Part shown: positions 1 to 52,259 of the stretch, piece by piece | Numbering within the stretch: the stretch's first letter is position 1 | Layout of the letters: each line of letters opens with the position of its first letter | From: a phage | Assembly: GCA_025325205.1 (NCBI GenBank) | Contig: GCA_025325205.1_4770.1 | Direction: 5' to 3' (one strand) | Length of the DNA: 52,259 nucleotides | Notes under the pieces: generated by a model | Told to the model about the DNA's origin: nothing | The model's input: the letters and a program-made list of their open reading frames with translations, nothing else | Databases searched by the model: none | Program-made: the position numbers and the translations under genes

Positions 1-53
1 TGAGAATAAAGACTATATTCCAATCCCAGTTCGGCGACACTTATAACCCCTTA

Positions 54-488
54 CTATGCCATGTGGATACCCGCGAGCAAGACTTCATCAGAATAAGGTT
101 GTACACCGTTCTCATGTTTAATAATCGCTTTCACGATCGCAAGCATGAGCTTATCATCGGTCAATGAAATCGGCTGTTCTGCACCAACACCACAAGCCTT
201 AGACACAGATTGAATATAGGCTTCAGTGTTATTTTCATTCGGCGGAGCCCAGCGTGAAATAATTTCCCGTACAGTGTCAATTCCCTTATTACCGACGCGC
301 TTCATCCCTTCGCGGTTGCGGTAGTTTAGTAGAATACGCGCAATGGCGCGAATACCGTATTTTACATCGATAAATTGACAGAAAGAACGGTCAGTTCGTT
401 TATCTTCTGGAACAAGACCTTTCCAGTTATCACCCCAACGAATATTTCCAGGATTGTTATTCCGGATGCCTCGTGGTTGCACAGTCAT
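54..488 (-). CDS. putative endolysin (peptidoglycan hydrolase), family not assignable by eye
   Basis: 144-aa ORF, last gene of a minus-strand block with an overlapped spanin pair directly upstream; call rests on gene context only. Confidence 0.3.
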   Translation of the reverse strand: MTVQPRGIRNNNPGNIRWGDNWKGLVPEDKRTDRSFCQFIDVKYGIRAIARILLNYRNREGMKRVGNKGIDTVREIISRWAPPNENNTEAYIQSVSKACGVGAEQPISLTDDKLMLAIVKAIIKHENGVQPYSDEVLLAGIHMA

Positions 489-579
489 AAAAAAGCTCCA
501 TTCAGTTAAACCGAATAGAGCATAGTTGAATTATCACACGCGCACAATCAATTATGTGCGATTAAGATTGAACGTTTAG

Positions 580-924
580 TTACGCAATCCGGCAAGGACT
601 TTGCAGTTTATCACCTTTCTTTATGCGGATTTCGCATTGCATCATATTGTAGTTCGCACTGCTCGCCGGCAAGACGATACTTTTCAGCCTCTTCTGCCAC
701 TTGTCTGTATTCTGTGACGCTTTCTGAATACAGCTCGGTGAGCACACGGGCGATCTGGGCGGTTGTCTTGCTGTCGGGCTGAGGGCCGGTAGCGTCACCG
801 AGGTACTTACGGATGGTTGCGATTTCGTTGTGCAACCTGTCATTAGTAGCACGATAATCATTAAGATCGGCAACCAAAGACTCAATGCGAGATTGGTACT
901 GGCGTTCGATAACGTCTTTCTCAT
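580..924 (-). CDS. o-spanin (Rz1-like outer-membrane lipoprotein) in alternate frame overlapping the i-spanin gene
   Basis: Internal ATG (reverse complement of cat at 922-924) gives MRKTLSNASTNLALSLWLPILMIIVLLMTG-C: basic n-region, hydrophobic core, lipobox-like MTGC, then Pro/Ser-rich mature part; frame differs from 611-1111 and runs past its stop. Confidence 0.45.
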   Translation of the reverse strand: MRKTLSNASTNLALSLWLPILMIIVLLMTGCTTKSQPSVSTSVTLPALSPTARQPPRSPVCSPSCIQKASQNTDKWQKRLKSIVLPASSANYNMMQCEIRIKKGDKLQSPCRIA

Positions 925-1111
925 ATGCTCTTCGTTTCTCCTCCTCGAAATCAACCGCTTTCTGAGTTTCTTTTTGGTACGACACACCGGCATCGAAACC
1001 CTCCTTTCTAGCTGTTTCTATGGCATTGTCATAAGCCCAGTTGGCTAGAATAACAATTAGGACAAGTGGTATCCAAGGTGCAACCAAACCGATTATTTTT
1101 CTAAGGAACAT
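611..1111 (-). CDS. i-spanin (Rz-like)
   Basis: 166 aa; N-terminal hydrophobic helix (IIGLVAPWIPLVLIVILANWA) followed by charged, coiled-coil-like periplasmic region; contains the o-spanin ORF in another frame. Confidence 0.5.
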   Translation of the reverse strand: MFLRKIIGLVAPWIPLVLIVILANWAYDNAIETARKEGFDAGVSYQKETQKAVDFEEEKRRAYEKDVIERQYQSRIESLVADLNDYRATNDRLHNEIATIRKYLGDATGPQPDSKTTAQIARVLTELYSESVTEYRQVAEEAEKYRLAGEQCELQYDAMRNPHKER

Positions 1112-1320
1112 ACCTTCTCACCAATTCCCATAGACAAGTATTGAATCGCAAGAAGAAATGCTATAGCTTCCTTCGTATCCCCTAAGTCTTTAAAGGCCTT
1201 GAATTTATCTTCAAGTTGCTGTACGTGCTTCTCGAATTGTGGCAAGGCCTCAATCTCAGCGGCAGCTCCGCGCATATACACTCTTGCAGCCGCTAATTGT
1301 GCGTTAGAAGGATCACTCAT
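1093..1320 (-). CDS. hypothetical protein (possible holin/antiholin-type small protein)
   Basis: 75-aa ORF directly upstream of spanins; one hydrophobic stretch (AIAFLLAIQYLSMGIG); ATGA-type overlap with upstream ORF. Confidence 0.3.
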   Translation of the reverse strand: MSDPSNAQLAAARVYMRGAAAEIEALPQFEKHVQQLEDKFKAFKDLGDTKEAIAFLLAIQYLSMGIGEKVCSLEK

Positions 1321-1532
1321 GATGTTCTCCAGATTACACTATTTCGAATTTCATCATTCCAAACGTATTTCCCCTTCTCACCATTTTTATAGGATGGAAC
1401 AGAGAAAACGGAGGAACTTGGATATAGATCTGATGTTGTTAAGCGTATACGCTTACCGTCAAAAGGTCCACCAACACAAAGGAACAGACCAGTCTTAGGT
1501 TTCTTCAAAATGGTTCCTCCTCTGTTGTACAC
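1317..1532 (-). CDS. hypothetical protein
   Basis: 71-aa ORF filling the gap between neighbouring minus-strand genes; no motif recognised. Confidence 0.25.
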   Translation of the reverse strand: MYNRGGTILKKPKTGLFLCVGGPFDGKRIRLTTSDLYPSSSVFSVPSYKNGEKGKYVWNDEIRNSVIWRTS

Positions 1533-1999
1533 TGAGCCATTTTAAGAGTATAAGCTACGTCATAGAAGTCAACACCTTGACCACAGCTATCGCAGTAGTG
1601 GCAGGCCAATCTCACAGCCTCTTCTGCGCCGCGACCTGCCGCCATTGTACCCATCAAGAACTCAAAGGCACTACCCTCGGCAATAAATTCATTAGTGTCT
1701 GGTAGACCTAATTTACCATCCCCATAGATAGGATACACGACAAGTTCCTGCGTCACTGCAATACCATAACGCGAATCCGGAATTAAATCAGAGAAAGGTT
1801 CTTTACGACCACGAACCGTAGTTTTCAGATGTTCTACAATGTCACTTACAGGACGTAGTTTACCAGACATTGCAACAAGGCACAGTCCAATCCCTGGAAT
1901 ATTGACAGTATGAACTTTATCTGTAGTTGTTGCAATATTACCCCATGTAACCTGACGATCTACTGCCAATATACCATTACGATAAGCAATTGCGGTCAT
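1505..1999 (-). CDS. putative HslV/proteasome-like Ntn-hydrolase (threonine peptidase family)
   Basis: Starts MTAIAYRNGILAVDRQVTWGN, resembling the HslV N-terminus (Met-Thr then hydrophobic strand, RNG, GDxQ/TxGN pattern) as I recall it; Gly-rich GSAFEF...AAGRGAEEA segment later. Confidence 0.35.
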   Translation of the reverse strand: MTAIAYRNGILAVDRQVTWGNIATTTDKVHTVNIPGIGLCLVAMSGKLRPVSDIVEHLKTTVRGRKEPFSDLIPDSRYGIAVTQELVVYPIYGDGKLGLPDTNEFIAEGSAFEFLMGTMAAGRGAEEAVRLACHYCDSCGQGVDFYDVAYTLKMAQCTTEEEPF

Positions 2000-2349
2000 A
2001 TTAAACGCCCATATATGTGATAAATTTTATAAGCAGTGGAAAGACCAATATTAAATTCTTTCGCTGCAACCTGAAATCTATTCTCTTTACCAGTGTAATT
2101 TCTAAGAAATTGATAAATTTCCTCTTTATCCAAGTGCCTGTTTCGCACAAGTGTAGTGGACCCAAGCCGGCGCATTTCGAGCGTAGCCGCGAATCTTCGC
2201 TTGATCTGAGCTACTGTACCAACGTACCAATACTTTGCCCCATTTTGCCCAATAGCCGCGTGGACGCATCGCGGCGTACCTGTTTTAGCGAACTTGCGCT
2301 TTGCAAATTCACACGCGAGTTCCGCATTGTCAAAACGTTGCAAGCCCAT
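1996..2349 (-). CDS. hypothetical protein (weak GIY-YIG-like signature plus C-terminal helix-turn-helix-like segment)
   Basis: 117 aa; AKYWYVGTVAQIKRR resembles the YIG..R half of GIY-YIG motifs; assignment uncertain. Confidence 0.3.
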   Translation of the reverse strand: MGLQRFDNAELACEFAKRKFAKTGTPRCVHAAIGQNGAKYWYVGTVAQIKRRFAATLEMRRLGSTTLVRNRHLDKEEIYQFLRNYTGKENRFQVAAKEFNIGLSTAYKIYHIYGRLI

Positions 2350-2352
2350 AAA

Positions 2353-2793
2353 TCACCCCGGCAATATAATTTCGTAATCAATCAGGAAAGACCGCAGAGG
2401 ATACGCCAGATCGTTACCCTCTGCAACGTGGTCATAGGAATAGTATTGTTTCCCTTGCAGACCTTTACACGGGTCGTATACCTTAACATCACCGAAGCGA
2501 GCGTCAATAATGATCTGATGGAAAAGTCCAGGTAACTGCAAAGAGGGTACAGTCGCAAGATACAAGCGCCCAGGTCGAATTTGGTGCATACCGGCAGTGA
2601 TATGCGGCTGTGCAAAGACACCGTGCTTATACAGATAGTTCGACACGTCAGTAAAACCATGAATATAATCATTTGTGAACTCGTCATATACCTGCTCAGG
2701 GTCTTTGTCAAGAAGCATAGCAAGGCAGGTAGGGATGCAAGCCATTATACTTTTCTGAGTTTTATGCTTGATTGGATCGTTGATAGTAATCAT
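2353..2793 (-). CDS. putative papain-fold cysteine peptidase (C39-like)
   Basis: 146 aa; N-terminal ACIPTCLAMLL resembles the C39 nucleophile motif (DCGxACLxMI); downstream His residues (YIHGF, YDHVAEG). Confidence 0.35.
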   Translation of the reverse strand: MITINDPIKHKTQKSIMACIPTCLAMLLDKDPEQVYDEFTNDYIHGFTDVSNYLYKHGVFAQPHITAGMHQIRPGRLYLATVPSLQLPGLFHQIIIDARFGDVKVYDPCKGLQGKQYYSYDHVAEGNDLAYPLRSFLIDYEIILPG

Positions 2794-3131
2794 TAGAACA
2801 CTTCCTTAAACAAATCAAATTTAACATGCTCGTAGATTTTATTCAGCTGAGTTAGCTTGCGAATAAATTCTTTACTGGTATTCTCGTCAATTGCACAGGT
2901 ATCCGTCTGGATCTTCCATGTATCAGAACGCAAACGTAGCAAGAATGAACCGTTCGGATAAACCGTCTTCGCTTCTGGCATATAGTGCAGAATGCAGGAT
3001 ATTGTTCCTTCAGGTGGTATAAGAACAATATAAGTATCATTCACGTCGCTGTGACTAATAATCCAACCGCTCTGTAGTAAAGTATCGCGGAGCTGGCAAT
3101 ACATTTTCGGAATAACGATATCTTTGGCCAT
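2793..3131 (-). CDS. hypothetical protein
   Basis: 112-aa ORF, start/stop overlap with neighbours (operon-like packing). Confidence 0.35.
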   Translation of the reverse strand: MAKDIVIPKMYCQLRDTLLQSGWIISHSDVNDTYIVLIPPEGTISCILHYMPEAKTVYPNGSFLLRLRSDTWKIQTDTCAIDENTSKEFIRKLTQLNKIYEHVKFDLFKEVF

Positions 3132-3496
3132 TATTGCACTTCCACAATTAACAATTCACCATGACGTTCACGAGCGAGATTATATAAATCTTGTTTCTGC
3201 TCAATACTTAATTCGCAGTCAAGAATGGCAATATCACAATGGAAGCCACTCGTACGAATAACAGTGTCTTCATACGAGTCTCTGCGATGAGCAACCAAAC
3301 GAAGGTGGAAACGATCAAACTGTACCACAGATGACTCGCGCGACAGTTGTACACACCGAACGAACTCAGGATCTTCGCGCAACACTTCTTCGAGCTTCCT
3401 GCGATATTCGTTAGCAGGACATAAAACAAAAGCTACGCGATCGTCTTTCAGCTGTGGTCGTAAGATAGACCAGGCTTTAACTATATTCTCGTTCAT
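3131..3496 (-). CDS. hypothetical protein
   Basis: 121-aa ORF, first gene of the minus-strand block, upstream of a long noncoding region. Confidence 0.4.
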   Translation of the reverse strand: MNENIVKAWSILRPQLKDDRVAFVLCPANEYRRKLEEVLREDPEFVRCVQLSRESSVVQFDRFHLRLVAHRRDSYEDTVIRTSGFHCDIAILDCELSIEQKQDLYNLARERHGELLIVEVQ

Positions 3497-3997
3497 ATAA
3501 ACCCCTTTAACGTTAACGGAATAACTATAACAGGATACGCAAGTTGATTAACATAGCCGGCCGCAACAATTAATAACCACAGTTAACTGTCTCGTGTGCT
3601 TTAAATCTTGTGCGGCAGAATCAGTTACACATACCAGAAACCGAATCTTGTAAACTCATCTCGAGTATTTACATACGGAATTAACTTTATACGAACAATA
3701 TAGGGCAGGTGAGGTGAGGATATAAAGTGTCTAGTGACGAGATAATCTACAAACGATGAATCCTTGGCAGAGATCTAAGAGCCGCCCGCGGCGTTACTAT
3801 AACGTCCCGTGATCGTCAGTGAGGTGATTGTTACGCCATGTGACTGTTACTTGTTCTATTGTTATGTTGTTTATTGTTACACGCGTTATTATTTTTTATT
3901 TGATTAGTATACTATCTATTACAGGACTATACTATAATGTCCAGTATAATTACGTCTGTTACTATCCACCTGCCCACTATGTGCTGTCTATGTATGT

Positions 3998-4066
3998 GCT
4001 ACCTGGTATTTCCTGCGCGTGCTGTTACCTGGTATTTTCAGCACACTCGCGCTACCTGGTATTTCC
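3998..4066. repeat. three direct repeats of G(C/T)TACCTGGTATTT(C/T)C with 26-27 bp period
   Basis: Copies at 3998-4013, 4024-4039, 4051-4066 read directly from sequence; lies in the divergent intergenic region between minus-strand and plus-strand gene blocks. Confidence 0.8.
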
Positions 4067-4150
4067 GGCACACCGTCTACCGTATAGTCCCGGATGTTAT
4101 TATTATTATGAAACACAACTAAAAAAGTTCTAAAATAATGCAGATAATAG

Positions 4151-4179
4151 TTGCATCTGATACCCTGTTGTCATACTAT
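4151..4179 (+). promoter_or_regulatory. candidate sigma70 promoter (TTGCAT-N17-TACTAT)
   Basis: -35 TTGCAT 4151-4156, 17-nt spacer, -10 TACTAT 4174-4179, about 75 nt upstream of the first plus-strand early gene with AAGGGAG RBS. Confidence 0.4.
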
Positions 4180-4254
4180 AACTGCGTAGGGTAAAGGGGG
4201 TTTTAAAGCGGGACACGGGTTCCGCGCCCGCCTCACCCGAAGGGAGATTGCATT

Positions 4255-4560
4255 ATGTCCATTATCTACTTACCGCGTTCTATGTCCCAGTCACAGATCA
4301 CCAAACGTATTATCGGCAAGCGCCTGCACCAACTGGGCCTTACTGCGGAAAAGGTTGACGGGGATTGGGGTTTCGACGAGTATCTGGTAATGCTCCCGGG
4401 CAACGAAAAGTATTCCAGCACCGCGTTATATATTCGCATTAACGAGGACGGCACTGTCAGCTCTTATAGCGTAATGTACGGTCGACCAGTATGCCAAGCG
4501 AATAGCCTTTGGTCTGTGTTCTGCTTTATTACAATGATAGCTAAAGCTATCCAACAATAA
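4255..4560 (+). CDS. hypothetical early protein (paralog family with 6177-6434)
   Basis: 101 aa; N-terminal SQSQITKRIIGKR shared with ORF 6177-6434 (SMITRRIIGKR); good RBS. Confidence 0.45.
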   Translation: MSIIYLPRSMSQSQITKRIIGKRLHQLGLTAEKVDGDWGFDEYLVMLPGNEKYSSTALYIRINEDGTVSSYSVMYGRPVCQANSLWSVFCFITMIAKAIQQ

Positions 4561-4636
4561 TAGCGTGCTAATGGTTGCCCATTGTTACAGTGGGCTCCCA
4601 CTAGCAATCCGCTAGAACAACATGGAGATATTCACA

Positions 4637-5116
4637 ATGGTTACTATCACCCGCGTAGCAAAAGACGCTCGCTTCTTTGCCACTATGTCTAACGCTCGCC
4701 GTGCCTTAAAAAAGGTTCTGGATGTGGACACTGCGACAGCTAACAGCTTTATTCACCAGGAACCGCACGAGGACGGTGGTCGCTACTGGTACAGCGAAAG
4801 CGCGGTTAATAAGGCAGCTAGCGATCTGGTTGAAGCTGATAAAGCGACTGTCGTGGAAGTGACCACACAACCAGCTCCAACCGATCCCGCTAAAAGCAAA
4901 ACACGCAGCGAAACGCGCAACGGGGTCCGCCGCCCAATTAAAGGTAAATGCGCAGACGTTTGGAACGCTCTGGATAATATGTTGCCTAATGGTGTGCCAA
5001 CTATTGGTAACGTCCGTGACCTTGCGAAAGCTAATGGTTGGAATATTAATAATGCAACGATTGAATTCTACGCATGGCGTAAATTCCACGGGCTCAATAA
5101 TAAAGGGGGCAACTAA
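4637..5116 (+). CDS. hypothetical protein
   Basis: ORF 4622-5116; start chosen at ATG 4637 preceded by GGAG (4624-4627); no motif recognised. Confidence 0.4.
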   Translation: MVTITRVAKDARFFATMSNARRALKKVLDVDTATANSFIHQEPHEDGGRYWYSESAVNKAASDLVEADKATVVEVTTQPAPTDPAKSKTRSETRNGVRRPIKGKCADVWNALDNMLPNGVPTIGNVRDLAKANGWNINNATIEFYAWRKFHGLNNKGGN

Positions 5117-5118
5117 TT

Positions 5119-5193
5119 ATGTTCTACTTATTAGCTTTCTTGGTGTTCGGTGCTCCAATAGTTGCGGGCCTTTATTATACGGAGGGCAAATAA
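5119..5193 (+). CDS. candidate 24-aa hydrophobic micro-protein (MFYLLAFLVFGAPIVAGLYYTEGK)
   Basis: ATG 5119 with GGGGG upstream; single predicted TM-like segment; below the ORF-track length cutoff; its 3' end carries the RBS of the next gene. Confidence 0.2.
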   Translation: MFYLLAFLVFGAPIVAGLYYTEGK

Positions 5194-5194
5194 T

Positions 5195-5380
5195 ATGGAA
5201 ACTATAGTTCTATACTGCTGGGTTGACCTGGACGAACACGAATATTGCGTGAATATTAACAACGGACCAGTCCCGGACGCAACTTTCGCATCCTATGACG
5301 AAATGGATGCGTATGTAAAAGGTTTCCGCGAGTGCGCTCGCATTGCAAATATTAACGTGACTGTAATTTTACCGGAATGA
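5195..5380 (+). CDS. hypothetical protein
   Basis: ORF 5162-5380, start chosen at ATG 5195 following GGAGGG RBS. Confidence 0.35.
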   Translation: METIVLYCWVDLDEHEYCVNINNGPVPDATFASYDEMDAYVKGFRECARIANINVTVILPE

Positions 5381-5652
5381 TTATCATGCGTAAACCTAAC
5401 CAAAATTCTTTCGTTGAAATGGCTCGTGTTGTTCTCAACCGTCAGTCCTTCTACCTGTACCACCGTCACGAGTTTGATCTGTGGACTGAAGAGGAAACGT
5501 GCTGCCAGTACGAGATCCATACCCGGAATGGTGTAATATTCACTTCCAGTAATTATCCGGAAGTTAAAGAATACTGGGACAAGCTGATCGCTGAAGCGTA
5601 TGTTGAATTCCAGAAGCAAACTATTTACCCAATGGGCCTTCGCGCTGAGTGA
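5377..5652 (+). CDS. hypothetical protein
   Basis: 91-aa ORF; ATGA start/stop overlap with upstream gene. Confidence 0.4.
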   Translation: MIIMRKPNQNSFVEMARVVLNRQSFYLYHRHEFDLWTEEETCCQYEIHTRNGVIFTSSNYPEVKEYWDKLIAEAYVEFQKQTIYPMGLRAE

Positions 5653-5687
5653 TTATTAACGGCAACATAATTTAAGGAGTGACTATC

Positions 5688-5807
5688 ATGGCTCAAGCTA
5701 TTATCACAAAATTCGTCAACCCGACAGCCGCTCGCGCTCCGCGCGTAAAAGCAACAGGCTGGAACGGTTCTGTAACTATCACATGGCGGGACGATCTGGG
5801 CGTTTAA
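5688..5807 (+). CDS. small ORF (39 aa) terminated by TAA that is followed in frame by a further 41 open codons
   Basis: AAGGAG RBS 5674-5679, ATG 5688; TAA at 5805-5807; downstream in-frame segment 5808-5930 has no ATG/GTG/TTG start. Confidence 0.3.
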   Translation: MAQAIITKFVNPTAARAPRVKATGWNGSVTITWRDDLGV

Positions 5808-5943
5808 GGCAACCACCGCTCCGCAGCGGAGGAGCTGATCAATAAGTTTAATGCTAAAGCGGGCGTTGAATTTGAGATCCTTGCTGGTGGTGAGCTCCCG
5901 GATCAAAGTGGTTACGCGTTTATTGTTCAATAAGGGGATAATT

Positions 5944-6108
5944 ATGGAACGCAACTATTTCCAGGTTATTTATCGCGGTCGTTGCTATCACATCCGCAAC
6001 AAGTTTCGCAACCTGTCCCGCGATCAACTTGAATACGCTATTAATCTGGTGAGTGATGGTCACTTCGCTACACTATCAGAAGCGTTAGAATATGTGTCCG
6101 CTGAGTGA
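5944..6108 (+). CDS. hypothetical protein
   Basis: ORF 5851-6108; start chosen at ATG 5944 after AAGGGG RBS. Confidence 0.35.
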   Translation: MERNYFQVIYRGRCYHIRNKFRNLSRDQLEYAINLVSDGHFATLSEALEYVSAE

Positions 6109-6176
6109 CATATATATTGCCCATAGTAACAGTGGGCAATAATATGCACTTCGCATAGTTAACTGAGGAAACTATT

Positions 6177-6434
6177 ATGTCTACAACATTAAACCAGTCA
6201 ATGATCACCCGTCGCATTATCGGCAAACGTATAGCTAATCTTGCGACTATCACCGCAGAGCTGGAAACTTTCGGTAATAACGCGCGCAAATATCGCGTCC
6301 GTTGCAATGGTCTTAACGTTTATTTAACAGTGTTCGACGACGGTAAAGTTCACGCGGAACTGCATACTATGGGCCGCCTGGTTGCAACCGCGTCCACGCT
6401 GGTGGGCTTCATCAACCTGTTAAAAAACTGCTAA
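6177..6434 (+). CDS. hypothetical early protein (paralog of 4255-4560)
   Basis: 85 aa; shares N-terminal ITRRIIGKR motif and EDG/DDGKV segment with ORF 4255-4560. Confidence 0.45.
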   Translation: MSTTLNQSMITRRIIGKRIANLATITAELETFGNNARKYRVRCNGLNVYLTVFDDGKVHAELHTMGRLVATASTLVGFINLLKNC

Positions 6435-6463
6435 CTTTTAAAATTGTAACGGAGATAAATAAT

Positions 6464-6712
6464 ATGAACGCTATCCATGTAAAAGCACTAGCACCGACTC
6501 AATCCAAAGGTATGCGCTTCAAAGCAGTCGGCCTCGGTATGTGTGCAGTAACTGCAAACGACTACAACCTCAACAGTGAAGCGAACGCCGCTGCCGCTGC
6601 CCAGGAGTTACTAGATAACTACAACATGCAGAACCAGTCGCTTCAACTTAAAATACTTGGAGTTGGTACGCTTCCAGATAATACCTGGGCGGTACTATTA
6701 ACTTGTAAATAA
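6464..6712 (+). CDS. hypothetical protein
   Basis: 82-aa ORF with RBS, followed by a terminator. Confidence 0.4.
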   Translation: MNAIHVKALAPTQSKGMRFKAVGLGMCAVTANDYNLNSEANAAAAAQELLDNYNMQNQSLQLKILGVGTLPDNTWAVLLTCK

Positions 6713-6735
6713 CTTCTAACTGCATTATACAATCC

Positions 6736-6772
6736 GCGCCCTGTTGAAGTCCAACGGGGCGCTTTCGTTTTT
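6736..6772 (+). terminator. rho-independent terminator
   Basis: GCGCCC (6736-6741) / GGGCGC (6757-6762) stem with TTTCGTTTTT tail, directly after the early gene block. Confidence 0.6.
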
Positions 6773-6904
6773 GTACCCGCACCACTTCCCGCGTTACCCT
6801 GCTGACCACATGTTACTCACCCATTCCTCCACCATTCGCGCTCTAAGAACCTAACTCCTTCCTCCATACATTACCATTGACTCCAATTTAATCGCCTTAT
6901 ACGC

Positions 6905-7062
6905 CCTTACAGCGATCCACTCCCTGCTTCCCTGTACGCGATTTTGGGGCATTTTCGCCCCTCACTGCCACCCTTACACTGATCCAACCGCTTTATCGCG
7001 CTACGTGCCCCGTTTTCGCGGCTATTTTCGCTTTATGGGCGACCCGCTACACCGATCCCAGC
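6905..7062. repeat. three spaced copies of a GATC-containing motif ACA(G/C)(C/T)GATCC plus TTTTCGC repeats in a noncoding region
   Basis: GATC at 6914-6917, 6981-6984, 7054-7057 each inside the conserved 10-13 nt motif; no ORF with RBS in this region. Confidence 0.6.
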
Positions 7063-7516
7063 CACCCAACCTCACCGAAAGCCACCTTTCACCGAAAAAT
7101 CCGACATTTATACCATAAAATAGAATCGTTTTCGGGCTACAAAAATTCAAACTCAAAAATCCGATTCACTTCGAGAGTCACTTCAACAAAAATCGCTTGC
7201 AATCCAGTTTTCTTTTGTGTTAGACCGCGTGCCCGCATTATGCGCGTGCGCGAGCTTGTGAGCGCCTCGTTGTTGCGCAACAAATATTTCTTATATTGTT
7301 CGTATATTTTCGCTTAATATACGAAATGAAAGGAGGTAAGTGCATGAAAAATAAGGTAAAAATGTGTATGTGTGTGTATTTATATAAATTTTATAAAGAT
7401 TTTTTATTTTTGAGTTGTCTACTGACGACCCCCACGAGACCCCTTTATAAATAATATAAGAAATAAATTTCGCAACATTGCCAAATTTCCCCTTTAAAAA
7501 CAAGCATTTCAGTATC

Positions 7517-7587
7517 GTGTTAATTTATTGTTAAAAACCTATAAATTGTTAATTTATATTTAAAGCATGTTAAATTTGTTAAATATA
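7517..7587. repeat. five TGTTAA(T/A)(T/A)T repeats in an AT-rich stretch
   Basis: tgttaatttat, ttgttaaaaac, ttgttaatttat, tgttaaatttg, ttgttaaatat read from sequence. Confidence 0.6.
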
Positions 7588-7616
7588 CCCTTCAGACTGT
7601 TGTAATTTTTTGCAAA

Positions 7617-7683
7617 AGCAAAAACTTTGCATATACAAAACACCGCAAAACATCACAGTTGCAAATAGCAAAAACTTTGCATA
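7617..7683 (+). promoter_or_regulatory. two copies of 17-bp element AGCAAAAACTTTGCATA (inverted-repeat core GCAAA-N3-TTTGC) overlapping candidate -35/-10 hexamers
   Basis: Copies at 7617-7633 and 7667-7683; TTGCAA/TTGCAT hexamers within; lies about 60-130 nt upstream of the first gene of the replication block (7745). Confidence 0.45.
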
Positions 7684-7744
7684 AATTAAAACTTGGCAAC
7701 TGAATTTCAAAATCATTCGATTTATTATTATCAAGGGTGAGGTT

Positions 7745-8365
7745 ATGCGCAATCGTAAAATTGAAATAACACACGCACACGTACAAGAAATGTTCGGTTA
7801 CGACGAAGTCATGTACGCCAAAGCGGTAGCCATATTGGAGCAACATAACGACAGCCTAAGTAATGTGGTCAAAGCGTGGAAGGAGGCTGGCCTCGTGTTG
7901 CGGCCGAATGCGGTCAAGACGCTGGACGATGGGCGGACGTATATGTGCTGGTCGGCTCCGATGCTGGGTATGATGTTCACTATCGACATCTACTTCGGGT
8001 ACTGGTTGTTAGATGTGGATTGTGTGATTCCGCTCGACAAGTATATGCACAGTAAAGGGTTCAACAGTTGCTTTGACGTTTGCCCTGACACGGAAGGCAA
8101 CGGTGTTATGATCCTGGGCTTTAAGTGGGTAGACGATAAGTGTGAAATACGGCCGCTGCGATATCCACGTGGTAAAGCGCGTCGTGCGTATATCGAAGAT
8201 GGTGTTGTTCGCTGGTGCAATGTAACGAAGCGTCGGATGAGCACTGACCACATTGCGTATATCAAAGATGGCCTCGTTAGACTTCAGACGAATAATAGTG
8301 GTAATGTGCAGTTACAGCAAGAATTGCAAGAACTCATTGAATACATTGATCAGTTCGGAGCGTGA
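7745..8365 (+). CDS. hypothetical protein
   Basis: 206-aa ORF with AAGGGTGAGG RBS; no motif recognised. Confidence 0.45.
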   Translation: MRNRKIEITHAHVQEMFGYDEVMYAKAVAILEQHNDSLSNVVKAWKEAGLVLRPNAVKTLDDGRTYMCWSAPMLGMMFTIDIYFGYWLLDVDCVIPLDKYMHSKGFNSCFDVCPDTEGNGVMILGFKWVDDKCEIRPLRYPRGKARRAYIEDGVVRWCNVTKRRMSTDHIAYIKDGLVRLQTNNSGNVQLQQELQELIEYIDQFGA

Positions 8366-8366
8366 G

Positions 8367-8636
8367 ATGGTTGACAAACAAGATCTGCTTCCTAAGTGGT
8401 ATCCAGATTATCGTAAGTCGAATACTTTAATGCGTATTCAGTTTATCTTGGATCACCAGACTGACTTTTCATTGTATTTAAGGGAGGAGCTCAAACAAAC
8501 GGATATGAAGAACCTGTGGGCTATCAAGAAACGGCTTCGTTTACGGAAACATCTTGATGACCTGCATAAAGTTATGCAGAAACTTATACGGTATAGCATC
8601 CGTATTAAAGAATCGCGTGATATCTGGAGGAAGTGA
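8367..8636 (+). CDS. hypothetical protein
   Basis: ORF 8253-8636 trimmed to ATG 8367 directly after upstream stop (TGA 8363-8365). Confidence 0.4.
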   Translation: MVDKQDLLPKWYPDYRKSNTLMRIQFILDHQTDFSLYLREELKQTDMKNLWAIKKRLRLRKHLDDLHKVMQKLIRYSIRIKESRDIWRK

Positions 8637-8986
8637 TGCAAACAGTAAGCAATTCACCTTTATATAAAGCAAAGGTGCGACTTCTTGAACAAGTTAAAAA
8701 GGTTGACCCGAATACAAATCCGGATTTACTTGACGCTATTGTTAATGCGATGGAAATTATGGACTTTGCGGACTTTCTGTTCCATCGTGTGTCGCACGTC
8801 GCCAAGGCTCTAGGTCATGAAGGTAAAGTCGAAGATTTTCAAAGTGCATTCGAATACCTTATGCGTAACCGTCAGAAGGCGCTTGTGGTGGATCGGCAAT
8901 ATCAGCTTATCAAAAATAAATCGAAGCTCGAGCGTCTGCTTCGTGAGACTTTGGAACTGGTAACGGGAGGTGAAGATGCAAATTAA
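8633..8986 (+). CDS. hypothetical protein
   Basis: 117-aa ORF, start overlaps upstream stop. Confidence 0.4.
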   Translation: MMQTVSNSPLYKAKVRLLEQVKKVDPNTNPDLLDAIVNAMEIMDFADFLFHRVSHVAKALGHEGKVEDFQSAFEYLMRNRQKALVVDRQYQLIKNKSKLERLLRETLELVTGGEDAN

Positions 8987-9362
8987 TCTTACTCAGAAGG
9001 CTGTGCGATACTTCGGTGAAGTGTTCTTTGTTCCAGTGTGGGCGAAATACCTTGCGGTCGACGAGGACGGTACTTTAACTGCGTTCGAGAATGAACCTCA
9101 GTGGTGCGAGTGTATCGATGGCGATGGTTTTTGGGTATTAACTGAGCCAGGTATTGAAATCGATATCTGCTATAACGTGGACCTTGAAGGTATGGACTTC
9201 AAAGAAACGTGTGTTAATATAGACTATAAAGTAAGCGACAATCCTCATGACCACACTGAATGGTTCGAGCGTATGCGCAAAGGTGACTATAAGCGCGAAT
9301 TCCTCGGAGAATGGAATACGCAATGTGGTCAACAGAATAAAGAAGGTGACAAAGATGAGTAA
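8970..9362 (+). CDS. hypothetical protein
   Basis: 130-aa ORF in operon-like packing. Confidence 0.4.
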   Translation: MKMQINLTQKAVRYFGEVFFVPVWAKYLAVDEDGTLTAFENEPQWCECIDGDGFWVLTEPGIEIDICYNVDLEGMDFKETCVNIDYKVSDNPHDHTEWFERMRKGDYKREFLGEWNTQCGQQNKEGDKDE

Positions 9363-9570
9363 AGAACTCCAGACTGCGTTAACCAAAGAAGAAATTGATA
9401 TTCTTCAGACCGACATCCTTACTTTATGCAAGCGTATCAAAGATGCGTATGAAGAAGGTTTATTTGATAAGCAGTGGAACCAGGAAGTTCAGACAGATGA
9501 ACAACTGTGGAACGCATCTACTGCGAAACGTATTCATGACGCATTGATCAAACAAGCTATGGAGCAATGA
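9355..9570 (+). CDS. hypothetical protein
   Basis: ORF 9247-9570 trimmed to ATG 9355 (MSKELQ...) with upstream AAGGTG. Confidence 0.35.
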   Translation: MSKELQTALTKEEIDILQTDILTLCKRIKDAYEEGLFDKQWNQEVQTDEQLWNASTAKRIHDALIKQAMEQ

Positions 9571-9644
9571 TTATGATTACAGCACAGGAAGCTCGTACAA
9601 ATAGTGAAAGTGTAGAAATCTCATGGTAATCGTAAAGGTAATAT

Positions 9645-10043
9645 ATGTTAGTTAAACTTGTTGTTGATGTTAAGTTCGAAGAACCAATTAAAGGTCAAAA
9701 TATCCATACTTTGGAAATTGGTTCTTTTAATGTAGACAAATTAATCAAAGGGAAATTAGTTGGTTTAGATCTACCGTGTGATATTAACCACAGGCTACCC
9801 GTTGAGTCAACAGCTAAAGTTCGTGGAAATGGACGTATTTTATCTTTTTCTGATTCTATGAAGGATTGGGAGGATTTAAAGTTTATTGTCAGCTCCCGCA
9901 TATTGAATGCACAATGTAAAACGGATTCGGATAATTACATGAAGTATTTTTATCCGAGAATAATGTTTAAGGATAGAATTACTATCTCTAAAGAACAAGT
10001 AACGTGTAAACCTATCACCTGTCGTTGGGTCTTAGTACCATAA
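9645..10043 (+). CDS. hypothetical protein (AT-rich gene, candidate moron)
   Basis: 132-aa ORF, visibly lower GC than neighbours; followed by a perfect palindrome at about 10044-10066. Confidence 0.4.
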   Translation: MLVKLVVDVKFEEPIKGQNIHTLEIGSFNVDKLIKGKLVGLDLPCDINHRLPVESTAKVRGNGRILSFSDSMKDWEDLKFIVSSRILNAQCKTDSDNYMKYFYPRIMFKDRITISKEQVTCKPITCRWVLVP

Positions 10044-10116
10044 TCTGCAGGGGGTTAACCCCCTGCGATCCATCAGTATATACTATGTGTGTCCTAATGG
10101 ATCGTAGGAGAATAAC

Positions 10117-10353
10117 ATGTCAGATTTAGTCATCGTTCACTATTATGGTTCAGATGTAGAAGTACCAAAAGACACAAGATATATTGCAACAGATTCTGAT
10201 GGTTGCGTGTACGCATTTAATAATGACAAGCCCGTCTTTAATGAAAAGGTCGGTACATGGTGTGTTTACACGAATTCTTTTAAGCTGGTAGATGTCAACT
10301 TTGATGTTGTACCATCCCGTTCGTTATTTGAAATTAATCCCGCTACGTTTTAA
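10117..10353 (+). CDS. hypothetical protein
   Basis: 78-aa ORF with GGAG RBS. Confidence 0.35.
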   Translation: MSDLVIVHYYGSDVEVPKDTRYIATDSDGCVYAFNNDKPVFNEKVGTWCVYTNSFKLVDVNFDVVPSRSLFEINPATF

Positions 10354-10362
10354 GGTAATGAC

Positions 10363-12912
10363 ATGCTGGAACTTTTTCCTCAAGAAATTAAACAATACGA
10401 ACAGTGGGCTGTCTGCGGTTTCCATCCAGGTACATCATCAGAAAAACAACCTTATGTGTGGGACGATGATTTAGGGGATATGGTCCCACTTCGTAAAGAC
10501 GGCAACGATAAAAAACCGTCTAATTTGCATTTACTAATGTCCTTTGAAGATGCGGAACGTTGTATTCGTTACTATAACGAAATCGGTCATAATCTGCGTT
10601 TAGGTTTCTATCTACTTCCAAGTGATCCGTTCTGTTGTATAGACATGGATATTAAAGACACCATGTCTGAAATGGAAAAGAAAGTTGCTGGTGAGCGATA
10701 TAAGAAGATTGTTGAATCGTTCCACAGTTATACGGAGATTTCCAGAAGTGGTGATGGGTTACACACATGGATTTATTCCATCCCTCAAGCTGGTAAGCGC
10801 CGTGATGGTGTGGAAGTGTATTCCCAGTATCGTTTTATTATCTGTACAGGGGATCACTGGGATATTACTCCGCGCACTGTGTCTGGTGCTCCAGGTAGTG
10901 AAAGCGAAGGGTATATCGCTAATCTCATTCATCAACTTATGTCTGAGATGAGTGAGATTAATGAGTGTGATGGCTTCCAAATGCTGGAACTTACTGAAGA
11001 AGATTTTAGTAACGACCCATATGCAATGGAAGACCAGGATGTCTATATCCAGTTGTGTGAACAAGAAAACGGAACATTGTTTAAGCAGCTATGGGAAGGT
11101 CGTTGGAGAGCTGAAGAAGTTGATACTTCTATCGGTGAACGTTGTTTCCCTTCTCAGTCTGAAGCAGAGTTTGCATTAATTGACTTTCTTTGCTTTAAGA
11201 GTAAGTACAATTTCCAGGTAAGACGTCTGTTCATGTATTCACCAATGAGTAGTCGTTACGATGATTCCCGTCGTCTGCCCGGTGAAAAAATCAAACGTCC
11301 TTATCACCTGGATAGAATGATTCGCAACTATCGCTATGACGCCCATGTTAAATCTATGGGACTTATGCAGATAGTTCAGAATAACGTTAATGCAGCTATA
11401 GAGCGCACGGAAAAACTGCGTCAAGCAACTACACCAGAACGCCCACCTGAAGAAGTGTTGACCACAGATGGTAATTACACTGAGGAGCAAGCGGACGGTT
11501 TAGCCTGGCCTCCGGGCTTTATGGGCGAGGTTGCGCGTAACATGTATAAAGCGAGCTTGTTGCCTATTAAAGACATTAGTATTCTGTCTGCTCTTGCTTT
11601 ATTTAGTGGTATGTGCGGTAAGGCGTGGAACACGGTTACACGAAGTGGTCTGAACAACTACTTTGTATTAATTGCACGTTCTGGTATTGGTAAAGAAGCA
11701 TTTCGCTCTAACATTGAAACAATTCTTTCTCAGGTTTCCAATTATGGCGGTCAGGACGGGCAACAGATATTCGGTATTGAACGTGTTTTAGATACCAGTA
11801 CCTATGCGTCTGATGCTGCATTGCGCAAAGACGTCATAATGGATACGTCTGTTATGTCTTGTGGCTCATCCATTAACTATAAGACTGAAGTCGGTGCGTT
11901 TTTCCGTAACGGTAAGATGGAAGTTGGTAAAGCTAAAGACATTATGGATGAAATGCTTTCCCTTTATGATAAAGGACATTTCTATGCTTTCTCTGGTGGT
12001 TCAAAGCACTCTAGCAAAGATAATACGACCGCTGGTGGTAAAGTCAAGGCGTATAGTTTTGCAGGTGAAACAACACCAGATGAATTTTATGGGAACGTTG
12101 ATGACCGCATGATGTCAAGTGGTTTCATGTCTCGTATTATTGCATGGGAATGTACAGCTAACCGCCCACTCATGAATAAGAGTATGCTCCTGGAATATCC
12201 GGAAGCAATTCTGCGGACTATTGGAGCTATCTATAAACAAGCTGTGCGTATTATGTCAGGGACTGCTCCATGTTATGTTGAAATGGAAGCAGAGGTACAC
12301 GAAGCGTTTGATAACCTTGATAATGTTGTCGCGAAGTTCCTGAATAGCGGTAATGACGGTGAACAGGTACAGGATGAAGTAATCCGTCAGATGTACACAA
12401 GGAAGGCGTTGAAGGTATTGCGTATCGCCTCCCTTCTTGCTGTAGCAGATAACAGTGAGCGTCCTGTTGTTACTATGGAACATTATCGTTGGGCTGAGTC
12501 ATTTATTGATCAGGGTAACGAGCGTTTCTTAGAGAAGCGTAATAGTGGGCTGATTGGGTCTACAGATAGTACCAGTCGTGAGAAAATAATGCTCAACTCT
12601 ATCAAGAAGTTCTTGGATGGGGAAGTTAAAGCTGGTGTGTATAAACGGTTCCCAATGTTTAAGGACGCGTTTATTGTCACACGAAGTGATCTATGCACAG
12701 TATGTCGCCAGTTCAAGGCTTTTAAACAAACAAGAAATGACAACATCTTGCAGGTCATAGACAACACAATTTATGGTTTGATGTCCATGGAAGTTCTTAC
12801 TGAGATGAGGCCAATGGACTTTTCAAGTTTCTTCGGTGCAGAGTTTACACCACCGAGGATGAAATGTTATTTGGTGGACATTGAGAGAATGAACGAAGTT
12901 ATTAAGTTATAA
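10363..12912 (+). CDS. DNA primase-polymerase (archaeo-eukaryotic primase superfamily) with large C-terminal domain
   Basis: AEP motifs in order: CCIDMDIKD (hhhDxD), SRSGDGLHTWIY (sGxGxH), FIICTGDHWD; C-terminal region has only a degenerate P-loop-like SGIGKE, so helicase activity is not supported. Confidence 0.6.
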   Translation: MLELFPQEIKQYEQWAVCGFHPGTSSEKQPYVWDDDLGDMVPLRKDGNDKKPSNLHLLMSFEDAERCIRYYNEIGHNLRLGFYLLPSDPFCCIDMDIKDTMSEMEKKVAGERYKKIVESFHSYTEISRSGDGLHTWIYSIPQAGKRRDGVEVYSQYRFIICTGDHWDITPRTVSGAPGSESEGYIANLIHQLMSEMSEINECDGFQMLELTEEDFSNDPYAMEDQDVYIQLCEQENGTLFKQLWEGRWRAEEVDTSIGERCFPSQSEAEFALIDFLCFKSKYNFQVRRLFMYSPMSSRYDDSRRLPGEKIKRPYHLDRMIRNYRYDAHVKSMGLMQIVQNNVNAAIERTEKLRQATTPERPPEEVLTTDGNYTEEQADGLAWPPGFMGEVARNMYKASLLPIKDISILSALALFSGMCGKAWNTVTRSGLNNYFVLIARSGIGKEAFRSNIETILSQVSNYGGQDGQQIFGIERVLDTSTYASDAALRKDVIMDTSVMSCGSSINYKTEVGAFFRNGKMEVGKAKDIMDEMLSLYDKGHFYAFSGGSKHSSKDNTTAGGKVKAYSFAGETTPDEFYGNVDDRMMSSGFMSRIIAWECTANRPLMNKSMLLEYPEAILRTIGAIYKQAVRIMSGTAPCYVEMEAEVHEAFDNLDNVVAKFLNSGNDGEQVQDEVIRQMYTRKALKVLRIASLLAVADNSERPVVTMEHYRWAESFIDQGNERFLEKRNSGLIGSTDSTSREKIMLNSIKKFLDGEVKAGVYKRFPMFKDAFIVTRSDLCTVCRQFKAFKQTRNDNILQVIDNTIYGLMSMEVLTEMRPMDFSSFFGAEFTPPRMKCYLVDIERMNEVIKL

Positions 12913-12950
12913 AAAAAAAATGGGCGCTATATGCGCCCATTATATTATTC
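12911..12950. terminator. bidirectional rho-independent terminator
   Basis: A-run, hairpin TGGGCGC-tatat-GCGCCCA (12921-12939), T-rich flank; sits between convergent genes 10363-12912 (+) and 12945-13175 (-). Confidence 0.55.
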
Positions 12951-13175
12951 ATGCAATTCTAAGAAACCACATACGACATATTCAAACATTTCATCATAAT
13001 CCGGTGTTGAAAAGTCTCCAACGTGATACTCACCTTTCTCAAACGTAACAACAGTTGAAGAGTTCATGTATGTGTACTTAATCTTGTGAGTTCCGTCTAT
13101 GCAGTTGTGTGAGAATTCCTCTGACTTGTTCATTGCATTTCTGATGTTTCTTTTTACAAGATCTTGGTGAGTCAT
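12945..13175 (-). CDS. hypothetical protein (AT-rich, opposite strand to surrounding block)
   Basis: 76-aa ORF with GCGGAGGA RBS on minus strand and its own candidate promoter. Confidence 0.4.
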   Translation of the reverse strand: MTHQDLVKRNIRNAMNKSEEFSHNCIDGTHKIKYTYMNSSTVVTFEKGEYHVGDFSTPDYDEMFEYVVCGFLELHE

Positions 13176-13210
13176 TTTGTGTTCCTCCGCTTATAAACTG
13201 TATAATACAT

Positions 13211-13238
13211 ACTATAGAGCATTTCCTTAGGAATGCAA
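13211..13238 (-). promoter_or_regulatory. candidate sigma70 promoter on minus strand (TTGCAT-N16-TATAGT)
   Basis: Reverse complement of 13233-13238 is TTGCAT, of 13211-13216 is TATAGT; 16-nt spacer; about 35 nt upstream of ATG of ORF 12945-13175. Confidence 0.45.
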
Positions 13239-13273
13239 TAGGTATCAAGAATTATTTTACGTCCGAGGGTCAA

Positions 13274-13552
13274 ATGTCCAGTTACAATCTAGCAGCTATT
13301 AAAATTGTGTACGGTGCTCTATACCAGGATGAGGAGTTCCCAGGCATTGAGCAGGCAATTAAAAGAATCAAGTCTAATCGTGTTGACTCGGAACAACTGT
13401 TCGCCTATGCTTTAGCCATAAGTAAGAACGAAGTCCGTCCTTACTATGAAACACTGTCACGCCAGTTACGAAGTGTAATAGAAGAACGTGACTTAATGCG
13501 GCACTGTGGATACACATTCTTAACAGGTAGAGCCATACGTGTCAGCAAATAA
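13274..13552 (+). CDS. hypothetical protein
   Basis: 92-aa ORF. Confidence 0.35.
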   Translation: MSSYNLAAIKIVYGALYQDEEFPGIEQAIKRIKSNRVDSEQLFAYALAISKNEVRPYYETLSRQLRSVIEERDLMRHCGYTFLTGRAIRVSK

Positions 13553-13569
13553 ACGAAAGGAGTTAAAAC

Positions 13570-13767
13570 ATGCAAAAGCATCAACCTCTATATAAAGTCC
13601 GTCGTCTTGGTGGTGGTCTCTACGCAGTAGAGCGCAATAAACGTTCTATTACAATCGTGAGTGTTAAAGTGGGATCACGTAAATTCTACAGCGTTCCTAA
13701 CTGCTCGCCTTTGTTACCAACACTGCGCGACGCTGTCCTGTATGTACTTACTGGTGCATTCTTCTAA
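13570..13767 (+). CDS. hypothetical protein
   Basis: 65-aa ORF with AAGGAG RBS. Confidence 0.35.
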   Translation: MQKHQPLYKVRRLGGGLYAVERNKRSITIVSVKVGSRKFYSVPNCSPLLPTLRDAVLYVLTGAFF

Positions 13768-13783
13768 TTTTAAGAGTATTCAA

Positions 13784-14005
13784 ATGACAGCTAAAGAATT
13801 AGTAGTTTGTGAACAAAAGACGAGGGAGTTCTTCGTATCTTATAGTTATCACAAAGGACAGATGGTATTTCCAGGATTTGGACATGTATTTGTAAAGGCT
13901 CCGTGTATTAGCAGGGAGACAATTGAAGGTACTGTTGAACTTCTTAAAGAATCGAATTCCTTCGATGTTGTTATTATTCTTAATATCATTGAGCTGGAGA
14001 AATAA
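13784..14005 (+). CDS. hypothetical protein
   Basis: ORF 13661-14005 trimmed to ATG 13784 to avoid overlap; start uncertain. Confidence 0.3.
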   Translation: MTAKELVVCEQKTREFFVSYSYHKGQMVFPGFGHVFVKAPCISRETIEGTVELLKESNSFDVVIILNIIELEK

Positions 14006-14006
14006 T

Positions 14007-14228
14007 ATGTGTAATAAATGTGAAGAAATGACCATGATAGACGAGAGAATGTTAGTGTCTCTGGCAATCATTGAAGCAGCCCAGAATTCCTTCATTGAAG
14101 CCTATCGTTTATGTAAACCAGAATCCTCGTTAGATGAAATTGAGAAAGCCTGGCAGAAATCAAATACATGTAGCGTATTGGGGCATCTTATGATGGGCGA
14201 AGAACAACCTAAAGAGAATCTACACTAA
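14007..14228 (+). CDS. hypothetical protein
   Basis: ORF 13923-14228 trimmed to ATG 14007 after GGAGA RBS. Confidence 0.3.
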   Translation: MCNKCEEMTMIDERMLVSLAIIEAAQNSFIEAYRLCKPESSLDEIEKAWQKSNTCSVLGHLMMGEEQPKENLH

Positions 14229-14536
14229 TGCCCAGCAGAATGTACAAAGTGCTAGGATGGAAGCCTTATACTTTTCGCTCAAACTACGACAAGGAAATGA
14301 AGTGTAAACGATGCCCAAAGTGTGGTCACACTCAGTTTACAGAGACTGTTGTAGCTCAAGTTGATGGTTACTATTCGCCTGTGTGCGAGTCAAAGATTAA
14401 TTGTAATCATTGTGAGCAAGAGGTAAACTATTGGGCATATGGTTACTACGAACCACATCATATGGTTGCAGATCGTAGTATGTCCATGCTGATCAATCGT
14501 ATTGAAGCTAAATTAAGGAGAATTAGTTTACCATGA
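14228..14536 (+). CDS. putative zinc-ribbon protein
   Basis: CKRCPKC ... CNHC cysteine pairs (CxxC x2 pattern). Confidence 0.35.
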   Translation: MPSRMYKVLGWKPYTFRSNYDKEMKCKRCPKCGHTQFTETVVAQVDGYYSPVCESKINCNHCEQEVNYWAYGYYEPHHMVADRSMSMLINRIEAKLRRISLP

Positions 14537-14712
14537 GTAAGAAAACCGATATCCGCAATCGCAATGCCGCTATTACTGCTTATCGTATGCGGGAGAAAGG
14601 TTTTACTTATAACCACATTGCTGAACATCTCGGCAAGAAGCCACATCAAATTAAATCGCTCATTCTGTTAGGTGAGCGCCTGGAATCTTTAAATGAGGAG
14701 ACGACACAATGA
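14533..14712 (+). CDS. small putative helix-turn-helix DNA-binding protein
   Basis: 59-aa ORF (below track cutoff) from ATG 14533; GFTYNHIAEHLGKKPHQIKSL resembles an HTH. Confidence 0.3.
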   Translation: MSKKTDIRNRNAAITAYRMREKGFTYNHIAEHLGKKPHQIKSLILLGERLESLNEETTQ

Positions 14713-14984
14713 ATGTAACTGTACGCCAGCCTAATAAGAAAGAAAAGGACATGATGATTGGTTTTACAATGCCCGCTCCGCTTGTGCATATTGGAGCCTT
14801 ATTACGCTGCACAAACGCGAACACGCGGCGCTTTACACATAACTCTGTGTATAGAGTTCACCGCACGGTACACAATGTCCGTAGCGGCCTAGCTTTGCCT
14901 GTGGTACGTGATGATAACGGGCTGGAAGTTGTTTGCACTTCGCTGTCATTTTCTATGGGCCATTGGAAAAAATGTACGGTATGA
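14709..14984 (+). CDS. hypothetical protein
   Basis: 91-aa ORF overlapping upstream stop. Confidence 0.3.
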   Translation: MNVTVRQPNKKEKDMMIGFTMPAPLVHIGALLRCTNANTRRFTHNSVYRVHRTVHNVRSGLALPVVRDDNGLEVVCTSLSFSMGHWKKCTV

Positions 14985-15125
14985 CCTGTGAATTCTGACG
15001 AATTCGTGTATTGTAATCAAACACGTAAACAGGTTAACATTATTTGCGAGAGTGGTTGGTAGATTACCCCTTTTCGAAGGCTGTCTCTCGCTGACATGTT
15101 ATTATCTAATATATGCTTCGCTTTC

Positions 15126-15153
15126 GGGGGTACTTGTGTACCCCCTATTTTTT
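15126..15153 (+). terminator. rho-independent terminator
   Basis: GGGGGTAC-ttgt-GTACCCCC hairpin followed by TATTTTTT. Confidence 0.65.
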
Positions 15154-15170
15154 AGATGGAGATTTATAAC

Positions 15171-15632
15171 ATGGGAGCTAATCCTCGTACTAAAGGTCAG
15201 ACAGGCGAGCGTGAGATCTGTAAATTCTTTAATGATATCTACGAAGAAGTTTACGCCGCTCTTGGAATGACTTATCCAGAAAAGCCCATAGCACAGCGTA
15301 ACCAGAATCAGAGTGCCGTAGGTGGTTGCGATATCACAAATACCTGTTTCTATGCGGTGGAAGTTAAACGCCAGGAACAGTTATCAATTAACACATGGTG
15401 GGCACAGTGTGTTAAGAGTGCATTAGAAGCAGACAAGTTTCCAGTTCTTATGTACCGTCAGAATAAAAAGCCCTGGCGCGTAGTCCTGTATATGAATCCT
15501 ATCATGCTTTTCGCTGATGAAGCGAAACATCACAAAGAAGATCCTCCAAGATGTGAAATATCCCTGGAAGATTTTCGAATGATCTTTAAATCACATGCTT
15601 ACGAATACATTAAGAGAAACGGCCACGCTTAG
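15171..15632 (+). CDS. putative PD-(D/E)XK-type nuclease (possible Holliday-junction resolvase)
   Basis: GERE ... GGCDIT ... AVEVKRQ pattern compatible with E/D...D...ExK; assignment by motif only. Confidence 0.3.
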   Translation: MGANPRTKGQTGEREICKFFNDIYEEVYAALGMTYPEKPIAQRNQNQSAVGGCDITNTCFYAVEVKRQEQLSINTWWAQCVKSALEADKFPVLMYRQNKKPWRVVLYMNPIMLFADEAKHHKEDPPRCEISLEDFRMIFKSHAYEYIKRNGHA

Positions 15633-15762
15633 GAGGTGTAAGAAGTGAGTAGTGAGGAAAGTCCCGTTCAATGGTGTGAACGTATGCAACGGGAAGCTGA
15701 AACTGGTGAGGACGCTTATCGTTATTATCAGTTAAAGCAACAGTGGGAACAACGTCTAACTA

Positions 15763-16305
15763 ATGAAGAGAGTGAAAAACATGAATAAGAAAGACGATAT
15801 GTCTAATGTCATTAAAGATGCAACTGTCAAAGGTACTATTGCAGTCGAAGACGGTGCTGTGAAAGGTATCACTGTGGAACAGCTAATTGTGGAGCTTCTT
15901 ACTGACACTGCTCAAATGCCACGATTTGCTACTCCTGGTTCTATGTGCTTTGACATCTACGCGGATGAGCCTGAACCTGTAACAATCTATGCTGGTCGTG
16001 CGTACACGTTCAACACTGGTATTAAGTTGCAGATCCCTCATGGTTACGGCATGGAAGTTTATTCACGTAGCGGTCATGGGTTTAAACACGGGATTCGTTT
16101 AGGTAACTGTATTGGTATCATTGATCACGATTACCGTGATGAGTTGAAAATACGTCTGCACAACGACTCTTATGTACCTTACACGGTTCAGGTCGGTGAA
16201 CGTATTGCACAGGCGCGTCTTGTGGAGCTGGTTCGTACGCGTATTGTTTCTGGTGTGGTAGAAGAAACAGATCGCGGAGGTTTTGGTTCTACTGGTAAGT
16301 TGTAA
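15763..16305 (+). CDS. dut: dUTPase / dCTP deaminase-family nucleotidohydrolase
   Basis: GIIDHDYRDE matches the conserved G-x-ID-x-DY-R-G/D motif of trimeric dUTPase family; start may be ATG 15781. Confidence 0.55.
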   Translation: MKRVKNMNKKDDMSNVIKDATVKGTIAVEDGAVKGITVEQLIVELLTDTAQMPRFATPGSMCFDIYADEPEPVTIYAGRAYTFNTGIKLQIPHGYGMEVYSRSGHGFKHGIRLGNCIGIIDHDYRDELKIRLHNDSYVPYTVQVGERIAQARLVELVRTRIVSGVVEETDRGGFGSTGKL

Positions 16306-16375
16306 TAAGCTCCGAGGGTATTTACATCAACATTTTAGTTGGGTAACATACCCTCATTAAGAAAAGGAGCTAGAA

Positions 16376-16693
16376 ATGAAAAAGCTACTTGTTTTGTTAG
16401 GATTGGTTGTATGTGTCAACGCGAACGCATATACGTTCGATTGTGAAACTGTGTCAAATATTGTAAATAAAGACATTCTTATTAAGAATGCGCGTTACAA
16501 TATCGATAAGAAGTATGCCGATAACGTCATTAAGACTAGTATCGGACTGTGTAAAGCTGCAAGAACAGCTTCAGAATCCGGGATGTCCACGAAGGAAGTA
16601 ATGCAGTTCGTAGAATCCACAATGGATAACAAGAATGTGAGTAGTGACATTCAGACAAGAAACTTTATTACTGTATCTTTATCTTTGCAATAA
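16376..16693 (+). CDS. secreted/periplasmic small protein with signal peptide
   Basis: MKKLLVLLGLVVCVNANA-YT: classic n/h/c regions with A-x-A cleavage site. Confidence 0.45.
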   Translation: MKKLLVLLGLVVCVNANAYTFDCETVSNIVNKDILIKNARYNIDKKYADNVIKTSIGLCKAARTASESGMSTKEVMQFVESTMDNKNVSSDIQTRNFITVSLSLQ

Positions 16694-16702
16694 GGTGATA
16701 AC

Positions 16703-17128
16703 ATGGTCCAGCTACCAGAAATGAACTTAACCGAAGAGCAGAAATACGAACTTCTTTATAACTGGTATTCTAAGAAAGAAGAATTAGCCAAAGTGCAAGC
16801 GCAAGAACGCGCACTGCGTCAAAGTGTGGTTAGCGTCTTCTTTCCTGATGGTCTTAACGAAAATACTAATAAGATCAAACTTGATACAGGCGACGATCTT
16901 GTTGTTACTCAACCTTATACGCGTAAAGTTGATAAGGCGATTTTTAGTCAGATCCTACCAGATCTTATTGAAGCTGGCGTGGATGTCAACGAAGTTACTG
17001 AAACTAAAGTAGAACTCCGTGTGGCTGCATATCGTAAGCTGACAGCTGAACAGTTGGCGATCTTTGACGAATGCGTGACCACAACTCCAGGTTCTCCACA
17101 GGTTAAGATCGCTGTTAAGAAGGGTTGA
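16703..17128 (+). CDS. hypothetical protein
   Basis: 141-aa ORF. Confidence 0.4.
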   Translation: MVQLPEMNLTEEQKYELLYNWYSKKEELAKVQAQERALRQSVVSVFFPDGLNENTNKIKLDTGDDLVVTQPYTRKVDKAIFSQILPDLIEAGVDVNEVTETKVELRVAAYRKLTAEQLAIFDECVTTTPGSPQVKIAVKKG

Positions 17129-17719
17129 ATGCTCATCACGATAATATCGGATGCGTCGTTCTGTCACCGTACTAAATGTGGAGGCTATGGAATTTGGGTA
17201 GCCTCCAAACGGGGTAAAAAGGCTTTTGGTGGCCCTGCACATGGCCACACGGATAATACCGTAGTCGAATGTATTGCAGTAGCTAACGGTTTATATCATG
17301 GTATAGAAGCTGGACTTATCTACACAAACGACGTTATATTGTTCCAGACGGATTGCAAAGCAGCTATCCATATGTTCGAAGGTAAACGTCCACCGAGAGG
17401 AGAAGAGCAGCAAGTATATAAATGGTTCATGGATACTATTGTCGAGAATAGACTTAGTTTCCAATTTCGTCATGTTAAAGGTCATTCGGGTAGGATGGAT
17501 TCCCGTAGTCTTGCACAAGACAAGTGCGATGAAATTGCGGGTATGCACATGCGAACAGGTAGACGACGCATGGACTACGATAAATTAAAAGTAGATACAG
17601 CAAAATCCGTTATTCCTAAACCGAAGAAATTTAACATTGAGAAACAGCAATCTTGGGTTAGGAAGTTAAAACTTCTTGTTCGGGAACACACAAAGGTAAA
17701 TTTCAATGGCTCGATTTAA
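17129..17719 (+). CDS. RNase H-like nuclease
   Basis: IISDASF ... GGYGIW ... ECIAVANGL ... TDCKAAIHM ... KGHSG: pattern of acidic residues and spacing typical of RNase H fold. Confidence 0.5.
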   Translation: MLITIISDASFCHRTKCGGYGIWVASKRGKKAFGGPAHGHTDNTVVECIAVANGLYHGIEAGLIYTNDVILFQTDCKAAIHMFEGKRPPRGEEQQVYKWFMDTIVENRLSFQFRHVKGHSGRMDSRSLAQDKCDEIAGMHMRTGRRRMDYDKLKVDTAKSVIPKPKKFNIEKQQSWVRKLKLLVREHTKVNFNGSI

Positions 17720-18650
17720 ACCTTTTCTTGCAACAGATTGGGATTCAGCTAAACAGAAATACCCTGTAGGTATCATGCCTAAAATTGACGGCGTTCGTGG
17801 GATGAAACCGTTTGGGGAGCTTGTTGGACGAAGTCTTAAATCTTTTGCAAATAAGCAGGTCGCAAAGGTATTTGGATCTCCCATCTATGATGGTATGGAC
17901 GGTGAGCTTGCGGTTGGGGACGAAACGGACTTTGATTTATGTCGCAAGACAAGTAGTGCAACATCTAAAATTGAAGGTGAATATGTTTGGACGTGGCATG
18001 TGTTCGATTTGTGCGAACCGAATGTTGCACATCTACCGTACAAAGAGCGTTATGATATGCTCAAGAAGTACGTGGACGAATGCCACGCTAACGGCGAGTT
18101 GATGGACGTGAAACTTGTGCCGTTGTATGTGGTCAACAACGAACAAGAACTCCTGGAGTGGGAAAATATTTGGCTCGATATGGGATACGAAGGTGTTATT
18201 ATTCGTGATCTTGAAGCGAAATATAAATGGGGTCGTAGTACGCAACGTGAAGGCGGTTATCTCCGCATTAAACGTTTCACTGATGGTGAAGGCGAGATCA
18301 TTCGTATCATTGAAGGTTGCACCAACGCAAATGAGGCTCAGATTAACGAATTAGGACAGACGTTCCGTTCATCCCATCAGGAAAATATGATTCCAAATGG
18401 TATGGTTGGCTCATTTGATGTACGTGTGCTTACAGTACCAGAAGGCCTTGAAGATCTTATTGAAGTCGGGCAAGAGATGCGTGTAGGTGCTGGTCGTCTT
18501 ACGCACGAAGAACGTAAATATTATTTTGAGCATCCTGATGAATTCATTGGGAAGATTTCTAAATGGAAATTCTTTGCTCACGGTATGAAAGATAAATTGC
18601 GTATTCCTACGCATCAAAGTTTCCGTGATCCAACAGATATTAGTGAATAA
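17706..18650 (+). CDS. ATP-dependent DNA ligase
   Basis: Motif I KIDGVRG (KxDGxR adenylation lysine), DGELAVG, size about 310 aa typical of minimal phage ligases. Confidence 0.75.
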   Translation: MARFKPFLATDWDSAKQKYPVGIMPKIDGVRGMKPFGELVGRSLKSFANKQVAKVFGSPIYDGMDGELAVGDETDFDLCRKTSSATSKIEGEYVWTWHVFDLCEPNVAHLPYKERYDMLKKYVDECHANGELMDVKLVPLYVVNNEQELLEWENIWLDMGYEGVIIRDLEAKYKWGRSTQREGGYLRIKRFTDGEGEIIRIIEGCTNANEAQINELGQTFRSSHQENMIPNGMVGSFDVRVLTVPEGLEDLIEVGQEMRVGAGRLTHEERKYYFEHPDEFIGKISKWKFFAHGMKDKLRIPTHQSFRDPTDISE

Positions 18651-18656
18651 TCACGT

Positions 18657-18685
18657 TTGCATTCAGGTTAATTAGGTCCTAGTAT
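18657..18685 (+). promoter_or_regulatory. candidate sigma70 promoter (TTGCAT-N17-TAGTAT)
   Basis: -35 TTGCAT 18657-18662, 17-nt spacer, -10 TAGTAT 18680-18685, upstream of ORF 18715. Confidence 0.45.
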
Positions 18686-18714
18686 TGCAACCGTAACCAC
18701 ACAAGGAATAACTT

Positions 18715-19461
18715 ATGCAATTTACAACTACCGCGCAGGCAGTTTTAGACACTGGTGTCAAGATGCTTGTGTATGGTGAATCCGGTATGGGTAAGACCAT
18801 GCTCACAGCAACCCTTCCAAGACCGTTGCTGATTTCTGCAGAGTCCGGGCTTTTGTCTTTAACACCGAATAACATTGCTCGTGTATTTGGTGAAAACAGA
18901 CCAGATATCTGCTACGATATTCCAACCATCACGGTTGAAAATATCCAGGATGTAGAGCAGGCTTATGTTTGGGCGACTAACCCTGCAAACAATCCTGTAG
19001 GTGAAGATGGTTTACCGCGCTTTCAGTCTCTTGCGCTGGATTCACTTACTGAGATTGCTGAAAAGTGCCTTAACAATGCGAAGCGTACTGTGAAAGATCC
19101 GCGTCAGGCTTATGGGGATCTTATTGAGAAGATGCAAACTTTAGTTCGCGCTTTTCGAGATATCCCTGGACTTAACGTGTACATGGCAGCTAAAATGTCC
19201 CGTAACAAGGACGAGTTGACAGGTATTACGTCTTACGGTCCTTCTATGCCTGGTGCAAAATTAGGTCCAGAATTACCATACTTTTTTGACGAAGTGTTCA
19301 AAATTAGTGTTGGTAAAGACCAAAATACTCAAGCAGATTTTCGTTATCTGCTGACCAGACCAGATCTGTCAAATGTATGTAAAGATCGTTCTGGTTCGTT
19401 AGAACAGATGGAATATCCACATCTTGGTGCAATCATTAACAAAATCAAAGGGGTGCAATAA
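18715..19461 (+). CDS. RecA-core ATPase (Sak4-like recombination protein candidate)
   Basis: Walker A VYGESGMGKT, Walker B-like LALDSL; about 250 aa; adjacent SSB-like gene. Confidence 0.5.
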   Translation: MQFTTTAQAVLDTGVKMLVYGESGMGKTMLTATLPRPLLISAESGLLSLTPNNIARVFGENRPDICYDIPTITVENIQDVEQAYVWATNPANNPVGEDGLPRFQSLALDSLTEIAEKCLNNAKRTVKDPRQAYGDLIEKMQTLVRAFRDIPGLNVYMAAKMSRNKDELTGITSYGPSMPGAKLGPELPYFFDEVFKISVGKDQNTQADFRYLLTRPDLSNVCKDRSGSLEQMEYPHLGAIINKIKGVQ

Positions 19462-20384
19462 TGGCCGGTTTAGGAATGCAATTTAACGCTGGACAACACG
19501 CAGAGCGTCAACACAATAGCTTGATGCCCGCTGGTTGGTATGTTGTTCAGATTGTAAACTCTGAAATCAAACCGACTAAAACTCCAGGCGGTGCGCGTCT
19601 GAATCTTCAGTTTAAGATTATGCAGGGTGATTTTGCTGGTCGTGTAATGTTTGGCGGTTACAACGTCAAGAACGCGAACCCTGTCGCTGTACAGATTGCA
19701 ATGGAAGAACTGGCAGAGCTGTCCCGTGCTGTTAAAGTTCCAGTTTGGAACGATACCGAACAACTGCACGGTATTCCGTTCAACCTGAAAGTGAAAGTTC
19801 GTCAGCAACCTGGCTATGAGCCAAACAACGAACCTCAGATTTATCAAGCAATTGATAATATGGAAGGTGTTGTATACGCAACTAAGGCGGACATGGCTAA
19901 CCTGCCTAAATCAACTCCGGCAGCGGCAGCACAGTCTCCAGCATTTGGTGGCGGTGCGTTCGGTGGTACTCAGCAGCCACAGCAGCAGCAACCGCAGCAG
20001 GGTTTCCCTGGTGCATTTGGGCAGCAGCCGCAGCAACAGCAGCAGCAACCTCAGACTCAGGGGTTCCAGCAGCAGCAGCAACAGCAACAACAGCCGCAGC
20101 AGCCGGTACAGCAGCAGCAACCGCAGCAGTCTGGAACAGTTGATTTTAACAGTGCGGCACAATCTCAACCGTGGGCTAATGGTGCGCAGCAGCAGACTCA
20201 GCAGCAACCTAACTGGGCAACTCAGCAGGTACAGCCTGGAGCAGAGCAACCACAAACTCAAGCTCAGAATACTGGTACTGCTAACCATGCAGAACCTGAA
20301 GTCCAGGATGATATCGCTAAAGCAGCTCAGACCAAGACTCCACCGTGGAAACGTTCCACTGAAGGCGATGACGCTGCACAGTAA
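19461..20384 (+). CDS. putative ssDNA-binding protein with Gln/Pro-rich low-complexity linker
   Basis: Globular N-terminal part then QQPQQQQ... tract and acidic C-terminus; position next to Sak4-like ATPase; no OB-fold motif verified. Confidence 0.35.
   Translation: MAGLGMQFNAGQHAERQHNSLMPAGWYVVQIVNSEIKPTKTPGGARLNLQFKIMQGDFAGRVMFGGYNVKNANPVAVQIAMEELAELSRAVKVPVWNDTEQLHGIPFNLKVKVRQQPGYEPNNEPQIYQAIDNMEGVVYATKADMANLPKSTPAAAAQSPAFGGGAFGGTQQPQQQQPQQGFPGAFGQQPQQQQQQPQTQGFQQQQQQQQQPQQPVQQQQPQQSGTVDFNSAAQSQPWANGAQQQTQQQPNWATQQVQPGAEQPQTQAQNTGTANHAEPEVQDDIAKAAQTKTPPWKRSTEGDDAAQ
19971..20130 (+). repeat. CAG/CAA-rich (poly-Gln/Pro) coding microsatellite
   Basis: Runs of cagcagcagcaaccgcagcag read from sequence inside ORF 19461-20384. 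Confidence 0.8.
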
Positions 20385-20403
20385 TTAAAAATCATGTTAT
20401 AAT

Positions 20404-20430
20404 AAAGCTCCTCCGGGAGCTTTATTTTTC
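20404..20430 (+). terminator. rho-independent terminator
   Basis: AAAGCTCC-tccg-GGAGCTTT hairpin followed by ATTTTTC. Confidence 0.6.
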
Positions 20431-20446
20431 TATATAGGATTATGAT

Positions 20447-21397
20447 ATGCCACATTTTTATCCTGCTACTAAGACAATGGAGTTATTCAATGACTGTATT
20501 GAACGAGATCAAGGATCCGCTTACAGAGTATGGCTCGGAAAAGTATTACCGCATATTGAAGACGCATATCGAGAGGGAGATGGCGGATTCCGTTCGCATC
20601 TTGGGATTAGTCTTATCGGGCAAGAATGTAGTAGAGCAATCTTCTACGGATGGAGATGGGCAACTAAACCACACTTTAACGGTAAAACCTTACGTCTATT
20701 CAATCGCGGGCATCTTGAAGAAGGTCGCTTCGTGGCCTTATTACTTACCGCCGGTATGCAAGTCATCCAACAAGACGAAAATGGCAGCCAGTATAGAGTC
20801 AGCTATCTCAACGGGCACTTTGGTTCCGCGATAGATGGTATTGTCATTGGTTGCCCCGACATGCCACAACCTTCTACACCAATCTTAACGGAGATGAAAA
20901 CGCACAATAACGATTCGTTCAAGAAACTTGTCGTTAATGGTGTGATGGAATCCAAATGGGAGCACTATGTTCAGATGCAGGAATACATGTTGTATTATGG
21001 GCTCCCAGCCGCTCTTTATATTGCAGTTAATAAGAACACGGACGAGATTTGGGCAGAGCTTGTACCGTTTGATAAAGAAACAGCAGAACGCTACAAAGAC
21101 CGTGGATTTGTAATTGCACTGGCGGAATGCCCACCACCTAAGATCAATGAAAGTAAATCTTACTATAAATGCAAATGGTGTGACCACAAAGCGGTGTGCC
21201 ATAACAACAAAATGCCTGAAGTTAACTGCCGCACCTGTAAGCACTCTTATCCGCTTGAAGATGGAACCTGGAGATGCGCAATCAAAGTAGCTTCTGCTAC
21301 TGCATACATCACGGATGGAACCGAAGGTGTATTAACGAAGGAAGATCAGATGGCAGCATGTGGTCAATACGAAGCAGCAGATTATTACGGTGAGTAA
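20447..21397 (+). CDS. Cas4/RecB-like PD-(D/E)XK exonuclease with cysteine cluster
   Basis: AIDGIV ... TEMKT (D...ExK); N-terminal Cys (QECSRA) plus C-terminal CKWCDHKAVC suggest a Cas4-type Fe-S site. Confidence 0.55.
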   Translation: MPHFYPATKTMELFNDCIERDQGSAYRVWLGKVLPHIEDAYREGDGGFRSHLGISLIGQECSRAIFYGWRWATKPHFNGKTLRLFNRGHLEEGRFVALLLTAGMQVIQQDENGSQYRVSYLNGHFGSAIDGIVIGCPDMPQPSTPILTEMKTHNNDSFKKLVVNGVMESKWEHYVQMQEYMLYYGLPAALYIAVNKNTDEIWAELVPFDKETAERYKDRGFVIALAECPPPKINESKSYYKCKWCDHKAVCHNNKMPEVNCRTCKHSYPLEDGTWRCAIKVASATAYITDGTEGVLTKEDQMAACGQYEAADYYGE

Positions 21398-23401
21398 ATG
21401 TTCAAACTACGTGATTATCAGCAAGAAGCTGTAAACAGTACATTGCGCTATTTCATCAAGTATGGTGAAAAGTCAGGAAATCCTGTTATCTTGTTGCCTA
21501 CAGGGACTGGTAAGTCCCTTGTAATTGCTGGTCTATTAAAGACAATTCACGATAATTGGGGTAGTACCCGCATGATGGTAATTACTCACGTAAAAGAATT
21601 GATAGACCAGAACCACGATAAATTTAAGAAGTTGTGGCCTGAAGCACCGACTGGTATTTATAGTGCTGGTATGGGTCGCAAGGATAAGAATGCAATGATA
21701 ACGTTCGCAGGTATTCAGTCTGTTGCAAAACAAGCTAAATACTTCGAGGACGTTGATATTATTATAGTTGACGAATGTGACCTTATTAGCCCAAATCAGC
21801 AAACAAGTTATCAGAAGTTCTTTGCGCACATTCGTGAAAAGAACCCATATCTAAAGATTATCGGTCTTACTGCTACGAGTTGGCGTCTTGGTTTTGGTTC
21901 TATTATCAAAGATGATTATGCGCCTAACGCTTTATTTGATGAAATCGTATTTAACGCATGTACCGTAGAGTGCTTCAACTGGTTCATTGATGAAGGTTAT
22001 CTTGTTCCGTTAGTACCACGTAAAACAAAGAAAGAGTATGATGTAAGTGGTGTTCATACTCGAGGCGGTGAGTTCATTGAAAGTGAGCTTCAAAAGGTTG
22101 TAAACGATCCTGATGTAACTCGCCATTTATTAGATGATGCGATTAGTATTGCGGAAGAAGAGAATAGAATGAGTTGGCTTGTCTTTTGTGCTGGTGTAGA
22201 CCATGCAAAAGATGTCAAAGACTACCTCAACGAGCGCGGTATTAGTTGTGAAGTTGTAACTGGTGATACACCGAAAGCCTTGCGTGACCAGTATCTTATT
22301 GATTTTAAAGCTGGTCGTTTACAGGCAATAGCAAACAACAACGTATTGACGACAGGCTTTGACCATCCGGGTCTTGACTTGATAATTGGTATGCGCCCGT
22401 CCCAATCTTCCCGCCTATGGGTTCAGATGCTTGGACGTGGTACTCGACCTGATTATGCAGATGGTTTTGATTTGACCACAACGGAAGGTCGTTTGCAAGC
22501 TATCTCCGCTTCGCATAAACAGAACTGTCTTGTACTAGACTATGCAGGTAATACAAGACGTCTTGGACCTATTAACGACCCTGTAATTCCTAAGCGTCCA
22601 GGGCAGAAAGGAAAGTCCGCTGCACCTGTTAAAGAATGCCCGGTATGTAAAACCTGGAACCATGCGTCGGTTCGCTATTGTGGTGGGTTAAAACCATTCG
22701 ATACAAGCGGTATGTCCCATGAAGAAATACTCTATCTTCAAGGGTTAGGATATACCATTACAAATAATAAAGCGTGTCGTGCTGGTTATTGCGGTCATGA
22801 GTTTACTTTTGAGAAGAAACTGATGGCGAGTGCTAGTACGAAGGCTATTATCAAGAATGATTTGCCAGTCACTGAAGTGTTGAAAGTTGATATGGTGAGT
22901 TACTATCGTCACGAGAACAGGGGTGACCGTTCTAAGCCACCAACACTTCGTGTAGATTATCTTTGTGGGTCACAAACTATTCAACAATATATTTGTCTGT
23001 TTCATACTGGCTTTGCAGGCAAGAAAGCGCGTAACTGGTGGCGCGAGCATTGCAGCTTGGCAATCCCAGCCAACATTGACGAAGCCCTCAATGTGGTCAG
23101 CCAGCTCCGTGTACCGACGCACATTTATGTCAACTTGAAGGGTAAGTTCCCTGAAGTGTTGAATAGTTGTTATGACGGTAGTGAGTTCGGTAAGAAAGAA
23201 GCAACCAACGAACGTCCGGTTGTACAAATCGCAGCAATGAATGGCTTGTCCCAGTTTGGTGGAAGTTATACGAATAAGTTTGATGAAGACGAGCAGACTG
23301 ATTCTCGTACGACAGTATTGCATTCTACGTCTAATCAACCTATTCTTACTGGTAACGGTAAAGAACTACCACCAGATTTTGATGACGACATTCCATTTTG
23401 A
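21398..23401 (+). CDS. SF2 DNA helicase with zinc-finger and SSB-like acidic C-terminal tip
   Basis: Walker A LLPTGTGKS, Walker B IIVDECD, TATSWR, QMLGRGTR; CPVCKTWNHASVRYC; last residues PPDFDDDIPF. Confidence 0.75.
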   Translation: MFKLRDYQQEAVNSTLRYFIKYGEKSGNPVILLPTGTGKSLVIAGLLKTIHDNWGSTRMMVITHVKELIDQNHDKFKKLWPEAPTGIYSAGMGRKDKNAMITFAGIQSVAKQAKYFEDVDIIIVDECDLISPNQQTSYQKFFAHIREKNPYLKIIGLTATSWRLGFGSIIKDDYAPNALFDEIVFNACTVECFNWFIDEGYLVPLVPRKTKKEYDVSGVHTRGGEFIESELQKVVNDPDVTRHLLDDAISIAEEENRMSWLVFCAGVDHAKDVKDYLNERGISCEVVTGDTPKALRDQYLIDFKAGRLQAIANNNVLTTGFDHPGLDLIIGMRPSQSSRLWVQMLGRGTRPDYADGFDLTTTEGRLQAISASHKQNCLVLDYAGNTRRLGPINDPVIPKRPGQKGKSAAPVKECPVCKTWNHASVRYCGGLKPFDTSGMSHEEILYLQGLGYTITNNKACRAGYCGHEFTFEKKLMASASTKAIIKNDLPVTEVLKVDMVSYYRHENRGDRSKPPTLRVDYLCGSQTIQQYICLFHTGFAGKKARNWWREHCSLAIPANIDEALNVVSQLRVPTHIYVNLKGKFPEVLNSCYDGSEFGKKEATNERPVVQIAAMNGLSQFGGSYTNKFDEDEQTDSRTTVLHSTSNQPILTGNGKELPPDFDDDIPF

Positions 23402-23408
23402 GGCTTAT

Positions 23409-23648
23409 ATGGCAAAGATGACTTTTAGGAGTAATGACCATTTACCAGAAGAAGGTGAATGGAAGACTTTTAAAGAGTGGGAAGAGTTGGGTTATGGTGT
23501 AATTAAAGGTGAAAGAGCTAAACGGTTTATTCACGGTGTTGCAGTTTTTCACGAAAGTCAAGTAATCAATATTGAAGATGAGTTCGAAAAATATAAACGT
23601 GAAGAACTGCAAGGAATGTATTGTGGACCAGAATGGTGGAAGGATTAA
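23409..23648 (+). CDS. hypothetical protein
   Basis: ORF 23241-23648 trimmed to ATG 23409 after helicase stop. Confidence 0.3.
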   Translation: MAKMTFRSNDHLPEEGEWKTFKEWEELGYGVIKGERAKRFIHGVAVFHESQVINIEDEFEKYKREELQGMYCGPEWWKD

Positions 23649-24371
23649 ATGTACATATTAGTCGATTATGATCGGATGCAGGTATTAGCTAAGCATCCAA
23701 ACTTCCAACGTCTTCATGAGTATGGAATTCTGTGTTGTAGCGAAAGCTCTGTAGTTCTTCCGTTGGAAGTTGAAGAACTATATAAAGAGTTTGATGATGT
23801 ACAAATGCAACTTTTGTACATCAACTTAACGGGTAATAAGCAAGGTGCTTTATATCCAAAGAAAATGATCAGTAAGATCATTCATTATTTTTTAAATGAA
23901 ATACCGGAGACAGTAATAGATGCGGATGTGGCTGAACAAGCGGACTGGGCAATTGCTAGTAATAAAGAGGGTGAGTGCATGTACCGCGAAGGCAGCTCTG
24001 TTCCAGATTTGGGGGAGGAGCCTAATATTCAAGTACGGAATGATAGTTCATTGGAATCCGCCATCATTGACGGCCCAACCGTACAGACAAATATGGGCAT
24101 ACAAGGGGCATGGACACCGACAAGAGAGCGGCAAGGTACTAGCACACCGGCAAACGAAAAACGTGCCGCAACGTCGCGTACAGCCGGCACTCGCGATATT
24201 ATTTTCGCTGTTGCTGACGAAATGTGGAAAGAAGCTGGTGAACCTCGTGACAAGAAGGAAATCCTTCAGCTTAGAAAACAAATGATGGATCGTTTAGAGG
24301 CAGAAGGTGTGAAGCGTAATACATCAAGTAATACATTAGGGGTCTGGGTAAAAGAACGTGGCTTAAATTAA
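23649..24371 (+). CDS. hypothetical protein
   Basis: 240-aa ORF; no motif recognised. Confidence 0.4.
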   Translation: MYILVDYDRMQVLAKHPNFQRLHEYGILCCSESSVVLPLEVEELYKEFDDVQMQLLYINLTGNKQGALYPKKMISKIIHYFLNEIPETVIDADVAEQADWAIASNKEGECMYREGSSVPDLGEEPNIQVRNDSSLESAIIDGPTVQTNMGIQGAWTPTRERQGTSTPANEKRAATSRTAGTRDIIFAVADEMWKEAGEPRDKKEILQLRKQMMDRLEAEGVKRNTSSNTLGVWVKERGLN

Positions 24372-24383
24372 TTAACTAAAATA

Positions 24384-24412
24384 TTGCATAGTTCTTTTAG
24401 AGGGGTTATAGT
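24384..24412 (+). promoter_or_regulatory. strong candidate sigma70 promoter (TTGCAT-N17-TATAGT)
   Basis: -35 TTGCAT 24384-24389, 17-nt spacer, -10 TATAGT 24407-24412; GAGG RBS and ATG 24468 downstream. Confidence 0.55.
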
Positions 24413-24467
24413 GCAACCACTTAGAACGTAGTTCACAACCAATAACCACACTGTGAGGATTTAAATC

Positions 24468-25292
24468 ATGGCTAAAGAGAAAACTCCAGAACAACTGGAA
24501 GCAGAAGAAGCAGCAAAGAAAGCAGCAAAAGAAGCTGAAGCAAAGAAAAAACGTGAAGCTGAAGAAAAAGCAGCACGTGAATTGCAGGCTAAAGTTGACG
24601 CCGCAATGAACGAAGCCACTGCCGGTTACAATGTGATCGAAGGTGCTATGTCCGCTGTTAAAGAACAGTTTGACACTCTGCACGAAGGTTCGTTGCTGGA
24701 CGAAGTTAAAGCAGTTGAAGGCGTAGTTACCGCTCAACTGAAGACCGCTAAAGAAGGTCTGAAAGCTGTTAAAGCAGCAGCACGTAAAGTTAAAGACAAC
24801 GATCAACTGAAAACTGCCGTTGCAGCATCTGAAGATCTGGTTTCCGGTGTTGAAGCCACTCTGAAAGATGTTAAAGGCCGTGTATCCGCTGCCCGCGAAG
24901 CCACTAAAGCCGCTGAAAAAGCGAAACGTGACGCTGAACGCGCTGAGAAGAAACGTCTGCAAGACGAAGAGCGCGCTCGTAAAGCAGCAGAACGCGAAGC
25001 TAAGAAAGAGCCGGAACAGAACGGTATTCGTAAGCCTGGTGTTGGTACGCTGTGCCGTGCTGCATGGGACATTTTTGATGCTGTTACCCTGGAGCTGGGT
25101 CAGACTGCACCGATCAGCTACGTTCTGCCGGTTGCACTGGACAAAGGCCTGAACGAAGCGAACGTCAAAGCGGAATACGCTCGCTGGAAGAAATACATGG
25201 GCATTACTGGTCGCGTATCAGTCCCAGTACCTGCTAATATTGCACAGGCGGCCGCTAACGTAGAAATTCCGTCTCAGAAATCTGCAGAGTAA
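24468..25292 (+). CDS. Lys/Glu/Ala-rich coiled-coil-type protein, unknown function
   Basis: 274 aa, charged repetitive EAKK/AAKE composition; codons look like highly expressed E. coli genes (CGT, CTG, GAA, AAA, GGT, GCT) unlike neighbours. Confidence 0.5.
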   Translation: MAKEKTPEQLEAEEAAKKAAKEAEAKKKREAEEKAARELQAKVDAAMNEATAGYNVIEGAMSAVKEQFDTLHEGSLLDEVKAVEGVVTAQLKTAKEGLKAVKAAARKVKDNDQLKTAVAASEDLVSGVEATLKDVKGRVSAAREATKAAEKAKRDAERAEKKRLQDEERARKAAEREAKKEPEQNGIRKPGVGTLCRAAWDIFDAVTLELGQTAPISYVLPVALDKGLNEANVKAEYARWKKYMGITGRVSVPVPANIAQAAANVEIPSQKSAE

Positions 25293-25316
25293 TCTGTAGA
25301 CACTTCGGAAACTCAG

Positions 25317-25345
25317 AAGGGGCATTTACTGCCCCTTTGTTATCT
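25317..25345 (+). terminator. rho-independent terminator
   Basis: GGGGCA-ttta-CTGCCCC hairpin followed by TTTGTTATCTT. Confidence 0.55.
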
Positions 25346-25360
25346 TACCCCGAGGTTCAA

Positions 25361-26125
25361 ATGTTTGCACAAGCCATTATCGCCCACCACTGGGCTCAAG
25401 CCAAATTTGGAAATCATATGAAAATTATTAATACTCAGGAACCTGAGAAGTTAGTTCGTGAACGTGGTATTCTTGATGTACATTCCATTTTTCATACCAT
25501 TCAAGGCGAAGGCCCATTTTGTGGTCAACCTGCCGTATTCGTTCGATTAGCTGGTTGTAACCTGCAATGCCCAGGTTGCGATACAAACTATACGTCCAAT
25601 CGTAATAAAATGAGTCACAGTGATATTTGGCAAGAAATCGTTCGTGTCACTGGTGAAGCCAAGACTAAATTAGTTGTCATTACTGGTGGCGAACCTTTCC
25701 GTCAACCTGAAGTTGTTAGTTTTATCAACTACCTTATTGATATGAAAGGATACCGTGTACAGGTTGAAACTAACGGGACTATGCCTATCCCGCGTGAACT
25801 CAACTATAGTTGTGTGGTAGTATGTAGTCCTAAGGCAGCAAAGATTCACCCTAGCGTTTCCGCTCGAGCAAATGCTTTCAAATATGTAATGAAAAGTGGA
25901 AACGTCAACGAGGAAGATGGATTACCGTTGCAGGCACTGGATCACCGTGCAACACCATTTATCGCACGTCCGCCTGTACACTTTAAAGGTAATATTTATC
26001 TTCAGCCTATGGATGAACAAGACGACGATGCTAATAAAGCAAACGCTCAAGCTGTCGTTAAATACGCAATGAAGCATAATTATATCGTGCAATTGCAGGT
26101 TCATAAGTATTTAGGTGTAGAATAA
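25361..26125 (+). CDS. queE: 7-carboxy-7-deazaguanine synthase (radical SAM, QueE-like)
   Basis: GEGPFCG ... LAGCNLQCPGCDT (CxxxCxxC radical-SAM cluster motif), VITGGEP; start chosen at ATG 25361 after GAGG. Confidence 0.7.
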   Translation: MFAQAIIAHHWAQAKFGNHMKIINTQEPEKLVRERGILDVHSIFHTIQGEGPFCGQPAVFVRLAGCNLQCPGCDTNYTSNRNKMSHSDIWQEIVRVTGEAKTKLVVITGGEPFRQPEVVSFINYLIDMKGYRVQVETNGTMPIPRELNYSCVVVCSPKAAKIHPSVSARANAFKYVMKSGNVNEEDGLPLQALDHRATPFIARPPVHFKGNIYLQPMDEQDDDANKANAQAVVKYAMKHNYIVQLQVHKYLGVE

Positions 26126-26203
26126 AGTTATACATATTTGAAAACGCGCGGATGGTCAGCGTGCTGAAAGATACAATGTGTTCAACTAATAAGGTAAATT
26201 ATT

Positions 26204-26965
26204 ATGATCAAATATGTCCAATTACTTGGTGAGATTGTTCCGGAAGATGTATTGAATAAGTGCCTGTTCGATGAAGACGGGTTTGTAAAACATTATGTAG
26301 ATACACCTTCCCAGTTTGCATCTCACTCGGCTCTTGGATTTGTAATTCGAGCTGGATATGCAGTGGATGTGTTGAACGACATGAGTCCTACAGTCACTGT
26401 TTTTGTTGAAGGTATGGACGTACATGATCTTATGAATTTAAAGACCGTTTATAACACGCATGTGACACCACCACGTAATGCACTTTACAAATGGCGTATC
26501 AATACTTCTGTTAGTAGAATCCAAAAACCAGCAGAAGAAGCGGAAGCGGATGCCAAGAAGTACACGACATCTACTCAGAAACTAGCTGGTATGATGGAGG
26601 ATGTACTTACGAGCGCCTTTAAAGTTGATCGTAACAAAGAAGGTGAGCCAGAAGTATTCATTGATGAAGCATTAATTAAGAAAGATCATATCCAGGAGAT
26701 TAAAGCTCCACGTCCGAATAAATATATGCGCAAAATTAAAACTTTTGAATCGCATGATATTAACGGTAGCCCGATTGAAATTGATGTATGGGTTGACGTG
26801 TACGACGTAATTAAAGCATTCAATGTAACCAGTGGGCCCATGCAACATGCACTGAAGAAAGTGCTGTGTGCTGGTGAGCGCGGTCATAAAGACTTGCTGA
26901 AAGACCTCAACGACATCATTGCATCCGTTGAGCGTGAAATTGAAATGGTTAAGGAAGGTAATTAA
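26204..26965 (+). CDS. hypothetical protein embedded in the 7-deazaguanine module
   Basis: 253-aa ORF between queE and gat-queC; no motif recognised. Confidence 0.45.
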   Translation: MIKYVQLLGEIVPEDVLNKCLFDEDGFVKHYVDTPSQFASHSALGFVIRAGYAVDVLNDMSPTVTVFVEGMDVHDLMNLKTVYNTHVTPPRNALYKWRINTSVSRIQKPAEEAEADAKKYTTSTQKLAGMMEDVLTSAFKVDRNKEGEPEVFIDEALIKKDHIQEIKAPRPNKYMRKIKTFESHDINGSPIEIDVWVDVYDVIKAFNVTSGPMQHALKKVLCAGERGHKDLLKDLNDIIASVEREIEMVKEGN

Positions 26966-26966
26966 T

Positions 26967-28382
26967 ATGTGCTCTATCTTTGGTGTTATTACTAACGGTC
27001 AACCTGAAAGTCTTATCATTCGTAACGATATCAACGATCTCATTAAAGCTAGTGTCAACCGTGGTCGTGATGGTCTTGGTGTACGCTTTACGCATGGTGA
27101 CCACAGTATGCACCCGCAACGTATCGTCAGCGTCGGTAAAGAAACATCGATGGAACGTCTTGTTAAAGTGGGGCGCATTGCATCTCACGCTGGAGCTATT
27201 GGCAGCTTCACGATGATTGGTAACGCTCGTGCTGAACCGACTACAGAATGGGTCGTTGACAAGAGCGAGTGGGACCAGCAACCATATCACCTCGATGGTT
27301 GGACTATTGTTCATAACGGTACTATTGCGAACGATAAAGACCTTCGCACCTATGCACTACAAACTAAGATCGATAGTGCTGCAATTGTTGAACAGTTAGC
27401 AGAATGCACACTTTCAAATGATGAAACATGTTTAACTGACTTTAACTACCTGTATAGTGTGTTTCACGAAGTTGTTCGTAAACTGAAAGGGAGTTACGCA
27501 ATTCTTGCGACACATGATTCATTCCCTGGATGCGTGTTTGCAGCATGTAACTATCGTCCGATTTGGATTGGCCAGACTAATACTGGTATGTATTTCGCCA
27601 GCCAGGAAGATATGTTACCGACCAGCGCAACTAAGCGGATGTTGAAACCTTACTCATGTAGTGTGGTTACAGCTACAGATGTACAAAATGAAGTTGATCT
27701 TATTCCAAATAAGCAGACTCAACGTGCGTTAGTTGTCGCCAGTGGTGGTATGGACAGTACGGTGGCAGCTCAGATGTGCAAGTCCAATGGTTTAGATGTC
27801 ACTCTCATTAACTTCCAGTATGGTTGTCGTGCAGAAACTAATGAGTTAAAGGCTATTCGTAAGATTGCGGAAGTAATGGAAGTTCCGTTAGTTGAGTTCC
27901 CAATCCCAATTTACGATAAGAAAGACAGCCCGTTATTTGATCAAGACGCTGCAATTGCTGGTGGCGAAGAAGGTGCTGAGTTTGCCCATGAATGGGTTCC
28001 AGCTCGTAACCTTGTAATGCTTTCTGTTGCTACTGCATACGCAGAAGCTAACGGTTTCGACTATATTGTTCTTGGTAACAACTTAGAAGAAGCTGGAGCC
28101 TATCCGGACAACGAGCCTGAGTTTATTAACCGCTTTAATCAGGTGCTACCATTCGCTGTAGGCGACGGTAAGCGCGTTGAAGTGCTCATGCCAGTAGGTA
28201 ACTTAATGAAGCACGAAATTGTCGCTACAGGCCTACGTTTAGGGGCCCCGCTTGAGCACACCTGGAGCTGTTACCGTAACGGGGATTTGCATTGTGGTAC
28301 TTGTGGCCCTTGCATGATGCGTCGGACTGCGTTTAATATTAATAACGCACAAGAAGTTATTAAATACGAAAGCGAGGAATAA
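26967..28382 (+). CDS. queC: glutamine amidotransferase-QueC fusion (7-cyano-7-deazaguanine synthase-like with N-terminal class-II GATase)
   Basis: Begins MCSIFGV (Ntn Cys after Met, asparagine-synthetase-like); central ALVVASGGMDSTVAAQMC PP-loop (SGGxDS); C-terminal WSCYRNGDLHCGTCGPCMMR Zn-Cys cluster typical of QueC. Confidence 0.7.
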   Translation: MCSIFGVITNGQPESLIIRNDINDLIKASVNRGRDGLGVRFTHGDHSMHPQRIVSVGKETSMERLVKVGRIASHAGAIGSFTMIGNARAEPTTEWVVDKSEWDQQPYHLDGWTIVHNGTIANDKDLRTYALQTKIDSAAIVEQLAECTLSNDETCLTDFNYLYSVFHEVVRKLKGSYAILATHDSFPGCVFAACNYRPIWIGQTNTGMYFASQEDMLPTSATKRMLKPYSCSVVTATDVQNEVDLIPNKQTQRALVVASGGMDSTVAAQMCKSNGLDVTLINFQYGCRAETNELKAIRKIAEVMEVPLVEFPIPIYDKKDSPLFDQDAAIAGGEEGAEFAHEWVPARNLVMLSVATAYAEANGFDYIVLGNNLEEAGAYPDNEPEFINRFNQVLPFAVGDGKRVEVLMPVGNLMKHEIVATGLRLGAPLEHTWSCYRNGDLHCGTCGPCMMRRTAFNINNAQEVIKYESEE

Positions 28383-28383
28383 A

Positions 28384-28917
28384 ATGGGTTACACTGTTAT
28401 TCGTTCACATGAGATTTGCGCTGGTCATCGTGTTGTAGGTCATGAAAGTAAGTGTCAACACTTTCACGGTCACAACTATAAGTTCCATTTTAAAGTTGCA
28501 CCAAAGAAAACATTGTCGGAAGGTTACGTCAAATCTGTAAGTGGATTTGCTCTGAATGGCTCTCTGGACGATGTGGGCCGCGTTATAGACTTTAGTGTGG
28601 TTAAAACTACGCTGTGTCAGTGGTTGGAAGATAATTGGGATCATAAGTTCCTGCATTGGGAACATGACAGCGTAATTAATTCACTTATTATTGTTGCATC
28701 AACTAAGTTCGCGCGTGAAAATAATCTAGTAAAGGACGAAGATTATGATCCTTTCGTTAATTCACTGGTATCTTTACCGTTCAACCCAACTGCGGAAAAC
28801 TTAGCTGCATATATGGTTGACGTAATTGGTCCTCAATTACTTGACCAGTATGGTGTTGAACTGGTAGAATGCACCATTGAAGAAACGTCCAAATGCCATG
28901 TTAACTATTGCAAATGA
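28384..28917 (+). CDS. queD: 6-carboxy-5,6,7,8-tetrahydropterin synthase (QueD-like)
   Basis: CAGHRVVGHESKCQHFHGHNY contains the CxxxHGH zinc/catalytic motif of the PTPS/QueD family. Confidence 0.7.
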   Translation: MGYTVIRSHEICAGHRVVGHESKCQHFHGHNYKFHFKVAPKKTLSEGYVKSVSGFALNGSLDDVGRVIDFSVVKTTLCQWLEDNWDHKFLHWEHDSVINSLIIVASTKFARENNLVKDEDYDPFVNSLVSLPFNPTAENLAAYMVDVIGPQLLDQYGVELVECTIEETSKCHVNYCK

Positions 28918-28943
28918 TTGACCACACAAGGAAACTGTAAACC

Positions 28944-29558
28944 ATGAACGAATTTACAAAGATGACAAACAGAGCAGAGATTTCGCACAGCATTGAAAAG
29001 ATTTTAAAGTTGATTGAAGGTGGGGATGATCTGCGTGAAGGCTTGGTTGAAACTCCATCACGAGTCGCTAAAGCATTTGAAACATGGTTCAGCGGTTACG
29101 ATGTTGATATTGCATCCTTGTTCAAGACCTTTGAAGATGGTGGGGAAAACTGCAATGAAATGGTTATTGTTCGTGATATTCCTGTTTACAGTCATTGCGA
29201 ACACCATATGGCCCCTATTATCGGTCACGCTGTCGTGGGGTATGTTCCTAACGGTCGCATCGTGGGGCTTAGTAAACTGTCTCGCGTGGTTGATGCTTTT
29301 AGCCGTCGCTTGCAAGTCCAGGAGCGTTTAACTAACCAGATTGCGGATGCTATCGTAGAACACTTAGACCCGAAAGCTGTGTGTGTTTACATCGATGCAA
29401 AACATATGTGTATGGAGTCGCGCGGTGTCAAGCAAGTTTGCGGAAGCTCAACCATTACTAAAGCATTCCGTGGGCGTACTGCATTGGGCGATGGTGTATT
29501 ACCTGATGTGACGGGTGACACATGGCGTCGGGAATTTCTTGAAGCGTGTAAGAAGTAA
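28944..29558 (+). CDS. folE: GTP cyclohydrolase I (FolE)
   Basis: VYSHCEHHMAPIIGHAVVGYVPNGRIVGLSKLSRVVDAFSRRLQVQERLT: conserved CEHH zinc motif and GLSKL...QVQER segment. Confidence 0.8.
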   Translation: MNEFTKMTNRAEISHSIEKILKLIEGGDDLREGLVETPSRVAKAFETWFSGYDVDIASLFKTFEDGGENCNEMVIVRDIPVYSHCEHHMAPIIGHAVVGYVPNGRIVGLSKLSRVVDAFSRRLQVQERLTNQIADAIVEHLDPKAVCVYIDAKHMCMESRGVKQVCGSSTITKAFRGRTALGDGVLPDVTGDTWRREFLEACKK

Positions 29559-29592
29559 CTGATTTGCGAATCATACATTATCTTTAATATAA

Positions 29593-29618
29593 TAAGCGCC
29601 TACGGGCGCTTATTTGTT
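29593..29618 (+). terminator. rho-independent terminator (possibly partial) between folE and dpdA
   Basis: AGCGCC-tacg-GGCGCT hairpin followed by TATTTGTT. Confidence 0.5.
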
Positions 29619-29627
29619 AGGTGAACA

Positions 29628-30581
29628 ATGCACAGAGAAGATATCAATTATACCTTTCAGATTTATATGGCTGCCGTATATACGAACAGCTATAAACCAG
29701 GAATGAACCGCTATGTTAAACTCAACGAACAAGAAAAACGTGTTGTCGAAAATATTCCAAACATTCTTGAATCCTGGCACTACGTTGGAAAGCAATCATA
29801 TGTTGATGCCATGCGTGCCGATGGGGCCAAGATATTCCTCGACTCCGGGGCGTTCTCAGCTTACACTTTGGGAGTTACGTTATCAGTTAAAGAATACTGC
29901 GATTACATCCAACGAAACATAGATATCATTCGTGTAGAAGATGGTTCACTTATGGCGTCCGTACTCGATGGTATCGGTGATCCACTTCAAACATGGCGTA
30001 ACCAGGAAGAGATGGAAGCCAGAGGTGTAAGACCTTTACCATGCTTCCACGCGGGTGAACCTTTTGAATACCTGGACCATTATGTACGAAATTATGAGTA
30101 TATCACGCTCGGTGGTCTTGTTGGAGCAAGTACGCAACAACTTCAGATATGGCTGGACAGGGTATGGGATAAACACCTTGTGGATGGTAGTGGACGCGCT
30201 AAAATTAAAGTTCACGGATTTGGTATTACATCCCGTCCACTTATGGAGCGTTACCCGTGGTACTCCTGTGACTCATCTTCCTGGATCCAATCCGCGGCGT
30301 TCGGTGCTATTGAAACGCCTAAATGGGGACCAATGCAGGTATCAGAAAAGTCCCCGTCACGTCACTATCAAGGGCAACATATCTGTAATCTTTCAGAAAT
30401 AGAACAGAACAACGTTCTACGCTACTTAGAGGAGTCAGGTTTCACATACGAGCGACTTTCAACGATATATGAATCACGAGCTGCATACAATTTATGGGCG
30501 TATGGTGTGGTCAACGCTATGATTCTTGCTAACCACAATGGGAAGTTCAACGAACGTCTTCAGGATTTATTTGACGAGTAA
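29628..30581 (+). CDS. dpdA: DNA-guanine transglycosylase (TGT-like, DpdA family) candidate
   Basis: 317 aa; KIFLDSGAFS resembles the TGT catalytic-Asp motif (DSGGFQ); last gene of the preQ0 pathway cluster; start uncertain (weak RBS). Confidence 0.55.
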   Translation: MHREDINYTFQIYMAAVYTNSYKPGMNRYVKLNEQEKRVVENIPNILESWHYVGKQSYVDAMRADGAKIFLDSGAFSAYTLGVTLSVKEYCDYIQRNIDIIRVEDGSLMASVLDGIGDPLQTWRNQEEMEARGVRPLPCFHAGEPFEYLDHYVRNYEYITLGGLVGASTQQLQIWLDRVWDKHLVDGSGRAKIKVHGFGITSRPLMERYPWYSCDSSSWIQSAAFGAIETPKWGPMQVSEKSPSRHYQGQHICNLSEIEQNNVLRYLEESGFTYERLSTIYESRAAYNLWAYGVVNAMILANHNGKFNERLQDLFDE

Positions 30582-30589
30582 GGTTACTT

Positions 30590-31582
30590 ATGGATTTACT
30601 TGATGCTTTAAAGTTTGTTCAGGGTTCTGTAGCTAAGAAAGAACTCCAGGAAGGTTTAACTCACTTCCGTATTGTTGATGGTACTGTTCGCGGGTTCAAC
30701 GGAACTATTTCATTGTGTAGTCCAGTACCACTGAACATTGACTGTACACCGAAAGCCGAACCGATGCTCAAGGCTATTGCAGCATGTGACGAAGCTGTAC
30801 AGATGACAATGTTAGCGAACGGTAAGTTGAGCATTAAGTCTGGTGGCTTTAAGGTCAGTGTAGACACTCTTCAGAAACCAACTGCGCACGTAGAGCCAGA
30901 AGGAACAATTCACGAAATAGACGGTCAGCTTTTTCTCAACGGTTTAAGCCGCGTAACGCCGTTTATAAGCGACGATGCTTCCCGCCCGTGGTCTTGCGGC
31001 GTGCTGGTAAAACAGGGCAGCATGTACGCAACCAACAACGCTAGTATTATACAATATTGGTTCGGTGCTGTATTCCCTGTCGATTGTGTTGTGCCACGTA
31101 TGGCCATCAAAGAATTATTGCGTATTAAAAAGCCACCAGTAAGAATTCAATGTACAGATACCAGTATGACATTTCACTACGAAGACGGTTGCTGGTTGCG
31201 TACCCAATTGCTGGAATTAAAGTGGCCCAACATTGACAAGATAATCGAGCGTACAGAAAAGGGGTCTGACGTCTATACGCTTGATACTGAGCTTTTTAAC
31301 TGCTTAGAGAAAATAAAACCGTTCTGTGAACGTGATGGGCGTATCTACATGGAAAATGGTGTTGTGCGCACCCATTACAACGAGCTGGATGGTGCTAGTG
31401 CAATGTTCCGTGAATCTAAGTCAATTGGCGTGTATAATATAGATCTCATTATGCAGTTGAAAGGACTTGCAACGGACTGGGATGCCTCTCGTTTCAATGA
31501 AAAGGACGAAAGGGGTCTTTCAACTCCTATTATTTTTTATGGTGAAAATCTACGTGGGGTAATTGTAGGATTTCGTCTATGA
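30590..31582 (+). CDS. DNA polymerase sliding clamp (beta-clamp/DnaN-like)
   Basis: FISDDASRPWSCGVLVKQG...YATNNASII resembles the beta-clamp domain-II signature (F-x-S-x-DE-x-RP-x-L-x-GVL ... ATDG-RLA); N-terminal GTVRGFNGTISL like the clamp GTD strand; about 330 aa. Confidence 0.5.
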   Translation: MDLLDALKFVQGSVAKKELQEGLTHFRIVDGTVRGFNGTISLCSPVPLNIDCTPKAEPMLKAIAACDEAVQMTMLANGKLSIKSGGFKVSVDTLQKPTAHVEPEGTIHEIDGQLFLNGLSRVTPFISDDASRPWSCGVLVKQGSMYATNNASIIQYWFGAVFPVDCVVPRMAIKELLRIKKPPVRIQCTDTSMTFHYEDGCWLRTQLLELKWPNIDKIIERTEKGSDVYTLDTELFNCLEKIKPFCERDGRIYMENGVVRTHYNELDGASAMFRESKSIGVYNIDLIMQLKGLATDWDASRFNEKDERGLSTPIIFYGENLRGVIVGFRL

Positions 31583-32139
31583 GAAAAGCATTGCCGTTAC
31601 CGCCGTACACTTATCTTCATGAGTGCTTCGACTATAACGAAATTACTGGTGTCCTCACATGGAAAGTGAGGCCCTCACATCATTTTAAATCCGAAAGAGC
31701 TCGAAAGATCGCAAACACACTATTTTCTGGAAAACAAGCTGGAAATGTTGTCACATGTAGTGGTAAGAAATACTTACAAGTTACAATAGATAGAAAATTA
31801 TATCTTGTTCATAGAATTTGTTATAAAATGTATTATAACAAAGAACCGACTGTAATCGATCATGACGATGGAAATGGACTTCACAACTGGATATTAAACT
31901 TAAATGATGGTACAATGTCCGACAATATGAAAAACAGGAAGATGTTAGAATGCAATTCCACTGGTGTTACTGGTGTGAGTCTGACTAAATTAGGGATGTG
32001 GAATGCACATATAATGGTTGGATATAAGGGTTATAATCTATATACAGGCCCTGATTTGTTTGAAGCCTGTTGTGCTAGAAAATCCGCTGAACTATTATAT
32101 GGTTTTAATAAAAATCACGGTAAAGAGAGAAATCTATGA
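31579..32139 (+). CDS. HNH homing endonuclease with AP2-type DNA-binding domain
   Basis: IDHDDGNGLHNWILNLN (HNH core) and GVTGVSLTKLGMWNAHIMVGYKGYNLYTGPDLFEACCARKSAEL (AP2-like); AT-rich relative to flanks; ATGA overlaps on both sides. Confidence 0.7.
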   Translation: MRKALPLPPYTYLHECFDYNEITGVLTWKVRPSHHFKSERARKIANTLFSGKQAGNVVTCSGKKYLQVTIDRKLYLVHRICYKMYYNKEPTVIDHDDGNGLHNWILNLNDGTMSDNMKNRKMLECNSTGVTGVSLTKLGMWNAHIMVGYKGYNLYTGPDLFEACCARKSAELLYGFNKNHGKERNL

Positions 32140-34109
32140 GAAAAGACGCGATTGGGTTTTTCTGGACGGATTTACCTCCCGCTAAGAAAGAGAAGAAACA
32201 GAAAGTAAAACGTCAACCAGTTGAAAGGGTATGGGAGCGCCCAGACTACCTTCCAGGTCTTGATGCAGCAATGCGTTTTGCAGCTAATGATCCGCGTATG
32301 ACAGACGGTGAATTAGTGGAGATGTATTTTGCACAAGAAACGTTCGTATACGATATCGAATGCTATAAGAACTATTTTCTTGTAGCGTTTAAAGGGGTTA
32401 AGTTCGGTAAGGTTTATTATCTAGAAATGACTGCTGGTCAAACACTTGACACGGAAAAGTATGAATGGATAATGAAGAACTTTCGTACCGTTGGTTTCAA
32501 CTCAAGAAACTACGATAATACGATGACATTCCTTGCCATTGCTGGTCTGACTGTTGACAAGCTGAAAGAAGCAAGTGACAGGATGATCCAGGAAGAGTGG
32601 GCCCCGTGGGACATTCTTAACAGTTTTGGTGTGAAGCAGTTTTGGATTGACCACATTGACGTTCAAGAAGTAGCTCCTGGCTTCGGTTCCCTAAAATTGT
32701 ACGGTGGCCGTATGCACATGCAGAAGCTCCAGGACTTACCGTTCCCACCGCATTGGGCGCTGTCCATAGAACAGATTGCTATTGTGCGCTTCTACTGTAT
32801 CAACGACCTTGATACAACAATGGCTCTGTTTAACTCACTGGAAGAGCAGATCCATCTACGTGAGATTATGAGTGAAGAGTATAAAGTAGACCTTCGCTCT
32901 AAATCTGACGCACAAATTGCAGAAGCAGTAATCCGCCATGAAATGAAGGAAATGTTGGGCTTCGTACCACAGAAGGGTATGGTGGAAGTTGGTAGAACCT
33001 TCAGATATAATCCTCCAGTGTGGTTAGGTTTCCAAACGCCACTAATGAAGTCCGTATTTCAGGTGGTGCTTGACAGTTACTTCCGAGTTGCAGAAGATGG
33101 TAAGATTAAGCAACCATCTACAATGAACTCTTTGAAGTTTACGATCAACCAGACAACTTACAACATGGGTATCGGTGGTCTACACTCTTGCGAAGAGTTA
33201 ATGGAGATTGTACCATCTGAAGATGAAGAGATGTGGGATGCTGACGTAACGTCGTACTACCCAATCTGTATCATCAACCAGCAACTGTATCCTGAACACC
33301 TGGGCCCACGCTTTATCGATATCTTCGTCAAGATCGTAGAACGACGTATTGCAGCTAAGATGGCTCACGACGATAAGACAGCACAAACTCTTAAGATCGT
33401 TATCAACGGTTCTTATGGTAAGTTTGGTTCACCGTTCTCTATCCTGTATGCACCGCACCTTATTATCCAGACTACGCTAACAGGTCAGTTAGCTTTGCTT
33501 ATGCTCATTGAGACATTGGAGCTTAACGGTATCCAGGTCGTTAGTGCTAACACAGATGGTATCGTTATTAAACCTTGCAAAGCTAAGAAGCAATTAATGA
33601 CTGATATCATTAAGTGGTGGGAAGAGACAACTGGCTTTGAAATGGAACTGAATCAGTACCTGCGTCTTAACTCTGCAAACGTTAACAACTACGTCGCAAT
33701 CAAGGCGGATGGTAAAGCCAAGCGTAAAGGTTGGTTCGCAGAGACAGGTCTTGCTAAGAACGCGGAAGGTGAGATTATTATGGATGCTGTGGTTAATCTC
33801 CTCCGTGACGGTACGCCAATTGCTAAAACTATCACAGAGTGTCAAGATATTCGTAAGTTTGTTTGTATCAAGACAGCTAACGGTGGCGCCGCGTGGAATA
33901 GTGAGCCATTAGGTAAAGTTGTTCGTTGGTATTATACAAAAGAGGAAGTACCTGAAATACTGATAGTCAAGAGTGGTGGTCGTGTTGGTAAGACAGCAGG
34001 GGGTAAACCTATGATGGAACTCACTGACCAGTTACCGCCGGATCTCAACCACGAAGTGTACATAGCTAAAGCGGAAAAATTGCTGGAAAAACTCGCATAC
34101 GCCGCTTAA
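32136..34109 (+). CDS. DNA polymerase, family B (with 3'-5' exonuclease domain)
   Basis: Exo I VYDIE, Exo II NSRNYD, Exo III YCINDLD; pol motif A DVTSYYP, motif B KIVINGSYGKFG (Kx3NSxYG), motif C ANTDGIV. Confidence 0.75.
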   Translation: MRKDAIGFFWTDLPPAKKEKKQKVKRQPVERVWERPDYLPGLDAAMRFAANDPRMTDGELVEMYFAQETFVYDIECYKNYFLVAFKGVKFGKVYYLEMTAGQTLDTEKYEWIMKNFRTVGFNSRNYDNTMTFLAIAGLTVDKLKEASDRMIQEEWAPWDILNSFGVKQFWIDHIDVQEVAPGFGSLKLYGGRMHMQKLQDLPFPPHWALSIEQIAIVRFYCINDLDTTMALFNSLEEQIHLREIMSEEYKVDLRSKSDAQIAEAVIRHEMKEMLGFVPQKGMVEVGRTFRYNPPVWLGFQTPLMKSVFQVVLDSYFRVAEDGKIKQPSTMNSLKFTINQTTYNMGIGGLHSCEELMEIVPSEDEEMWDADVTSYYPICIINQQLYPEHLGPRFIDIFVKIVERRIAAKMAHDDKTAQTLKIVINGSYGKFGSPFSILYAPHLIIQTTLTGQLALLMLIETLELNGIQVVSANTDGIVIKPCKAKKQLMTDIIKWWEETTGFEMELNQYLRLNSANVNNYVAIKADGKAKRKGWFAETGLAKNAEGEIIMDAVVNLLRDGTPIAKTITECQDIRKFVCIKTANGGAAWNSEPLGKVVRWYYTKEEVPEILIVKSGGRVGKTAGGKPMMELTDQLPPDLNHEVYIAKAEKLLEKLAYAA

Positions 34110-34110
34110 T

Positions 34111-34143
34111 AAAAAGTGGGCCAATACGTTTGTACTGGCCCAC
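34111..34143 (-). terminator. rho-independent terminator for the minus-strand late transcript (convergent junction)
   Basis: GTGGGCCA ... TGGCCCAC stem (34116-34143) with A-run on plus strand (T-run on minus) at 34111-34115. Confidence 0.5.
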
Positions 34144-34180
34144 AATAAAATGCCCCCAAAATGCCGCACGTTGCCTCTGC

Positions 34181-52259: not shown

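Follow-up and report, generated by a model that had tools for sequence, protein, structure and literature searches.

Two overlapping reading frames in a 9g-like (Nonagvirus) coliphage as a probable two-component spanin

Close to one end of this phage DNA two reading frames overlap on the same strand, which raises the question of whether both are genes, what their products would do and whether such a pair has been described before. The window (the whole analysed stretch of 52,259 nucleotides, contig GCA_025325205.1_4770.1) carries the two frames at 580–1111. A sequence-only reading had placed an ORF at 611–1111, a second frame beginning at an ATG at 922–924 and an extension of that frame by 31 nt past the Rz-like stop, and had interpreted the two as a two-component spanin. 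All of these coordinates hold, both genes lying on the minus strand, and the smaller one ends with a TAA at 582..580, beyond the stop of the larger one at 611..613. The spanin interpretation also stood, with PHROG and Pfam matches, annotated homologous pairs, endolysin and holin neighbours and the SpaninDB entry for phage 9g behind it. We consider it very probable that the locus encodes the two-component spanin of a Nonagvirus (9g-like) coliphage, an identity backed by the ORFs, signal features, family membership, conservation in both frames and lysis-cluster context.

Gene inventory and genomic setting

The features of the locus, in window coordinates and with the evidence for each, are as follows.

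611..1111, minus strand: i-spanin (Rz-like) gene, 166 aa (ORF list, phrog_312, Pfam DUF2514, annotation in Bas19 and Bas20).
1040..1096, minus strand: predicted transmembrane segment of the i-spanin, IIGLVAPWIPLVLIVILAN, residues ~6–24 (Kyte-Doolittle hydropathy; a basic MFLRK stretch precedes it).
656..658, minus strand: codon of i-spanin Cys152, in the motif AGEQCELQYD (unchanged throughout the family in the alignment).
580..924, minus strand: o-spanin (Rz1-like) gene, 114 aa, in the +1 frame of the i-spanin (phrog_11621; coordinates match the o-spanin CDSs of relatives).
835..924, minus strand: predicted lipoprotein signal peptide of the o-spanin, residues 1–30 (n-region MRK, long hydrophobic core, lipobox L27-M28-T29-G30).
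832..834, minus strand: codon of Cys31, with which the mature o-spanin is predicted to begin and which would carry the lipid (alignment and IMG/VR pairs).
730..783, minus strand: conserved core of the mature o-spanin, LSPTARQPPRSPVCSPSC, residues 48–65, with a C-x3-C pair (alignment of eight).
580..648, minus strand: C-terminal tail of the o-spanin, residues ~93–114, with two extra Cys, highly variable (alignment and stop offsets).
991..1006, minus strand: alternative upstream start in the o-spanin frame (AAGGAGG at 1006..1000, 6-nt spacer, ATG at 993..991).
54..488, minus strand: endolysin gene (phrog_873, E=1.7e-63; endolysin annotation in relatives).
1..40, minus strand: first 40 nt of a holin gene cut by the window edge (holin annotation of the homologous CDS in ESCO3, ChristophMerian and HdSG1).

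Nonagvirus comprises 9g-like siphoviruses of the subfamily Queuovirinae that infect Escherichia coli and Salmonella. The first 2.4 kb of the window were 93–97% identical to 18 records, representing 13 distinct phages of this genus, the closest being Escherichia phage vB_EcoM_PD328 (96.7% over the same 2.4 kb). By this identity the source phage is a Nonagvirus, a 9g-like coliphage.

The o-spanin ORF runs from the ATG at 924..922 to the TAA at 582..580 (114 codons), and 314 of its 345 nt (91%) lie inside the i-spanin gene, the last 31 nt lying past the stop of that gene (611..613). In total the alternate frame has 145 open codons, among them an earlier in-frame ATG (993..991). The endolysin gene follows 91 nt downstream of the spanin pair and the holin comes next; the gene cut at the window start is a LydA-type holin by its annotation in relatives. 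Since the endolysin (54..488) and then the holin lie downstream of the pair on the coding strand, the order of the lysis cluster is spanins, endolysin, holin.

Pfam was searched with the o-spanin, the endolysin (144 aa) and the neighbouring products, and none of them gave a match. A promoter scan returned fewer sigma-70-like sites than shuffled sequence did, and none that was useful for the spanin genes. Upstream of the i-spanin, a 75-aa ORF of unknown function (1093–1320, minus strand; phrog_19774, E=4e-51) shares 19 nt with the start of the i-spanin gene, and within the first 1.4 kb variation is highest in this stretch. A homologue of the HslV-family peptidase (1505–1999, minus strand; phrog_1040, E=1e-33) is encoded three genes upstream of the spanins, and its position is conserved in Nonagvirus and in phage K9PH25C2.

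Predicted proteins and the start of the o-spanin

The 166-aa i-spanin begins MFLRKIIGLVAPWIPLVLIVILANWAY. It has one hydrophobic segment (residues ~6–24; maximum 19-residue Kyte-Doolittle mean of 2.42, at residue 6), preceded by basic residues, which bears out the N-terminal transmembrane helix proposed for the product of 611–1111. The protein matched PHROG 312 "Rz-like spanin" over nearly its full length (E=3e-41, residues 9–162) and Pfam DUF2514 at 47.2 bits against a cut-off of 26 (E=3e-12). The AlphaFold2 single-sequence model had a mean pLDDT of 87, with helices at residues 2–10, 13–105 and 114–160 and a break at 106–113 (GDATGPQP). In this model the layout is transmembrane domain, helix, linker, helix, as is usual for i-spanins, and the protein is predicted to be a type II inner-membrane protein with two long periplasmic helices and a short linker. 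Its sole cysteine, Cys152, is invariant across eight distant relatives in the alignment.

The o-spanin has the N-terminus MRKTLSNASTNLALSLWLPILMIIVLLMTG followed directly by the lipobox cysteine. A lipoprotein-like signal (MRK, hydrophobic core, MTG-C) had been read in the second frame, and the product passed PROSITE PS51257, with the Cys at 31, K/R in the first 7 residues and no charge in the 6 positions before the lipobox. Hydropathy of the signal reaches its maximum of 2.39 at residues 12–30. Among close relatives no other part of the gene varies as much as the signal peptide, which nevertheless remains hydrophobic. The lipobox is L-M-T-G/C, with Thr at +2; there is thus no inner-membrane retention signal, and sorting of the protein to the outer membrane would fit. 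Met at −3 had been called unusual, which is fair against the strict consensus [LVI][ASTVI][GAS]C (Kongari et al. 2018, PMC6139136), yet PS51257 permits Met at this position, and LLMTGC is kept in 20/20 distinct Nonagvirus copies (the window, 13 GenBank relatives and six IMG/VR contigs).

The mature protein would have 84 residues. Pro, Ser and Thr make up 57% of the first 35, and nine of the 84 are Pro, in agreement with the Pro-rich segment described after the signal. Beyond the lipobox cysteine it has four further Cys, including the C-x3-C pair (C61 and C65). The o-spanin matched PHROG 11621 "Rz-like spanin" over residues 20–95 (E=1.5e-20).

One point missed in the sequence-only reading is the earlier in-frame ATG (993), which has the better Shine-Dalgarno site. 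At this ATG an AAGGAGG with a 6-nt spacer forms an anti-Shine-Dalgarno duplex of −12.1 kcal/mol that ends 5 nt before the ATG. The ATG at 924 has a strong AGGAG site (−11.7 kcal/mol), which lies about 13–14 nt from the ATG and is therefore poorly spaced, so that the exact o-spanin precursor is uncertain. The precursor might start wholly or partly at 993..991, giving 137 aa with a strongly basic 23-residue extension, MPVCRTKKKLRKRLISRRRNEEH; we judge this unlikely, and the points in its favour are suggestive only. Such a start would leave the mature lipoprotein unchanged, and would refine the spanin explanation and not exclude it.

The placing of the Shine-Dalgarno site (ending at −5 for ATG 993 and at −14 for ATG 924) argues for the upstream start. 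So does the distant Queuovirinae phage K9PH25C2 (Klebsiella), which has the same two ATGs with the stronger site upstream (−10.0 versus −4.3), and ATG 993 is kept in K9PH25C2-like contigs despite a change of Rz from FDAG to FNDG. However, the AAGGAGG and the ATG are also accounted for by the conserved Rz motif KEGFDAGV. Diversity over 925..1050 is very low among the Nonagvirus genomes, but it stays low upstream of the alternate-frame stop at ~1017 and is hence not specific to coding in the alternate frame. Identical codons are used at 53% of conserved Rz residues in the extension versus 39% further upstream, a difference that is not significant. Furthermore, the long form, with its Cys at 54, fails the position rule of PS51257, in more distant relatives just one start is plausible and it gives a short n-region, and expert curators (SpaninDB, BASEL) picked ATG 924.

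Production of the o-spanin from both ATG 924 and ATG 993, the latter being the sole well-spaced strong Shine-Dalgarno site, seems to us slightly less likely again. If it were so, the lipoprotein signal peptide from the upstream start would be highly basic and, at 53 aa, unusually long, and the dual start might set the amount or timing of o-spanin export to the outer membrane, loosely like lambda S, whose dual start sets holin timing.

The 925–1050 stretch itself (Rz codons ~21–62) has a pi of ~0.01, with about 3 of 42 third positions variable among the Nonagvirus genomes. It lies upstream of the annotated o-spanin start and partly outside the open alternate frame.

Coding in the second frame

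Of the 13 Nonagvirus relatives in GenBank, 12 have the alternate frame open, as do six IMG/VR contigs. The exception, HdK1 (MK373794.1), has a 1-nt deletion at a site homologous to window position ~870 that breaks both frames. This deletion is either a sequencing error or the mark of a natural spanin-defective isolate, which would point to a pair that is dispensable in culture. It joins the first 80 Rz codons to the o-spanin frame, and the record annotates the 531-nt hybrid as a CDS.

Using tblastn, the alternate-frame product was matched to 48 more distant phage records at <60% identity (31–55% among the matches listed), the hosts being Klebsiella, Salmonella, Escherichia, Enterobacter, Edwardsiella, Pectobacterium and Pseudomonas. 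Every listed match in an annotated record lay under a spanin or other lysis-gene annotation, some of them mislabelled as tail protein, and several of the distant matches carry an o-spanin annotation. Homologous pairs in other phages are annotated as I-spanin and O-spanin, with equal relative positions.

A +1-frame ORF with a lipobox (LMGC, LTAC, LGAC, LAGC or LTGC) was present in 7/7 distant relatives read, all of which have the core LSPxARQPxRSxxCxPxC in common. In the alignment of eight distant o-spanins the lipid Cys, P46, L48, A52, P55, C61 and C65 were invariant, and the lipobox Cys and C-x3-C motif are kept in phages that are only 32–41% identical. Among the IMG/VR contigs, 61/61 non-redundant pairs had the homologous +1-frame ORF, with the lipobox Cys in all 61. 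Over the same DNA, the window and its distant relatives share 38–44% identity in the o-spanin frame and 31–41% in the i-spanin frame. An unselected frame would not show such identity, which argues that the o-spanin frame is under selection.

The same constraint is visible in the Rz codons, whose third positions are the second positions of o-spanin codons. Variable Rz third positions numbered 5/61 in the mature-core overlap versus 209/552 in the flanking genes (Fisher p=7e-7; close relatives). The second frame suppresses synonymous change in Rz. Nucleotide diversity falls to 0.003–0.02 over 660..840, and the minimum of the locus is the conserved o-spanin core. At 13 positions a mutation could create a stop in the o-spanin frame while being silent in Rz, and no stop in this frame was found in any complete relative.

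The length of the open frame alone is weaker evidence for a gene, as in synonymous-codon shuffles of Rz the alternate frame does stay open over long stretches (62 codons on average, 160 at most). Long open alternate frames also occur in other genes of the window, and synonymous diversity is low in the Rz stretch upstream of the overlap as well. These points would fit an alternate-frame ORF that is unexpressed, left open by A/G-rich Rz codons and conserved as a by-product of selection on Rz. We hold this to be highly improbable: the 145-codon open stretch was matched in only 13 of 5000 shuffles, the alternate-frame protein keeps 38–44% identity over DNA in which that of the host frame is just 31–41%, its product matches the PHROG o-spanin profile at the E-value given above, and the hydrophobic core, lipobox Cys and C-x3-C pair are kept in relatives whose signal-peptide sequence has diverged.

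A unimolecular spanin was also considered and rejected, because there are two separate products, each with its expected separate signal.

Relation to known spanin pairs and to the lysis cluster

Pairs of this kind have been catalogued. The SpaninDB tables list a pair of architecture "ovl" for phage 9g (NC_024146), in which the i-spanin is the 166-aa "lysis protein" and the o-spanin is a CDS at 31319..31663, entered as unannotated and as a putative o-spanin, of 114 aa (84 mature) with the signal LMTG and four periplasmic cysteines (Kongari et al. 2018, PMC6139136). In GenBank, ChristophMerian (Bas19) and FritzHoffmann (Bas20) have o- and i-spanin CDSs exactly homologous to 580..924 and 611..1111; these records come from the authors of the BASEL collection, who used the tool of the SpaninDB paper. 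As the pair is already in SpaninDB and GenBank, the finding is already known, and the feature is an ordinary, already catalogued spanin pair. Experimental work on the spanins of the Nonagvirus group was not found in the literature searched. Most other Nonagvirus records annotate the larger gene alone, calling it for instance "lysin", "lysis protein" or "Rz-like spanin". The result is of use mainly in annotation and has curation value, since most deposited Nonagvirus genomes still have no o-spanin CDS.

The 9g, Bas19 and Bas20 pairs are orthologues of the pair in the window (92–97% nucleotide identity) and share with it the lengths of 166 and 114 aa, the +1 frame, the 31-nt extension, LMTG/C and four periplasmic cysteines. 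They differ from it by point substitutions only, for example N/D and A/V in the signal peptide and several in both C-terminal tails.

The pair also resembles lambda Rz/Rz1, having a type II i-spanin whose periplasmic part has two helical segments and a linker, a small outer-membrane lipoprotein that is rich in Pro and read in the +1 frame, a site in the lysis cluster and periplasmic Cys in both partners. The mature o-spanin begins with CTTKSQ, similar to the mature N-terminus of lambda Rz1, CTSKQS. Lambda Rz1, in contrast, is fully embedded and has 60 aa (40 mature), whereas the o-spanin in the window is longer, at 114 aa (84 mature), and continues beyond the Rz stop. None of the profile matches of the pair at E≤0.01 (PHROG, Pfam) was to a lambda-family model.

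By analogy with lambda Rz/Rz1, the i-spanin (611..1111) would be anchored in the inner membrane by its one N-terminal helix, with its two long helices reaching into the periplasm. The o-spanin would be translated from the +1 frame of the i-spanin DNA (ATG 924 to the stop at 580) and exported by means of its lipoprotein signal peptide; cleavage and lipidation at Cys31 would follow, as would sorting to the outer membrane. The C-terminal regions of the two proteins would then bind across the periplasm, and the conserved cysteines may form disulfide bonds giving disulfide-linked dimers; C152 of the i-spanin and the four cysteines of the mature o-spanin would lie in the periplasm, available for intermolecular disulfides. 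Once the holin and endolysin have destroyed the cell wall, the spanin complex would fuse the inner and outer membranes and so complete lysis, as in lambda.

The wholly embedded, lambda-like architecture is not that of the window, where the o-spanin stop (580) lies beyond the i-spanin stop (611). The layout is like that of P2 LysB/LysC, the textbook overlapped pair, whose o-spanin likewise has its start within the i-spanin gene, in a different frame, and its stop past the end of that gene. The o-spanin in the window is nearly embedded (91% inside), however, and the likeness seen to P2 is one of layout.

Embedded pairs that are homologous were found in Salmonella phage Skate, Escherichia phage swi2, Klebsiella phages KLB22 and K9PH25C2 and Enterobacter phage Tyrion. 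They share with the window a DUF2514/phrog_312 i-spanin, its conserved C-x-x-Q-Y-D end and the +1 frame, and their o-spanins are homologous to that of the window in the lipobox and in LSPLARQPxRSxxCxPxC. Their o-spanin stops lie 14–47 nt before the i-spanin stop, whereas the Nonagvirus o-spanin is ~20 codons longer and overshoots it by 31 nt. Of the 61 non-redundant IMG/VR pairs, all in the +1 frame, 54 were embedded (o-spanin stop 14–47 nt before the i-spanin stop) and seven overlapped, namely six Nonagvirus pairs at +31 and one EKq1-like pair at +10. The C-terminal tail (580..648), which carries the gene past the i-spanin stop, is absent from the embedded relatives.

Present sequence data clearly make the Nonagvirus pair a member of a larger homologous family. 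As its o-spanin continues ~20 codons past the stop of the embedded relatives, its "overlapped" state is a small derived extension of an embedded gene. The better-supported conclusion is that the homologous family has both embedded and overlapped pairs, which would contradict a statement of the 2018 survey, where the 9g proteins were in singleton families and no family mixed embedded and overlapped pairs (Kongari et al. 2018, PMC6139136). A later paper on such a mixed family was not found in the literature searched, and one may exist. A switch between the two architectures can thus come about through a simple shift of the o-spanin stop, and homologous pairs that differ only in whether the inner stop comes before or after the outer one bear on the evolution of nested spanin genes. 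The family is also a clean example of purifying selection in two frames.

In the rest of the lysis cluster, the order on the coding strand (window 1–1111) is the reverse of that in lambda (holin, endolysin, spanins), and the terminase genes come next in relatives. The domain of the endolysin is also found by PHROGs in tape-measure, injection-transglycosylase and head proteins, and the labels of the gene differ among relatives (virion protein, structural protein P5-like or endolysin). A 12-bp hairpin, GCTCTATTCGGT-TTA-ACTGAATGGAGC (495–521, minus strand), and the T6 run after it (489–494) abut the endolysin ATG (488) and look like an intrinsic terminator. The intergenic RNA between the spanins and the endolysin has a folding z of −3.7. 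Among 11 close relatives the hairpin is all but unchanged (one has a single-base difference and a T-run that is shorter), in contrast to the variable upstream part of the intergenic region. As the GGAG of the endolysin lies within its 3' arm, the hairpin may terminate spanin transcripts or gate translation of the endolysin.

Follow-up and report, generated by a model that had tools for sequence, protein, structure and literature searches.

A predicted HslV/proteasome-type peptidase and a C39-like cysteine peptidase encoded beside the lysis cassette of a Nonagvirus genome

The window, a stretch of 52,259 nucleotides of phage DNA (contig GCA_025325205.1_4770.1), was ~92–95% identical to 18 Nonagvirus records, including PD328, BRET, SE1, JenK1 and 9g, and its source genome is that of a Nonagvirus (phage 9g-like) coliphage, at ~94% identity to phages already known. 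Inspection of the sequence had placed two putative peptidases, one HslV-like and one C39-like, next to a lysis cassette. Both ORFs are real and have the coordinates first given, on the minus strand, which had not been specified, and the cassette is directly downstream of them on the same strand (Table 1); two small ORFs stand between the HslV-like gene and the spanins. In relatives, the holin lies just past the point that corresponds to the window start. At the protein level, both genes are ~90–100% identical to phage genes in public records, where they bear names such as 'peptidase HslV family', 'proteasome subunit alpha type-2' and 'papain-like cysteine protease'. Phages were already known to carry both families, and the finding is in one sense ordinary, since near-identical genes had been deposited and partly annotated.

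Table 1. Features of the peptidase locus and its surroundings (positions in the window).
Feature	Position	Strand	Basis or remark
Endolysin	54–488	-	phrog_873, E 1.7e-63; annotated endolysin in relatives
Spanin pair	580–1111	-	DUF2514, phrog_312, FritzHoffmann annotation, sequence
o-spanin	580–993	-	embedded reading frame; lipobox LLMTGC
i-spanin	611–1111	-	DUF2514, phrog_312
Small gene just ahead of the spanins, 75 aa	1093–1320	-	phrog_19774
Downstream small gene, conserved	1317–1532	-	phrog_12090
Compact HslV/proteasome-beta-type N-terminal-threonine peptidase (predicted), 164 aa	1505–1999	-	phrog_1040, AlphaFold, Foldseek, hhalign
C-terminal tip Glu-Glu-Glu-Pro-Phe, possible docking motif	1508–1522	-	resembles SSB C-terminal tip
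Active-site codons, HslV-like gene (predicted)	Thr2 1994–1996; Asp14 1958–1960; Lys28 1916–1918; Gly46 1862–1864; Gly109-Ser110 1670–1675	-	
Variable intervening gene, 117 aa	1996–2349	-	phrog_17085; weak helix-turn-helix similarity
Stand-alone C39-like papain-fold cysteine peptidase (predicted), 146 aa	2353–2793	-	
Catalytic codons, cysteine peptidase gene (predicted)	Gln13 2755–2757; Cys19 2737–2739; His92 2518–2520; Asp107 2473–2475	-	
Upstream neighbour, conserved, 112 aa	2793–3131	-	phrog_21152
First gene of the leftward operon, 121 aa	3131–3496	-	phrog_17838

The two peptidase genes belong to a tightly packed block with overlapping stops and starts, which opens the leftward transcription unit reaching the lysis and packaging genes. 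The stop of the 112-aa neighbour overlaps the start of the cysteine peptidase gene (TAATG), and the stop of the intervening gene overlaps the start of the HslV-like gene (ATGA). The first gene of the operon has only a weak sigma-factor-like similarity (NF009192, E 0.033), and its counterpart is labelled 'potential sigma factor' in the 9g record. Homologues of the 112-aa neighbour were present in divergent relatives (loci L022–L024, L069 and L070) at 43–61% identity. In place of the 117-aa intervening gene, Seuratvirus has an unrelated 61-aa gene; in K4PH164, EC151, PSTCR4 and locus L068, no gene lies between the pair, and the cysteine peptidase gene abuts or overlaps the HslV-like gene. On the downstream side, the phrog_12090 gene probably starts at a TTG overlapping the HslV-like stop, giving a product of ~63 aa.

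The 164-aa HslV-like protein begins with MTAIAYRNGILAVDRQVTWGN. Its ATG (1997–1999) is the earliest possible start past an in-frame stop; the protein therefore truly begins with Met-Thr, as had been noted. A profile search matched residues 1–163 to phrog_1040, 'peptidase HslV family' (277 profile positions), at E 1e-33. The AlphaFold model (monomer, pLDDT 90.5) has the proteasome-type alpha-beta-beta-alpha sandwich with one helix layer reduced. Foldseek returned 202 matches to this model at E ≤ 1e-3, and all 50 of those listed were BPH, HslV, 20S beta or Anbu (E about 1e-6, TM about 0.6). When aligned to HslV by hhalign, at a pairwise probability of 15%, D14 paired with D17, K28 with K33 and AEGS with IGSG; Gly46 aligned with the G of HslV FAGG. 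Thr2, which aligned with the HslV active site, was invariant in all family alignments, as were D14, G46 and G109, and K28 and S110 were invariant or nearly so. The phrog_1040 match, the AlphaFold and Foldseek results and the conserved active-site residues together indicate that the fold call is correct. On sequence and model, the protein is an HslV/proteasome-beta-type N-terminal-nucleophile (Ntn) hydrolase with predicted activity.

Cellular families were reached less directly. Scans of both window proteins with Pfam, NCBIfam and PADLOC gave zero matches, with no threshold reached, and single-sequence PDB searches with either protein found nothing relevant. A PDB search with the HslV-like family profile matched proteasome beta and HslV at E 0.02–0.2. 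PF00227 did not match the window protein at E ≤ 1 or reach its gathering threshold, whereas a distant homologue, Aeromonas gp206, passes it (25 bits; cut-off 22.4), and in the wider family a match at E ≤ 0.01 was obtained for 17 of 37 members. The link of the window protein to PF00227 is therefore transitive, running through distant homologues that pass or approach the threshold. For these homologues, the best NCBIfam match was HslV (E 1e-7). The HslV equivalogs TIGR03692 and NF003964 did not match the window protein, and homologues scored ~30 bits against cut-offs of 137–158. The annotations of the first 50 kb of JenK1, and of the rest of the genome as seen in ESCO3, FritzHoffmann and 9g, include neither an HslU-like nor an AAA+ gene. 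Given the missed equivalog cut-offs and the lack of an annotated HslU or AAA+ gene in the relatives' genomes, we conclude that the protein is not an HslV orthologue.

Like HslV (ClpQ; MEROPS T1, PF00227), the proteolytic subunit of bacterial HslUV, the phage protein has a Met-Thr start without a propeptide, equivalents of Thr1, Asp17, Lys33, Gly45/47 and the GSG serine (Ser129), and a Cys near the position of HslV Cys159. Its identity to HslV is only 13–20%. It has 164 aa against about 175 for HslV, and compared with HslV or 20S beta subunits it lacks ~10–30 residues. In the model, the segment corresponding to HslV residues ~50–95 is ~15 residues shorter and consists of one helix followed by a loop, and the phage protein has an extra C-terminal helix and tail. 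The BPH structures 5ovt and 5ovs were the best Foldseek matches among those listed (E 1.4e-6), and the phage gene, like BPH and Anbu, which have no known ATPase partner, stands alone without a dedicated unfoldase. BPH (~185 aa) and Anbu (~235 aa) are cellular proteins of greater length that form rings or helices, whereas the phage protein is smaller and phage-borne. It is a direct member of PHROG 1040, a family shared with Seuratvirus, PEi21, Aeromonas, Klebsiella and Erwinia jumbo phages and prophages, and it lacks the ~110–140 aa C-terminal extension found in larger phages.

The cysteine peptidase ORF includes MACIPTCLAMLL, which contains Cys19. It matched phrog_4049 at E 3.9e-54 over residues 7–144. 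Q13, C19, H92 and D107 were invariant in 15 sequences with identity down to ~26%; the predicted Cys/His dyad is thus conserved as Cys19 and His92. The step from Gln to Cys is 6 residues, and the motifs CxxxCLxM, HxxxxD and DPxxG are ones that we take to be typical of C39. The solved structures nearest to the model were C39 domains (papain-like fold), with marginal Foldseek E-values of 4e-3 and worse. PF03412 did not match the window protein or reach its gathering threshold; it matched three of the 15 relatives weakly (best E 0.004, under the 22-bit cut-off) and was the sole Pfam family matched more than once among them. Profile searches of the PDB gave no C39 match and a weak PeiR match only. 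The protein is a papain-fold cysteine peptidase by sequence and model, with C39 domains nearest and activity predicted. The original prediction of an HslV-like and a C39-like enzyme is therefore upheld for both proteins: each has a peptidase-type fold, and the searches did not yield confident non-peptidase folds.

Unlike the C39 double-glycine leader peptidase domains of bacteriocin ABC transporters (PCAT1, ComA and LahT), the phage enzyme is unfused, phage-encoded and predicted to be cytoplasmic, and no ABC exporter or double-glycine leader substrate gene was found to accompany it. No ABC transporter is annotated in the relatives' genomes, and a strict-pattern scan of the window found no double-glycine leader motif. 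Looser matches fell in a GTP cyclohydrolase I helix, a Gly-rich tail-region protein and spurious ORFs, and are implausible as substrates. Other close systems are the effector proteases AvrRpt2 (C70) and AvrPphB/YopT (C58), and deconjugating enzymes of the Josephin and UfSP types.

We then considered how the two genes are distributed. In each of the 20 related loci examined (L001–L006, L014–L024 and L068–L070), the cysteine peptidase gene lies no more than ~1.1 kb upstream of the HslV-like gene and shares its strand, and the pair is conserved in enterobacterial Queuovirinae and Providencia phage PSTCR4. Outside this lineage the pairing fails: the cysteine peptidase occurs without the HslV-like gene in Kuttervirus, Samunavirus and Vibrio phages, the HslV-like gene occurs without the cysteine peptidase in PEi21, Aeromonas and KP13-16 phages, and no cysteine peptidase was found near the HslV-like copies of prophages and large phages. 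Because each gene occurs alone elsewhere, the conserved pairing may reflect shared ancestry and not joint function, such as the suggested processing of a target late in infection. A profile search with the HslV-like family retrieved 3,689 clusters at 50% identity, nearly all of ~140–165 aa with a Met-Thr start (155 of 173 family sequences start in this way). Members of PHROG 1040 are present in 82 phage records from several taxa, and the family also occurs in prophages of many Alphaproteobacteria. With clusters, phage records, prophages and existing annotations in such numbers, the view that a proteasome-type peptidase is an unusual phage cargo did not hold. Literature searches found these phage peptidases mentioned in genome announcements, with no functional study among them; one genome paper on a jumbo phage describes two HslV genes without HslU, and proteases go unmentioned in the papers on 9g and EC151. 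In the 9g record, the HslV-like gene is broken into two ORFs, which suggests that the gene is dispensable or that the record contains a sequencing error.

The C-terminal tip of the HslV-like protein offers a new detail, in that a terminal Pro-Phe/Tyr/Trp resembles the tip of host SSB; from sequence, a docking role is a possible candidate. Relatives end in GDIPF, GDIPW, EGIPF, GGIPF, DEDSPF, PEIPF, KAPF, DDIPY or DDPPY, and these Pro-aromatic ends sit after variable linkers in differing nucleotide contexts. The helicase encoded in the window has the exact SSB tip, DFDDDIPF, at its own C-terminus. In the HslV-like gene, the GAGGAGGAA codons at the tip resemble a Shine-Dalgarno site of the gene that follows, and the acidic part of the tip in Nonagvirus possibly arises from nucleotide-level constraint, with GAGGAGGAA serving as a ribosome-binding site. 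The terminal Pro-aromatic is nevertheless retained in other lineages despite different junction sequences.

Taken together, these findings make it probable, at the level of sequence and model, that both are genuine phage genes for small stand-alone peptidases, likely to be catalytically active in the cytoplasm and accessory in role, not lysis enzymes. Homologues of both proteins keep their catalytic residues down to ~26–30% identity. In the HslV-like protein, host methionine aminopeptidase would remove Met1, leaving Thr exposed at the N-terminus to serve as nucleophile in the manner of HslV, and this Thr would work with Lys28, Asp14, Gly46 and Ser110. As no HslU-type partner is annotated in 50 kb of the close relative JenK1 or in the neighbourhoods examined, the protein would act alone, self-assembled or with a host factor. 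The cysteine peptidase would use Gln13 (oxyanion hole), Cys19, His92 and Asp107 to cleave at specific sites, probably ones where small residues of the Gly-Gly type precede the cut. The targets may be host or phage proteins, in host takeover, counter-defence or protein processing.

One candidate host factor is HslU, which enterobacteria, the hosts, possess. The HslV-like protein might form a hybrid ATP-dependent protease of new specificity with host HslU, or titrate HslU and so shut down HslUV. This would fit HslV being the best-scoring cellular family for distant homologues (E 1e-7), the propeptide-free Met-Thr start shared with HslV, and a phage genome without an annotated HslU-type gene. However, the protein is no more like HslV than it is like BPH, Anbu or archaeal beta subunits, and it misses the NCBIfam HslV equivalog cut-offs by a wide margin. 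In addition, the segment that is ~15 residues shorter and has one helix only in the model corresponds to residues ~50–95 of HslV, which we take to be the two-helix layer facing HslU. Dependence on host HslU is therefore unlikely in our judgement.

A more specific version of the accessory-peptidase reading would make the pair a proteolysis module dedicated to taking over the host or countering its defences, which we regard as quite improbable. Here, the acidic Pro-Phe/Tyr/Trp tip (DIPF, DIPY, IPW or EEPF, depending on lineage) could mimic the SSB C-terminal tip and dock the HslV-like peptidase onto proteins with an SSB-tip pocket, whether these are replication and repair enzymes of the host or part of the phage's own replisome, and the docked proteins could be degraded or trimmed without an unfoldase. 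The C39-like enzyme could be a Gly-Gly-specific processing or deconjugating peptidase, acting for example against ubiquitin-like conjugation defences.

The position of the genes beside the lysis cassette would be explained if one or both were lysis accessories that cut cell-wall peptides, like the papain-fold pseudomurein endoisopeptidases or CHAP/NlpC-type endolysin domains. But the canonical lysis set is already complete, with endolysin and spanins in the window and, in relatives, a holin beyond its start. Homologues of the cysteine peptidase are also encoded well away from lysis genes, as in Kuttervirus, where the gene sits between those for the topoisomerase II subunits. No signal-type or cell-wall-binding region was matched, and the motifs of the cysteine peptidase are typical of C39. 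We know of no cell-wall hydrolase with an N-terminal-Thr proteasome-type fold, and a lysis role seems very unlikely.

We hold it to be just as doubtful that the HslV-like protein, perhaps together with the cysteine peptidase, is a virion-maturation protease for head or tail proteins. The JenK1 head module consists of TerS, TerL, portal, scaffold and major capsid protein with no annotated prohead protease, a Phyllobacterium prophage carries its homologue between the genes for large terminase and portal, and the HslV-like gene is a few genes upstream of the terminase genes in Queuovirinae and PSTCR4. Against this, a prohead protease is missing from many siphoviruses, the 53.5 of 57.8 kb searched of Vibrio phage CHI (Queuovirinae) showed no HslV-like gene, and the copy in the 9g record is split. 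Other phage and prophage contexts vary (exonuclease, PhoH and tail genes), and, to our knowledge, no prohead protease has an HslV-like fold.

Finally, that the motif matches are due to chance and the ORFs are not peptidase genes, as the absence of Pfam and NCBIfam matches to the window proteins and the hhalign probability of just 15% might suggest, is effectively refuted by the PHROG E-values (1e-33 and 4e-54), the high-confidence models with family-specific structural matches and the catalytic residues that stay invariant across highly diverged homologues.

The compact proteasome/HslV-type peptidases form a very large phage and prophage family, for which the searches found no published function or biochemistry, and the C39-like peptidase comes without a transporter or an obvious leader-peptide substrate. 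Self-contained proteases of phages may serve to degrade host factors, to overcome defence systems or to process proteins of the phage itself. Coliphages of the BASEL collection from the same subfamily (Bas19–Bas25, with Bas19–Bas21 in Nonagvirus) grow on E. coli K-12, which makes the gene pair tractable.

The HslV-like and C39-like peptidases of the original prediction are both encoded at the coordinates it gave, beside the lysis cassette, but on the minus strand. Both fold calls, the N-terminal catalytic threonine, and the Cys/His dyad also stood up to analysis. The window is the genome of a 9g-like phage in the genus Nonagvirus (Queuovirinae), and its bases 1-4000 share 92-95% identity with 18 phage records, including vB_EcoM_PD328, BRET, SE1, JenK1, and 9g.

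The HslV-like protein begins MTAIAYRNG, and Met-Thr is its real N-terminus, because no possible start codon separates the ATG at 1997-1999 from the preceding in-frame stop. It had no match in Pfam or NCBIfam and falls in phrog_1040, "peptidase HslV family" (PHROGs; E 1e-33, residues 1-163). In an alignment of 21 homologues, M1, T2, D14, K28, G46, G109, and S110 were invariant or nearly so. The same columns were kept when relatives of 27-35% identity were added (Seuratvirus, Klebsiella, Enterobacter, Providencia, Edwardsiella, and Aeromonas phages), and among 37 distant members treated as a set of their own. Full-length alignment by hhalign with E. coli HslV reached E 0.0018, weak by itself, and paired D14 with D17, K28 with K33, and AEGS with IGSG. 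In the PDB, a profile of the family picked up proteasome beta and HslV structures (E 0.02-0.2). The AlphaFold model was confident (pLDDT 90.5, pTM 0.86) and gave 202 Foldseek matches in the PDB at E<=1e-3 (top E 1.4e-6; TM ~0.6; identity 13-20%); the best 50 of the 202 were all proteasome-family proteins (BPH, HslV, archaeal and yeast 20S beta, and Anbu). Among distant members of the PHROG, for which HslV was the top NCBIfam match, Aeromonas gp206 matched PF00227 at 25 bits (cut-off 22.4), and 17 of the 37 wider members matched it at E<=0.01. These fold matches and conserved residues indicate that the protein is a proteasome-beta/HslV-type N-terminal-nucleophile hydrolase with an intact active-site set.

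Orthology to HslV itself was ruled out, because equivalog cut-offs were missed by ~100 bits. The phage protein is shorter than HslV; in the model, the segment opposite HslV residues ~50-95 is one helix (48-58) followed by a loop bearing an invariant RYG motif (within SRYG), and a C-terminal helix (148-160) and tail are extra. We regard it as unlikely that the protein depends on host HslU or titrates it. C40, C133, C136, and C139 (1583-1603 and 1880-1882, minus strand; motif LAC-x-YC-x-SCG) are kept in the Queuovirinae subfamily and not across the wider HslV-like family; they could bind a metal or form a disulfide. Cys139 aligns with Ser169 of 20S beta subunits and lies near HslV Cys159.

Profile searching across 1.84 billion cluster representatives returned 3,689 proteins at E<=1e-3 (341 at E<=1e-10). 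Most of 173 sampled family sequences are 140-165 aa long, and 155 start with Met-Thr. By tblastn, the HslV-like protein was found in 82 phage records (Queuovirinae, Craquatrovirus, Yokohamavirus, Plateaulakevirus, Stephanstirmvirinae, and Erwinia jumbo phages). Bacterial genomes yielded 38 loci, mostly in Alphaproteobacteria, and the neighbourhoods that were annotated belong to prophages, where integrase, terminase, portal, tail, and exonuclease genes lie close by. Given this spread, the premise that such a peptidase is unusual phage cargo is wrong. In public records, the genes are already annotated as "peptidase HslV family", "proteasome subunit alpha type-2", "putative protease", or "protease". 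A jumbo-phage paper describes two HslV genes with HslU absent, and a literature search for functional studies of these peptidase genes found none. In larger phages, HslV-family proteins carry a C-terminal extension of ~110-140 aa with a weak Rho_N-like match, and Aeromonas phages have two adjoining paralogues, gp205 and gp206, which calls to mind an enzyme of two subunits. In phage 9g (L014, KJ419279), the gene at 4008-4525 (minus strand) consists of two overlapping ORFs, with only a 252-nt CDS annotated. This split is either a real frameshift, in which case the gene would be dispensable, or a sequencing error.

The C39-like protein, with MACIPTCLAMLL at residues 17-28, had no match in Pfam, NCBIfam, or a PDB sequence search, and matched phrog_4049, labelled unknown function (E 4e-54). 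Across 15 sequences, to ~26% identity, Q13, C19, C23, M26, S84, L85, H92, D107, P108, and Y118 were invariant. Gln lies six residues ahead of Cys, followed by His and then Asp-Pro, the order seen in papain/C39 enzymes, with an oxyanion Gln, a Cys nucleophile, His, and Asp. The model was confident (pLDDT 93.3), and its Foldseek matches were marginal and all papain-like (YopQ, AvrPphB, Josephin-2, PCAT1, staphopain, and LahT150). Comparison scores were 10.2 for PCAT1 (C39 domain), 9.8 for the pseudomurein endoisopeptidase PeiR, 9.7 for the ComA peptidase domain, 9.4 for both LahT150 and the PCAT1 peptidase domain (NMR), 8.7 for a B. anthracis C39-like protein, and 6.3 for AvrRpt2, the label in one GenBank record. 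PF03412, the sole Pfam family matched more than once, was weakly matched by 3 of the 15 relatives (best E 0.004). As far as seen, the family is restricted to phages: it occurs in 176 phage records (Queuovirinae, including Vibrio phages, Kuttervirus, Samunavirus, 40-kb Vibrio phages, and others) and in 45 clusters of a large protein database, where long contigs are phage-sized. Unlike the C39 domains of transporters, the phage protein stands alone; annotations of relatives' genomes include no ABC transporter, and a scan of the window gave no convincing double-glycine leader. A loose double-glycine motif scan surfaced an ORF in the tail-fibre region with an extremely Gly-rich N-terminal half (MSDMTLIPSGLGGGFGGEAGAAAVGGGIGGLIGSWIGNGWGGGGGWGGWGG...).

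Location of the peptidase genes and other features
Feature	Coordinates	Strand	Length
Block gene 1 in transcription order (phrog_17838)	3496-3131	-	121 aa
Block gene 2	3131-2793	-	112 aa
Block gene 3, Cys peptidase	2353-2793	-	146 aa
Block gene 4	2349-1996	-	117 aa
Block gene 5, HslV-like	1505-1999	-	164 aa
Two small ORFs between HslV-like gene and spanins		-	
i- and o-spanins	1111-580	-	
Terminator-like hairpin and T-run	495-521	-	
Endolysin	488-54	-	
Divergent non-coding region	3497-4254		~750 bp
Three direct repeats	4000-4073	+	21 nt each
SSB-like protein (phrog_6015)	19461-20384		
DNA helicase (phrog_16)	21398-23401	+	667 aa
Gly-rich ORF	35443-36150	-	235 aa
HslV-family locus L008, Aeromonas phage 4L372XY	3432-4828		
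HslV-family locus L009, Klebsiella phage KP13-16	4001-4915		

Genes of the minus-strand block overlap or nearly touch (TAATG, TAATG, a 3-nt gap, and ATGA), and the spanins and endolysin follow downstream. In relatives, the same strand runs on into holin, TerS, TerL, and portal. This leftward unit is preceded by a divergent non-coding region, placing the peptidase genes near its start. A place beside the lysis cassette might suggest lysis accessories, a role that is improbable for proteins matching no signal-peptide or wall-binding domain family; on this ground, both are placed in the cytoplasm, where they would act on host or phage proteins. A virion-maturation protease is just as improbable. 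The first gene of the operon is weakly like the C-terminal part of RNA polymerase sigma factors (NF009192, E 0.033), and the 9g record labels its counterpart 'potential sigma factor'. Between this operon and the rightward genes, the non-coding region holds the repeats (TACCTGGTATTTyCnGCACAC, spacing 26-27 nt), which could be operator or iteron sites. The terminator-like hairpin lies within the lysis cassette, after the spanin genes and ahead of the endolysin start. The JenK1 head module (L066, NC_029021, 1-5910) is annotated with TerS, TerL, portal, scaffold, and major capsid protein, and without a prohead protease; a separate 92-aa gene at 46426-46704 is labelled 'protease'.

In all 20 loci examined from the enterobacterial Queuovirinae-like lineage (L001-L006, L014-L024, and L068-L070), the HslV-like gene has the Cys-peptidase gene on its own strand, no more than ~1.1 kb upstream. 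Among these loci are Providencia phage PSTCR4 and relatives whose proteins are only 26-55% identical. What separates the pair varies: the 117-aa gene is found in Nonagvirus only, Seurat has an unrelated 61-aa gene, and in K4PH164, EC151, PSTCR4, and locus L068 nothing intervenes, so that the pair abuts or overlaps. Fair conservation also extends to the 112-aa upstream gene and a small downstream gene. Elsewhere each gene occurs alone. Kuttervirus (where the gene lies between topoisomerase II subunits), Samunavirus, and Vibrio phages have the Cys peptidase without the HslV-like protein, which was not found in the 53.5 kb searched of the 57.8-kb Vibrio phage CHI; PEi21, the Aeromonas phages with adjoining paralogues, KP13-16, and prophages have the reverse. 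Pairing is therefore a stable feature of one lineage, compatible with joint function and not proof of it.

The HslV-like protein ends in an acidic Pro-Phe tip, ...TTEEEPF (1508-1522, minus strand). In relatives of 30-55% identity, the ending is GDIPF, GDIPW, EGIPF, GGIPF, DEDSPF, PEIPF, KAPF, EGTPW, DDIPY, or DDPPY after otherwise differing linkers; PY is the ending of the K4PH164 and EC151 proteins, which come from phages. A PF or PW end occurs in 16 of the 173 family sequences listed, mostly the closest relatives, and the tip is absent in Seuratvirus and one other clade. Among window ORFs of at least 60 aa, only the DNA helicase has a comparable tip (...LPPDFDDDIPF, ~23375-23398). A PDB search with this tail returned only SSB C-termini, including that of E. 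coli SSB (...PPMDFDDDIPF), whose tip is identical; the phage's own SSB-like protein has no such tip. The helicase sequence suggests mimicry of SSB that would recruit, or compete for, SSB-binding proteins, and the resemblance of the peptidase tip to an SSB-type docking motif offers a lead rather than a finding. The Nonagvirus Glu codons GAGGAGGAA lie just upstream of a TTG overlapping the stop codon and may be a ribosome-binding site for the next gene, which probably starts at that TTG; other lineages nevertheless retain the terminal Pro-aromatic with differing junction sequences.

Both genes are real and conserved, with predicted folds of the proteasome/HslV and C39 types and complete catalytic residue sets, and chance resemblance is scarcely credible. 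We consider it probable that the two proteins are active accessory cytoplasmic peptidases. Thr after Met is a permissive residue for Met removal, and host methionine aminopeptidase would expose Thr1, as in HslV. The HslV-like enzyme would then cleave peptide bonds through a Thr1/Lys/Asp system, self-assembling or acting alone, with parallels in BPH, Anbu, and the monomeric archaeal Connectase. The C39-like enzyme would cut site-specifically, plausibly after Gly-Gly-type sites. The window genes are new members of two already catalogued phage protein families, and the family-level role of compact phage proteasome-like peptidases is of more interest than this window.

Follow-up and report, generated by a model that had tools for sequence, protein, structure and literature searches.

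The stretch of DNA that was analysed, referred to here as the window, is 52,259 nucleotides long, and the region in question matched 18 phage records, all of them Nonagvirus (phage 9g-like, Queuovirinae), with 92–95% identity. A gap of 758 bp (3497–4254) separates an open reading frame (ORF) on the minus strand from one on the plus strand, in agreement with an earlier sequence-only reading that had called the region noncoding, and a short array of direct repeats lies within this gap. The two ORFs and the three repeat copies are as follows:

3131–3496, minus strand: first ORF of the leftward (late) block, 121 aa, no family match.
3998–4013, plus strand: repeat copy 1, 16-mer GCTACCTGGTATTTCC, with the core TACCTGGTATTT at 4000–4011 and the palindrome centre at 4004.
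4024–4039, plus strand: repeat copy 2, GTTACCTGGTATTTTC, with the core at 4026–4037 and the centre at 4030.
4051–4066, plus strand: repeat copy 3, GCTACCTGGTATTTCC, with the core at 4053–4064 and the centre at 4057.
4255–4560, plus strand: first early ORF of the terminal repeat, 101 aa, phrog_13865.

The three near-identical 16-nt units at 3998, 4024 and 4051 had been reported in the sequence-only reading and were all recovered (GCTACCTGGTATTTCC, GTTACCTGGTATTTTC and GCTACCTGGTATTTCC, respectively). Exact copies of the 12-mer core TACCTGGTATTT start at 4000, 4026 and 4053, which gives periods of 26 and 27 bp, and a repeat finder returned three 21-nt copies from the same three starts. Each core contains the 9-bp palindrome TACC-T-GGTA, which is followed on its 3′ side by a T-rich flank. 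The two spacers next to copy 2 make up an inverted repeat of 8–10 bp (GCGCGTGCTG at 4015–4024 and CAGCAC..CGCGC at 4039–4052), and the array thereby has a pseudo-dyad. Copy 3, which ends 190 nt ahead of the ATG at 4255, was almost invariant in 16 genomes, and copy 1 was the least constrained of the three, with either T or G at position 11 among the relatives. Periods of 26 and 27 bp correspond to 2.5 helical turns, and neighbouring sites are therefore on opposite faces of the helix. The short repeats that had been seen in the surrounding sequence were also found, with TTGTTA at 3828, 3859 and 3874 and GTGAGGTGA at 3709 and 3819.

A search for the motif elsewhere in the window, which had been suggested for the 16-mer, was run with the 12-mer core. 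With at most one mismatch, on both strands of the 52,259 bases, the only matches were the three in the array, compared to 0.25 expected from dinucleotide shuffles. The motif is thus confined to the array. A 10-mer with at most two mismatches gave 60 matches compared to 40 ± 8 expected, a number that was reached in 3 of 100 shuffles; the array itself accounted for 6 of the 60, and a genome-wide enrichment is not clear.

Three independent lines of evidence place the physical end of the 9g-like coliphage genome at window 3778|3779. HdSG1 has a perfect direct terminal repeat of 3,363 bp with an inner boundary that maps to this position (...GAGATCTAA|GAGCCGCC...), and HdK1 has a perfect terminal repeat of 3,367 bp that ends at the same homologous base. 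In the assembly of phage 9g, 91 read starts were piled at position 28,243, and this was read as the physical left end (Kulikov et al. 2014, PMC4276943). When aligned by BLAST, position 28,243 of 9g was exactly window 3779. The second boundary of the terminal repeat in HdSG1 and HdK1 mapped to window 7448–7451|7452. Two further features follow from these comparisons:

3779–7451, plus strand: inferred direct terminal repeat of about 3.67 kb, present once in the window and expected at both ends of packaged DNA.
3660–3850, no strand assigned: conserved terminus block, from about −120 to +70, nearly invariant in 14–16 Nonagvirus genomes including JenP1.

With the terminus at 3778|3779, the direct terminal repeat holds the array at its positions +220 to +288, and there are consequently two arrays per virion. 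It falls in what was published as the '473-bp untranslated left end' of 9g (PMC4276943), and the untranslated leader of the window (3779–4254) is 476 bp long. Apart from the array, the terminal repeat contains seven small early ORFs and a non-coding tail of 737 nt. In virion DNA, the unique sequence has 3497–3778 as its right end, whereas 3779–4254 forms the leader of the terminal repeat. Because the terminus lies within the 758-bp gap, only concatemers and the right-hand copy have the gap in one piece. The earlier description of a divergent early control region was therefore correct in that opposed ORFs flank the gap but imprecise in that a genome terminus splits it. Likewise, the remark that the repeats could relate to genome ends or packaging was borne out for the location, with the terminus 220 bp to the left, but an essential role in packaging is unlikely given JenP1 and the copy-number variants presented below. 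The terminus block persists beside an HNH insertion in HdK1 and is recognisable in Klebsiella-clade relatives, where the small terminase subunit (TerS) is 61% identical. Judged by sequence conservation, this block is a better candidate than the array for the site of end formation or terminase recognition. In HdK1 (L011) the inserted HNH endonuclease gene occupies 657–1304, and its right junction is 21 bp left of the terminus (window 3758–3778). The insertion marks a hot spot just outside the terminus block that holds 9g_00039 or nothing in other genomes.

Several observations were made on the terminal repeat and its distal part. The first and sixth ORFs of the repeat (4255–4560 and 6177–6434) are paralogues within phrog_13865, and the ORF at 6464–6712 belongs to phrog_3199 together with the gp3 gene that is called 'TetR-like' in 9g. 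The distal part of the operon in the terminal repeat exists as two allelic cassette types, one in 9g, SE1, SP8 and JenP1 and the other in the rest of the genus. The last 737 nt (6715–7451) are non-coding, and their top strand is strongly C-rich with a GC skew down to −0.44. Just past the terminal repeat, at 7452–7744, the DNA is 74% AT and has AAAACTTTGCA repeats with a 17-bp period and the cumulative GC-skew minimum, and this stretch is a candidate origin or promoter cluster. The layout around 6715–7744 is reminiscent of the first-step-transfer region of T5. In Klebsiella phage K9PH25C2 (L032), the non-coding counterpart of the distal part of the terminal repeat has a 15-bp periodic array of TAGCNNTCTAATNGT at 10294–10409, seen as five overlapping 42-nt matches that are mostly 15 bp apart.

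The array was present in three copies at the same place in 12 of 13 isolates and was also found in further viral and metagenomic contigs. JenP1 was the sole Nonagvirus genome examined that did not have it, and two contigs had one or two copies. Between the copies in the window, 12 of 12 core positions are identical compared to 4 of 14 flanking positions (Fisher p = 2e-4). In an alignment of the leader from 16 genomes, which differ by 5–9%, there were variable columns at 2 of 30 positions in the 10-bp cores and at 15 of 50 positions in the spacers (Fisher p = 0.022). Since the spacers must have been duplicated along with the cores, the difference seen between them within the window indicates selection on the cores, and the cores are under constraint while the spacers drift. 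When the cores were instead compared with the whole leader (2 of 30 and 82 of 436 variable columns, respectively) the difference was not significant (p = 0.14).

A protein-coding tandem repeat was ruled out by the reading frames, the start codons and the substitution pattern. The periods are not multiples of three throughout, frames and starts are not kept and there is no bias by codon position, and the array is therefore not coding. The long frame through the array was broken in all relatives, and a 61-codon frame has its ATG in the window only. Variable columns were distributed 14/8/13 over the three codon positions, without an excess at the third, and the variants in the frame would be nonsynonymous in 27 cases and synonymous in 11. 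A search of the array against Rfam gave no match, and the RNA folding of the array compared to shuffles gave z = −1.07 on the plus strand and z = −2.35 on the minus strand. A stem at copy 2 was either invariant or had one side broken in the relatives, with no compensatory changes.

Scans of viral and metagenome sequences found the spaced pattern in Nonagvirus only, with other matches being coding repeats, and the enterobacterial chromosomes did not contain it. Mimicry of a host regulatory site was rejected after a scan with one genome per bacterial species, which returned unrelated coding repeats and two contaminating phage contigs. These two, NZ_JPLA01000062.1 (L043, Dyella japonica DSM 16301) and NZ_MPDK01000056.1 (L047, Sulfoacidibacillus thermotolerans Y002), are short Nonagvirus contigs that carry the terminus and the array, and they are most likely coliphage DNA that contaminates bacterial assemblies. 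In the collection of papers searched, the motif string occurred in no relevant paper and no transcript mapping was found, and the 9g paper (PMC4276943) is silent on the repeat. The array is an ordinary kind of regulatory repeat with details that have been undescribed.

One natural variant is JenP1 (L013). Its genome follows the order of the window through the late block and across the terminus to about 3976, at which point window 3977–4170 is swapped for an unrelated cassette of about 690 bp with an ORF of its own, and homology returns ahead of the conserved leader of the first early gene. The cassette was not found in other genomes and is unique to JenP1. It extends from about 1076 to 1762 in JenP1 and begins with an inverted repeat with 25-nt arms. 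It further has a promoter-like site (TTTACA..TATAAT), a pair of GC-rich hairpins, a hairpin resembling a terminator with T6 after it and a 102-aa ORF that belongs to no family; the cassette may code for a small RNA and, in addition, a moron gene. Other variants were found among the contigs, where a viral contig (L039) had one copy and a metagenomic contig (L084) had two, although an assembly collapse is possible for both, and copy 1 was degenerate (GGCCTGGTRTGT) in L043, L047 and a third contig, L162. The array is dispensable or plastic, and JenP1 is a natural isolate without it. The existence of variants with zero, one or two copies, or with a degenerate copy 1, is more in keeping with a modulatory element than with a single cis site that the phage cannot do without.

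The array is surrounded by promoter-like elements and conserved blocks, two of which are listed here:

3959–3999, no strand assigned: conserved 41-bp block directly left of copy 1, strongly conserved.
4093–4179, no strand assigned: AT stretch (79% AT at 4093–4150) followed by the promoter-like element TTGCAT-N17-TACTAT.

The block at 3959–3999 contains a leftward promoter-like sequence, TAGACA-N18-GATAGT, from 3990 to 3961, with a score that is not above chance, and the JenP1 breakpoint at 3977 lies within the same block. On the right side, the promoter-like element has TTGCAT at 4151–4156 and TACTAT at 4174–4179 with 17 nt in between, and it is retained in JenP1 as TTGCAT-N17-TAYTAT despite the replaced flank. 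The early and late promoters Pl and Pr of 9g were placed in the region of the array, and the text of that paper calls them divergently oriented (Kulikov et al. 2014, PMC4276943). The BPROM promoters in the 9g record mapped to window 3900–3934 on the plus strand and to about 4134 to 4105 on the minus strand, that is, face to face (convergent) across the array. In scans of the leader with a consensus and with position weight matrices, there was no sigma-70 candidate above the shuffles, with a best score of 10.3 compared to a mean of 9.4 for the best in shuffled sequences. If the BPROM promoters were used, the array would be in the overlap of convergent transcripts and would be a roadblock. With the best-conserved elements (3990–3961 leftward and 4151–4179 rightward), the array would be an upstream site between divergent promoters. 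The 5′ leader of the first early gene (4185–4254) was almost invariant in 16 genomes and is kept in JenP1 and FritzHoffmann, and a GC-rich hairpin predicted in it was no better than in shuffles (z = −0.96).

The proteins encoded around the array were searched for a binder with Pfam, PHROGs and a PDB sequence search, and no DNA-binding family was found above threshold; there were helix-turn-helix (HTH) hints below threshold. AlphaFold2 models of the neighbouring proteins and Foldseek searches with them were uninformative on the binder. The 121-aa ORF at 3131–3496 is labelled 'potential sigma factor' in the 9g record, and its AlphaFold2 model was poor (pLDDT 42). FritzHoffmann has a different gene at the place of 4255–4560 and has kept the array. 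The small protein at 14533–14712, which the sequence-only reading had proposed as a binder, did not hold up: its HTH matches are below threshold and JenP1 still encodes it, so that there is nothing to connect this protein with the array. Another protein of the late block, of 117 aa and encoded at 1996–2349 on the minus strand, is predicted to end in a C-terminal three-helix bundle (…AAKEFNIGLSTAYKIYHI), with a pLDDT of about 82 there and 69 overall. A fold search with this model gave nothing significant, with Mu Mor at E = 0.36. Its positional counterpart in Klebsiella phages is annotated as a late transcriptional activator and has sub-threshold matches to Mor and HTH_28, and the two proteins align weakly (E = 0.077). 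The protein at 1996–2349 may be a late activator.

A comparison of gene content did not reveal any phage gene that was lost or had diverged specifically in JenP1, and the segments missing from JenP1 were not universal among the array carriers. The phrog_3199 gene is found as two allelic types, neither of which tracks the array, and the 'TetR-like' gp3 of 9g was rejected as a binder on finding an unrelated ORF instead in both the window and BRET, which have the array. A role for Dcm or EcoRII was also rejected; there is a CCTGG in each core, but CCWGG is not avoided genome-wide, with 90 sites observed compared to about 56 expected. Likenesses to Chi-like, LexA, sigma-54, DnaA, marbox and NarL sites were dropped by eye, as the spacing or key positions did not fit.

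The most likely role, which we put forward tentatively and at something short of even confidence, is that of an accessory array of regulator-binding sites that acts on end-proximal promoters. The 476-bp untranslated leader at the physical left end would then hold three predicted sequence-specific sites, and a putative dimeric regulator, encoded by the phage or by the host, would occupy all three. The bound regulator would modulate transcription from promoters near the genome end. The transcription affected would run rightward into the terminal-repeat early genes, leftward towards the late block (starting at the right-hand copy and in concatemers), or both ways, and the array would in this way tune the infection programme without being required. 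We infer both the protein binding and the transcriptional effect from sequence. The reading as an operator is suggested by a motif that is confined, has selected cores, is non-coding and is dispensable; by a palindromic core with a regular direct spacing, as in arrays of operator sites; and by a position between conserved promoter-like elements of both strands in the Pl/Pr region (PMC4276943). In addition, the Klebsiella-clade relatives do not have the motif and instead have a different tandem array of 3 × 10 bp at the same offset from the homologous terminus, which fits the turnover expected of a recognition sequence that co-evolves with its binder. The sequence-only reading had also suggested regulator sites, with iterons as an alternative. 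The core constraint, the non-coding nature and the confinement of the motif supported regulator sites indirectly, but the 2.5-turn spacing, which had been taken to suggest cooperative binding, is not itself evidence for cooperativity, and no binder was found. A spacing of 2.5 turns is unusual for cooperative repressors and counts against the operator reading. The same is true of the search for a phage gene that changed along with the array, which found none, of the lack of the spaced motif in enterobacterial chromosomes, where its presence would have implicated a host regulator, of sigma-70 candidates that do not outscore shuffles, and of cores that are not significantly better conserved than the whole leader (p = 0.14).

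It is unlikely that the repeats are iterons of a replication origin, where an initiator, possibly the phage primase-helicase, would bind the repeats and melt the AT stretch at 4093–4150, as at lambda ori. Three regularly spaced dyad-symmetric repeats adjoin this 79% AT block, the whole array has a pseudo-dyad, and the candidate early promoters nearby could activate an origin by transcription. However, JenP1 is without 3977–4170 and thus without both the array and the whole AT stretch, and its replication genes are still 91–95% identical. The copy number varies from 0 to 3, there is no initiator-like gene or family adjacent, and the spacing of 26.5 bp keeps the sites off a single face of the helix. 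The cumulative GC skew instead has its minimum at 7452–7744, where there is also a stretch with many repeats and a far higher AT content. The iteron idea of the sequence-only reading was thus weakened, and an essential role as iterons is unlikely given the loss in JenP1 and the variants with one or two copies.

We also consider it doubtful that the array has no present function and is the relic of a tandem triplication, with copies that are homogeneous through gene conversion or a recent origin. The absence of the array, or its reduction to one or two copies, in natural variants is consistent with a relic, as are the core conservation that does not exceed the average of the leader and the failure to find a binder. 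In contrast, the cores are identical while the co-duplicated spacers diverged (12 of 12 compared to 4 of 14 positions), and gene conversion would be expected to even out the spacers as well. Cores and spacers show this pattern also in the 16 genomes that differ by 5–9%.

The probability is rather low that the array is an accessory to packaging, with cosB-like sites for the small terminase that would position the cut at 3778|3779 or the duplication of the terminal repeat. The array is 220–288 bp inside the physical end and has three sites, like R3, R2 and R1 of lambda, and the Klebsiella clade has a triple array at the same offset; in JenP1, another inverted repeat is found about as far from the end. 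However, TerS of JenP1 is 100% identical to TerS of the array carriers JenP2 and PD328, and at least 98.4% identical to TerS of all other members of the genus, yet JenP1 has zero copies. Since an identical TerS is found in a phage without the array, the array cannot be an indispensable recognition site for TerS. The cut-site block from −120 to +70 is far more deeply conserved and is kept both in JenP1 and beside the insertion in HdK1, and the motif does not recur close to the opposite boundary of the terminal repeat.

A broader version of this idea, to which we give a lower probability still, is that a short tandem or pseudo-palindromic array about 170–290 bp inside the left boundary of the terminal repeat is a conserved feature for the processing or use of the end in Queuovirinae with long direct terminal repeats. 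Possible roles are an accessory for the terminase or for duplication of the repeat, a hairpin intermediate, as proposed for the processing of T7 concatemers, or a checkpoint for DNA entry. With low probability, the sequence would turn over between lineages while the position stays. The versions by lineage would be TACCTGGTATTT three times in Nonagvirus, GCTRTARGGC three times at about +225 in the Klebsiella clade, where it is loosely conserved, and the inverted repeat with 25-nt arms at a comparable offset in JenP1 (+167 to +266); Seurat has nothing comparable.

Finally, tandem promoters, with an extended −10 (TGgTATTTT) in each unit for the host RNA polymerase as in the three A promoters at the left end of T7, are very unlikely. 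In their favour, TGnTATTTY is found in every unit, copy 2 (TG upstream, TTTCCT-N18-TATTTT) takes third place among the plus-strand candidates and early promoters are expected near the end that enters first (Kulikov et al. 2014, PMC4276943). Against them, copies 1 and 3 have TATTTC with a C at the critical last position of the −10 in the window and in many relatives, the score of 8.2 is below the mean best score of 9.4 in shuffles, a −10 element would not explain why the TACC ahead of the TG is invariant and a spacing of 26 bp is too short for three polymerases at once.

The 9g-like phages are models for the modification of DNA with 7-deazaguanine (archaeosine) and are included in the BASEL collection, and both their early/late switch and the formation of their ends are uncharacterised. 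A conserved and previously undescribed cis element has now been placed at +220 to +288 and told apart from the cut-site block, where conservation is deeper, and the natural variants with zero, one and two copies are ready-made controls. If a binder is found for the predicted regulator-binding sites, it would give a handle on the timing of transcription in a virulent phage with terminal repeats and with DNA that is heavily modified on entry.

Among known systems, the array is like the lambda operators OR1–3 and OL1–3 in that three sites of partial symmetry follow one another every 2.3–2.5 turns or so, differ slightly and lie in a control region between opposed transcription units. In contrast to the lambda operators, with their symmetric core of 17 bp, the symmetric core here is only 9 bp, a gene for a repressor or a Cro-type protein was not found next to the array, and the overlap with promoters is only putative; the phage here is virulent, and its array is in a terminal repeat 220 bp from the genome end. 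The array also resembles lambda cosB (the gpNu1 sites R3, R2 and R1), as both have three short repeats a few hundred bp from the cut, on the side retained by the packaged genome. The cosB sites are needed for efficient packaging and match TerS, whereas here a phage with an identical TerS has no sites. As in lambda ori and plasmid iterons, direct repeats with an internal dyad symmetry are followed by an AT-rich stretch, but the spacing is 2.5 turns compared to about 2 turns in iterons, there is no adjacent initiator gene, a viable isolate lacks the element and the compositional signals are at 7.45–7.75 kb and not at the array. The terminal repetition of T7 is flanked by short repeat arrays, and the terminal repeat of T5 has repeat-rich non-coding DNA. 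T7, T5 and the phage analysed here are thus alike in having short, function-poor arrays near the boundaries of terminal repeats that contain the first-expressed genes. They differ in the length and sequence of the repeat units, with no homology between them, and the T7 arrays flank the terminal repeat, whereas the array here is inside it.

Follow-up and report, generated by a model that had tools for sequence, protein, structure and literature searches.

A probable recent nonsense allele of a conserved early gene in a Nonagvirus coliphage

A divided reading frame in the early operon

The DNA analyzed here, a phage contig of 52,259 nucleotides referred to as the window (GenBank assembly GCA_025325205.1, contig GCA_025325205.1_4770.1), carries at positions 5688 to 5933 of its plus strand a short reading frame that is divided by one in-frame stop codon. 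The Shine-Dalgarno sequence AAGGAG is found at 5674-5679, 8 nt before the ATG at 5688-5690, and its GGAG is kept in relatives. From this ATG, 39 sense codons lead to a premature ochre codon, TAA, at 5805-5807 (truncated ORF 5688-5807), which is followed in the same frame by 41 more sense codons (5808-5930) and a second TAA at 5931-5933, such that the translation of the full frame reads MAQAIITKFVNPTAARAPRVKATGWNGSVTITWRDDLGV, stop, GNHRSAAEELINKFNAKAGVEFEILAGGELPDQSGYAFIVQ, stop. The strong ribosome binding site with its ATG, the positions of both stops and the lack of an internal start in 5808-5930 had already been described in an earlier sequence-only reading and are all borne out by direct reading of the DNA. 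Reinitiation downstream of the first TAA was considered and rejected, because codons 41 to 81 contain no in-frame ATG, GTG or TTG. A GTG at 5679 is also in frame, every homologue nonetheless begins with MAQAII at the ATG. A stop-free run of 41 codons is expected by chance with a probability of (61/64)^41, i.e. about 0.14 or one in seven; hence, the shape of the ORF alone proves nothing and homology has to decide.

The divided gene belongs to an early operon (4255-6712) in a region whose gene content varies among relatives. This operon contains two pairs of ancient paralogues, one of the family phrog_13865 (4255-4560 and 6177-6434) and one of the family phrog_3199 (5688-5933 and 6464-6712). The second phrog_13865-phrog_3199 pair is directly adjacent, which suggests an old duplication of a module. 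The phrog_3199 paralogue at 6464-6712 on the plus strand encodes 82 aa, shares 34% identity with the interrupted gene (pairwise E = 2e-8; profile E = 8.3e-26) and is intact in 18 of the 18 loci examined. A strong intrinsic terminator-like hairpin with a T-run at 6736-6772 on the plus strand, made up of an 11-bp stem with 8 GC pairs and the tail TTTCGTTTTT, closes the early operon.

Several other elements were observed in this region. The ORF at 5377-5652 (91 aa) overlaps the upstream gene by 4 nt and matched no Pfam or PHROG family. Its exact protein sequence occurs on this contig alone. Among the relatives examined, the phages PD328 and BRET and two further loci (L037 and L043) have an orthologue and the others, including JenK1 and JenP2, lack one; judged by this distribution, it is a variable accessory gene. 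An exact look-up of the 85-aa neighbour protein found no record in the protein collection. Just upstream of the early operon, in an intergenic region of about 750 nt between divergent gene blocks, three direct copies of a 21-nt motif (similar to TACCTGGTATTTyCrGCAC) are placed 26-27 nt apart at 4000-4073; these repeats may be operators or associated with a promoter. Beyond the terminator, in an AT-rich stretch (6770-7740), a BRET_69-like ORF of 45 aa (7317-7451) shows in-frame stops or truncation at five loci (L039, L040, L043, L019 and L026). This ORF is unlikely to be a real gene, and the region of about 1 kb appears to be non-coding.

Intact relatives and the encoded protein

Megablast searches against GenBank phages identified the window as DNA of a Nonagvirus (9g-like, Queuovirinae) coliphage, which is 93-96% identical to vB_EcoM_PD328, BRET, JenK1, JenP2 and others. 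The collections of plasmids and complete E. coli genomes searched with the window gave no match, hence it can be assigned to a phage. A single contig of a single run provides the only record of the 39-aa product, namely the Logan contig SRR17460945_147 (55,091 bp; locus L020), to which the window is identical over the compared 6,120 bp and in which the frame has been called as a 39-aa gene. Intact copies of the Nonagvirus protein are also filed at NCBI under Shigella sonnei, Shigella boydii, E. coli and Sulfoacidibacillus thermotolerans; the respective contigs of about 58-61 kb are whole phage genomes within assemblies of bacterial isolates, reflecting a carrier state or contamination.

The frame at 5688-5933 is the orthologue of an 81-aa early-region protein annotated as BRET_73 (AZF88979.1), 9g_00036 (AHN84552.1) and bas20_0073 (phage FritzHoffmann), further orthologues being UVK80435.1 of PD328 and gp71 of JenK1. 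The gene is 84-94% identical at the nucleotide level to its counterparts in PD328, BRET, JenK1 and JenP2 and is framed by the same flanking genes (BRET_72 and BRET_74/75). When the stop is read as Tyr, the 81 codons give 70-98% amino-acid identity to the orthologues of 81-82 aa. At the syntenic position, all 12 distinct GenBank relatives possess an annotated and uninterrupted CDS of 246-249 nt, the translation of which is collinear with the window frame across all 81 codons. The alignment with relatives, which the sequence-only reading had proposed as a check, hence shows one ORF aligned from end to end with intact genes and not two unrelated segments. At codon 40, 11 of the 12 relatives have TAC (Tyr) and JenP1 has ATA (Ile); compared with the TAC-bearing relatives, the window differs in this codon by one base, an A in place of C at position 5807 of the plus strand, i.e. 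a transversion that turns Tyr40 into TAA. The same picture emerged from a collection of 5.8 billion proteins, in which 61 clusters (about 240 distinct intact sequences from hundreds of contigs) were matched. The cluster representatives all measure 80-83 aa, and at least 90% of them have Tyr40. The entry 9g_00036 carries the note 'TetR family transcription regulator', which was disregarded, because it is supported neither by Pfam nor by the fold search.

The comparison of the 12 relatives revealed a pN/pS ratio of 0.35 for codons 1-39 and of 0.19 for codons 41-78, which marks the part after the stop as the more constrained half of the gene and, by its substitution pattern, as real coding sequence in the relatives. 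The protein-like composition that had been attributed to 5808-5930 thus finds its counterpart in coding conservation. Likewise, 14 of the 25 invariant columns are situated after position 40 (N42, H43, R44, A46, E48, E49, G68, E69, L70, P71, D72, Y76, F78 and I79). Besides the base at 5807, changes private to the window comprise three synonymous substitutions and one non-synonymous substitution in the gene, the latter being A45S (at 5820), which affects a site where at least 90% of the relatives' sequences have Ala. Downstream of the stop, A45S and one synonymous change are the private differences, which are too few for a test of relaxed constraint; they appear compatible with a short spell of relaxed constraint, the one substitution A45S being statistically not meaningful. 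The window copy therefore shares the early-operon synteny and the length with its Nonagvirus orthologues, whereas theirs are uninterrupted and the window has the TAA and the private A45S.

The repaired protein (with Tyr at position 40) matches the phrog_3199 profile with E = 5.8e-29, residues 1-80 aligning with profile positions 1-80 of 181. This family has no assigned function, and while its members are full-length, the window copy can yield the first 39 residues only. With a profile search, over 850 relatives with lengths of about 75-95 aa were retrieved, to which the motif MAQAIxTKY...NHRxAAE is common; those loci that were examined come from phages and metagenomes and all of them are labelled 'hypothetical'. 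Neither the protein nor its paralogue nor distant homologues could be assigned to a family by searches of Pfam, NCBIfam and the PDB sequences. Similarly, the literature search on phrog_3199, the locus tags and Nonagvirus in connection with nonsense or escape mutants returned nothing on the gene, and two preprints naming Bas20 do not map anything to it. A structure was predicted with AlphaFold2 from a 69-sequence alignment for an intact homologue (P0002) that is 98% identical to the repaired window protein (mean pLDDT 84.9, pTM 0.71). The modelled topology is β1 (3-10), β2 (19-24), β3 (27-32), helix (38-58), β4 (64-69) and β5 (75-80), i.e. a β3-α-β2 fold; the N-terminal domain of HicB or TTHA1756-like proteins and RNase H-like β3-α-β folds are among the closest known systems. 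In this model, the stop at codon 40 falls where the helix begins. The 39-aa fragment would hence correspond to the three strands β1 to β3, lacking the helix, β4, β5 and most of the invariant residues, and the former C-terminal half on the plus strand (codons 41-81 and the original TAA, 5808-5933), which in relatives forms the helix and β4-β5, would now remain untranslated. From predicted structure and conservation together, we infer that the allele is effectively a null allele.

The origin of the premature stop

The window is not the only genome in which this gene is interrupted. When IMG/VR was scanned with a DNA pattern and JGI/ENA metagenomes were scanned as well, a PD328-like human-gut phage with a TGG to TGA change at Trp33 was detected, which is present in three assemblies (L035, JGI 3300045988; L036, Logan SRR5106431; L041, ENA UEYF01000106) with the gene at 4001-4246 in each. 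These three were not counted as several events, because they are 100% identical over 7-8 kb and represent one strain. Another locus (L037, SRR22424581; gene at 2017-2262), located by a look-up of the 32-aa product, has TGG changed to TAG at Trp33. It is 96.3% identical to the TGA strain and its gene neighbourhood is different; since the nucleotide change is also a different one, it represents an independent event. Three independent lineages thus carry a stop in the gene, namely TAA at codon 40 and TGA and TAG at codon 33. We attach no meaning to the shared codon 33, because the TAG allele was found via the same 32-aa product (ascertainment bias). The unbiased scans yielded about one disrupted copy in 14 distinct phages, and ten other possible truncated products, derived from two common sequence backgrounds, are absent from the protein collection. 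In about 19 neighbouring genes at 18 loci, no in-frame stops occur except in the doubtful 45-aa ORF. The nonsense alleles show no downstream decay beyond the single A45S of the window. This pattern fits a gene that is of benefit overall and dispensable in some settings, in which null alleles arise sporadically and are rare and young.

We regard it as probable, at roughly 80%, that the window carries a real and recent null allele of a conserved early accessory gene, which arose by nonsense mutation. A C-to-A transversion at 5807 would have converted the Tyr40 codon TAC to the ochre codon TAA; initiation would persist at the intact Shine-Dalgarno sequence and ATG, and termination after 39 residues would leave a fragment with the first three β-strands that is presumably non-functional. 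The loss of the gene may be tolerated, possibly owing to the intact paralogue at 6464-6712. A coding role that ended only very recently would explain the protein-like look of the 41 downstream codons. Across the 12 genomes and 61 clusters, the relatives have one uninterrupted ORF from which the stop is separated by one base in a sense codon, as is expected for a nonsense pseudogene. It would be an ordinary gene-inactivating mutation and not a case of programmed readthrough. From the three alternatives that had been offered in the sequence-only reading, the recent nonsense mutation is favoured by the intact relatives, the TAC at the stop site and the pN/pS of 0.19, the sequencing error is disfavoured by an otherwise clean contig, and readthrough or suppression finds no support.

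Similar cases are known from phages such as T4 and lambda, the classical conditional-lethal ochre (UAA) mutants of which likewise arise from one base at a Tyr codon and make a truncated product except in a suppressor host. The window allele differs from them, since it is natural, was found in an assembled genome, affects a probably non-essential accessory gene and gives no sign of a suppressor host. An annotation of the frame at 5688-5933 should treat it as a pseudogene or null allele, a disrupted version of an early gene conserved in Nonagvirus, and neither as a case of recoding nor as two genes. Moreover, this natural null allele and the two independent ones indicate that this widespread family of small proteins is dispensable in at least some hosts, and the natural knock-outs provide ready material for testing the function of phrog_3199.

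A sequencing or assembly error appears unlikely. In that case codon 40 of the phage would truly be TAC, and a consensus error or a minority variant taken up by the Logan assembler would account for the A at 5807. The TAA allele is indeed a singleton from one contig of one run. Furthermore, Nonagvirus DNA carries 7-deazaguanine modifications, genes of the queuosine/archaeosine pathway are annotated in BRET, and such a modification could upset base-calling at G, which is the base on the minus strand of the relatives at 5807. However, among the approximately 72 of 88 BRET proteins that have a counterpart in the window, an in-frame stop is found in BRET_73 only and a frameshift in none. In 19 surrounding genes, 22 synonymous and 12 non-synonymous substitutions are private to the window. 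The synonymous share of 65% resembles that of curated isolate genomes (34:20 for BRET) and not the about 25% expected from random errors, hence the private differences of this contig have evolved and are not random. A real mutation is also plausible a priori, because independent natural nonsense alleles exist in this gene, one of which has been reproduced in JGI, ENA and Logan assemblies.

It might further be asked whether the loss of the gene is adaptive, which we consider quite improbable. The phrog_3199 protein could be sensed by a host defence, for example as a trigger of abortive infection, or be costly in its presence, and the null alleles would then be recurrent escape mutants. Three independent nonsense events in a gene of 81 codons, the stop-free state of the neighbouring genes apart from the 45-aa ORF and the position within the variable early accessory region are in line with such a scenario. 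Yet ascertainment bias contributes to this count, because it was the stop that led to the choice of the window, and the TAG allele was reached via the 32-aa product; the unbiased scans provided one disrupted allele only, and the ten other possible truncated products are missing. The gene as a whole is under purifying selection with its about 240 distinct intact sequences, and the literature searched holds no link of it to any defence system. If the scenario were true, the three nonsense alleles would be natural escape mutations captured in environmental sequence data. That nonsense alleles have arisen in the gene repeatedly and independently is a small lead.

Finally, a decoding of the TAA by a suppressor tRNA or a near-cognate tRNA, frequent enough to give useful full-length protein, perhaps beside the short form, is very improbable. 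It is true that the ribosome binding site, the start codon and the entire downstream frame are intact, that a Tyr-inserting ochre suppressor would give back the wild-type protein, and that stops recur in the gene in other phages, one of them being UGA-C at W33, a classically leaky context. However, position 40 is a sense codon in all relatives, such that the stop is not conserved as it would be for readthrough, and its context is UAA followed by G, which terminates efficiently in E. coli. ARAGORN detected no tRNA genes in the window, which covers 52 kb of the approximately 59-kb genome, or in the complete BRET genome, which argues against a suppressor encoded by the phage. The RNA structure 3' of the stop is not significant (MFE z = -1.57; 14 of 200 shuffles fold as well), and the three nonsense alleles represent three different stop codons at two positions, each of them rare, which is the pattern of sporadic mutation. 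Programmed readthrough as in the coat extension A1 of Q-beta shares the in-frame stop followed by a long open continuation. Programmed cases such as A1 rely on a conserved, leaky stop (UGA or UAG) and yield two functional products, whereas the UAA-G stop of the window occurs in one genome only and splits one compact domain.

Other observations in the window

Outside the early region, an ORF of 186 aa (31579-32139) is inserted exactly between two DNA polymerase genes that abut in BRET. It has a weak match to HNH_3 (E = 0.0018, below the Pfam cut-off) and an H-N-H-like motif, hence it probably encodes a free-standing homing endonuclease. The DNA-modification cluster for 7-deazaguanine is mosaic (28384-29555 and around 26200-26960): the FolE- and QueD-like genes are 72-82% identical to those of BRET, the flanking genes 95-100%, and no counterpart of BRET_32 is present. 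The tail-fibre and distal-tail module at 34200-43900 is 62-80% identical to BRET and several BRET genes find no match there, which suggests an exchanged host-range module.

Follow-up and report, generated by a model that had tools for sequence, protein, structure and literature searches.

A gene-free region in the genome of a 9g-like phage: probable junction of terminal repeat and unique DNA with termination, genome-end and promoter elements

What is the role of about 1 kb of phage DNA that is rich in repeats, but carries no gene? This question is raised by positions 6780-7744 of a phage contig of 52,259 nucleotides (GCA_025325205.1_4770.1, source run SRR17460945; 'the window' in the following, i.e. 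the whole stretch of DNA that was analysed), which an earlier note, made from the sequence alone, had described as a candidate replication origin or regulatory hub. Here we propose, with a probability of roughly 60%, that this region is a composite: a junction between a direct terminal repeat (DTR) and unique DNA, which combines the terminator of an early operon and the site of a virion DNA end with the region controlling the replication genes. Features of this kind are known from phage genomes, and the region would add a new example, which is reasonably well defined. It is of interest also because little has been described of how the genomes of the Queuovirinae, a group of phages with deazaguanine-modified DNA, end and which cis-acting signals they carry, with most database records of these phages being arbitrarily linearised or marked as circular. 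A description of 6780-7744 or of Nonagvirus repeat boundaries was not found in the literature searched.

For positions 6700-7760, 18 phage records were found with 84-89% identity, all of them Nonagvirus and including phage 9g, JenP1, JenP2, JenK1, SE1, HdK1, HdSG1, BRET and the BASEL phages Bas19 and Bas20. Because of this identity, the window can be assigned as most of the genome of a 9g-like siphovirus (subfamily Queuovirinae). Its genes are oriented leftward at 1-3496, rightward at 4255-34109 and mostly leftward from 34447 to the end of the window, with the small early genes at 4255-6712, the last of their stop codons at 6712 and the ATG of the next gene at 7745. The absence of a convincing ORF between them, as claimed in the earlier note, was borne out: 6713-7744 contains no credible reading frame, with a 1-nt indel among relatives breaking the ORFs 7005-7118 and 7022-7156. 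Moreover, the region is non-coding in 14 out of 14 Nonagvirus records as well as in two Klebsiella Queuovirinae and features a terminator and promoter-like elements, such that 'gene-free regulatory hub' is a description that holds. The subdivision into a GC-richer and an AT-rich part was also confirmed, with a G+C content of 53% at 6780-7100 versus 26-30% at 7297-7744. In an alignment of 14 genomes, conservation of the untranslated region (~0.9) is about equal to that of the flanking genes and includes two near-invariant blocks (6944-7228 and 7297-7451). The single elements are compiled in table 1.

Table 1. Elements at and around the proposed junction (positions refer to the window).
Element	Position	Strand	Remarks
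13-mer, left copy TGTCTAGTGACGA	3728-3740	+	38 nt before left genome end
Predicted DTR, ~3670 bp	3779-7448		boundaries mapped from HdK1/HdSG1 repeats and 9g hotspot
Intrinsic terminator of early (DTR-borne) operon	6736-6772	+	11-pair stem (8 G-C), then TTTCGTTTTT
C-rich, G-poor stretch	6780-7100	+	C 40%, G 14%; GATC 10-mers, TTTTCGC, TCACCGAAA
Core conserved across genera	7114-7226	+	CATAAAATAGAATCGTTTT at 7114-7132; AATCGCTTGCAATCC at 7191-7205
Candidate rightward promoter	TTGCAA 7197-7202, TG 7218-7219, TAGACC 7221-7226	+	putative, read from sequence
Variable cassette	7228-7296		three unrelated alleles among Nonagviruses
Near-invariant block ending at DTR boundary	7297-7451	+	from alignment of relatives
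13-mer, right copy TGTCTACTGACGA	7416-7428	+	19-20 nt before DTR boundary
Inner (right) DTR boundary	7448-7451		after 7448 by HdK1, after 7451 by HdSG1
Variable AT-rich unique sequence	7452-7600	+	19-23% G+C
Array of six TTGCA-type boxes	7609-7699	+	16-18-nt period: 7610, 7627, 7643, 7659, 7677, 7693
Candidate sigma-70 promoter	TTGCAA 7659-7664, 17 nt, TAAATT 7682-7687	+	putative; 8/12 matches
RBS (AAGGGTGAGG) and ATG of first gene of downstream operon	7732-7747	+	206 aa, phrog_18014

The case for a terminal repeat is built on relatives of this phage. HdK1 and HdSG1 (MK373794 and MK373795) are deposited as linear records of 64.1 and 63.6 kb, each of which was matched twice by the region query, and feature exact direct terminal repeats of 3367 and 3363 bp, respectively. 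Their authors had linearised these genomes at the points where most reads end abruptly (PMC6563267). In the orientation of the window, the repeat starts at the transition from ...CAGAGATCTAA to GAGCCGCC, and it ends with ...GACGACCCC(C)ACGAGACCCCTTTAT, directly followed by AAA, in HdK1; the HdSG1 repeat extends 3 nt beyond this point. In phage 9g, a hotspot of read starts at 28243 was taken as the left physical end, with reads that also cross this position being the reason to assume a terminal repeat, the size of which was left open (PMC4276943). The left end is identical to the nucleotide in HdK1, HdSG1 and at the 9g hotspot, i.e. in data from different laboratories and sequencing platforms (9g versus HdK1/HdSG1), and corresponds to position 3779 of the window. 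The right boundary is taken from two GenBank records of a single laboratory, which place it 3 nt apart; the only read-start hotspot given for 9g is that at the left end (PMC4276943), which would also fit a right end of lower precision.

Both boundary sequences are found almost identically in the window, at 3779 and at 7448, where GACCCCTTTAT ends. We infer that this phage has a DTR with the same ends as its relatives, with the right physical end of its virion DNA most likely located at 7448-7451. A boundary at 7448 would make 6780-7448 the tail of the repeat, which is present at both ends of the virion DNA, and 7449-7744 unique DNA. The predicted DTR thus contains all small early genes as well as ~735 nt of the untranslated region, with the ~296 nt beyond being unique. 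Up to 7449, the identity to the relatives amounts to 0.94-0.96, beyond which it drops to 0.56-0.60, and the sequence just past the boundary is variable in all phages. Four related contigs from metagenomes have no end that coincides with a DTR boundary, and a search of the source contig and of viral contigs for ends at the repeat boundaries provided no such evidence. A literature search for Nonagvirus termini, PhageTerm results and transcription starts yielded nothing beyond the papers on 9g, by Korf et al. and on iggy, a related Queuovirinae phage whose DTR was determined to be 1091 bp long and whose TerL clusters with the Nonagvirus TerLs (PMC10484667). Two inverted sequences near the ends were discarded: a perfect 15-nt inverted repeat (3688-3702/7292-7306) is probably fortuitous, with its right side being poorly conserved (0-5 mismatches), and an inverted 8-mer (ACTGACGA / TCGTCAGT) inside both DTR ends is not significant by our estimate.

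What the two ends do have in common is a 13-mer, TGTCTA(C/G)TGACGA, located shortly upstream of either boundary. With at most one mismatch it occurs only twice in the 52-kb window, both times on the + strand. The 38-nt offset of its left copy is the same in every Nonagvirus examined, and the right copy shows no variation in any of the relatives or in an IMG/VR contig (L038), with the two copies differing by one mismatch in most relatives, by two in JenP2 and by three in HdK1. Given the right-hand copy, the chance that the 60 nt upstream of the other end contain another one with no more than one mismatch was estimated as ~4e-5. The Klebsiella Queuovirinae also have an exact TGTCTACTGACGA and a degenerate copy before the homologue of the left end, and a third copy is present in the cassette allele of PD328, SE1 and SP8. 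The 13-mer may therefore be considered a candidate terminus-specifying signal, which would be recognised by the end-forming machinery. It would hardly act as a simple ruler, because its distances to the two cuts are unequal (38 versus 20 nt). In this phage, arrays of the TGTTA type are found past both boundaries, i.e. four TGTTA(C/T) with a 15-16-nt period 50-96 nt inside the left end (3829-3875) and five TGTTAA 70-130 nt past the right boundary (7518-7577).

Upstream of the boundary, the untranslated region starts with the terminator of the early operon, which is annotated as such in the HdK1, HdSG1 and SP8 records; in the Klebsiella phages its hairpin persists, albeit with another stem sequence. 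As RNA, the C-rich stretch downstream has almost no structure (-2.8 kcal/mol for 121 nt), and its richness in C is preserved in the Klebsiella phages despite diverged sequence; this stretch could be a Rho-dependent backstop to the terminator. It also contains the short repeats that had been noted before: ACA(G/C)(C/T)GATCC is present three times (6909-6918, 6976-6985 and 7049-7058) and nowhere else in the window, TTTTCGC occurs at 6952, 7013 and 7025 and, with a further copy at 7307 outside this stretch, accounts for four of the eight + strand copies in the window, and CACCGAAA occurs at 7073 and 7090, with TCACCGAAA at 7072-7080 and 7089-7097. Direct repeats exceed dinucleotide-preserving shuffles 2-3-fold (k = 7-8; 0.3-1% of the shuffles reach the observed number). 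The GATC sites as such, however, are not enriched, since with 169 sites in 52 kb the three sites in 965 nt are just the expected number. The notable part of these sites is the 10-mer that carries them. These 10-mers are spaced by 67-73 nt, and their GATC is lost in some relatives. In JenP1, a homing-endonuclease (HNH) gene replaces the terminator together with the first ~245 nt, which are thus dispensable.

Further downstream, the core conserved across genera is shared with the two Klebsiella Queuovirinae only at window positions 7114-7132 and 7191-7222. Its sequences at 7114-7132 and 7191-7205 were also considered as dispersed promoter or operator motifs, but no further copies were found in the genome. 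The candidate promoter at 7197-7226 is conserved across genera as well and would read across the DTR boundary, with a predicted transcription start near 7232. In the variable cassette that follows, the allele of the window features a palindrome, TTGTTGCGCAACAA, at 7269-7282, RNA folding of the three alleles is no better than that of shuffles, and 7100-7300 gives a weak consensus RNA fold across genera (-4.9 kcal/mol, the covariation term being negligible). The near-invariant block 7297-7451 includes a 10-bp hairpin (7299-7325), a Shine-Dalgarno sequence with an ATG (7329-7347), the 13-mer and GAGACCCCTTTAT as well as an alternating purine-pyrimidine run and A/T tracts.

Such conservation could also come from an unannotated small protein starting at ATG 7345 or from a structured non-coding RNA. 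The sequence AAAGGAGGT followed by ATG is indeed nearly invariant (with TTG in 9g), this ORF is the only one in the region with a strong Shine-Dalgarno sequence, the candidate promoter 7197-7226 is located upstream, and 7296-7445 is the sole segment that folds better than shuffles (z-score of -2.8), with little sequence variation among relatives. However, the length of the ORF varies between 14, 35, 36, 67 and 87 amino acids in the relatives, and it is these 1-nt indels and frameshifts after codon 6 that led us to reject a hidden protein gene. As for a structured RNA, the hairpin at 7299-7325 is broken in 9g without compensation, the consensus fold of the adjacent 7100-7300 is as weak as stated above, and Rfam produced nothing credible, either at the gathering score for the whole window or with E-values of up to 10 for the region. 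A search for tRNA and tmRNA found none. Overall, we give very little credence to either a small protein or an RNA as the cause of this conservation.

Beyond the DTR boundary, five repeats of the sequence TGTTAA(T/A)(T/A)T had been reported in the AT-rich DNA. TGTTAA is present at 7518, 7529, 7547, 7568 and 7577, but only three of these five fit the 9-mer. Furthermore, the version of 7465-7590 with TGTTAA repeats, as found in the window, is absent from all ~19 relatives examined, with relatives carrying two 28-nt repeats (ATCTTTATAAATTGTGCA...) at this place, and a BLAST search with the window-specific block 7440-7610 gave no match. Two copies of a 17-bp element, AGCAAAAACTTTGCATA, exist as described (7617-7633 and 7667-7683) and turned out to be part of a degenerate array of six TTGCA-type boxes with a 17-nt period. 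TRF assigns 5.4 copies with a 17-nt period and just 57% matches to this array, in which the six TTGCA cores are conserved; in our own reading of the alignment, TTGCA-type boxes also occur in the alternative allele of HdK1, ESCO3 and HdSG1. Looking for the 17-mer as a dispersed promoter or operator motif revealed no further copies in the genome. Metagenome matches to it are mostly due to chance. A candidate promoter within the array (7659-7687) would serve the operon that begins at 7745, with a predicted transcription start near 7694. Both this promoter and the one at 7197-7226 are putative because neither was flagged by a consensus promoter scan.

An important question is whether the region is, or also contains, the replication origin of the phage, which would be compatible with its being a DTR junction. 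The TTGCA array or other repeats might then be the binding site of an initiator, with the AEP primase-helicase encoded downstream (10363-12912) as a possible candidate, and unwinding would occur in the AT-rich DNA. A GC-skew analysis, which the earlier note had proposed, puts the global minimum of cumulative G-C at 7718, with zero or negative skew for the + strand early genes to the left and positive skew for the genes after 7745. Since these + strand early genes lack positive skew, the inflection does not simply reflect a switch in the direction of transcription. Moreover, the 100, 200 and 400 nt with the lowest G+C content in the window are all located within 7292-7691, boxes similar to the six TTGCA boxes with their 16-18-nt period recur in a second allele, and the region lies upstream of replication genes, including that for an AEP prim-pol plus DUF3987 protein. 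Promoter regions and genome-end regions would be expected to show low G+C and a skew minimum as well. On the other hand, the region contains no DnaA box (TTWTNCACA), with all three of the window being elsewhere, GATC occurs at the expected frequency, the TGTTAA repeats are confined to this phage among ~19 relatives, the GATC-carrying 10-mers are widely spaced, with loss of the GATC in some relatives, and the C-rich block by itself contributes ~100 of the 249 units that make up the skew minimum. The repeat junction of T5 has a region with a similar richness in repeats, which is not regarded as its replication origin (bioRxiv 10.1101/866236). For the flanking proteins, no DNA-binding domain was detected by Pfam and no initiator was identified; Pfam and PHROGs searches of the early and first middle proteins for regulators, initiators and A1/A2 assigned no function. 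Pfam also gave no support for the 'TetR' note on gp36 of 9g. Taken together, the regulatory hub of the earlier note is reasonable, whereas an origin seems rather doubtful to us, albeit as an alternative to be taken seriously.

How could a composite DTR junction operate? Transcription of the DTR-borne early operon would end at the intrinsic terminator, with the C-rich stretch behind it as a possible Rho backstop. The last ~500 nt of the DTR would represent a conserved non-coding platform, the final, near-invariant 150 nt of which would end at the virion DNA end. The 13-mer just upstream of both DTR ends may help the packaging machinery, presumably including the terminase, to place the two terminal cuts in concatemers, with packaging occurring in the DTR manner of T7 or T5. 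The ~300 nt of AT-rich unique DNA would then provide the periodic TTGCA array, and the operon at 7745 would be served by a candidate promoter located there. For the Queuovirinae, where the 9g paper had left the repeat unsized, the boundary at 7448-7451 and the shared 13-mer offer a coordinate system for annotation and a candidate packaging signal. With the early genes inside the DTR, each virion would contain two copies of them. More generally, this locus is a warning that repeat-rich and AT-rich phage regions at a skew minimum need not be origins.

The parallel of this layout to the pre-early region of T5 points to staged DNA entry as a question. Repeat Region 3 of T5 is untranslated and 1.2 kb long, is located mostly in the left terminal repeat with an overrun of 270 bp into unique DNA, is more conserved than the ORFs of the repeat, exhibits HNH insertions and is the presumed location of the injection stop signal (bioRxiv 10.1101/866236). 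The untranslated block studied here could likewise be a signal for injection stop and staged entry, such that the terminal repeat with the early genes enters first and the rest of the DNA later. Its ~735 nt inside the DTR and ~296 nt of unique DNA match the T5 layout, as do the HNH gene inserted in JenP1 and the location of all early genes inside the DTR. Yet, the T5 region has eight DnaA boxes, with paired boxes in inverted repeats, of which there are none here, the early proteins of no more than 164 amino acids do not include A1- or A2-like proteins and have neither a Pfam match nor a functional PHROG (unknown-function PHROGs only), sequence similarity to T5 is absent, and the literature searched contains no report of two-step entry for 9g-like phages. 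We therefore consider such a signal improbable. A more specific version, in which DNA entry of 9g-like phages is staged as in T5 but without DnaA boxes, with the conserved untranslated block as a cis-acting pause or stop rather than a packaging site alone and a dual role for the 13-mer, appears slightly less probable still. In such staged entry, it would be a ~3.7-kb repeat with seven or eight small early genes that goes first, and the 13-mer would contribute to entry control as well as to end formation.

Returning to the composite DTR junction as the preferred reading, Repeat Region 3 of T5 is its closest architectural match, i.e. a large untranslated and repeat-rich block downstream of repeat-borne early genes. 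In both phages this block straddles the inner boundary of the terminal repeat, relatives share it in conserved form and HNH insertions are tolerated, whereas the repeats differ in length (3.7 kb here versus 10 kb in T5). Since DnaA boxes and A1/A2 proteins are absent, our region is not a member of the T5 Repeat Region 3 family. With iteron-type origins such as lambda ori, plasmid origins and P4 ori/crr, it shares short direct repeats next to AT-rich DNA and, in this phage, a minimum of cumulative GC skew; unlike in these origins, however, the boxes are 5-6-nt cores within a degenerate 17-nt unit, and there are no DnaA boxes and no linked initiator. In T7, as Dunn and Studier reportedly described in 1983, the concatemer junction is a terminal repeat with short repeat arrays and promoters for replication and packaging. 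The junction proposed here is similar to this type in its defined ends, its direct terminal repeat and short arrays beside both boundaries as well as in the promoter-like elements and AT-rich DNA. It is different in having a gene-carrying repeat of 3.7 kb instead of a gene-free one of 160 bp, no promoters for a single-subunit RNA polymerase and a right-hand array which is not conserved in relatives. Finally, the two Klebsiella Queuovirinae exhibit the same layout, with five early genes followed by ~1250 nt without genes, in combination with an array of their own that consists of seven copies with a 15-nt period (TAATNGTTAGC).

Both boundaries of the predicted direct terminal repeat have short TGTTA-type boxes close by, one set just inside the left genome end and the other just past the right boundary. 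The heptamer ATTGTTA is concentrated accordingly, with five of its 15 copies in the window falling in the two short stretches 3829-3875 and 7518-7577. The right-hand TGTTAA array is specific to the window's phage, so an exchange with the left flank may have given rise to it. The two boundaries are also each adjoined by an insertion of an HNH homing-endonuclease gene, in different phages, i.e. JenP1 and HdK1.

Repeat arrays and insertions in and around the terminal repeat (window coordinates unless a phage record is named)
Feature	Copies	Position	Spacing	Setting
TGTTA(C/T) boxes	4	3829-3875	15-16-nt period	50-96 nt inside left genome end
TGTTAA boxes	5	7518-7577		70-130 nt past right repeat boundary
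TACCTGGTATTTCC-like 21-mers	3	4000-4073	26-27 nt	left part of terminal repeat, upstream of first early gene
TAATNGTTAGC tandem array	7	4869-4970 in Klebsiella phage vB_Kpn2-P2 (PP848851)	14-15 nt	homologous gene-free region
HNH homing-endonuclease gene		3896-4369 in JenP1		replaces early terminator
HNH homing-endonuclease gene		3536-4015 in HdK1		~170 nt outside left end

Between the left end and the early genes, the TACCTGGTATTTCC-like 21-mers may be early-region operators or promoter elements. The early genes themselves bear marks of duplication and of variable content. Early proteins no. 1 (window 4255-4560) and no. 6 (6177-6434), which both belong to phrog_13865 and correspond to DNA repeat D2, are paralogues, so the terminal repeat contains an internal gene duplication. 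A second paralogous pair is formed by the 82-aa protein encoded at 6464-6712 and the orthologue of 9g gp36 at 5688-5930 (80% identical to gp36 by tblastn). In the latter, a TAA stands in frame after roughly 40 codons (…DDLGV*GNHR…), so either the gene is interrupted in the window's phage or the assembly is in error at this point. The label 'TetR', which gp36 carries in the 9g record, finds no support from Pfam. A 91-aa early ORF (5377-5652), found in only about one in four relatives and without a PHROG match, is an accessory gene within the terminal repeat.

Among related phages, the TAATNGTTAGC array is restricted to the lineage of Klebsiella phage vB_Kpn2-P2, where a further copy, at 5320 of that record, occupies the site that corresponds by homology to the repeat boundary of Nonagvirus. 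For phage 9g, its authors observed that read coverage steps up sharply at the left end and is about 1.5-fold higher throughout the early half of the genome (PMC4276943). This excess is explained neither by a 3-kb terminal repeat nor by the present findings.

Follow-up and report, generated by a model that had tools for sequence, protein, structure and literature searches.

A reversed small gene inside the early/replication block

The window analyzed here, a phage DNA stretch of 52,259 nucleotides, belongs to a Nonagvirus (9g-like, Queuovirinae), a phage type of E. coli and Salmonella. Within its rightward early/replication block of approximately 30 kb, a small ORF lies on the minus strand between a convergent primase/helicase gene and a gene encoding a 92-aa protein. 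The features of the locus are as follows.

12911..12949, both strands: bidirectional intrinsic terminator common to the convergent primase gene and the small ORF
12945..13175, minus strand: small protein-coding ORF with an ATG start; 76 aa (stop codon included in the span); family phrog_17131
13061..13120, minus strand: variable cassette in the ORF (approximately codons 19-38); first hairpin and loop of the protein, with the lowest model confidence
13121..13300, no strand: block hyperconserved in Nonagvirus; first 18 ORF codons, 98-nt intergenic region (13176-13273) and start of the 92-aa gene
13177..13206, plus strand: candidate rightward promoter; -35 TTGTGT (13177-13182), 18-nt spacer, -10 TATAAT (13201-13206), TG before the -10
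13183..13188, minus strand: Shine-Dalgarno sequence GGAGGA, 7 nt 5′ of the ATG
13211..13238, minus strand: sigma-70-type promoter of the small gene; -35 TTGCAT (13238-13233), 16-nt spacer, -10 TATAGT (13216-13211)
13219..13236, no strand: inverted repeat GCATTTCC-TTA-GGAATGC, in the spacer and -35 of the leftward promoter

An earlier note on this DNA had placed an ORF at 12945-13175 on the minus strand and described it as antiparallel to all of its neighbors, and both points were borne out. In Salmonella phage SE1, the closest RefSeq relative, the orthologue gp55 is the sole minus-strand gene among the 51 consecutive genes gp37-gp87. The note had also called the ORF markedly AT-rich. Its GC content is indeed lower (0.359) than the window mean (0.432, SD 0.047), but "markedly" overstates a departure of -1.5 SD, since about 6% of 231-nt windows have a GC content as low as that of the ORF; one neighboring plus-strand gene has a GC content of 0.367. 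The neighborhood is rich in replication functions and includes, about 400 bp downstream, a gene resembling that of N4 gp8, which inhibits host replication.

Presence or absence in related genomes had been suggested as a check on the locus, and no such variation was detected: the ORF occupies the same site in all 18 Nonagvirus records, representing 13 of 13 distinct phages, and two sister clades hold it at the same position, with a protein that is approximately 35% identical. Clade 2 includes the Klebsiella phages K9PH25C2 and Kpn2-P2, Ec1-ASingh, and metagenomic contigs, while clade 3 is a set of contigs of about 64 kb. Gene order is constant, with the primase gene followed by the reversed ORF, a spacer of 98-99 nt in every clade, and a gene encoding 92-110 aa. 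The phages carrying the ORF are virulent. We found no copies of it in one genome each of 185,579 bacterial and archaeal species, and no prophage copies.

A terminator shared by convergent genes

Between the ORF and the primase gene, an A10 run (12911-12920) leads into a hairpin (12919-12941) with the stem AATGGGCGC / GCGCCCATT and a 5-nt loop, followed by ATATTATT. The stem has 9 bp, six of them G-C pairs, and the predicted free energy is -16.8 kcal/mol (z = -4.4 and -4.65). Our scan flagged the hairpin on both strands, in agreement with the earlier description of a bidirectional hairpin flanked by A- and T-runs. A G+C-rich stem, a short loop and a T-run on each strand are what characterizes a rho-independent bidirectional terminator, and all are found here. 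The minus-strand transcript would end in T10 and the plus-strand transcript in ATATTATT (5 T in 8); the signal is strong in the leftward direction, for the ORF, and probably weaker for rightward transcription coming from the primase gene. Thirteen of 14 Nonagvirus sequences have an identical hairpin, and the A-run ranges in length from 5 to 10. The other clades carry a hairpin in the same place with different stems (GGGCC/GGCCC, GGGCCC/GGGCCC and GGGTC/GACCC), which amount to compensatory changes.

Overlapping promoters in a hyperconserved control region

The proposed promoter TTGCAT-N16-TATAGT, running from 13238 to 13211 on the minus strand, is present. It fits 8 of 12 consensus positions, including the key positions A2 and T6 of the -10 element, and because the match is only 8/12 it was not listed by a generic scan. 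The sequence occurs once in the window, where 0.12 occurrences are expected, and since 12 of 100 shuffles yielded at least one match, this single occurrence is not significant alone. Comparison of the three clades rescued it: the promoter reads TTGCA(T/A)-N16-TATAnT with a spacer of 16 nt throughout, and invariant positions account for 10 of 12 in the hexamers, 1 of 16 in the spacer and 30 of 98 in the background (hypergeometric P = 8.9e-5). With a start site predicted near 13204, the leader would span about 30 nt and is unstructured (fold z = 0.14). The GGAGGA ribosome-binding site described previously lies at 13188 to 13183; its G.GGA core and ACAAAATG are invariant in the three clades, and the start codon is also conserved. 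We rejected an alternative leftward promoter, TGGACA-N18-AATAAT (13280 to 13251), which scored 10/12 in the scan but has a -35 that the other clades do not preserve and that overlaps the 92-aa gene's start codon. An RNA-element reading found no support: every Rfam match fell below threshold and was anchored on the terminator, and no structure is predicted for the leaders.

A candidate promoter facing rightward, with a start site predicted near 13213, reads TTGTnn-N18-TATAnT across clades, with 9 of 12 positions invariant and a spacer of 18 nt throughout (P = 9.7e-4). It is less secure because its -35 coincides with the conserved translation-initiation region of the ORF, which could explain the conservation. 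The two promoters overlap on opposite strands with their -10 elements 4 bp apart, and RNA polymerase should therefore occupy just one of them at a time. Within the leftward promoter, the inverted repeat at 13219-13236 is possibly a genus-specific operator. It has one match in the window against 0.05 expected and is invariant in 14 Nonagvirus sequences; it is not conserved in the other two clades, although they keep the protein, and it does not form a stable RNA element.

No segment of the neighborhood is less diverse than the control region, and no gene there is more diverse than the ORF. Nucleotide diversity across the intergenic region 13176-13273 is 0.008 (3 of 98 columns variable), whereas two other intergenic regions reach 0.036 and neighboring genes 0.03-0.11. 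For ORF codons 1-20, dS is 0.08. Promoter function alone leaves the freezing of the whole spacer and the 5′ end of the ORF within the genus unexplained. An origin of replication as the meaning of this conserved AT-rich block finds no support: the block has no iterons, and the skew trend changes no more than the reversed gene itself would cause. The independent transcription proposed in the earlier note is thus well supported at the sequence level by the promoter footprint and the conservation of the terminator across three clades. In the literature, we found no Nonagvirus transcriptome, start-site or protein data and no mention of the ORF.

Purifying selection, a variable cassette and natural frameshifts

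Several lines of comparative evidence indicate that the ORF is a real protein-coding gene under purifying selection. Over 15 distinct alleles, dN/dS is 0.15, decreasing to 0.03 in the C-terminal helix, and the alleles differ by an in-frame indel of two codons. The Shine-Dalgarno sequence is conserved, and the product matches the phrog_17131 profile over its full length (E = 1.3e-53; residues 1-76 against profile positions 1-76), to which clade 2 and divergent members match weakly. Homologues that are only about 30-35% identical across clades share the motifs NI(K/R)xxMNxxE and DYDxMF and retain the predicted fold.

Diversity within the ORF is concentrated in the cassette at codons 19-38, where it reaches 0.234 compared with 0.03-0.08 elsewhere in the ORF. 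The cassette exists in two old allelic forms, SHNC(I/T)DGTHKI(K/R)Y and LFE--QGSSIIKY. Positive selection was rejected: a dS of 1.1 with a dN/dS of 0.16 points to diverged alleles instead. Alleles of the ORF are also uncoupled from those of the primase gene, since the window and JenP2 share 99.6% identity in the primase but 76% in the ORF, where they differ in cassette form.

Two independent frameshift alleles were identified, one in Bas20/FritzHoffmann (GGG to GGGG, at codon 38) and the other in a lineage represented by six contigs (T5 to T4). Both lie in homopolymer runs and could be sequencing errors, though one recurs in six contigs. Taken as natural alleles, they make the gene look accessory. 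In the BASEL collection, the ORF is frameshifted in Bas20 and intact in Bas19, and Bas20 was not reported to be more sensitive to restriction than Bas19 (PMC8594841).

These data bear on whether the transcription unit matters and the ORF is incidental, with the reversed promoter and terminator acting as punctuation or interference that separates two operons within the 30-kb block and reduces read-through. Such a role would fit a control region and terminator far more conserved than the ORF, a Shine-Dalgarno region and terminator that persist when the cargo differs from genus to genus (see below), and the tolerance of frameshifts. However, the low dN/dS, lower still in the C-terminal helix, the conserved Shine-Dalgarno sequence and start codon, the in-frame indels, and the motifs and predicted fold kept across clades despite low identity all argue that the protein itself is maintained, and we regard an incidental ORF as very unlikely.

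A small acidic protein of the phrog_17131 family

The ORF product is acidic, with a pI of 5.2 and a net charge of -6, and acidity extends to every clade of the family (pI 4.1-5.2, net charge -5 to -12). AlphaFold2 predicted an N-terminal helix (3-17), a five-stranded antiparallel sheet and a C-terminal helix (60-75), with a mean pLDDT of 79.3 and a pTM of 0.64; pLDDT falls to 64 at residues 21-30, in the cassette region. The basic residues of the sheet vary between clades. Sequence searches against Pfam, NCBIfam, PADLOC and PDB sequences gave no matches, and an exhaustive search of 1.84 billion representative proteins with a profile yielded 18 matches, consisting of a few more small relatives and repeat-protein noise. 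Scans for the gene context of the most divergent relatives brought up loci of clades 1 and 2 only. Neither an informative sequence relative nor an informative fold relative was found in the searches run. In particular, there was no Pfam or NCBIfam match to an HTH, RHH or other DNA-binding family, no sequence or fold match to described defence or anti-defence families, and no significant structural or sequence match to an SH2/Spt6-like domain. The phage 9g record bears the note "similar with transcription elongation factors", which traces to such a domain.

Given the divergent arrangement, the protein might regulate transcription from its own overlapping promoters, for instance through the inverted repeat at 13219-13236. 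It would then balance leftward expression against the rightward restart as a small genetic switch, perhaps tied to the metastable carrier state that has been reported for phage 9g. A gene divergent from an operon, interdigitated promoters, an inverted repeat between -35 and -10, an exceptionally conserved control region and a sub-threshold AP2 match in the unrelated Seuratvirus protein of the same slot would all suit a regulator. On the other hand, the whole family is acidic and has no DNA-binding family or fold match, and the basic residues of the sheet are not conserved between clades. Moreover, the repeat has a single copy in the window and is absent from the two other clades that keep the protein, and frameshifted phages are viable. 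We therefore consider a self-regulating switch unlikely.

The same slot in other genera

The site downstream of the primase gene is filled differently in more distant phages. Seuratvirus and Providencia phage PSTCR4 also have a reversed gene after a homologous primase gene, but it encodes an unrelated small acidic protein; NP1 and K4PH164 have a homologous primase gene without any reversed gene. The Seuratvirus gene (phrog_22269; CAjan, GottfriedDienst, STP-SP5) resembles the Nonagvirus ORF in slot, orientation, terminator hairpin and small acidic product, and the two share a homologous ribosome-binding region (GGAGGATTACAAAATG). However, its protein is unrelated to the ORF product (hhalign probability 0.2%) and shows a weak, sub-threshold AP2-like (DNA-binding) pattern (Pfam E = 0.0033; HNH-associated region in PHROG). 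The Seuratvirus intergenic region is also longer (241 nt) and has no TTGCAw-N16-TATAnT promoter. Together with the frameshift alleles, the presence of unrelated cargo or no cargo in these phages suggests that the gene is accessory.

The fixed position next to the primase/helicase gene could mean that the protein is an accessory factor of that enzyme, such as a loader, an inhibitor, a timing device or a shield against sensing. Across three clades the ORF strictly adjoins the primase gene and has a terminator in common with it, Seuratvirus and PSTCR4 have an analogous reversed gene for a small acidic protein behind the homologous primase gene, and the replication-rich neighborhood includes the N4 gp8-like inhibitor. 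Against this, the primase genes of NP1 and K4PH164 do without a reversed gene, the slot proteins are mutually unrelated, ORF and primase alleles are uncoupled in the JenP2 comparison, and frameshift alleles exist, making a primase factor improbable in our estimation.

More speculatively, the post-primase site may be a cassette slot with frozen signals (overlapping divergent promoters, ribosome-binding region and shared terminator) that Queuovirinae-like genera load with unrelated small acidic proteins. The 76-aa protein would then found a new family of inhibitors of a host factor or defence system, with the variable hairpin (codons 19-38) setting target specificity. We offer this as a tentative possibility that we are inclined to doubt.

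Discussion

The earlier note had interpreted the locus as a moron. In the sense of Juhala and Hendrix, a moron of lambdoid and other temperate phages is a single small gene that lies between conserved genes with its own promoter and intrinsic terminator and is transcribed independently. The Nonagvirus unit resembles such morons in being a single, self-transcribed and apparently accessory gene between conserved genes, and comparative evidence places its own promoter and terminator around it (P = 8.9e-5; terminator z about -4.5). In contrast to morons, it is fixed at its site in all close relatives and in two sister clades and belongs to a virulent phage. Its base composition is mildly atypical. 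The own transcription unit thus stands and the gene looks accessory, but with no presence/absence variation among close relatives (13 of 13 Nonagvirus), the ORF is not a moron in the strict sense. The slot is empty or differently filled only at subfamily depth. At this deeper level the idea survives in spirit, in the turnover of the slot, the frameshifts, and the most diverse ORF behind the most conserved control region.

The explanation that we favor, and to which we give about an even chance, is that the locus is a fixed, self-contained reversed transcription unit with competing promoters, which encodes an accessory small acidic protein that binds and neutralizes a protein partner in host takeover or counter-defence. 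Host RNA polymerase would start at TTGCAT-N16-TATAGT and transcribe the 76-codon gene behind a leader of some 30 nt that is unstructured and carries a strong ribosome-binding site. The transcript would end at the strong intrinsic terminator that also marks the end of the convergent primase/helicase gene, so that no antisense RNA would run into the latter. Past this terminator, a second promoter, TTGTGT-N18-TGTATAAT, would restart rightward transcription of the downstream operon. Competition for polymerase between the two promoters is expected, as 4 bp separate their -10 elements, which lie on opposite strands. The unit is predicted to be expressed early, and its small acidic alpha/beta product would be kept by purifying selection yet lost in some lineages. 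Given the charge and pI of the family and the absence of a match to DNA-binding families, the product most likely acts by binding and neutralizing a protein partner rather than by binding DNA. The anti-defence or exclusion role put forward in the earlier note is purely inferred.

Precedents exist for both the protein and the promoters. Among the small acidic products of early phage genes, T7 Ocr, T7 Gp2 and N4 gp8 act as inhibitors of host proteins. The ORF product is like them in size class (60-120 aa), acidity, early/replication gene location and predicted expression by host RNA polymerase; unlike them, its inhibitor role is putative, and it resembles none of the three in sequence or, to a significant degree, in structure. 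Overlapping divergent promoter pairs are found at Tn10 tetA/tetR and lambda PR/PRM. As in those pairs, two sigma-70 promoters on opposite strands have overlapping footprints here, one of them serving a small gene that points away from an operon; by contrast, the small protein does not resemble a DNA binder, no repressor or conserved operator was found and the start sites are predicted.

Our findings thus suggest that the ORF is an ordinary yet well-defined candidate for a host-interference or counter-defence factor. It is one among many small phage genes with no assigned role, yet its promoter, ribosome-binding site and terminator are delimited to the base by comparative footprints. The intact form (Bas19) and a natural knock-out (Bas20) are both in the widely used BASEL collection, making the gene an inexpensive candidate to test, in particular for asking whether reversed single-gene units of virulent phages carry counter-defence or host-takeover functions. 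The locus also lends itself to work on how two interdigitated promoters compete. Should cargo indeed be exchanged between genera at this slot, new inhibitors could usefully be sought there in phages with 7-deazaguanine-modified DNA.

A conserved reversed gene beside the replication genes

The small ORF on the minus strand (12945-13175) starts with ATG, encodes 76 aa and is preceded, 7 nt upstream, by the GGAGGA ribosome-binding site that the earlier note had read from the sequence. Its reported orientation against all neighbors was confirmed in the relative SE1, whose orthologue gp55 is the sole reverse-strand gene among 51 (gp37-gp87). The description of the ORF as markedly AT-rich holds in direction but overstates the size of the effect, as its GC content (0.359 vs 0.432) lies only 1.5 SD below the mean, a level that about 6% of windows of this size reach or undercut. 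Apart from this point and a qualification of the promoter, the earlier description of coordinates, signals and orientation was accurate.

Features in and around the small ORF
12919-12941, both strands: terminator hairpin, 9 bp
12945-13175, minus: small ORF, 76 aa
13238 to 13211, minus: leftward promoter, TTGCAT-N16-TATAGT
13274-13552, plus: divergent 92-aa gene encoding a small basic protein (pI 9.1)
13570-13767, plus: 65-aa N4 gp8-like protein (Pfam PF25713, E = 1.5e-18, above the curated cut-off)
15126-15145, plus: second strong terminator-like hairpin, GGGGGTAC...GTACCCCC then TATTTTTT, directly before the RusA-like resolvase gene

Megablast of the 2.5 kb around the ORF matched 18 phage records at 90-96% identity, all of them Nonagvirus, the 9g-like siphoviruses of E. 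coli and Salmonella in the subfamily Queuovirinae; PD328 and SE1 are closest at this locus. The matches are split because of an indel hot-spot at ~13780-14230, where relatives (L003, L004, L006, L012 and L013) carry zero to three extra small genes: SE1 and FritzHoffmann have a 187-aa and a 69-aa gene, and 9g lacks several. SP8 differs from both the window and its other relatives in having an HNH homing endonuclease gene inserted before the RusA-like gene (L010, 4524-5000).

Upstream of the small ORF lies a primase/helicase gene (phrog_3022, DUF3987, AEP domain). Its product is a single intact 849-aa protein in the window, whereas the records of SE1 (L004, 1-2413) and HdK1 (L005, 1-2413) annotate three or four CDSs, which may reflect frameshifts or sequencing errors in those records. 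Downstream are small early or replication-associated genes. PF25713 is the family of phage N4 gp8, an inhibitor of host DNA replication, and the match suggests a putative host-takeover function ~400 bp downstream of the small ORF. In each of the three clades that carry the family, the ORF has the 92-aa gene as its divergent partner; relatives label this gene 'protease' or 'putative cysteine protease, calpain domain', but Pfam gave no support for this label in the window, and it looks like a propagated annotation artefact.

Distribution and selection

The small ORF matches phrog_17131 over its full length (E = 1.3e-53). The 15 distinct Nonagvirus alleles give a dN/dS of 0.15 for the whole ORF, falling to 0.03 in the C-terminal helix, and their sole length difference is an in-frame two-codon indel. 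Homologues at only ~35% identity retain the N-terminal NI(K/R)xxMNxxE and C-terminal DYDxMF motifs. By these sequence criteria the ORF is a real gene, and its selective constraint makes a purely architectural transcription unit very improbable.

The family is small and restricted to phages. Among 5.8 billion proteins, the window protein retrieved six clusters, the Klebsiella-phage version 33 and the third version five; a full profile search of 1.84 billion representatives returned 18 matches, some of them noise, and none of 185,579 bacterial and archaeal species, each represented by one genome, yielded a match. A 533-nt NCBI contig labelled Luteibacter rhizovicinus encodes a 64-aa fragment (P0002) with 100% identity to the window protein, which is most likely phage contamination of that soil bacterium's assembly.

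Promoters, terminators and a frozen control region

The leftward promoter is present as proposed, matching 8 of 12 consensus positions, but a generic scan did not list it, and finding it once in 52 kb carries no significance alone (12/100 shuffles). When the spacer was aligned across the three clades, invariant columns clustered on TTGCA(T/A) and TATAnT, always 16 nt apart: 10 of the 12 hexamer positions are invariant against a background of 30/98 (P = 8.9e-5), with one invariant column in the 16 nt between them. On the opposite strand, a TATAnT lies 3-4 nt from the leftward one (TGTATAAT at 13199-13206 in the window) and, paired with a TTGTnn placed 18 nt before it, makes up a candidate rightward promoter (9/12 invariant, P = 9.7e-4), which the downstream genes need because a terminator ends the primase transcript. 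The predicted starts, near 13204 leftward and 13213 rightward, would each fall within the other's -10 region. The two promoters thus interdigitate, and given polymerase footprints probably only one of them would be occupied at a time.

The hairpin flanked by A- and T-runs proved to be a 9-bp G+C-rich stem with A10 on one side and a T-rich stretch on the other (-16.8 kcal/mol; z = -4.4 and -4.65 for the two strands). In each clade, a hairpin terminator separates the convergent stop codons, and its stem differs from clade to clade through compensatory changes (GGGCGC/GCGCCC, GGGCC/GGCCC and GGGCCC/GGGCCC). The hairpin at 15126-15145, annotated as a terminator in three relatives too, indicates that the rightward block is punctuated more than once. 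An Rfam scan gave nothing above threshold, and no structure was found in the two predicted leaders. Together, the cross-clade promoter footprint and the kept terminator argue well for independent transcription of the small ORF, and we are highly confident in the architecture of this unit.

In Nonagvirus, the 98-nt spacer has three variable columns in 14 sequences (diversity 0.008), compared with 0.036 for two other intergenic regions of the block and 0.03-0.11 for neighboring genes. This frozen block reaches into the ORF over its first 18-20 codons (dS 0.08 vs ~1 elsewhere). An inverted repeat specific to the genus, GCATTTCC-TTA-GGAATGC, belongs to the block and lies inside the leftward promoter. 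Promoter function alone does not account for the conservation excess of the spacer and ORF 5' end. Among the nearby genes, diversity peaks in the ORF itself (0.107), owing to codons 19-38, a cassette of which two old alleles exist.

A possible protein-binding role

AlphaFold2, run on a 35-sequence alignment, predicted a confident small fold (pLDDT 79.3) with helix 3-17, five strands and helix 60-75, in agreement with the database model for a member of clade 2 (TM 0.89). Because every member of the family is acidic (pI 4.1-5.2, net charge -5 to -12) and no DNA-binding signature was found in them, we tentatively favor a protein binder acting in host takeover or counter-defense. The same two properties make an autoregulatory switch protein unlikely. 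Nor is a primase accessory factor probable, as Pseudomonas phage NP1 and Klebsiella phage K4PH164 have the homologous primase and no gene in the slot.

A fixed slot with changing contents

The ORF had been called a moron. Independent transcription fits that term, but the expected presence/absence polymorphism among close relatives does not occur: the gene is at the identical place in all 13 distinct Nonagvirus genomes fetched, in clade 2 (Klebsiella phages K9PH25C2 and Kpn2-P2, Ec1-ASingh and several ~60-kb contigs) and in the ~64-kb contigs of clade 3. Gene order is the same throughout: primase, reversed small gene, 98-99-nt spacer and a 92-110-aa gene.

Two independent frameshift alleles occur in the family, a +1 change (GGG to GGGG) in FritzHoffmann (Bas20, BASEL; L013 2441-2745) and, in a lineage represented by six contigs, the loss of one T from a T5 run. 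Both are in homopolymers, so sequencing error is possible; the T5-run loss recurs. The GenBank records of FritzHoffmann and ChristophMerian (L015 2455-2744) annotate the locus as two short CDSs, both in the wrong frame in the latter, where the 76-aa ORF is intact. The BASEL publication's text does not report Bas20 as more restriction-sensitive than Bas19 (PMC8594841).

At greater phylogenetic depth, the slot appears to behave like a cassette. In Seuratvirus phages (CAjan, GottfriedDienst and STP-SP5), the homologous primase is followed by a reversed gene of 65-74 aa. This gene has a terminator hairpin, and its ribosome-binding region (GGAGGATTACAAAATG) is homologous, but its protein is unrelated to the small-ORF product (hhalign probability 0.2%).

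Seuratvirus slot protein (phrog_22269)
L032 (CAjan locus): 4870-5094
L035 (Seuratvirus locus): 3867-4091
L038 (Seuratvirus locus): 3872-4069

This protein matches the AP2 domain below threshold (Pfam E = 0.0033) and, weakly, the AP2-like region of HNH endonucleases; it may be a stand-alone DNA-binding protein. Providencia phage PSTCR4 carries yet another protein in the slot, of 59 aa. A better label than 'moron' is 'conserved reversed accessory gene in a fixed slot'.

Follow-up and report, generated by a model that had tools for sequence, protein, structure and literature searches.

The large primase gene of phage 9g-like viruses of Escherichia coli raises the question of whether its product is a priming enzyme only or a primase joined to a helicase. 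The window, that is, the whole stretch of phage DNA analysed here (52,259 nucleotides, contig GCA_025325205.1_4770.1), carries this gene. 9g-like phages have deoxyarchaeosine-modified DNA. An earlier note, made from the letters alone, had proposed that a PrimPol-type enzyme primes DNA synthesis together with a separate SF2 helicase and a family-B polymerase.

Identity of the gene

10363..12912, + strand: primase-helicase gene, complete, stop codon included (849 amino acids; from the ORF list)

The open reading frame runs from ATG to stop, as the earlier note had it. The source of the window is a Nonagvirus (phage 9g/JenP2-like), and the gene is 93-96% identical in nucleotide sequence to its counterparts in Nonagvirus genomes, which are annotated as DNA primase or DNA primase/helicase. 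The JenP2 "DNA primase/helicase" shares 99.6% amino acid identity with the 849-aa protein. A match to PHROG 3022, "DNA primase", covers nearly the full length (residues 2-836, E=3.3e-245), and an NCBIfam search of the protein gave no match. When compared with the primases of 9g, JenP2, JenK1 and SE1, all of PHROG 3022, it is the same gene, likewise placed within the early replication block, and shows no difference of substance. We conclude that this replication primase is already known from 9g-like phages of E. coli and that the finding is, to this extent, largely ordinary. The 9g literature calls it simply "primase" (PMC4276943, PMC5567051). In some Nonagvirus records the gene appears as "hypothetical protein" or is broken into three or four coding sequences (SE1, HdK1).

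The primase half

10363..10887, + strand: AEP Prim/Pol catalytic domain of the NrS-1 type, residues ~1-175 (PDB, profile and Foldseek matches)
10642..10650, + strand: AEP motif I, D94-M-D96 (CID94-M-D96), metal-binding acidic pair
10741..10764, + strand: nucleotide-binding loop and AEP motif II, S127-R-S129-G-D-G132-L-H134
10798..10851, + strand: AEP motif III region, R146-R-D-G-V-E151-V-Y-S-Q-Y-R157-F158-I-I-C-T162-G163
10996..11262, + strand: helix-bundle domain (HBD), residues ~212-300 (profile alignment, Pfam matches of relatives, model)
11299..11430, + strand: long single helix between the two halves, residues 313-356 (DSSP; pLDDT 64-87)

Sequence, profile and fold searches linked the N-terminus to the polymerase of phage NrS-1. 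Residues 29-167 matched the NrS-1 N300 structures 6a9w and 7rr3 (phmmer against PDB, E~4e-9), and BLASTP against the NrS-1 prim-pol gave 32% identity over 148 amino acids (E=1e-13). When the family profile was aligned to NrS-1 gp28 with hhalign (98.9%), the alignment covered NrS-1 residues 10-248 and ended at 248. The best PDB match of the profile was SaPI5 PriRep5 (7ola, E=8.6e-35, positions 7-263). In the structural comparison, NrS-1 N300 structures took Foldseek ranks 1 to 6 (probability 1.00, E~5e-10), and the model had pLDDT above 90 across residues 1-180.

The three AEP motifs that the earlier note had read, in order, in the N-terminal third proved invariant or nearly so among 106 homologs and could be aligned with the NrS-1 active site. 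In motif I, D94 and D96, present in 106/106 homologs, fall opposite NrS-1 D78-L-D80. In the second stretch, S127, G132 and H134 are invariant and S129 is kept in 98 of the 106; it aligns with NrS-1 S108-P-S110-G-D-G-L-H, so that S127/S129 correspond to S108/S110 and H134 to the motif II histidine. NrS-1 S108 and S110 bind the gamma-phosphate of the dNTP (PMC8718748). In the motif III region, E151, Y153, R157, T162 and G163 are invariant, and the region aligns with NrS-1 L-E139-V-Y-E-S-G-R-Y146, with E151 opposite E139, an alignment that suggests that E139 is the catalytic residue of NrS-1. Other PrimPols have Phe in place of NrS-1 Y146, a critical residue of that enzyme (PMC8718748). In both proteins the aligned loop of the active site is without a zinc finger. 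Judged from these alignments, the agreement of the AEP motifs with the NrS-1 active site is far beyond chance. Two other Pfam hits were set aside: AEP-TOTE (23.1 bits, cutoff 27), which stays below threshold and only echoes the AEP fold, and TarS_linker (E=0.036), which is noise.

The catalytic core is followed by a helix-bundle domain. The hhalign alignment of the family profile continues through the NrS-1 HBD up to its residue 248, relatives at about 30% identity match Pfam PF22763 (NrS-1 polymerase HBD), and residues 212-298 are all-helical in the model; in the Pfam search at E<=1, PF22763 was below reach for the 849-aa protein alone. The PriCT and D5_N domains that the earlier note had listed for checking gave no Pfam match at E<=1 (PriCT_1/2, D5_N); the NrS-1-type HBD takes their place behind the AEP core. 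Residues 1-300 are an NrS-1-type AEP Prim/Pol domain with a helix-bundle domain, and domain, profile and fold searches all upheld the AEP fold. The helix that follows is the part of the protein with the lowest confidence and the lowest conservation (mean majority fraction 0.36, versus 0.61 for the ATPase core described below).

Other replication genes in the window

21398..23401: SF2 helicase (ResIII and Helicase_C)
30590..31582: processivity factor (phrog_947)
32136..34109: family-B-like DNA polymerase (phrog_1252 "DNA polymerase", E=1.4e-228)

The SF2 helicase and the family-B polymerase named in the earlier note were both recovered by these matches, and the polymerase also matched Sulfolobus PolB1 in the PDB (1s5j, E=1.4e-8). 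Homology to the NrS-1 polymerase, a self-priming replicase (PMC7102993, PMC8718748), might be taken to mean that the Prim/Pol domain is itself the main replicative DNA polymerase, which starts and elongates the chains. We regard this as highly improbable. In NrS-1 the enzyme is the replicase, and no annotated DNA polymerase besides gp28 was found in the NrS-1 record, whereas the 9g-like phage has a separate PolB1-like family-B polymerase and encodes a processivity factor, RNase H and ligase, a complete toolkit for Okazaki fragments.

The SF2 helicase lies between a Cas4-like nuclease and an AAA_24/DUF669 pair. This context suggests a role in recombination or fork processing, not that of the fork helicase. 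Among the replication-block genes scanned, which make up part of the window, there was no other candidate for a ring helicase.

The C-terminal half is an MCM-like AAA+ module

11443..11652, + strand: N-terminal subdomain of the helicase-like module, residues 361-430, with an invariant W-P383-P384-G385..G388 motif
11653..12192, + strand: AAA+ ATPase core, MCM-like/DUF3987, residues 431-610 (Pfam, Foldseek, conservation)
12193..12462, + strand: AAA+ lid domain, residues 611-700, with sensor 2 candidates R675, R680 and K684
12463..12909, + strand: C-terminal helical region and winged-helix-like end, residues 701-849 (secondary structure of the model)

The earlier note had found in the rest of the protein only a degenerate P-loop and had concluded that helicase activity was not supported. 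This view did not survive the domain and fold searches. Pfam DUF3987 (PF13148) matched above its gathering score (29.2 bits, cutoff 27, E=6.7e-7), in a partial match that places residues 562-711 on positions 196-347 of the 364 in the profile and leaves out the Walker A half; the DUF3987 matches of homologs reach E=2.8e-14. DUF3987 proteins are predicted SF6 replicative helicases that are often fused to a primase (PMC4889955), a fusion reported as typical (PMC5862659).

The model of the C-terminal part was of high confidence (pLDDT 93.9, pTM 0.91). MCM subunits made up 48 of its 50 best PDB matches by Foldseek (probability 1.00, E from 8e-7), with modest TM-scores of 0.35-0.42 on the query, 0.55 on a chain holding only the MCM C-terminal domain, and about 10-14% identity. 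ORC/Cdc6 chains were also among the significant fold matches, with a TM-score of only about 0.2 for ORC. In BFVD, the fold matches were DUF3987 proteins with an AEP or TOPRIM primase fused to them, or were named replicative helicase.

Conservation was measured in the 106 homologs and in a wider sample of 150 sequences; 149 of these are database representatives, no two of which share more than 50% identity. No segment of the protein is more conserved than the ATPase core (mean majority fraction 0.61, versus 0.53 for the primase domain). In front of it, the subdomain of residues 361-430 has invariant columns at P383, P384, G385, G388, P401, G416 and G419 and pLDDT of 96-98. In the lid, which the model folds into helices 614-632, 643-662, 672-679 and 681-696, R675, R680 and K684 are invariant among the 106 homologs. 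By homology and predicted fold, the part from residue 361 to 849 is an MCM-like AAA+ module of the DUF3987 family, a motor of the helicase type.

An assayed relative supports this function: AgaPH, which joins PriCT to DUF3987, is a 5'-3' helicase that depends on ATP, and mutations in its Walker A or Walker B motif abolish the activity (PMC11724360). Within the family, an oligomeric ring with NTPase and unwinding activity is on record for AgaPH alone (PMC11724360). AgaPH is a separate polypeptide with a PriCT domain, whereas no PriCT was found in the 849-aa protein.

AAA+ motifs and the altered Walker A site

11674..11697, + strand: non-canonical Walker A, A438-R-S-G-I-G443-K444-E445 (flanked by strand 433-437 and helix 446-461)
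11866..11889, + strand: Walker B strand ending at E509, S-S-I-N-Y-K-T-E509 (strand 502-507 in the model)
11989..12048, + strand: candidate pre-sensor-1 beta-hairpin, residues 543-562 (short strands at 543-561)
12049..12078, + strand: sensor 1 strand, A-Y-S565-F-A-G568-E569-T-T571-P572 (strand 563-570 in the model)
12121..12135, + strand: arginine-finger motif, G587-F-M-S590-R591, MCM-type "SRF" (between helix 581-586 and strand 592-596)

A candidate was found for each member of the AAA+ motif set: K444, E509, the pre-sensor-1 hairpin, T571, S590-R591 and R680. K444, E509, R591 and R680 are each kept in at least 149 of the 150 sequences (R591 and R680 in 150/150). The roles given here to the arginine-finger and sensor residues are those of candidates, assigned by position. 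In the arginine-finger motif, G587, S590 and R591 are invariant in the 106 homologs. E. coli CP4-57 YfjI, a DUF3987 protein, reads G-F-F-A-R opposite this motif, and the lid aligns as well; the alignment of the family profile with the single YfjI sequence was weak (hhalign, probability 1%, E=0.048) and served only to locate GFxxR. In the sensor 1 strand, S565, G568 and T571 are invariant and position 569 is E in 99 and D in 7 of the 106 homologs. The strands of the putative hairpin sit between helix 524-536 and strand 563-570, with G546 in 105/106 homologs, S550 invariant and K552 in 77/106; by analogy with MCM and SF3 helicases, this hairpin may contact DNA.

The SGIGKE string of the earlier note is present at residues 440-445 (nucleotides 11680-11697). 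It departs from the canonical GxxxxGK[S/T], in that Ser/Thr is replaced by Glu/Asp in 146 of the 150 sequences. G443 and K444 are invariant, while position 445 is E in 96 and D in 10 of the 106 homologs, and E in 129, D in 17, S in 3 and N in 1 of the wider sample. SGIGKE thus shows no sign of decay, because the residue after the lysine is acidic in nearly all of these sequences, and, going by this pattern, the GK[E/D] P-loop is a conserved variant. At the homologous site YfjI has AESGERKS; the lysine is followed by S in YfjI and by T in RHEph06 gp076. A non-canonical P-loop, GTGKG, is found in the active helicase domain of NrS-1 (PMC7102993). A search of the literature for assayed proteins with a GK[E/D] P-loop returned none.

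The Walker B motif is altered too. E509 is conserved (106/106 and 149/150), and the preceding Walker B aspartate is missing: residue 508 is T here and G in 113, S in 20 and D in 5 of the 150 sequences. This aspartate is also lost in the GK[E/D] clade. Remote homologs and YfjI have D-E at this site. YfjI therefore combines K-S with D-E, whereas the GK[E/D] clade combines K-[E/D] mostly with G-E. A one-for-one compensation of the lost Walker B aspartate by the acidic P-loop residue was considered and found unsupported, and the pattern is confounded by phylogeny. Among the 106 homologs, K-E accompanies G, S or T and K-D mostly accompanies D-E. Against simple compensation, GKE stands beside a normal D-E in the remote homologs Vibrio 1.030.O and AP-16-3, and K-D is also found with G in the 150-sequence sample.

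With neither the usual Mg2+-binding Ser/Thr of Walker A nor the Asp of Walker B in place, hydrolysis could be slow or absent. In a rival reading the protein would be a primase-polymerase only, with the C-terminal two-thirds a catalytically dead scaffold and the SF2 helicase (21398..23401) unwinding the fork. Apart from E445 and T508 at the two altered sites, such a reading could draw on the presence of the SF2 gene nearby in the same replication block and on the name "primase" in the 9g papers. We think it very unlikely. A dead site would hardly have kept K444, E509, R591 and R680 across diverged sequences, nor would it stand out as the segment with the highest conservation; the acidic residue is found in 146 of 150 sequences and is therefore selected, not drifting; the module has an MCM-like fold; and the neighbours of the SF2 helicase appear typical of recombination or repair. 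Of the model in the earlier note, then, the primase, the SF2 gene and the polymerase stand, and the view of a C-terminus without helicase does not.

The C-terminal end and flanking DNA

12919..12941: bidirectional intrinsic-terminator-like hairpin, AATGGGCGC-loop-GCGCCCATT, directly past the stop codon

Residues 758-848 show the pattern H-H-E-H-H-H-E-H-E (pLDDT 85-97), a secondary-structure pattern that would fit a wHTH; for DUF3987 proteins, a wHTH at the C-terminal end has been reported (PMC4889955). The hairpin behind the gene has an A-run ahead and a T-rich tail behind, and a relative, MT682705.1, has terminators annotated here. Scanning for sigma-70 promoters around the gene gave 19 sites, no excess over the 15.7±4.9 in shuffled sequence. 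AT-rich non-coding DNA with repeats lies 2.6 kb upstream of the gene; the coordinates are 7300-7700 for the AT-rich repeat region and 4000-4073 for 21-nt repeats. In the kilobase of non-coding DNA upstream, Rfam models gave nothing meaningful (best E=0.18, far below gathering score).

An AAA+ and winged-helix half might mainly bind an origin or switch with nucleotide and so position the primase, rather than act as a processive fork helicase. It could then resemble ORC/Cdc6 or, like SaPI Rep, be an initiator that loads itself and does no more than melt the origin. The ORC1/Cdc6 chains among the fold matches, the winged-helix-like end and the AT-rich repeats upstream would fit; altered Walker A and B motifs could slow hydrolysis as in switch ATPases; and PriRep5, the best PDB profile match of the N-terminus, is an initiator-helicase (PMC9371898). 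We hold this to be unlikely as the main role. MCM chains dominate the fold matches (48/50) and the ORC TM-score is low, the hairpin-like insert before sensor 1 and the trans-acting "SRF" arginine finger are features of ring translocases, and DNA unwinding was seen in the single DUF3987 protein that has been assayed (PMC11724360). The roles of initiator and helicase are, moreover, not mutually exclusive.

Comparison with known systems

The Prim/Pol catalytic domain and the HBD are common to the 849-aa protein and NrS-1 gp28 (6a9w, 7rr3), and in both the part fused behind them is an ATPase of the ring type whose P-loop lysine is followed by a non-canonical residue. The ATPases differ: the NrS-1 C-terminus consists of a head (PF22761), a DUF5906 SF3-like domain (PF19263) and a tail (PF22762), whereas the 849-aa protein has the DUF3987/MCM-like module. 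In the Pfam search NrS-1 gp28 matched all three of these families and the 849-aa protein none. The hhalign alignment ends at NrS-1 residue 248, and only the N-terminal half belongs to the NrS-1 polymerase family.

SaPI5 PriRep5 (7ola) follows a like logic, with an AEP primase, a hexameric ATPase and a C-terminal DNA-binding domain (PMC9371898), but has an SF3-like ATPase that comes nearest to the helicase of NrS-1 (PMC9371898), and the C-terminal halves have no sequence match. Vibrio phage 1.030.O, a remote relative, has Prim-Pol, PriCT_2 and DUF3987. With the archaeal and eukaryotic MCM (SF6) replicative helicases the 849-aa protein shares the AAA+ core, the candidate hairpin before sensor 1, the "SRF"-type arginine finger and the lid, and its winged-helix-like end would correspond to the C-terminal winged helix of MCM; it differs from MCM in being without the N-terminal OB/zinc domain, in its altered Walker A/B chemistry and in its fusion to a primase.

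Proposed role and implications

For both halves the homology and the fold were observed here, as were the conserved state of every catalytic residue and the genomic context. We favour a bifunctional primase-helicase that primes for the phage's family-B polymerase, with a probability of roughly three in four. Its architecture is AEP Prim/Pol (1-175), HBD (~212-300), then a long helix as linker, and last a DUF3987/MCM-like AAA+ module with a winged-helix-like end (361-849). The AAA+ half would form a ring, probably a hexamer, and open DNA or translocate on it by NTP hydrolysis, with K444 binding the phosphates, E509 as the catalytic base and R591 as an arginine finger in trans. E445 probably takes over the coordination of Mg2+ from the usual Ser/Thr. 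The tethered Prim/Pol and HBD would lay short primers on the exposed single strand, and the separate polymerase with its processivity factor would extend them.

The GK[E/D] P-loop hallmark is the only fresh point, the rest being already known. It may mark a large lineage of phage MCM-like primase-helicases whose catalytic site works by a chemistry of its own, a tentative proposal that we put at somewhat less than even odds; the family counts about 2000 clusters at the 50% identity level, 231 of these with E<=1e-30. The P-loop carboxylate would then be the Mg2+ ligand in place of the Ser/Thr hydroxyl and mostly also stand in for the Walker B aspartate (Gly). If this is true, metal or nucleotide preference could change, or the motor could have become a slow switch; either outcome would be new for AAA+ enzymology. 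The variant is a cheap and well-defined target for mutational ATPase work, and an E. coli phage is easy to grow. As a general lesson, a P-loop without Ser/Thr should not be scored as dead before its conservation is checked. The annotation should read "DNA primase/helicase (AEP Prim/Pol-HBD + DUF3987)", not primase alone. The 9g-like replisome thereby gains an obvious candidate for its fork helicase, a role that the SF2 helicase need not fill.

Gene and domain architecture

The window belongs to the genus Nonagvirus (Queuovirinae; phages 9g, JenP2, JenK1 and SE1). As the earlier note had proposed, 10363..12912 (+) is an ORF of 849 amino acids, running from ATG to stop in the ORF list. The gene was 93–96% identical in DNA to those of 18 Nonagvirus genomes, and its product was 99.6% identical to JenP2 AKA61012.1, annotated "DNA primase/helicase". 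The protein matched PHROG 3022 ("DNA primase") over its entire length (E=3.3e-245). Two published studies, one of them the original description of 9g, name the gene as the phage's primase (PMC4276943, PMC5567051). It is a known, annotated gene of a known kind, and the finding is real but ordinary. We put the probability that the protein is a bifunctional primase-helicase at about 75%.

Directly 3′ of the gene, before a convergent small ORF (12945..13175, −), lies the following feature, which looks like a bidirectional terminator:
12919-12941, hairpin with a perfect 9-bp GC-rich stem, flanked on opposite sides by an A-run and a T-rich tail

In the records of SE1 and SE1Kor (NC_042025.1 / KY926791.1, 30337-32888) and HdK1 (MK373794.1, 54694-57260), the annotation divides this gene into three or four CDS, while the DNA still aligns over its full length with 94–96% identity. 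The splits probably reflect sequencing or assembly frameshifts, or real pseudogenisation. In line with them, BFVD has SE1Kor fragments of 331 and 349 aa.

N-terminal primase-polymerase half

An archaeo-eukaryotic primase (AEP) in the N-terminal third, read earlier from sequence, was confirmed by sequence, profile and fold matches and by invariant motifs. A PDB sequence search matched residues 29-167 to the NrS-1 N-terminal primase-polymerase structures, N300 (6a9w, 6k9a, 7rr3/4; E~4e-9), and a profile of 106 homologs (A1) improved this match to E~5e-20. The profile also matched the SaPI5 primase-helicase PriRep5 (7ola, E=8.6e-35, profile positions 7-263). In hhalign it matched NrS-1 gp28 residues 10-248, a stretch comprising the catalytic domain and the helix-bundle domain (HBD), with 98.9% probability. 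Pfam PF22763 (NrS-1 polymerase HBD) was present in relatives at ~30% identity. The six best PDB fold matches of the full-length AlphaFold model (mean pLDDT 91.2) were all NrS-1 N300. The following residues were invariant (106/106):
D94 and D96, AEP motif I; aligned with NrS-1 D78/D80
S127, G132 and H134, nucleotide loop and AEP motif II; aligned with NrS-1 S108-P-S110-G-D-G-L-H
E151, Y153, R157, T162 and G163, AEP motif III strand; aligned with NrS-1 E139..Y146

The importance of NrS-1 S108, S110 and Y146 has been shown by mutation (PMC8718748). PriCT and D5_N, the domains suggested earlier as a check, were both absent from the protein in a Pfam search. The likeness to NrS-1 is confined to the N-terminal half: homology ended after the HBD (hhalign), and the NrS-1 head, DUF5906 and tail domains were missing (Pfam). 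[quoted passage not shown]

C-terminal AAA+ module

The earlier note saw in the remainder only a degenerate P-loop, SGIGKE, and held helicase activity to be unsupported. Residues 440-445 do read SGIGKE, but the motif does not stand alone: an AAA+ module surrounds it, and a DUF3987 match, an MCM-like fold and conserved AAA+ residues contradict the conclusion drawn from it. Pfam DUF3987 matched residues 562-711 above its gathering score (29.2 vs 27 bits). When residues 361-849 were modelled alone (pLDDT 93.9, pTM 0.91), the 50 best PDB fold matches were 48 MCM subunits and two ORC, the MCM matches all having probability 1.00 and E from 8e-7. Among predicted viral structures the matches were DUF3987 proteins, many fused to AEP or TOPRIM/DnaG primases and some named replicative helicase. 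In the model, every conserved residue sits where an AAA+ ATPase requires it:
438-445, P-loop, between strand 433-437 and helix 446-461
E509, Walker B Glu, after strand 502-507
543-561, candidate pre-sensor-1 hairpin, before strand 563-570
G-E-T-T571-P, sensor 1, at the end of strand 563-570
G-F-M-S590-R591, arginine finger (MCM "SRF"), between helix 581-586 and strand 592-596
R675, R680 and K684, sensor 2 candidates, in the lid helices
758-848, winged-helix-like end, at the C-terminus

No other part of the protein is as conserved as this ATPase core (mean majority fraction 0.61 vs 0.53 for the AEP domain). DUF3987 has been linked to MCM (SF6). Its frequent occurrence fused to or beside AEP or DnaG primases, together with its winged-helix end, led to the prediction that it acts as a replicative helicase (PMC4889955, also PMC5862659). 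AgaPH (PriCT-DUF3987) is an oligomeric, ATP/dATP-dependent 5′-3′ helicase whose activity is abolished by Walker A or Walker B mutations (PMC11724360). That the AAA+/winged-helix half serves chiefly as an initiator or nucleotide switch is, in our judgement, unlikely.

DUF3987-type modules occur with differing primases. In Vibrio phage 1.030.O (NVP1030O_63, 490-2742 of record L005), a GKE-type module accompanies a different AEP, Pfam Prim-Pol + PriCT_2; in Sinorhizobium phage AP-16-3 (379-2733 of record L006) one is joined to Pfam Prim-Pol; in other phages such modules are fused to TOPRIM primases (predicted viral structures). The halves thus behave as exchangeable modules (domain shuffling), which points to a primase-coupled motor. 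The Vibrio phage record annotates NVP1030O_63 merely as "coil containing protein".

About a fifth (31/149) of the closest cluster representatives were only 390-600 aa long, consisting of the helicase-like module and lacking an AEP domain (e.g. P0122, P0135, P0138, P0142), so the module also occurs as a stand-alone protein. Truncation of contigs may account for some of these short sequences.

Variant P-loop

In the 106 homologs G443 and K444 were invariant, followed by Glu in 96 and Asp in 10. An exhaustive phmmer search with residues 361-849 against 1.84 billion cluster representatives returned 2003 clusters at E<=1e-3, of which 231 reached E<=1e-30. The 149 top-ranking representatives, mutually <=50% identical, were aligned together with the query (150 sequences). 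G443, K444, R591 and R680 were each present in 150/150 and E509 in 149/150; position 445 was E129/D17/S3/N1. The Walker B Asp is missing, being Thr in the 849-aa protein and Gly in most relatives. E. coli K-12 YfjI, the canonical DUF3987 protein, has AESGERKS and SDEAG at its two Walker sites. Among remote phage homologs, Rhizobium phage RHEph06 has GKT with DE, and Vibrio phage 1.030.O and Sinorhizobium phage AP-16-3 have GKE with DE. The acidic residue is thus an old, selected hallmark of the family, and loss of the Walker B Asp a later change within the clade of the 849-aa protein.

The earlier reading, a primase with a dead scaffold, is quite improbable: a dead site would not keep the P-loop lysine, the Walker B Glu and two arginines fixed over so deep a homolog set. 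NrS-1 polymerase, whose P-loop GKQGTGKG has no Ser/Thr, hydrolyses (d)NTPs and unwinds DNA (PMC7102993). GK[E/D] is absent from these characterised comparators, AgaPH and NrS-1 polymerase, and a literature search found no paper on the variant, so we infer the activity of this P-loop in the 849-aa protein.

Replication block and repeat regions

The rightward early block contains the gene together with the following:
dUTPase (JenP2 annotation)
17129..17719, RNase H
17706..18650, ATP-dependent ligase
18715..23401, conserved four-gene block: AAA_24 ATPase, DUF669 protein, Cas4-like PD-(D/E)XK nuclease and SF2 helicase (ResIII + Helicase_C, 667 aa)
25337..30581, complete deoxyarchaeosine (7-deazaguanine) DNA-modification cluster, embedded in the replication block: QueE-like, 253-aa protein of no assigned role, Gat-QueC (487 aa), QueD-like, GTP cyclohydrolase and DpdA-like transglycosylase
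30590..31582, processivity factor (phrog_947)
31579..32139, 186-aa ORF between processivity factor and polymerase
32136..34109, DNA polymerase, 657 aa (phrog_1252)

Both the separate SF2 helicase and the family-B polymerase that the earlier note expected are thus present. The polymerase had no match at all in Pfam-A and was recognised only through PHROG 1252 and a short Sulfolobus PolB1 match (1s5j, residues 413-535, E=1.4e-8); it is a very divergent family-B enzyme. The 9g paper mentions two polymerase subunits (PMC4276943). That the Prim/Pol domain is itself the main replicase is very improbable. Since the neighbours of the SF2 helicase are nuclease and recombinase-like genes, we infer a role for it in recombination or fork repair/processing rather than as replicative helicase; the four-gene block as a whole resembles a recombination or fork-processing module. 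The DUF3987 module would be the fork helicase.

Two regions carry repeats:
4000-4073, three direct 21-nt repeats, TACCTGGTATTTYCNGCRC-like, 26-27 nt apart
6700-7745 (~1 kb), 2.6 kb upstream of the primase-helicase gene, with no annotated gene in JenP2 and no ORF >84 aa

The former look like iterons or operators and, judged by the JenP2 map, are probably near the divergent early/late intergenic region. The latter could be an origin or have a regulatory role. Its 6700-7200 part shows a strong excess of C on the + strand (GC skew -0.35 to -0.53); its 7300-7700 part is very AT-rich (26-29% GC) and contains tandem copies of a 29-nt unit (7518/7547), a 27-nt repeat (7614/7664) and several inverted repeats. 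An Rfam scan of 6700-7745 found nothing.

Under the bifunctional reading, the AAA+ half would form a ring and couple NTP hydrolysis to opening of, or translocation on, DNA, with K444, E509 and the trans-acting R591 as key motor residues and E445 as a likely Mg2+ ligand. The tethered Prim/Pol and HBD would prime on the exposed strand, the family-B polymerase and clamp would extend the primers, and RNase H and ligase would complete the fragments. Only the family-wide GK[E/D] P-loop may be new.

Follow-up and report, generated by a model that had tools for sequence, protein, structure and literature searches.

The single-strand-binding protein (SSB) of Escherichia coli consists of an OB fold, an intrinsically disordered linker and a DDDIPF tip, and to our knowledge no E. 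coli enzyme other than RadD has an ATPase that is activated by binding the peptide corresponding to this tip (SSB-Ct). RadD acts on recombination intermediates in concert with RecA and SSB, and the C-terminal peptide of SSB stimulates its ATPase (PMC10238739); a further report describes it as having no helicase activity of its own and as acting on recombination intermediates (PMC8887467). In phages, the most directly comparable characterised system is the Sak4-SSB pair of HK620 (HkaL/HkaK), in which the SSB, encoded beside sak4, boosts Sak4 annealing via its final six residues, NDYPPF; HK620 is the only case in which ATP-dependent ssDNA annealing stimulated by a cognate SSB is known (Hutinet et al. 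2018, PMC5928155). Additionally, the DUF669 proteins, typically with acidic C-terminal tails, have been linked to the experimentally proven SSB of phage N4 (gp45), predicted to adopt an OB fold, and argued to be replicative SSBs where the phage has no other SSB (Kazlauskas et al. 2016, PMC4889955).

The locus considered here lies within a 52,259-nucleotide stretch of phage DNA, hereafter the window. The phage is a virulent 9g-like siphovirus of the genus Nonagvirus (Queuovirinae), and 18 Nonagvirus records match it with 95.8-97.7% nucleotide identity across all 2683 bases of the region from 18715 to 21397. An initial annotation, made from the sequence alone, had placed there three consecutive genes for a Sak4-like ATPase, an SSB-like protein and a Cas4-like exonuclease. 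Three consecutive open reading frames on the plus strand occupy exactly the positions it gave (Table 1), and each assignment was reproduced by profile searches, using Pfam and PHROG for the first two and PHROG only for the nuclease; the observation is hence confirmed and its interpretation supported. The region is an ordinary, already annotated recombination/replication block whose gene identities are already known. Since RefSeq already gives all three genes these product names in the near-identical phages SE1, JenP1, JenK1, 9g and JenP2, and the partnership of Sak4 with DUF669 SSBs is published, the assignments as such matter little. PDB sequence and profile searches with all three proteins returned nothing informative.

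Table 1. Positions of the genes, motifs and signals of the block, counted from the first nucleotide of the window.
Feature	Position	Strand	Basis or remark
RNase H gene	17129-17719	+	PF00075 3.2e-07; phrog_531 1.2e-45; upstream block member
ATP-dependent DNA ligase gene	17706-18650	+	PF01068 4e-08; phrog_114 6e-62; directly upstream of Sak4-like gene; syntenic
Sak4-like RecA-core-only P-loop ATPase, 248 aa	18715-19461	+	PF13479, phrog_124
Walker A GESGMGKT, residues 21-28	18775-18798	+	Sak4-like ATPase
Walker B-type hhhhDS (D109, S110)	19039-19044	+	Sak4-like ATPase
Predicted DUF669 single-strand-binding protein, 307 aa	19461-20384	+	PF05037, phrog_6015
OB fold, ~residues 20-135	19518-19865	+	AlphaFold2 model of SSB
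CAG/CAA/CCG-encoded Gln/Pro tract, residues 170-224	19968-20132	+	Tandem Repeats Finder arrays, codon alignment
PPW motif, residues 294-296	20340-20348	+	Near SSB C-terminus; candidate partner-binding tip
Promoter-like TGCACA-17-TATAAT, upstream TG	20375-20403	+	Consensus scan; overlaps hairpin
Intrinsic-terminator-like hairpin, 11-bp stem, GGGA loop region, T run	20401-20431	+	62-nt SSB-nuclease gap
Predicted Cas4-like 'iron-staple' PD-(D/E)XK nuclease, 316 aa	20447-21397	+	phrog_1990, motifs, fold
Nuclease C61	20627-20629	+	C...CX2CX5C pattern
Nuclease D130	20834-20836	+	RecB-type catalytic motif
Nuclease E149-x-K151	20891-20899	+	ExK motif
Nuclease Q176...Y180	20972-20986	+	QxxxY motif
Nuclease C242-x2-C245-x5-C251	21170-21199	+	C...CX2CX5C pattern
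Second four-Cys module of nuclease, C261-x2-C264, C277, C305	21227-21361	+	Invariant in alignment
RadD-like SF2 helicase, 667 aa	21398-23401	+	Begins one base past nuclease stop codon
Helicase C-terminal tip DFDDDIPF	23375-23398	+	Translated tail sequence

The product of the first gene scores 82 bits against AAA_24 (PF13479), whose cut-off is 27, and its PHROG match is phrog_124 ('Sak4-like ssDNA annealing protein', 1.4e-54). Its sequence includes ...VYGESGMGKTML..., inside which lies the Walker A motif already recognised in the initial annotation; G26 and K27 of this motif, along with D109 and S110, are invariant across 24 homologues. The stop codon of this gene and the start codon of the next share a single nucleotide (TAATG), and we show here that the ATPase is translationally coupled to the DUF669 protein. 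As in HK620, a RecA-core-only ATPase gene overlaps and precedes the gene of a non-canonical SSB, and both ATPases reach AAA_24 and phrog_124, the characterised HK620 Sak4 with 30 bits and 1.9e-05, respectively. However, the pairwise similarity of the two ATPases is confined to the Walker A region, which alone was aligned by BLASTP (E 0.017). Profile comparison with the PDB yielded matches to KaiC, all of them sub-threshold (E 0.085-0.9). In related loci whose sequence reaches far enough upstream, an AAA_24/phrog_124 gene stands directly before the DUF669 gene, most of these being recognised by phmmer; in 12 loci without a phmmer match the position is taken by a second P-loop subtype of about 278 aa, four of which were confirmed as AAA_24/phrog_124.

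The second protein matches DUF669 (PF05037) over residues 14-116 with 35.4 bits (cut-off 21), its PHROG match being phrog_6015 ('single strand DNA binding protein', 1e-92). The initial annotation had staked the SSB assignment on the presence of an OB fold, and one is predicted by AlphaFold2 (pLDDT above 95; above 93 for the topology b1-b2-b3-alpha-b4-b5); 103 viral DUF669/SSB models match this model at E ≤ 0.001. By analogy with N4 gp45 and the HK620 SSB, the protein is expected to bind ssDNA. The approximately 150 residues that follow (~151-307) are Gln/Pro/Ala-rich and predicted to be disordered (pLDDT about 50), and carry three conserved tryptophan islands, namely QPW at 238, PNW at 252 and PPW at 294-296. 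Across 80 DUF669 homologues with 26-72% identity, P295 and W296 show conservation of 90% or more, and all 59 distinct SSBs of the related loci contain PW within their final 20 residues, none of the 59 ending in [IVL]PF. The C-terminus itself reads ...TPPWKRSTEGDDAAQ, i.e., the PPW is followed by basic or neutral residues rather than by an acidic, Phe-ending tail. The composition of the tail varies widely across relatives, being Q-, A-, P- or E-rich, with the tip retained. A canonical bacterial-type SSB was considered and rejected, as the protein has neither a PF00436 match nor an acidic I/L-P-F tip; further, sequence searches found no match among the SSBs of the PDB.

Comparison with the described SSBs reveals a mixture of shared and divergent features. 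With the E. coli protein it has in common the three-part design, including a Gln/Pro/Gly-rich linker in which length change is tolerated; however, its OB fold is not of the PF00436 type, PPW replaces DDDIPF, and DDDIPF is found instead on the helicase (see below). As a PF05037 member whose modelled OB fold matches the one predicted in PMC4889955, it belongs with the DUF669/N4 gp45-type SSBs, from which the PPW subgroup (5552 representatives at E ≤ 0.001) is set apart by a near-universal PPW in contrast to the typical acidic tail. A Pro-Pro-aromatic motif at the C-terminus is shared with HK620 (NDYPPF there, TPPWKR here), but the aromatic residue here is a tryptophan and not, as the HK620 phenylalanine is, C-terminal. 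The HK620 SSB is moreover a 195 aa protein with a short tail, as opposed to the roughly 150-residue Gln-rich tail seen here, has no PF05037 match in current Pfam and aligns to the DUF669 profile by hhalign with a probability of 1.7%. Because the tip here is not an acidic Phe-ending tail, the mechanism of the HK620 tip may not transfer. PrgE of plasmid pCF10 (PDB 8s4s), which is described as binding both ssDNA and dsDNA (PMC11137577), is 11% identical to the phage SSB and does not have the long disordered tail.

The SSB and nuclease genes are separated by a spacer that is the least variable stretch across isolates and contains a terminator-like hairpin, which a promoter-like signal overlaps. 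The hairpin has a predicted RNA folding energy of -19.6 kcal/mol (z -4.1), which 0 of 200 shuffled sequences equalled, and terminators are annotated at the equivalent place in the GenBank records of SP8 and HdSG1. The terminator separates the Sak4-SSB unit, presumably expressed at a high level, from the nuclease and helicase genes.

The nuclease matches phrog_1990, 'Cas4-domain exonuclease', at 7.9e-115 and, more weakly, phrog_1706, 'CRISPR/Cas system associated', at 1.3e-06; it has no match to PF01930 (Cas_Cas4) or PF12705 (PDDEXK_1) even at E 10, and none to any other Pfam family. Among 28 relatives, PF12705 is found in five (best 2.1e-05), Exo5 in two and Cas_Cas4 in one (0.09). Across 28 homologues of 50-81% identity, D130, E149, K151, Q176, Y180 and two sets of four cysteines are invariant. 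The four-cysteine pattern of the initial annotation is accordingly present, but the count fell short, a second invariant set lying further downstream. The spacing of C61, C242, C245 and C251 conforms exactly to C...CX2CX5C, a predicted Fe-S-type pattern. The AlphaFold2 model (pLDDT 85.4, pTM 0.82) finds its best Foldseek match in the Cas4 protein SSO0001 (4ic1; E 3.7e-05, probability 1.0), with lambda exonuclease, Argonaute-associated Cas4 (ACE1), human EXO5 and AdnAB among the other top matches; the TM-scores are modest (0.35-0.5) on account of extra domains. Thus fold and the D...ExK, QxxxY and C...CX2CX5C motifs place the protein with Cas4 SSO0001, the AddB/AdnAB nuclease domains, EXO5 and lambda exonuclease. 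In comparison with the SSO0001 chains (202-206 residues), it is about 110 residues longer and bears the additional C-terminal invariant CX2C...C...C module. The downstream helicase carries ResIII, DEAD and Helicase_C domains in Pfam, and phmmer aligns its residues 2-417 to residues 3-387 of E. coli RadD (PDB 6jde; E 3.9e-64), covering both RecA-like domains.

The order RNase H-ligase-Sak4-SSB-nuclease-RadD-like helicase recurs in at least 80 viral contigs, scored as far as each contig reaches and with nuclease identity down to 47%, and the position of the RNase H gene is likewise retained in related viral loci. The block is situated between primase genes and DNA polymerase/processivity factor genes, with genes for a RusA resolvase, ligase and RNase H just upstream of the Sak4-SSB-nuclease genes. 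The three genes of the initial annotation stand as a module but its limits do not: the block is larger, a terminator intervenes after the SSB gene, and the helicase gene abuts the nuclease gene. HK620 differs in this respect, its pair being accompanied by the anti-RecBCD protein Abc2 and not, as here, by the phage's own nuclease and helicase.

Within the SSB tail, the stretch spanning residues 170-224 is 64% Gln and 15% Pro, and residues 166-262 contain 46 Gln codons, of which 36 are CAG. Tandem Repeats Finder delineates period-3 CAG/GCA arrays at 19971-20000 and 20021-20129 with 62-70% matches, in agreement with the CAG/CAA tract that the initial annotation had placed at 19971-20130. The repeat is imperfect: pure CAG is never longer than four units, and runs mixing CAG with CAA extend to nine codons at most. 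Open reading frames crossing the tract in other frames (19816-20388 on the plus strand, 19911-20288 on the minus strand) are Ser-rich or Leu-rich read-throughs of the repeat and were rejected as genes. The length polymorphism anticipated for the tract exists: in 14 isolates the SSB ranges from 301 to 315 aa with residues 1-165 nearly invariant, and eight of the ten gap runs in 3.28 kb fall within the 221 nt from 19980 to 20200, all eight being multiples of three. The indels measure 3, 9, 15 or 18 nt and always leave the C-terminal 57 residues in frame; an insertion of CAG CAG CCG is common to JenP1, HdK1, ChristophMerian, JenK1, FritzHoffmann, ESCO3, HdSG1, 9g and JenP2. The N-terminal domain is identical in metagenomic variants of 266-294 aa, which could represent assembly collapses of the repeat. 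The suggestion of a slippage-prone microsatellite thus survives as regards variable length, but CAG, CAA and CCG codons are interspersed along the tract, which makes it an interrupted mosaic and not a clean microsatellite. With pure CAG runs of at most four units, it is better viewed as a drifting linker than as an on/off switch, and a contingency locus was rejected given the lack of frame-shifting indels and of a long perfect repeat. The tract probably provides the flexible tether joining the OB fold to the tip. Being internally repetitive at the DNA level, it would gain and lose codons by slippage or unequal exchange, with only in-frame changes surviving because the downstream tip must remain in frame; the outcome is drift in linker length and not phase variation.

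Taken together, we interpret the region, with a probability of about 0.85, as the core of a conserved early recombination/replication block, in which a coupled Sak4-like ATPase and DUF669 SSB, the latter with an OB fold, a drifting linker and a PPW motif, are followed by an Fe-S-type nuclease and a RadD-like helicase. By analogy with characterised relatives, the nuclease, probably with the helicase, would resect DNA ends in the 5'-3' direction; the DUF669 protein, which is probably also the replicative SSB of the phage, would coat the resulting ssDNA; and its C-terminal tip would recruit Sak4 for the ATP-dependent annealing of SSB-coated complementary strands. Such a pathway would serve repair and concatemer formation as well as recombination-dependent replication.

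A serious competitor, to which we give slightly less than even odds, is that the block serves mainly as a replisome module, with the DUF669 protein as sole replicative SSB, the AAA_24 protein acting at forks, either as loader or as mediator, the RadD-like protein as a fork-remodelling or replicative motor, and annealing secondary. Its location amid replication genes and its inclusion of a ligase and RNase H fit such a role, as does the finding of no canonical SSB (PF00436) among the nine proteins scanned, given the argument of PMC4889955 for DUF669 proteins in phages of this kind; moreover, Staphylococcus phages are cited, in PMC5928155, as needing Sak4 and a phage SSB for replication and concatemer formation. 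However, all this is compatible with the recombination reading, as replication in such phages is often recombination-dependent, and the predicted end-resecting Fe-S nuclease, the RusA resolvase and the RadD properties noted above (PMC8887467) point to recombination chemistry. That the nuclease is instead a Cas4 serving in counter-defence or in the manipulation of CRISPR systems, a role suggested for some Cas4 genes carried by phages, is very improbable: the shared fold and motifs, the PHROG name and the phrog_1706 match would accommodate it, but the protein equally resembles lambda exonuclease, EXO5 and AdnAB, has a Zn-ribbon-like extra module absent from the ~200-aa SSO0001 chains, and is encoded at a position between Sak4-SSB and helicase that is fixed in 80 loci. 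Further, Tandem Repeats Finder located no CRISPR-like repeat array in the window. Given this and its recombination/replication neighbours, the nuclease is Cas4-like in fold and motifs, as initially described, but not a Cas protein, with CRISPR context and a Pfam Cas4 match both lacking.

The length variation of the SSB tail similarly admits other explanations. An origin in sequencing or assembly error of a low-complexity repeat would be in line with the ability of short-read assemblers to collapse repeats, with the shortest variants (266-294 aa) all being metagenome assemblies, and with probable frameshift errors nearby (~19393-19403) in the HdK1 and 9g records. Nevertheless, random errors would not confine eight indel sites to multiples of three and preserve the C-terminal 57 residues; several indels are common to subsets of independent isolates from different laboratories, and the repeats, at 27 nt or less, are short enough for single reads to span, leaving artefact with hardly any credence. 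It is also unlikely, if less so, that the variation represents adaptive tuning of SSB cooperativity, of condensates or of escape from defences sensing the SSB or recombinase. Variable sites are denser in the tract (21.6 per 100 nt) than elsewhere (7-13), though this excess is partly alignment ambiguity in the repeat; linker composition diverges between relatives as the tip is kept, and defence systems against phage recombinases exist (PMC11846896). Against this, isolates differ by merely 1-9 codons in a tail of ~150 residues, these differences showed no association with host or source, and relaxed constraint covers all the data without selection.

The confirmed in-frame drift of the linker amounts to a small natural experiment, indicating that the SSB tether tolerates length change while the tip stays in frame, and strains of Nonagvirus could be typed by the Gln/Pro tract. 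The layout of the entire block is more useful: the PPW and DDDIPF tips, the extra four-cysteine module of the nuclease and the terminator offer testable handles on recruitment among phage recombination proteins or of host factors.

The helicase differs from E. coli RadD (PDB 6jde, 7r7j) in its C-terminal half and in possessing its own DFDDDIPF end. Of the three arginines framing the SSB pocket of RadD, the R145 equivalent alone is clearly kept (K/R in 64 of 66); at R49, the phage helicases have a conserved R/K two residues away, and conservation is absent at R21. The occurrence of a bacterial SSB tip on the helicase and not on the SSB may be new, and the searchable literature yielded no account of a phage helicase ending in this way. 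We tentatively suggest, at a little under an even chance, that the functions of an SSB tail have been split, with PPW, like the PPF of HK620, on the DUF669 SSB and the SSB-Ct DFDDDIPF attached via a variable linker to the helicase, where it might allow self-activation or oligomerisation without host SSB, or mimic host SSB in docking onto the chi subunit, DnaG, PriA or RecO. An [IVL]PF end is present in 60 of 65 relatives of the helicase.

The 2683-base region carrying the putative recombination genes aligns end to end, at 95.8-97.7% identity, with 18 records of Nonagvirus, a group of phage 9g-like siphoviruses (Queuovirinae) that infect E. coli and Salmonella. The initial annotation had read here, from raw sequence, three consecutive genes encoding an ATPase with a Walker A motif, an SSB-like protein and a Cas4-like Fe-S exonuclease, and the ORF list places three plus-strand genes at exactly the coordinates it proposed, with the Walker A motif lying in the first of them (see table). 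The RefSeq product names in SE1, JenP1, JenK1, 9g and JenP2, i.e., 'Sak4-like ssDNA annealing protein', 'single strand DNA binding protein' and 'Cas4-domain exonuclease', designate the same three genes likewise, and hence that reading coincides with the current public annotation. The module is real and correctly interpreted, and known already in substance. Open frames over the tract in other registers (19816-20388 on the plus strand and 19911-20288 on the minus strand) were considered as hidden genes and rejected as Ser-rich and Leu-rich repeat read-throughs, and neither Rfam nor tRNA scans of the entire window revealed any RNA gene.

Features of the module and its surroundings (window coordinates unless a locus is named)
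Feature	Coordinates	Strand	Remarks
Sak4-like ATPase gene	18715-19461	+	ORF list; Walker A within VYGESGMGKTML
SSB gene with Gln/Pro tract	19461-20384	+	ORF list
Period-3 arrays	19971-20000; 20021-20129		Tandem Repeats Finder
PPW motif	20340-20348		further conserved tail Trp residues: Trp 238 at 20172-20174; Trp 252 at 20214-20216
Hairpin followed by T run	20401-20431		
Hairpin with promoter-like site	20375-20431		
Nuclease gene with Cys motifs	20447-21397	+	ORF list
Second Cys module	21227-21361		residues 261-305
RadD-like helicase gene	21398-23401	+	
Helicase tip DFDDDIPF	23375-23398		tip also observed at L014 8100-8462 and in loci L016-L095
79-aa ORF	23409-23648	+	
Low-complexity coding repeat	24498-24581		in gene 24468-25292 (+)
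Repeats of periods 9, 12 and 18	35998-36037; 36101-36125		Tandem Repeats Finder

Family models bear out the Sak4-like nature of the ATPase: it scores 82 bits with Pfam AAA_24, for which the cut-off is 27, and matches phrog_124, named 'Sak4-like ssDNA annealing protein', at 1.4e-54. Across 24 aligned homologues, neither the Gly-Lys of Walker A (G26, K27) nor an Asp-Ser of Walker B type (D109, S110) varies. HK620 Sak4, which has been characterised biochemically, falls weakly in the same Pfam and PHROG families (30 bits; 1.9e-05). Direct BLASTP between the two proteins aligns just the Walker A region, and the profile of the window protein retrieves from the PDB solely KaiC matches, all sub-threshold; hence, membership in Sak4 rests on the family models and gene context. 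The Sak4 stop and SSB start codons overlap by one base (TAATG), which suggests that the two genes are translationally coupled. In the last part of the Sak4 gene (~19393-19403), HdK1 has four nucleotides more, and 9g one nucleotide less, than the other 12 genomes compared; both changes shift the frame of the Sak4 C-terminus and move the annotated SSB start, and are likely to be sequencing errors or recent frameshift lesions.

Related viral loci from IMG/VR in which no window-type Sak4 was detected might break the Sak4-SSB pairing. This possibility was rejected: in 12 of them (L054, L057, L060, L063, L066, L069, L072, L073, L077, L078, L089, L093) the slot immediately before the SSB gene holds an ORF for a ~278-aa P-loop protein. 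In the four of them that were scanned (L054, L063, L073, L093) this ATPase is a second AAA_24/phrog_124 subtype, and the six that were aligned (L054, L057, L063, L073, L078, L093) are ~17-22% identical to the window Sak4 and have a ~20-residue insertion following the Walker B region. This pattern suggests replacement of one ATPase subtype by another inside a fixed module.

The assignment of the third product as a Cas4-like nuclease is supported by its match to phrog_1990, 'Cas4-domain exonuclease', at 7.9e-115. A Pfam scan of the window protein matched no family even at E 10; among 28 relatives, PDDEXK_1 is recognised in five, Exo5 in two and Cas_Cas4, weakly, in one, and the family as a whole extends over 706 clusters at E <= 0.001. 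Inspection of the alignment of 28 sequences (50-81% identity) shows that C61, D130, E149, K151, Q176, Y180 and C242-x2-C245-x5-C251 are invariant, which make up the RecB-type catalytic set together with the four-Cys spacing typical of Cas4, AddB and EXO5. The best PDB matches to its AlphaFold2 model (pLDDT 85.4, pTM 0.82) are Cas4 SSO0001, lambda exonuclease, an Argonaute-associated Cas4, human EXO5 and AdnAB. Sequence searches against the PDB gave nothing meaningful for this protein, as for all three, and the nuclease profile recovered spurious ankyrin repeats only. The four-Cys pattern initially noted is present, but the total was undercounted: on account of a second invariant set (C261-x2-C264, W275, C277, C305), the nuclease keeps eight conserved cysteines. 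This second set lies in a small beta-hairpin and helix module with weak treble-clef and zinc-ribbon matches, and the spacing of its third and fourth cysteines, C277 and C305, varies widely among the relatives. As the window contains no CRISPR array, the nuclease is predicted to be Cas4-like in fold and chemistry rather than a Cas protein.

The SSB-like assignment of the middle product holds on the basis of an above-threshold match to PF05037 (DUF669) and of phrog_6015, 'single strand DNA binding protein', at 1e-92, and an exhaustive search with residues 1-168 retrieved 5552 cluster representatives at E <= 0.001. The OB fold that was sought in it is confidently predicted by AlphaFold2 from an 80-sequence alignment (pLDDT 93-98 over residues 21-140), with the elements b1(25-38)-b2(45-53)-b3(62-70)-helix(74-91)-b4(107-114)-b5(122-129) in OB-fold order; beyond about residue 160, pLDDT stays at ~50 up to the C-terminus and secondary structure is almost absent. 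HHsearch has connected DUF669 with the SSB of phage N4, whose function is established by experiment, and DUF669 proteins have been put forward as the replicative SSBs of phages without another one (PMC4889955). Further, the HK620 SSB, which is encoded beside sak4, binds ssDNA and stimulates annealing by Sak4 via its last six residues, NDYPPF (PMC5928155). This protein has no PF05037 match in current Pfam, and hhalign of the DUF669 profile against it gives a probability of 1.7%. Since neither hhalign nor direct BLASTP established homology, the link to the HK620 pair rests on the shared Pfam and PHROG families and the published HHsearch.

Across 147 SSB representatives, the region following the OB fold is of low complexity and rich in Q, A, P, E or T. 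Its length lies anywhere between a few and nearly 200 residues, and nearly all of these proteins have Pro-Pro-Trp inside their last 20 residues. In the alignment of 80 DUF669 homologues, where mean column identity is only 19%, conservation reaches at least 90% at P295 and W296, and all 59 distinct SSBs of the related loci carry PW in the last 20 residues, 56 of them as PPW. Additionally, Nonagvirus and its nearest relatives keep three short islands between variable Gln/Pro stretches, namely V-D/N-F-x-x-A-A-Q-x-Q-P-W, Q-Q-P-x-W-A-x-Q-x-V-Q-P-G and D-D-I-x-x-A-A-Q-x-x-x-P-P-W-K. The protein thus parallels bacterial SSB in its architecture (OB fold, disordered linker, tip), although the tip itself differs. 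It is instead similar to the PPF tip of the HK620 SSB, and on account of this likeness the PPW motif would most likely serve to recruit Sak4.

The CAG/CAA tract claimed for the SSB gene is present in its ORF as two period-3 arrays. Gln accounts for 64% and Pro for 15% of residues 170-224, and across residues 166-262 CAG is the codon used for 36 of 46 Gln. The repeat is imperfect, its longest pure CAG run being four units and its longest CAG/CAA run nine codons. When the region from 13 further isolates is compared with that of the window, the SSB genes measure 906-948 nt and encode 301-315 aa, with residues 1-165 almost invariant and the last 57 residues always in frame. The expected variation in tract length between isolates is confirmed by the 3.28-kb nucleotide alignment of these 14 genomes, in which eight of the ten gap runs fall at 19980-20200 (3, 3, 9, 9, 3, 15, 18 and 18 columns), the other two being the HdK1 insertion and the 9g deletion. 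Several tract indels recur in groups of phages that come from separate isolations in different countries, which argues against an artefact. In JenP2, at SSB residues ~212-222 (equivalent to window 20094-20125), a second QQGFPGAFGQQP unit replaces PQQPVQQQ; this extra copy indicates that exchange between longer internal repeats occurs besides codon slippage. Metagenomic SSBs of 266-294 aa, with an N-terminal domain 99-100% identical, could be assembly collapses.

The slippage-prone microsatellite of the initial annotation thus stands as to length variation but not as a clean repeat, the tract being interrupted and all of its indels in frame. A phase-variable contingency locus is rejected for the same two reasons. 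With a codon as the repeat unit and an interrupted array, what results is drift in linker length, with no on/off switching.

A spacer of 62 nt, which varies less among the 14 isolates than any other stretch, separates the SSB and nuclease genes. It contains a strong hairpin followed by a T run (-19.6 kcal/mol, z -4.1), overlapped by a promoter-like extended -10 site, and two GenBank records annotate a terminator there. In light of the terminator-like hairpin and promoter-like element, the Sak4-SSB pair probably closes a transcription unit whose expression differs from that of the downstream genes. The nuclease gene abuts, with zero spacer, a gene for a 667-aa SF2 helicase that is clearly homologous to E. 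coli RadD (E 3.9e-64). A scan of IMG/VR with the nuclease profile yielded 80 loci (47-100% identity), in which the order RNase H-ligase-Sak4-SSB-nuclease-helicase is kept wherever the contig reaches. In SE1 the block is flanked upstream by primase genes and RusA, and downstream by 7-deazaguanine modification genes and a DNA polymerase. The block could be mainly replicative, an explanation that is non-exclusive with a role in recombination.

Taking gene content, motifs, folds, coupling and synteny as what the block itself displays, its recombination mechanism can be inferred from characterised relatives. Resection of DNA ends would fall to the Fe-S nuclease, probably acting together with the RadD-like motor, and the DUF669 protein, probably also the replicative SSB, would coat the resulting ssDNA. 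The tethered SSB tip would then recruit Sak4, which would anneal complementary SSB-coated strands with ATP, leaving ligase, RNase H and RusA to finish the products.

The helicase ends in ...PPDFDDDIPF, of which DFDDDIPF is identical to the C-terminal tip of E. coli SSB, and the helicase of the Klebsiella phage K9PH25C2 ends in PMDFDDDIPF. Among the IMG/VR loci, 68 of the 73 complete helicases adjoining the nuclease (60 of 65 distinct sequences) end in [IVL]PF, preceded immediately by at least two acidic residues in 64 of the 68 and with an exact DDDIPF end in 40. Helicases throughout the 42-100% identity span keep this tip, whereas the 40-70 residues ahead of it vary freely; none of the 59 distinct SSBs of the related loci has an [IVL]PF ending. 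In E. coli RadD, a pocket of the first RecA-like domain binds this very peptide, which stimulates the ATPase of the enzyme (PMC10238739). In the phage helicases the hydrophobic pocket positions are conserved, with F19 kept in 65 of 66, the R145 equivalent being K or R in 64 of 66, and an R or K two residues from the R49 position in 64 of 66; the R21 position is not conserved. It is plausible that the helicase activates itself by means of its own tip or that the tip mimics host SSB. We found no description of a helicase-borne SSB-type tip in the searchable literature, and consider this arrangement of moderate interest, as against the low interest of the module itself.

Directly after the helicase lies a 79-aa ORF, named 'ssDNA-binding domain-containing protein' in SE1, with a sub-threshold match to the ArdC N-terminal domain (21.6 bits versus a cut-off of 22.6). 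The next-but-one gene downstream contains a Lys/Glu/Ala-rich, low-complexity coding repeat with periods 9, 12 and 24. Farther along, the short repeats whose consensus units are ACCACCCCA and CCACCGAAACCG presumably encode Pro/Thr-rich stretches of a structural protein.
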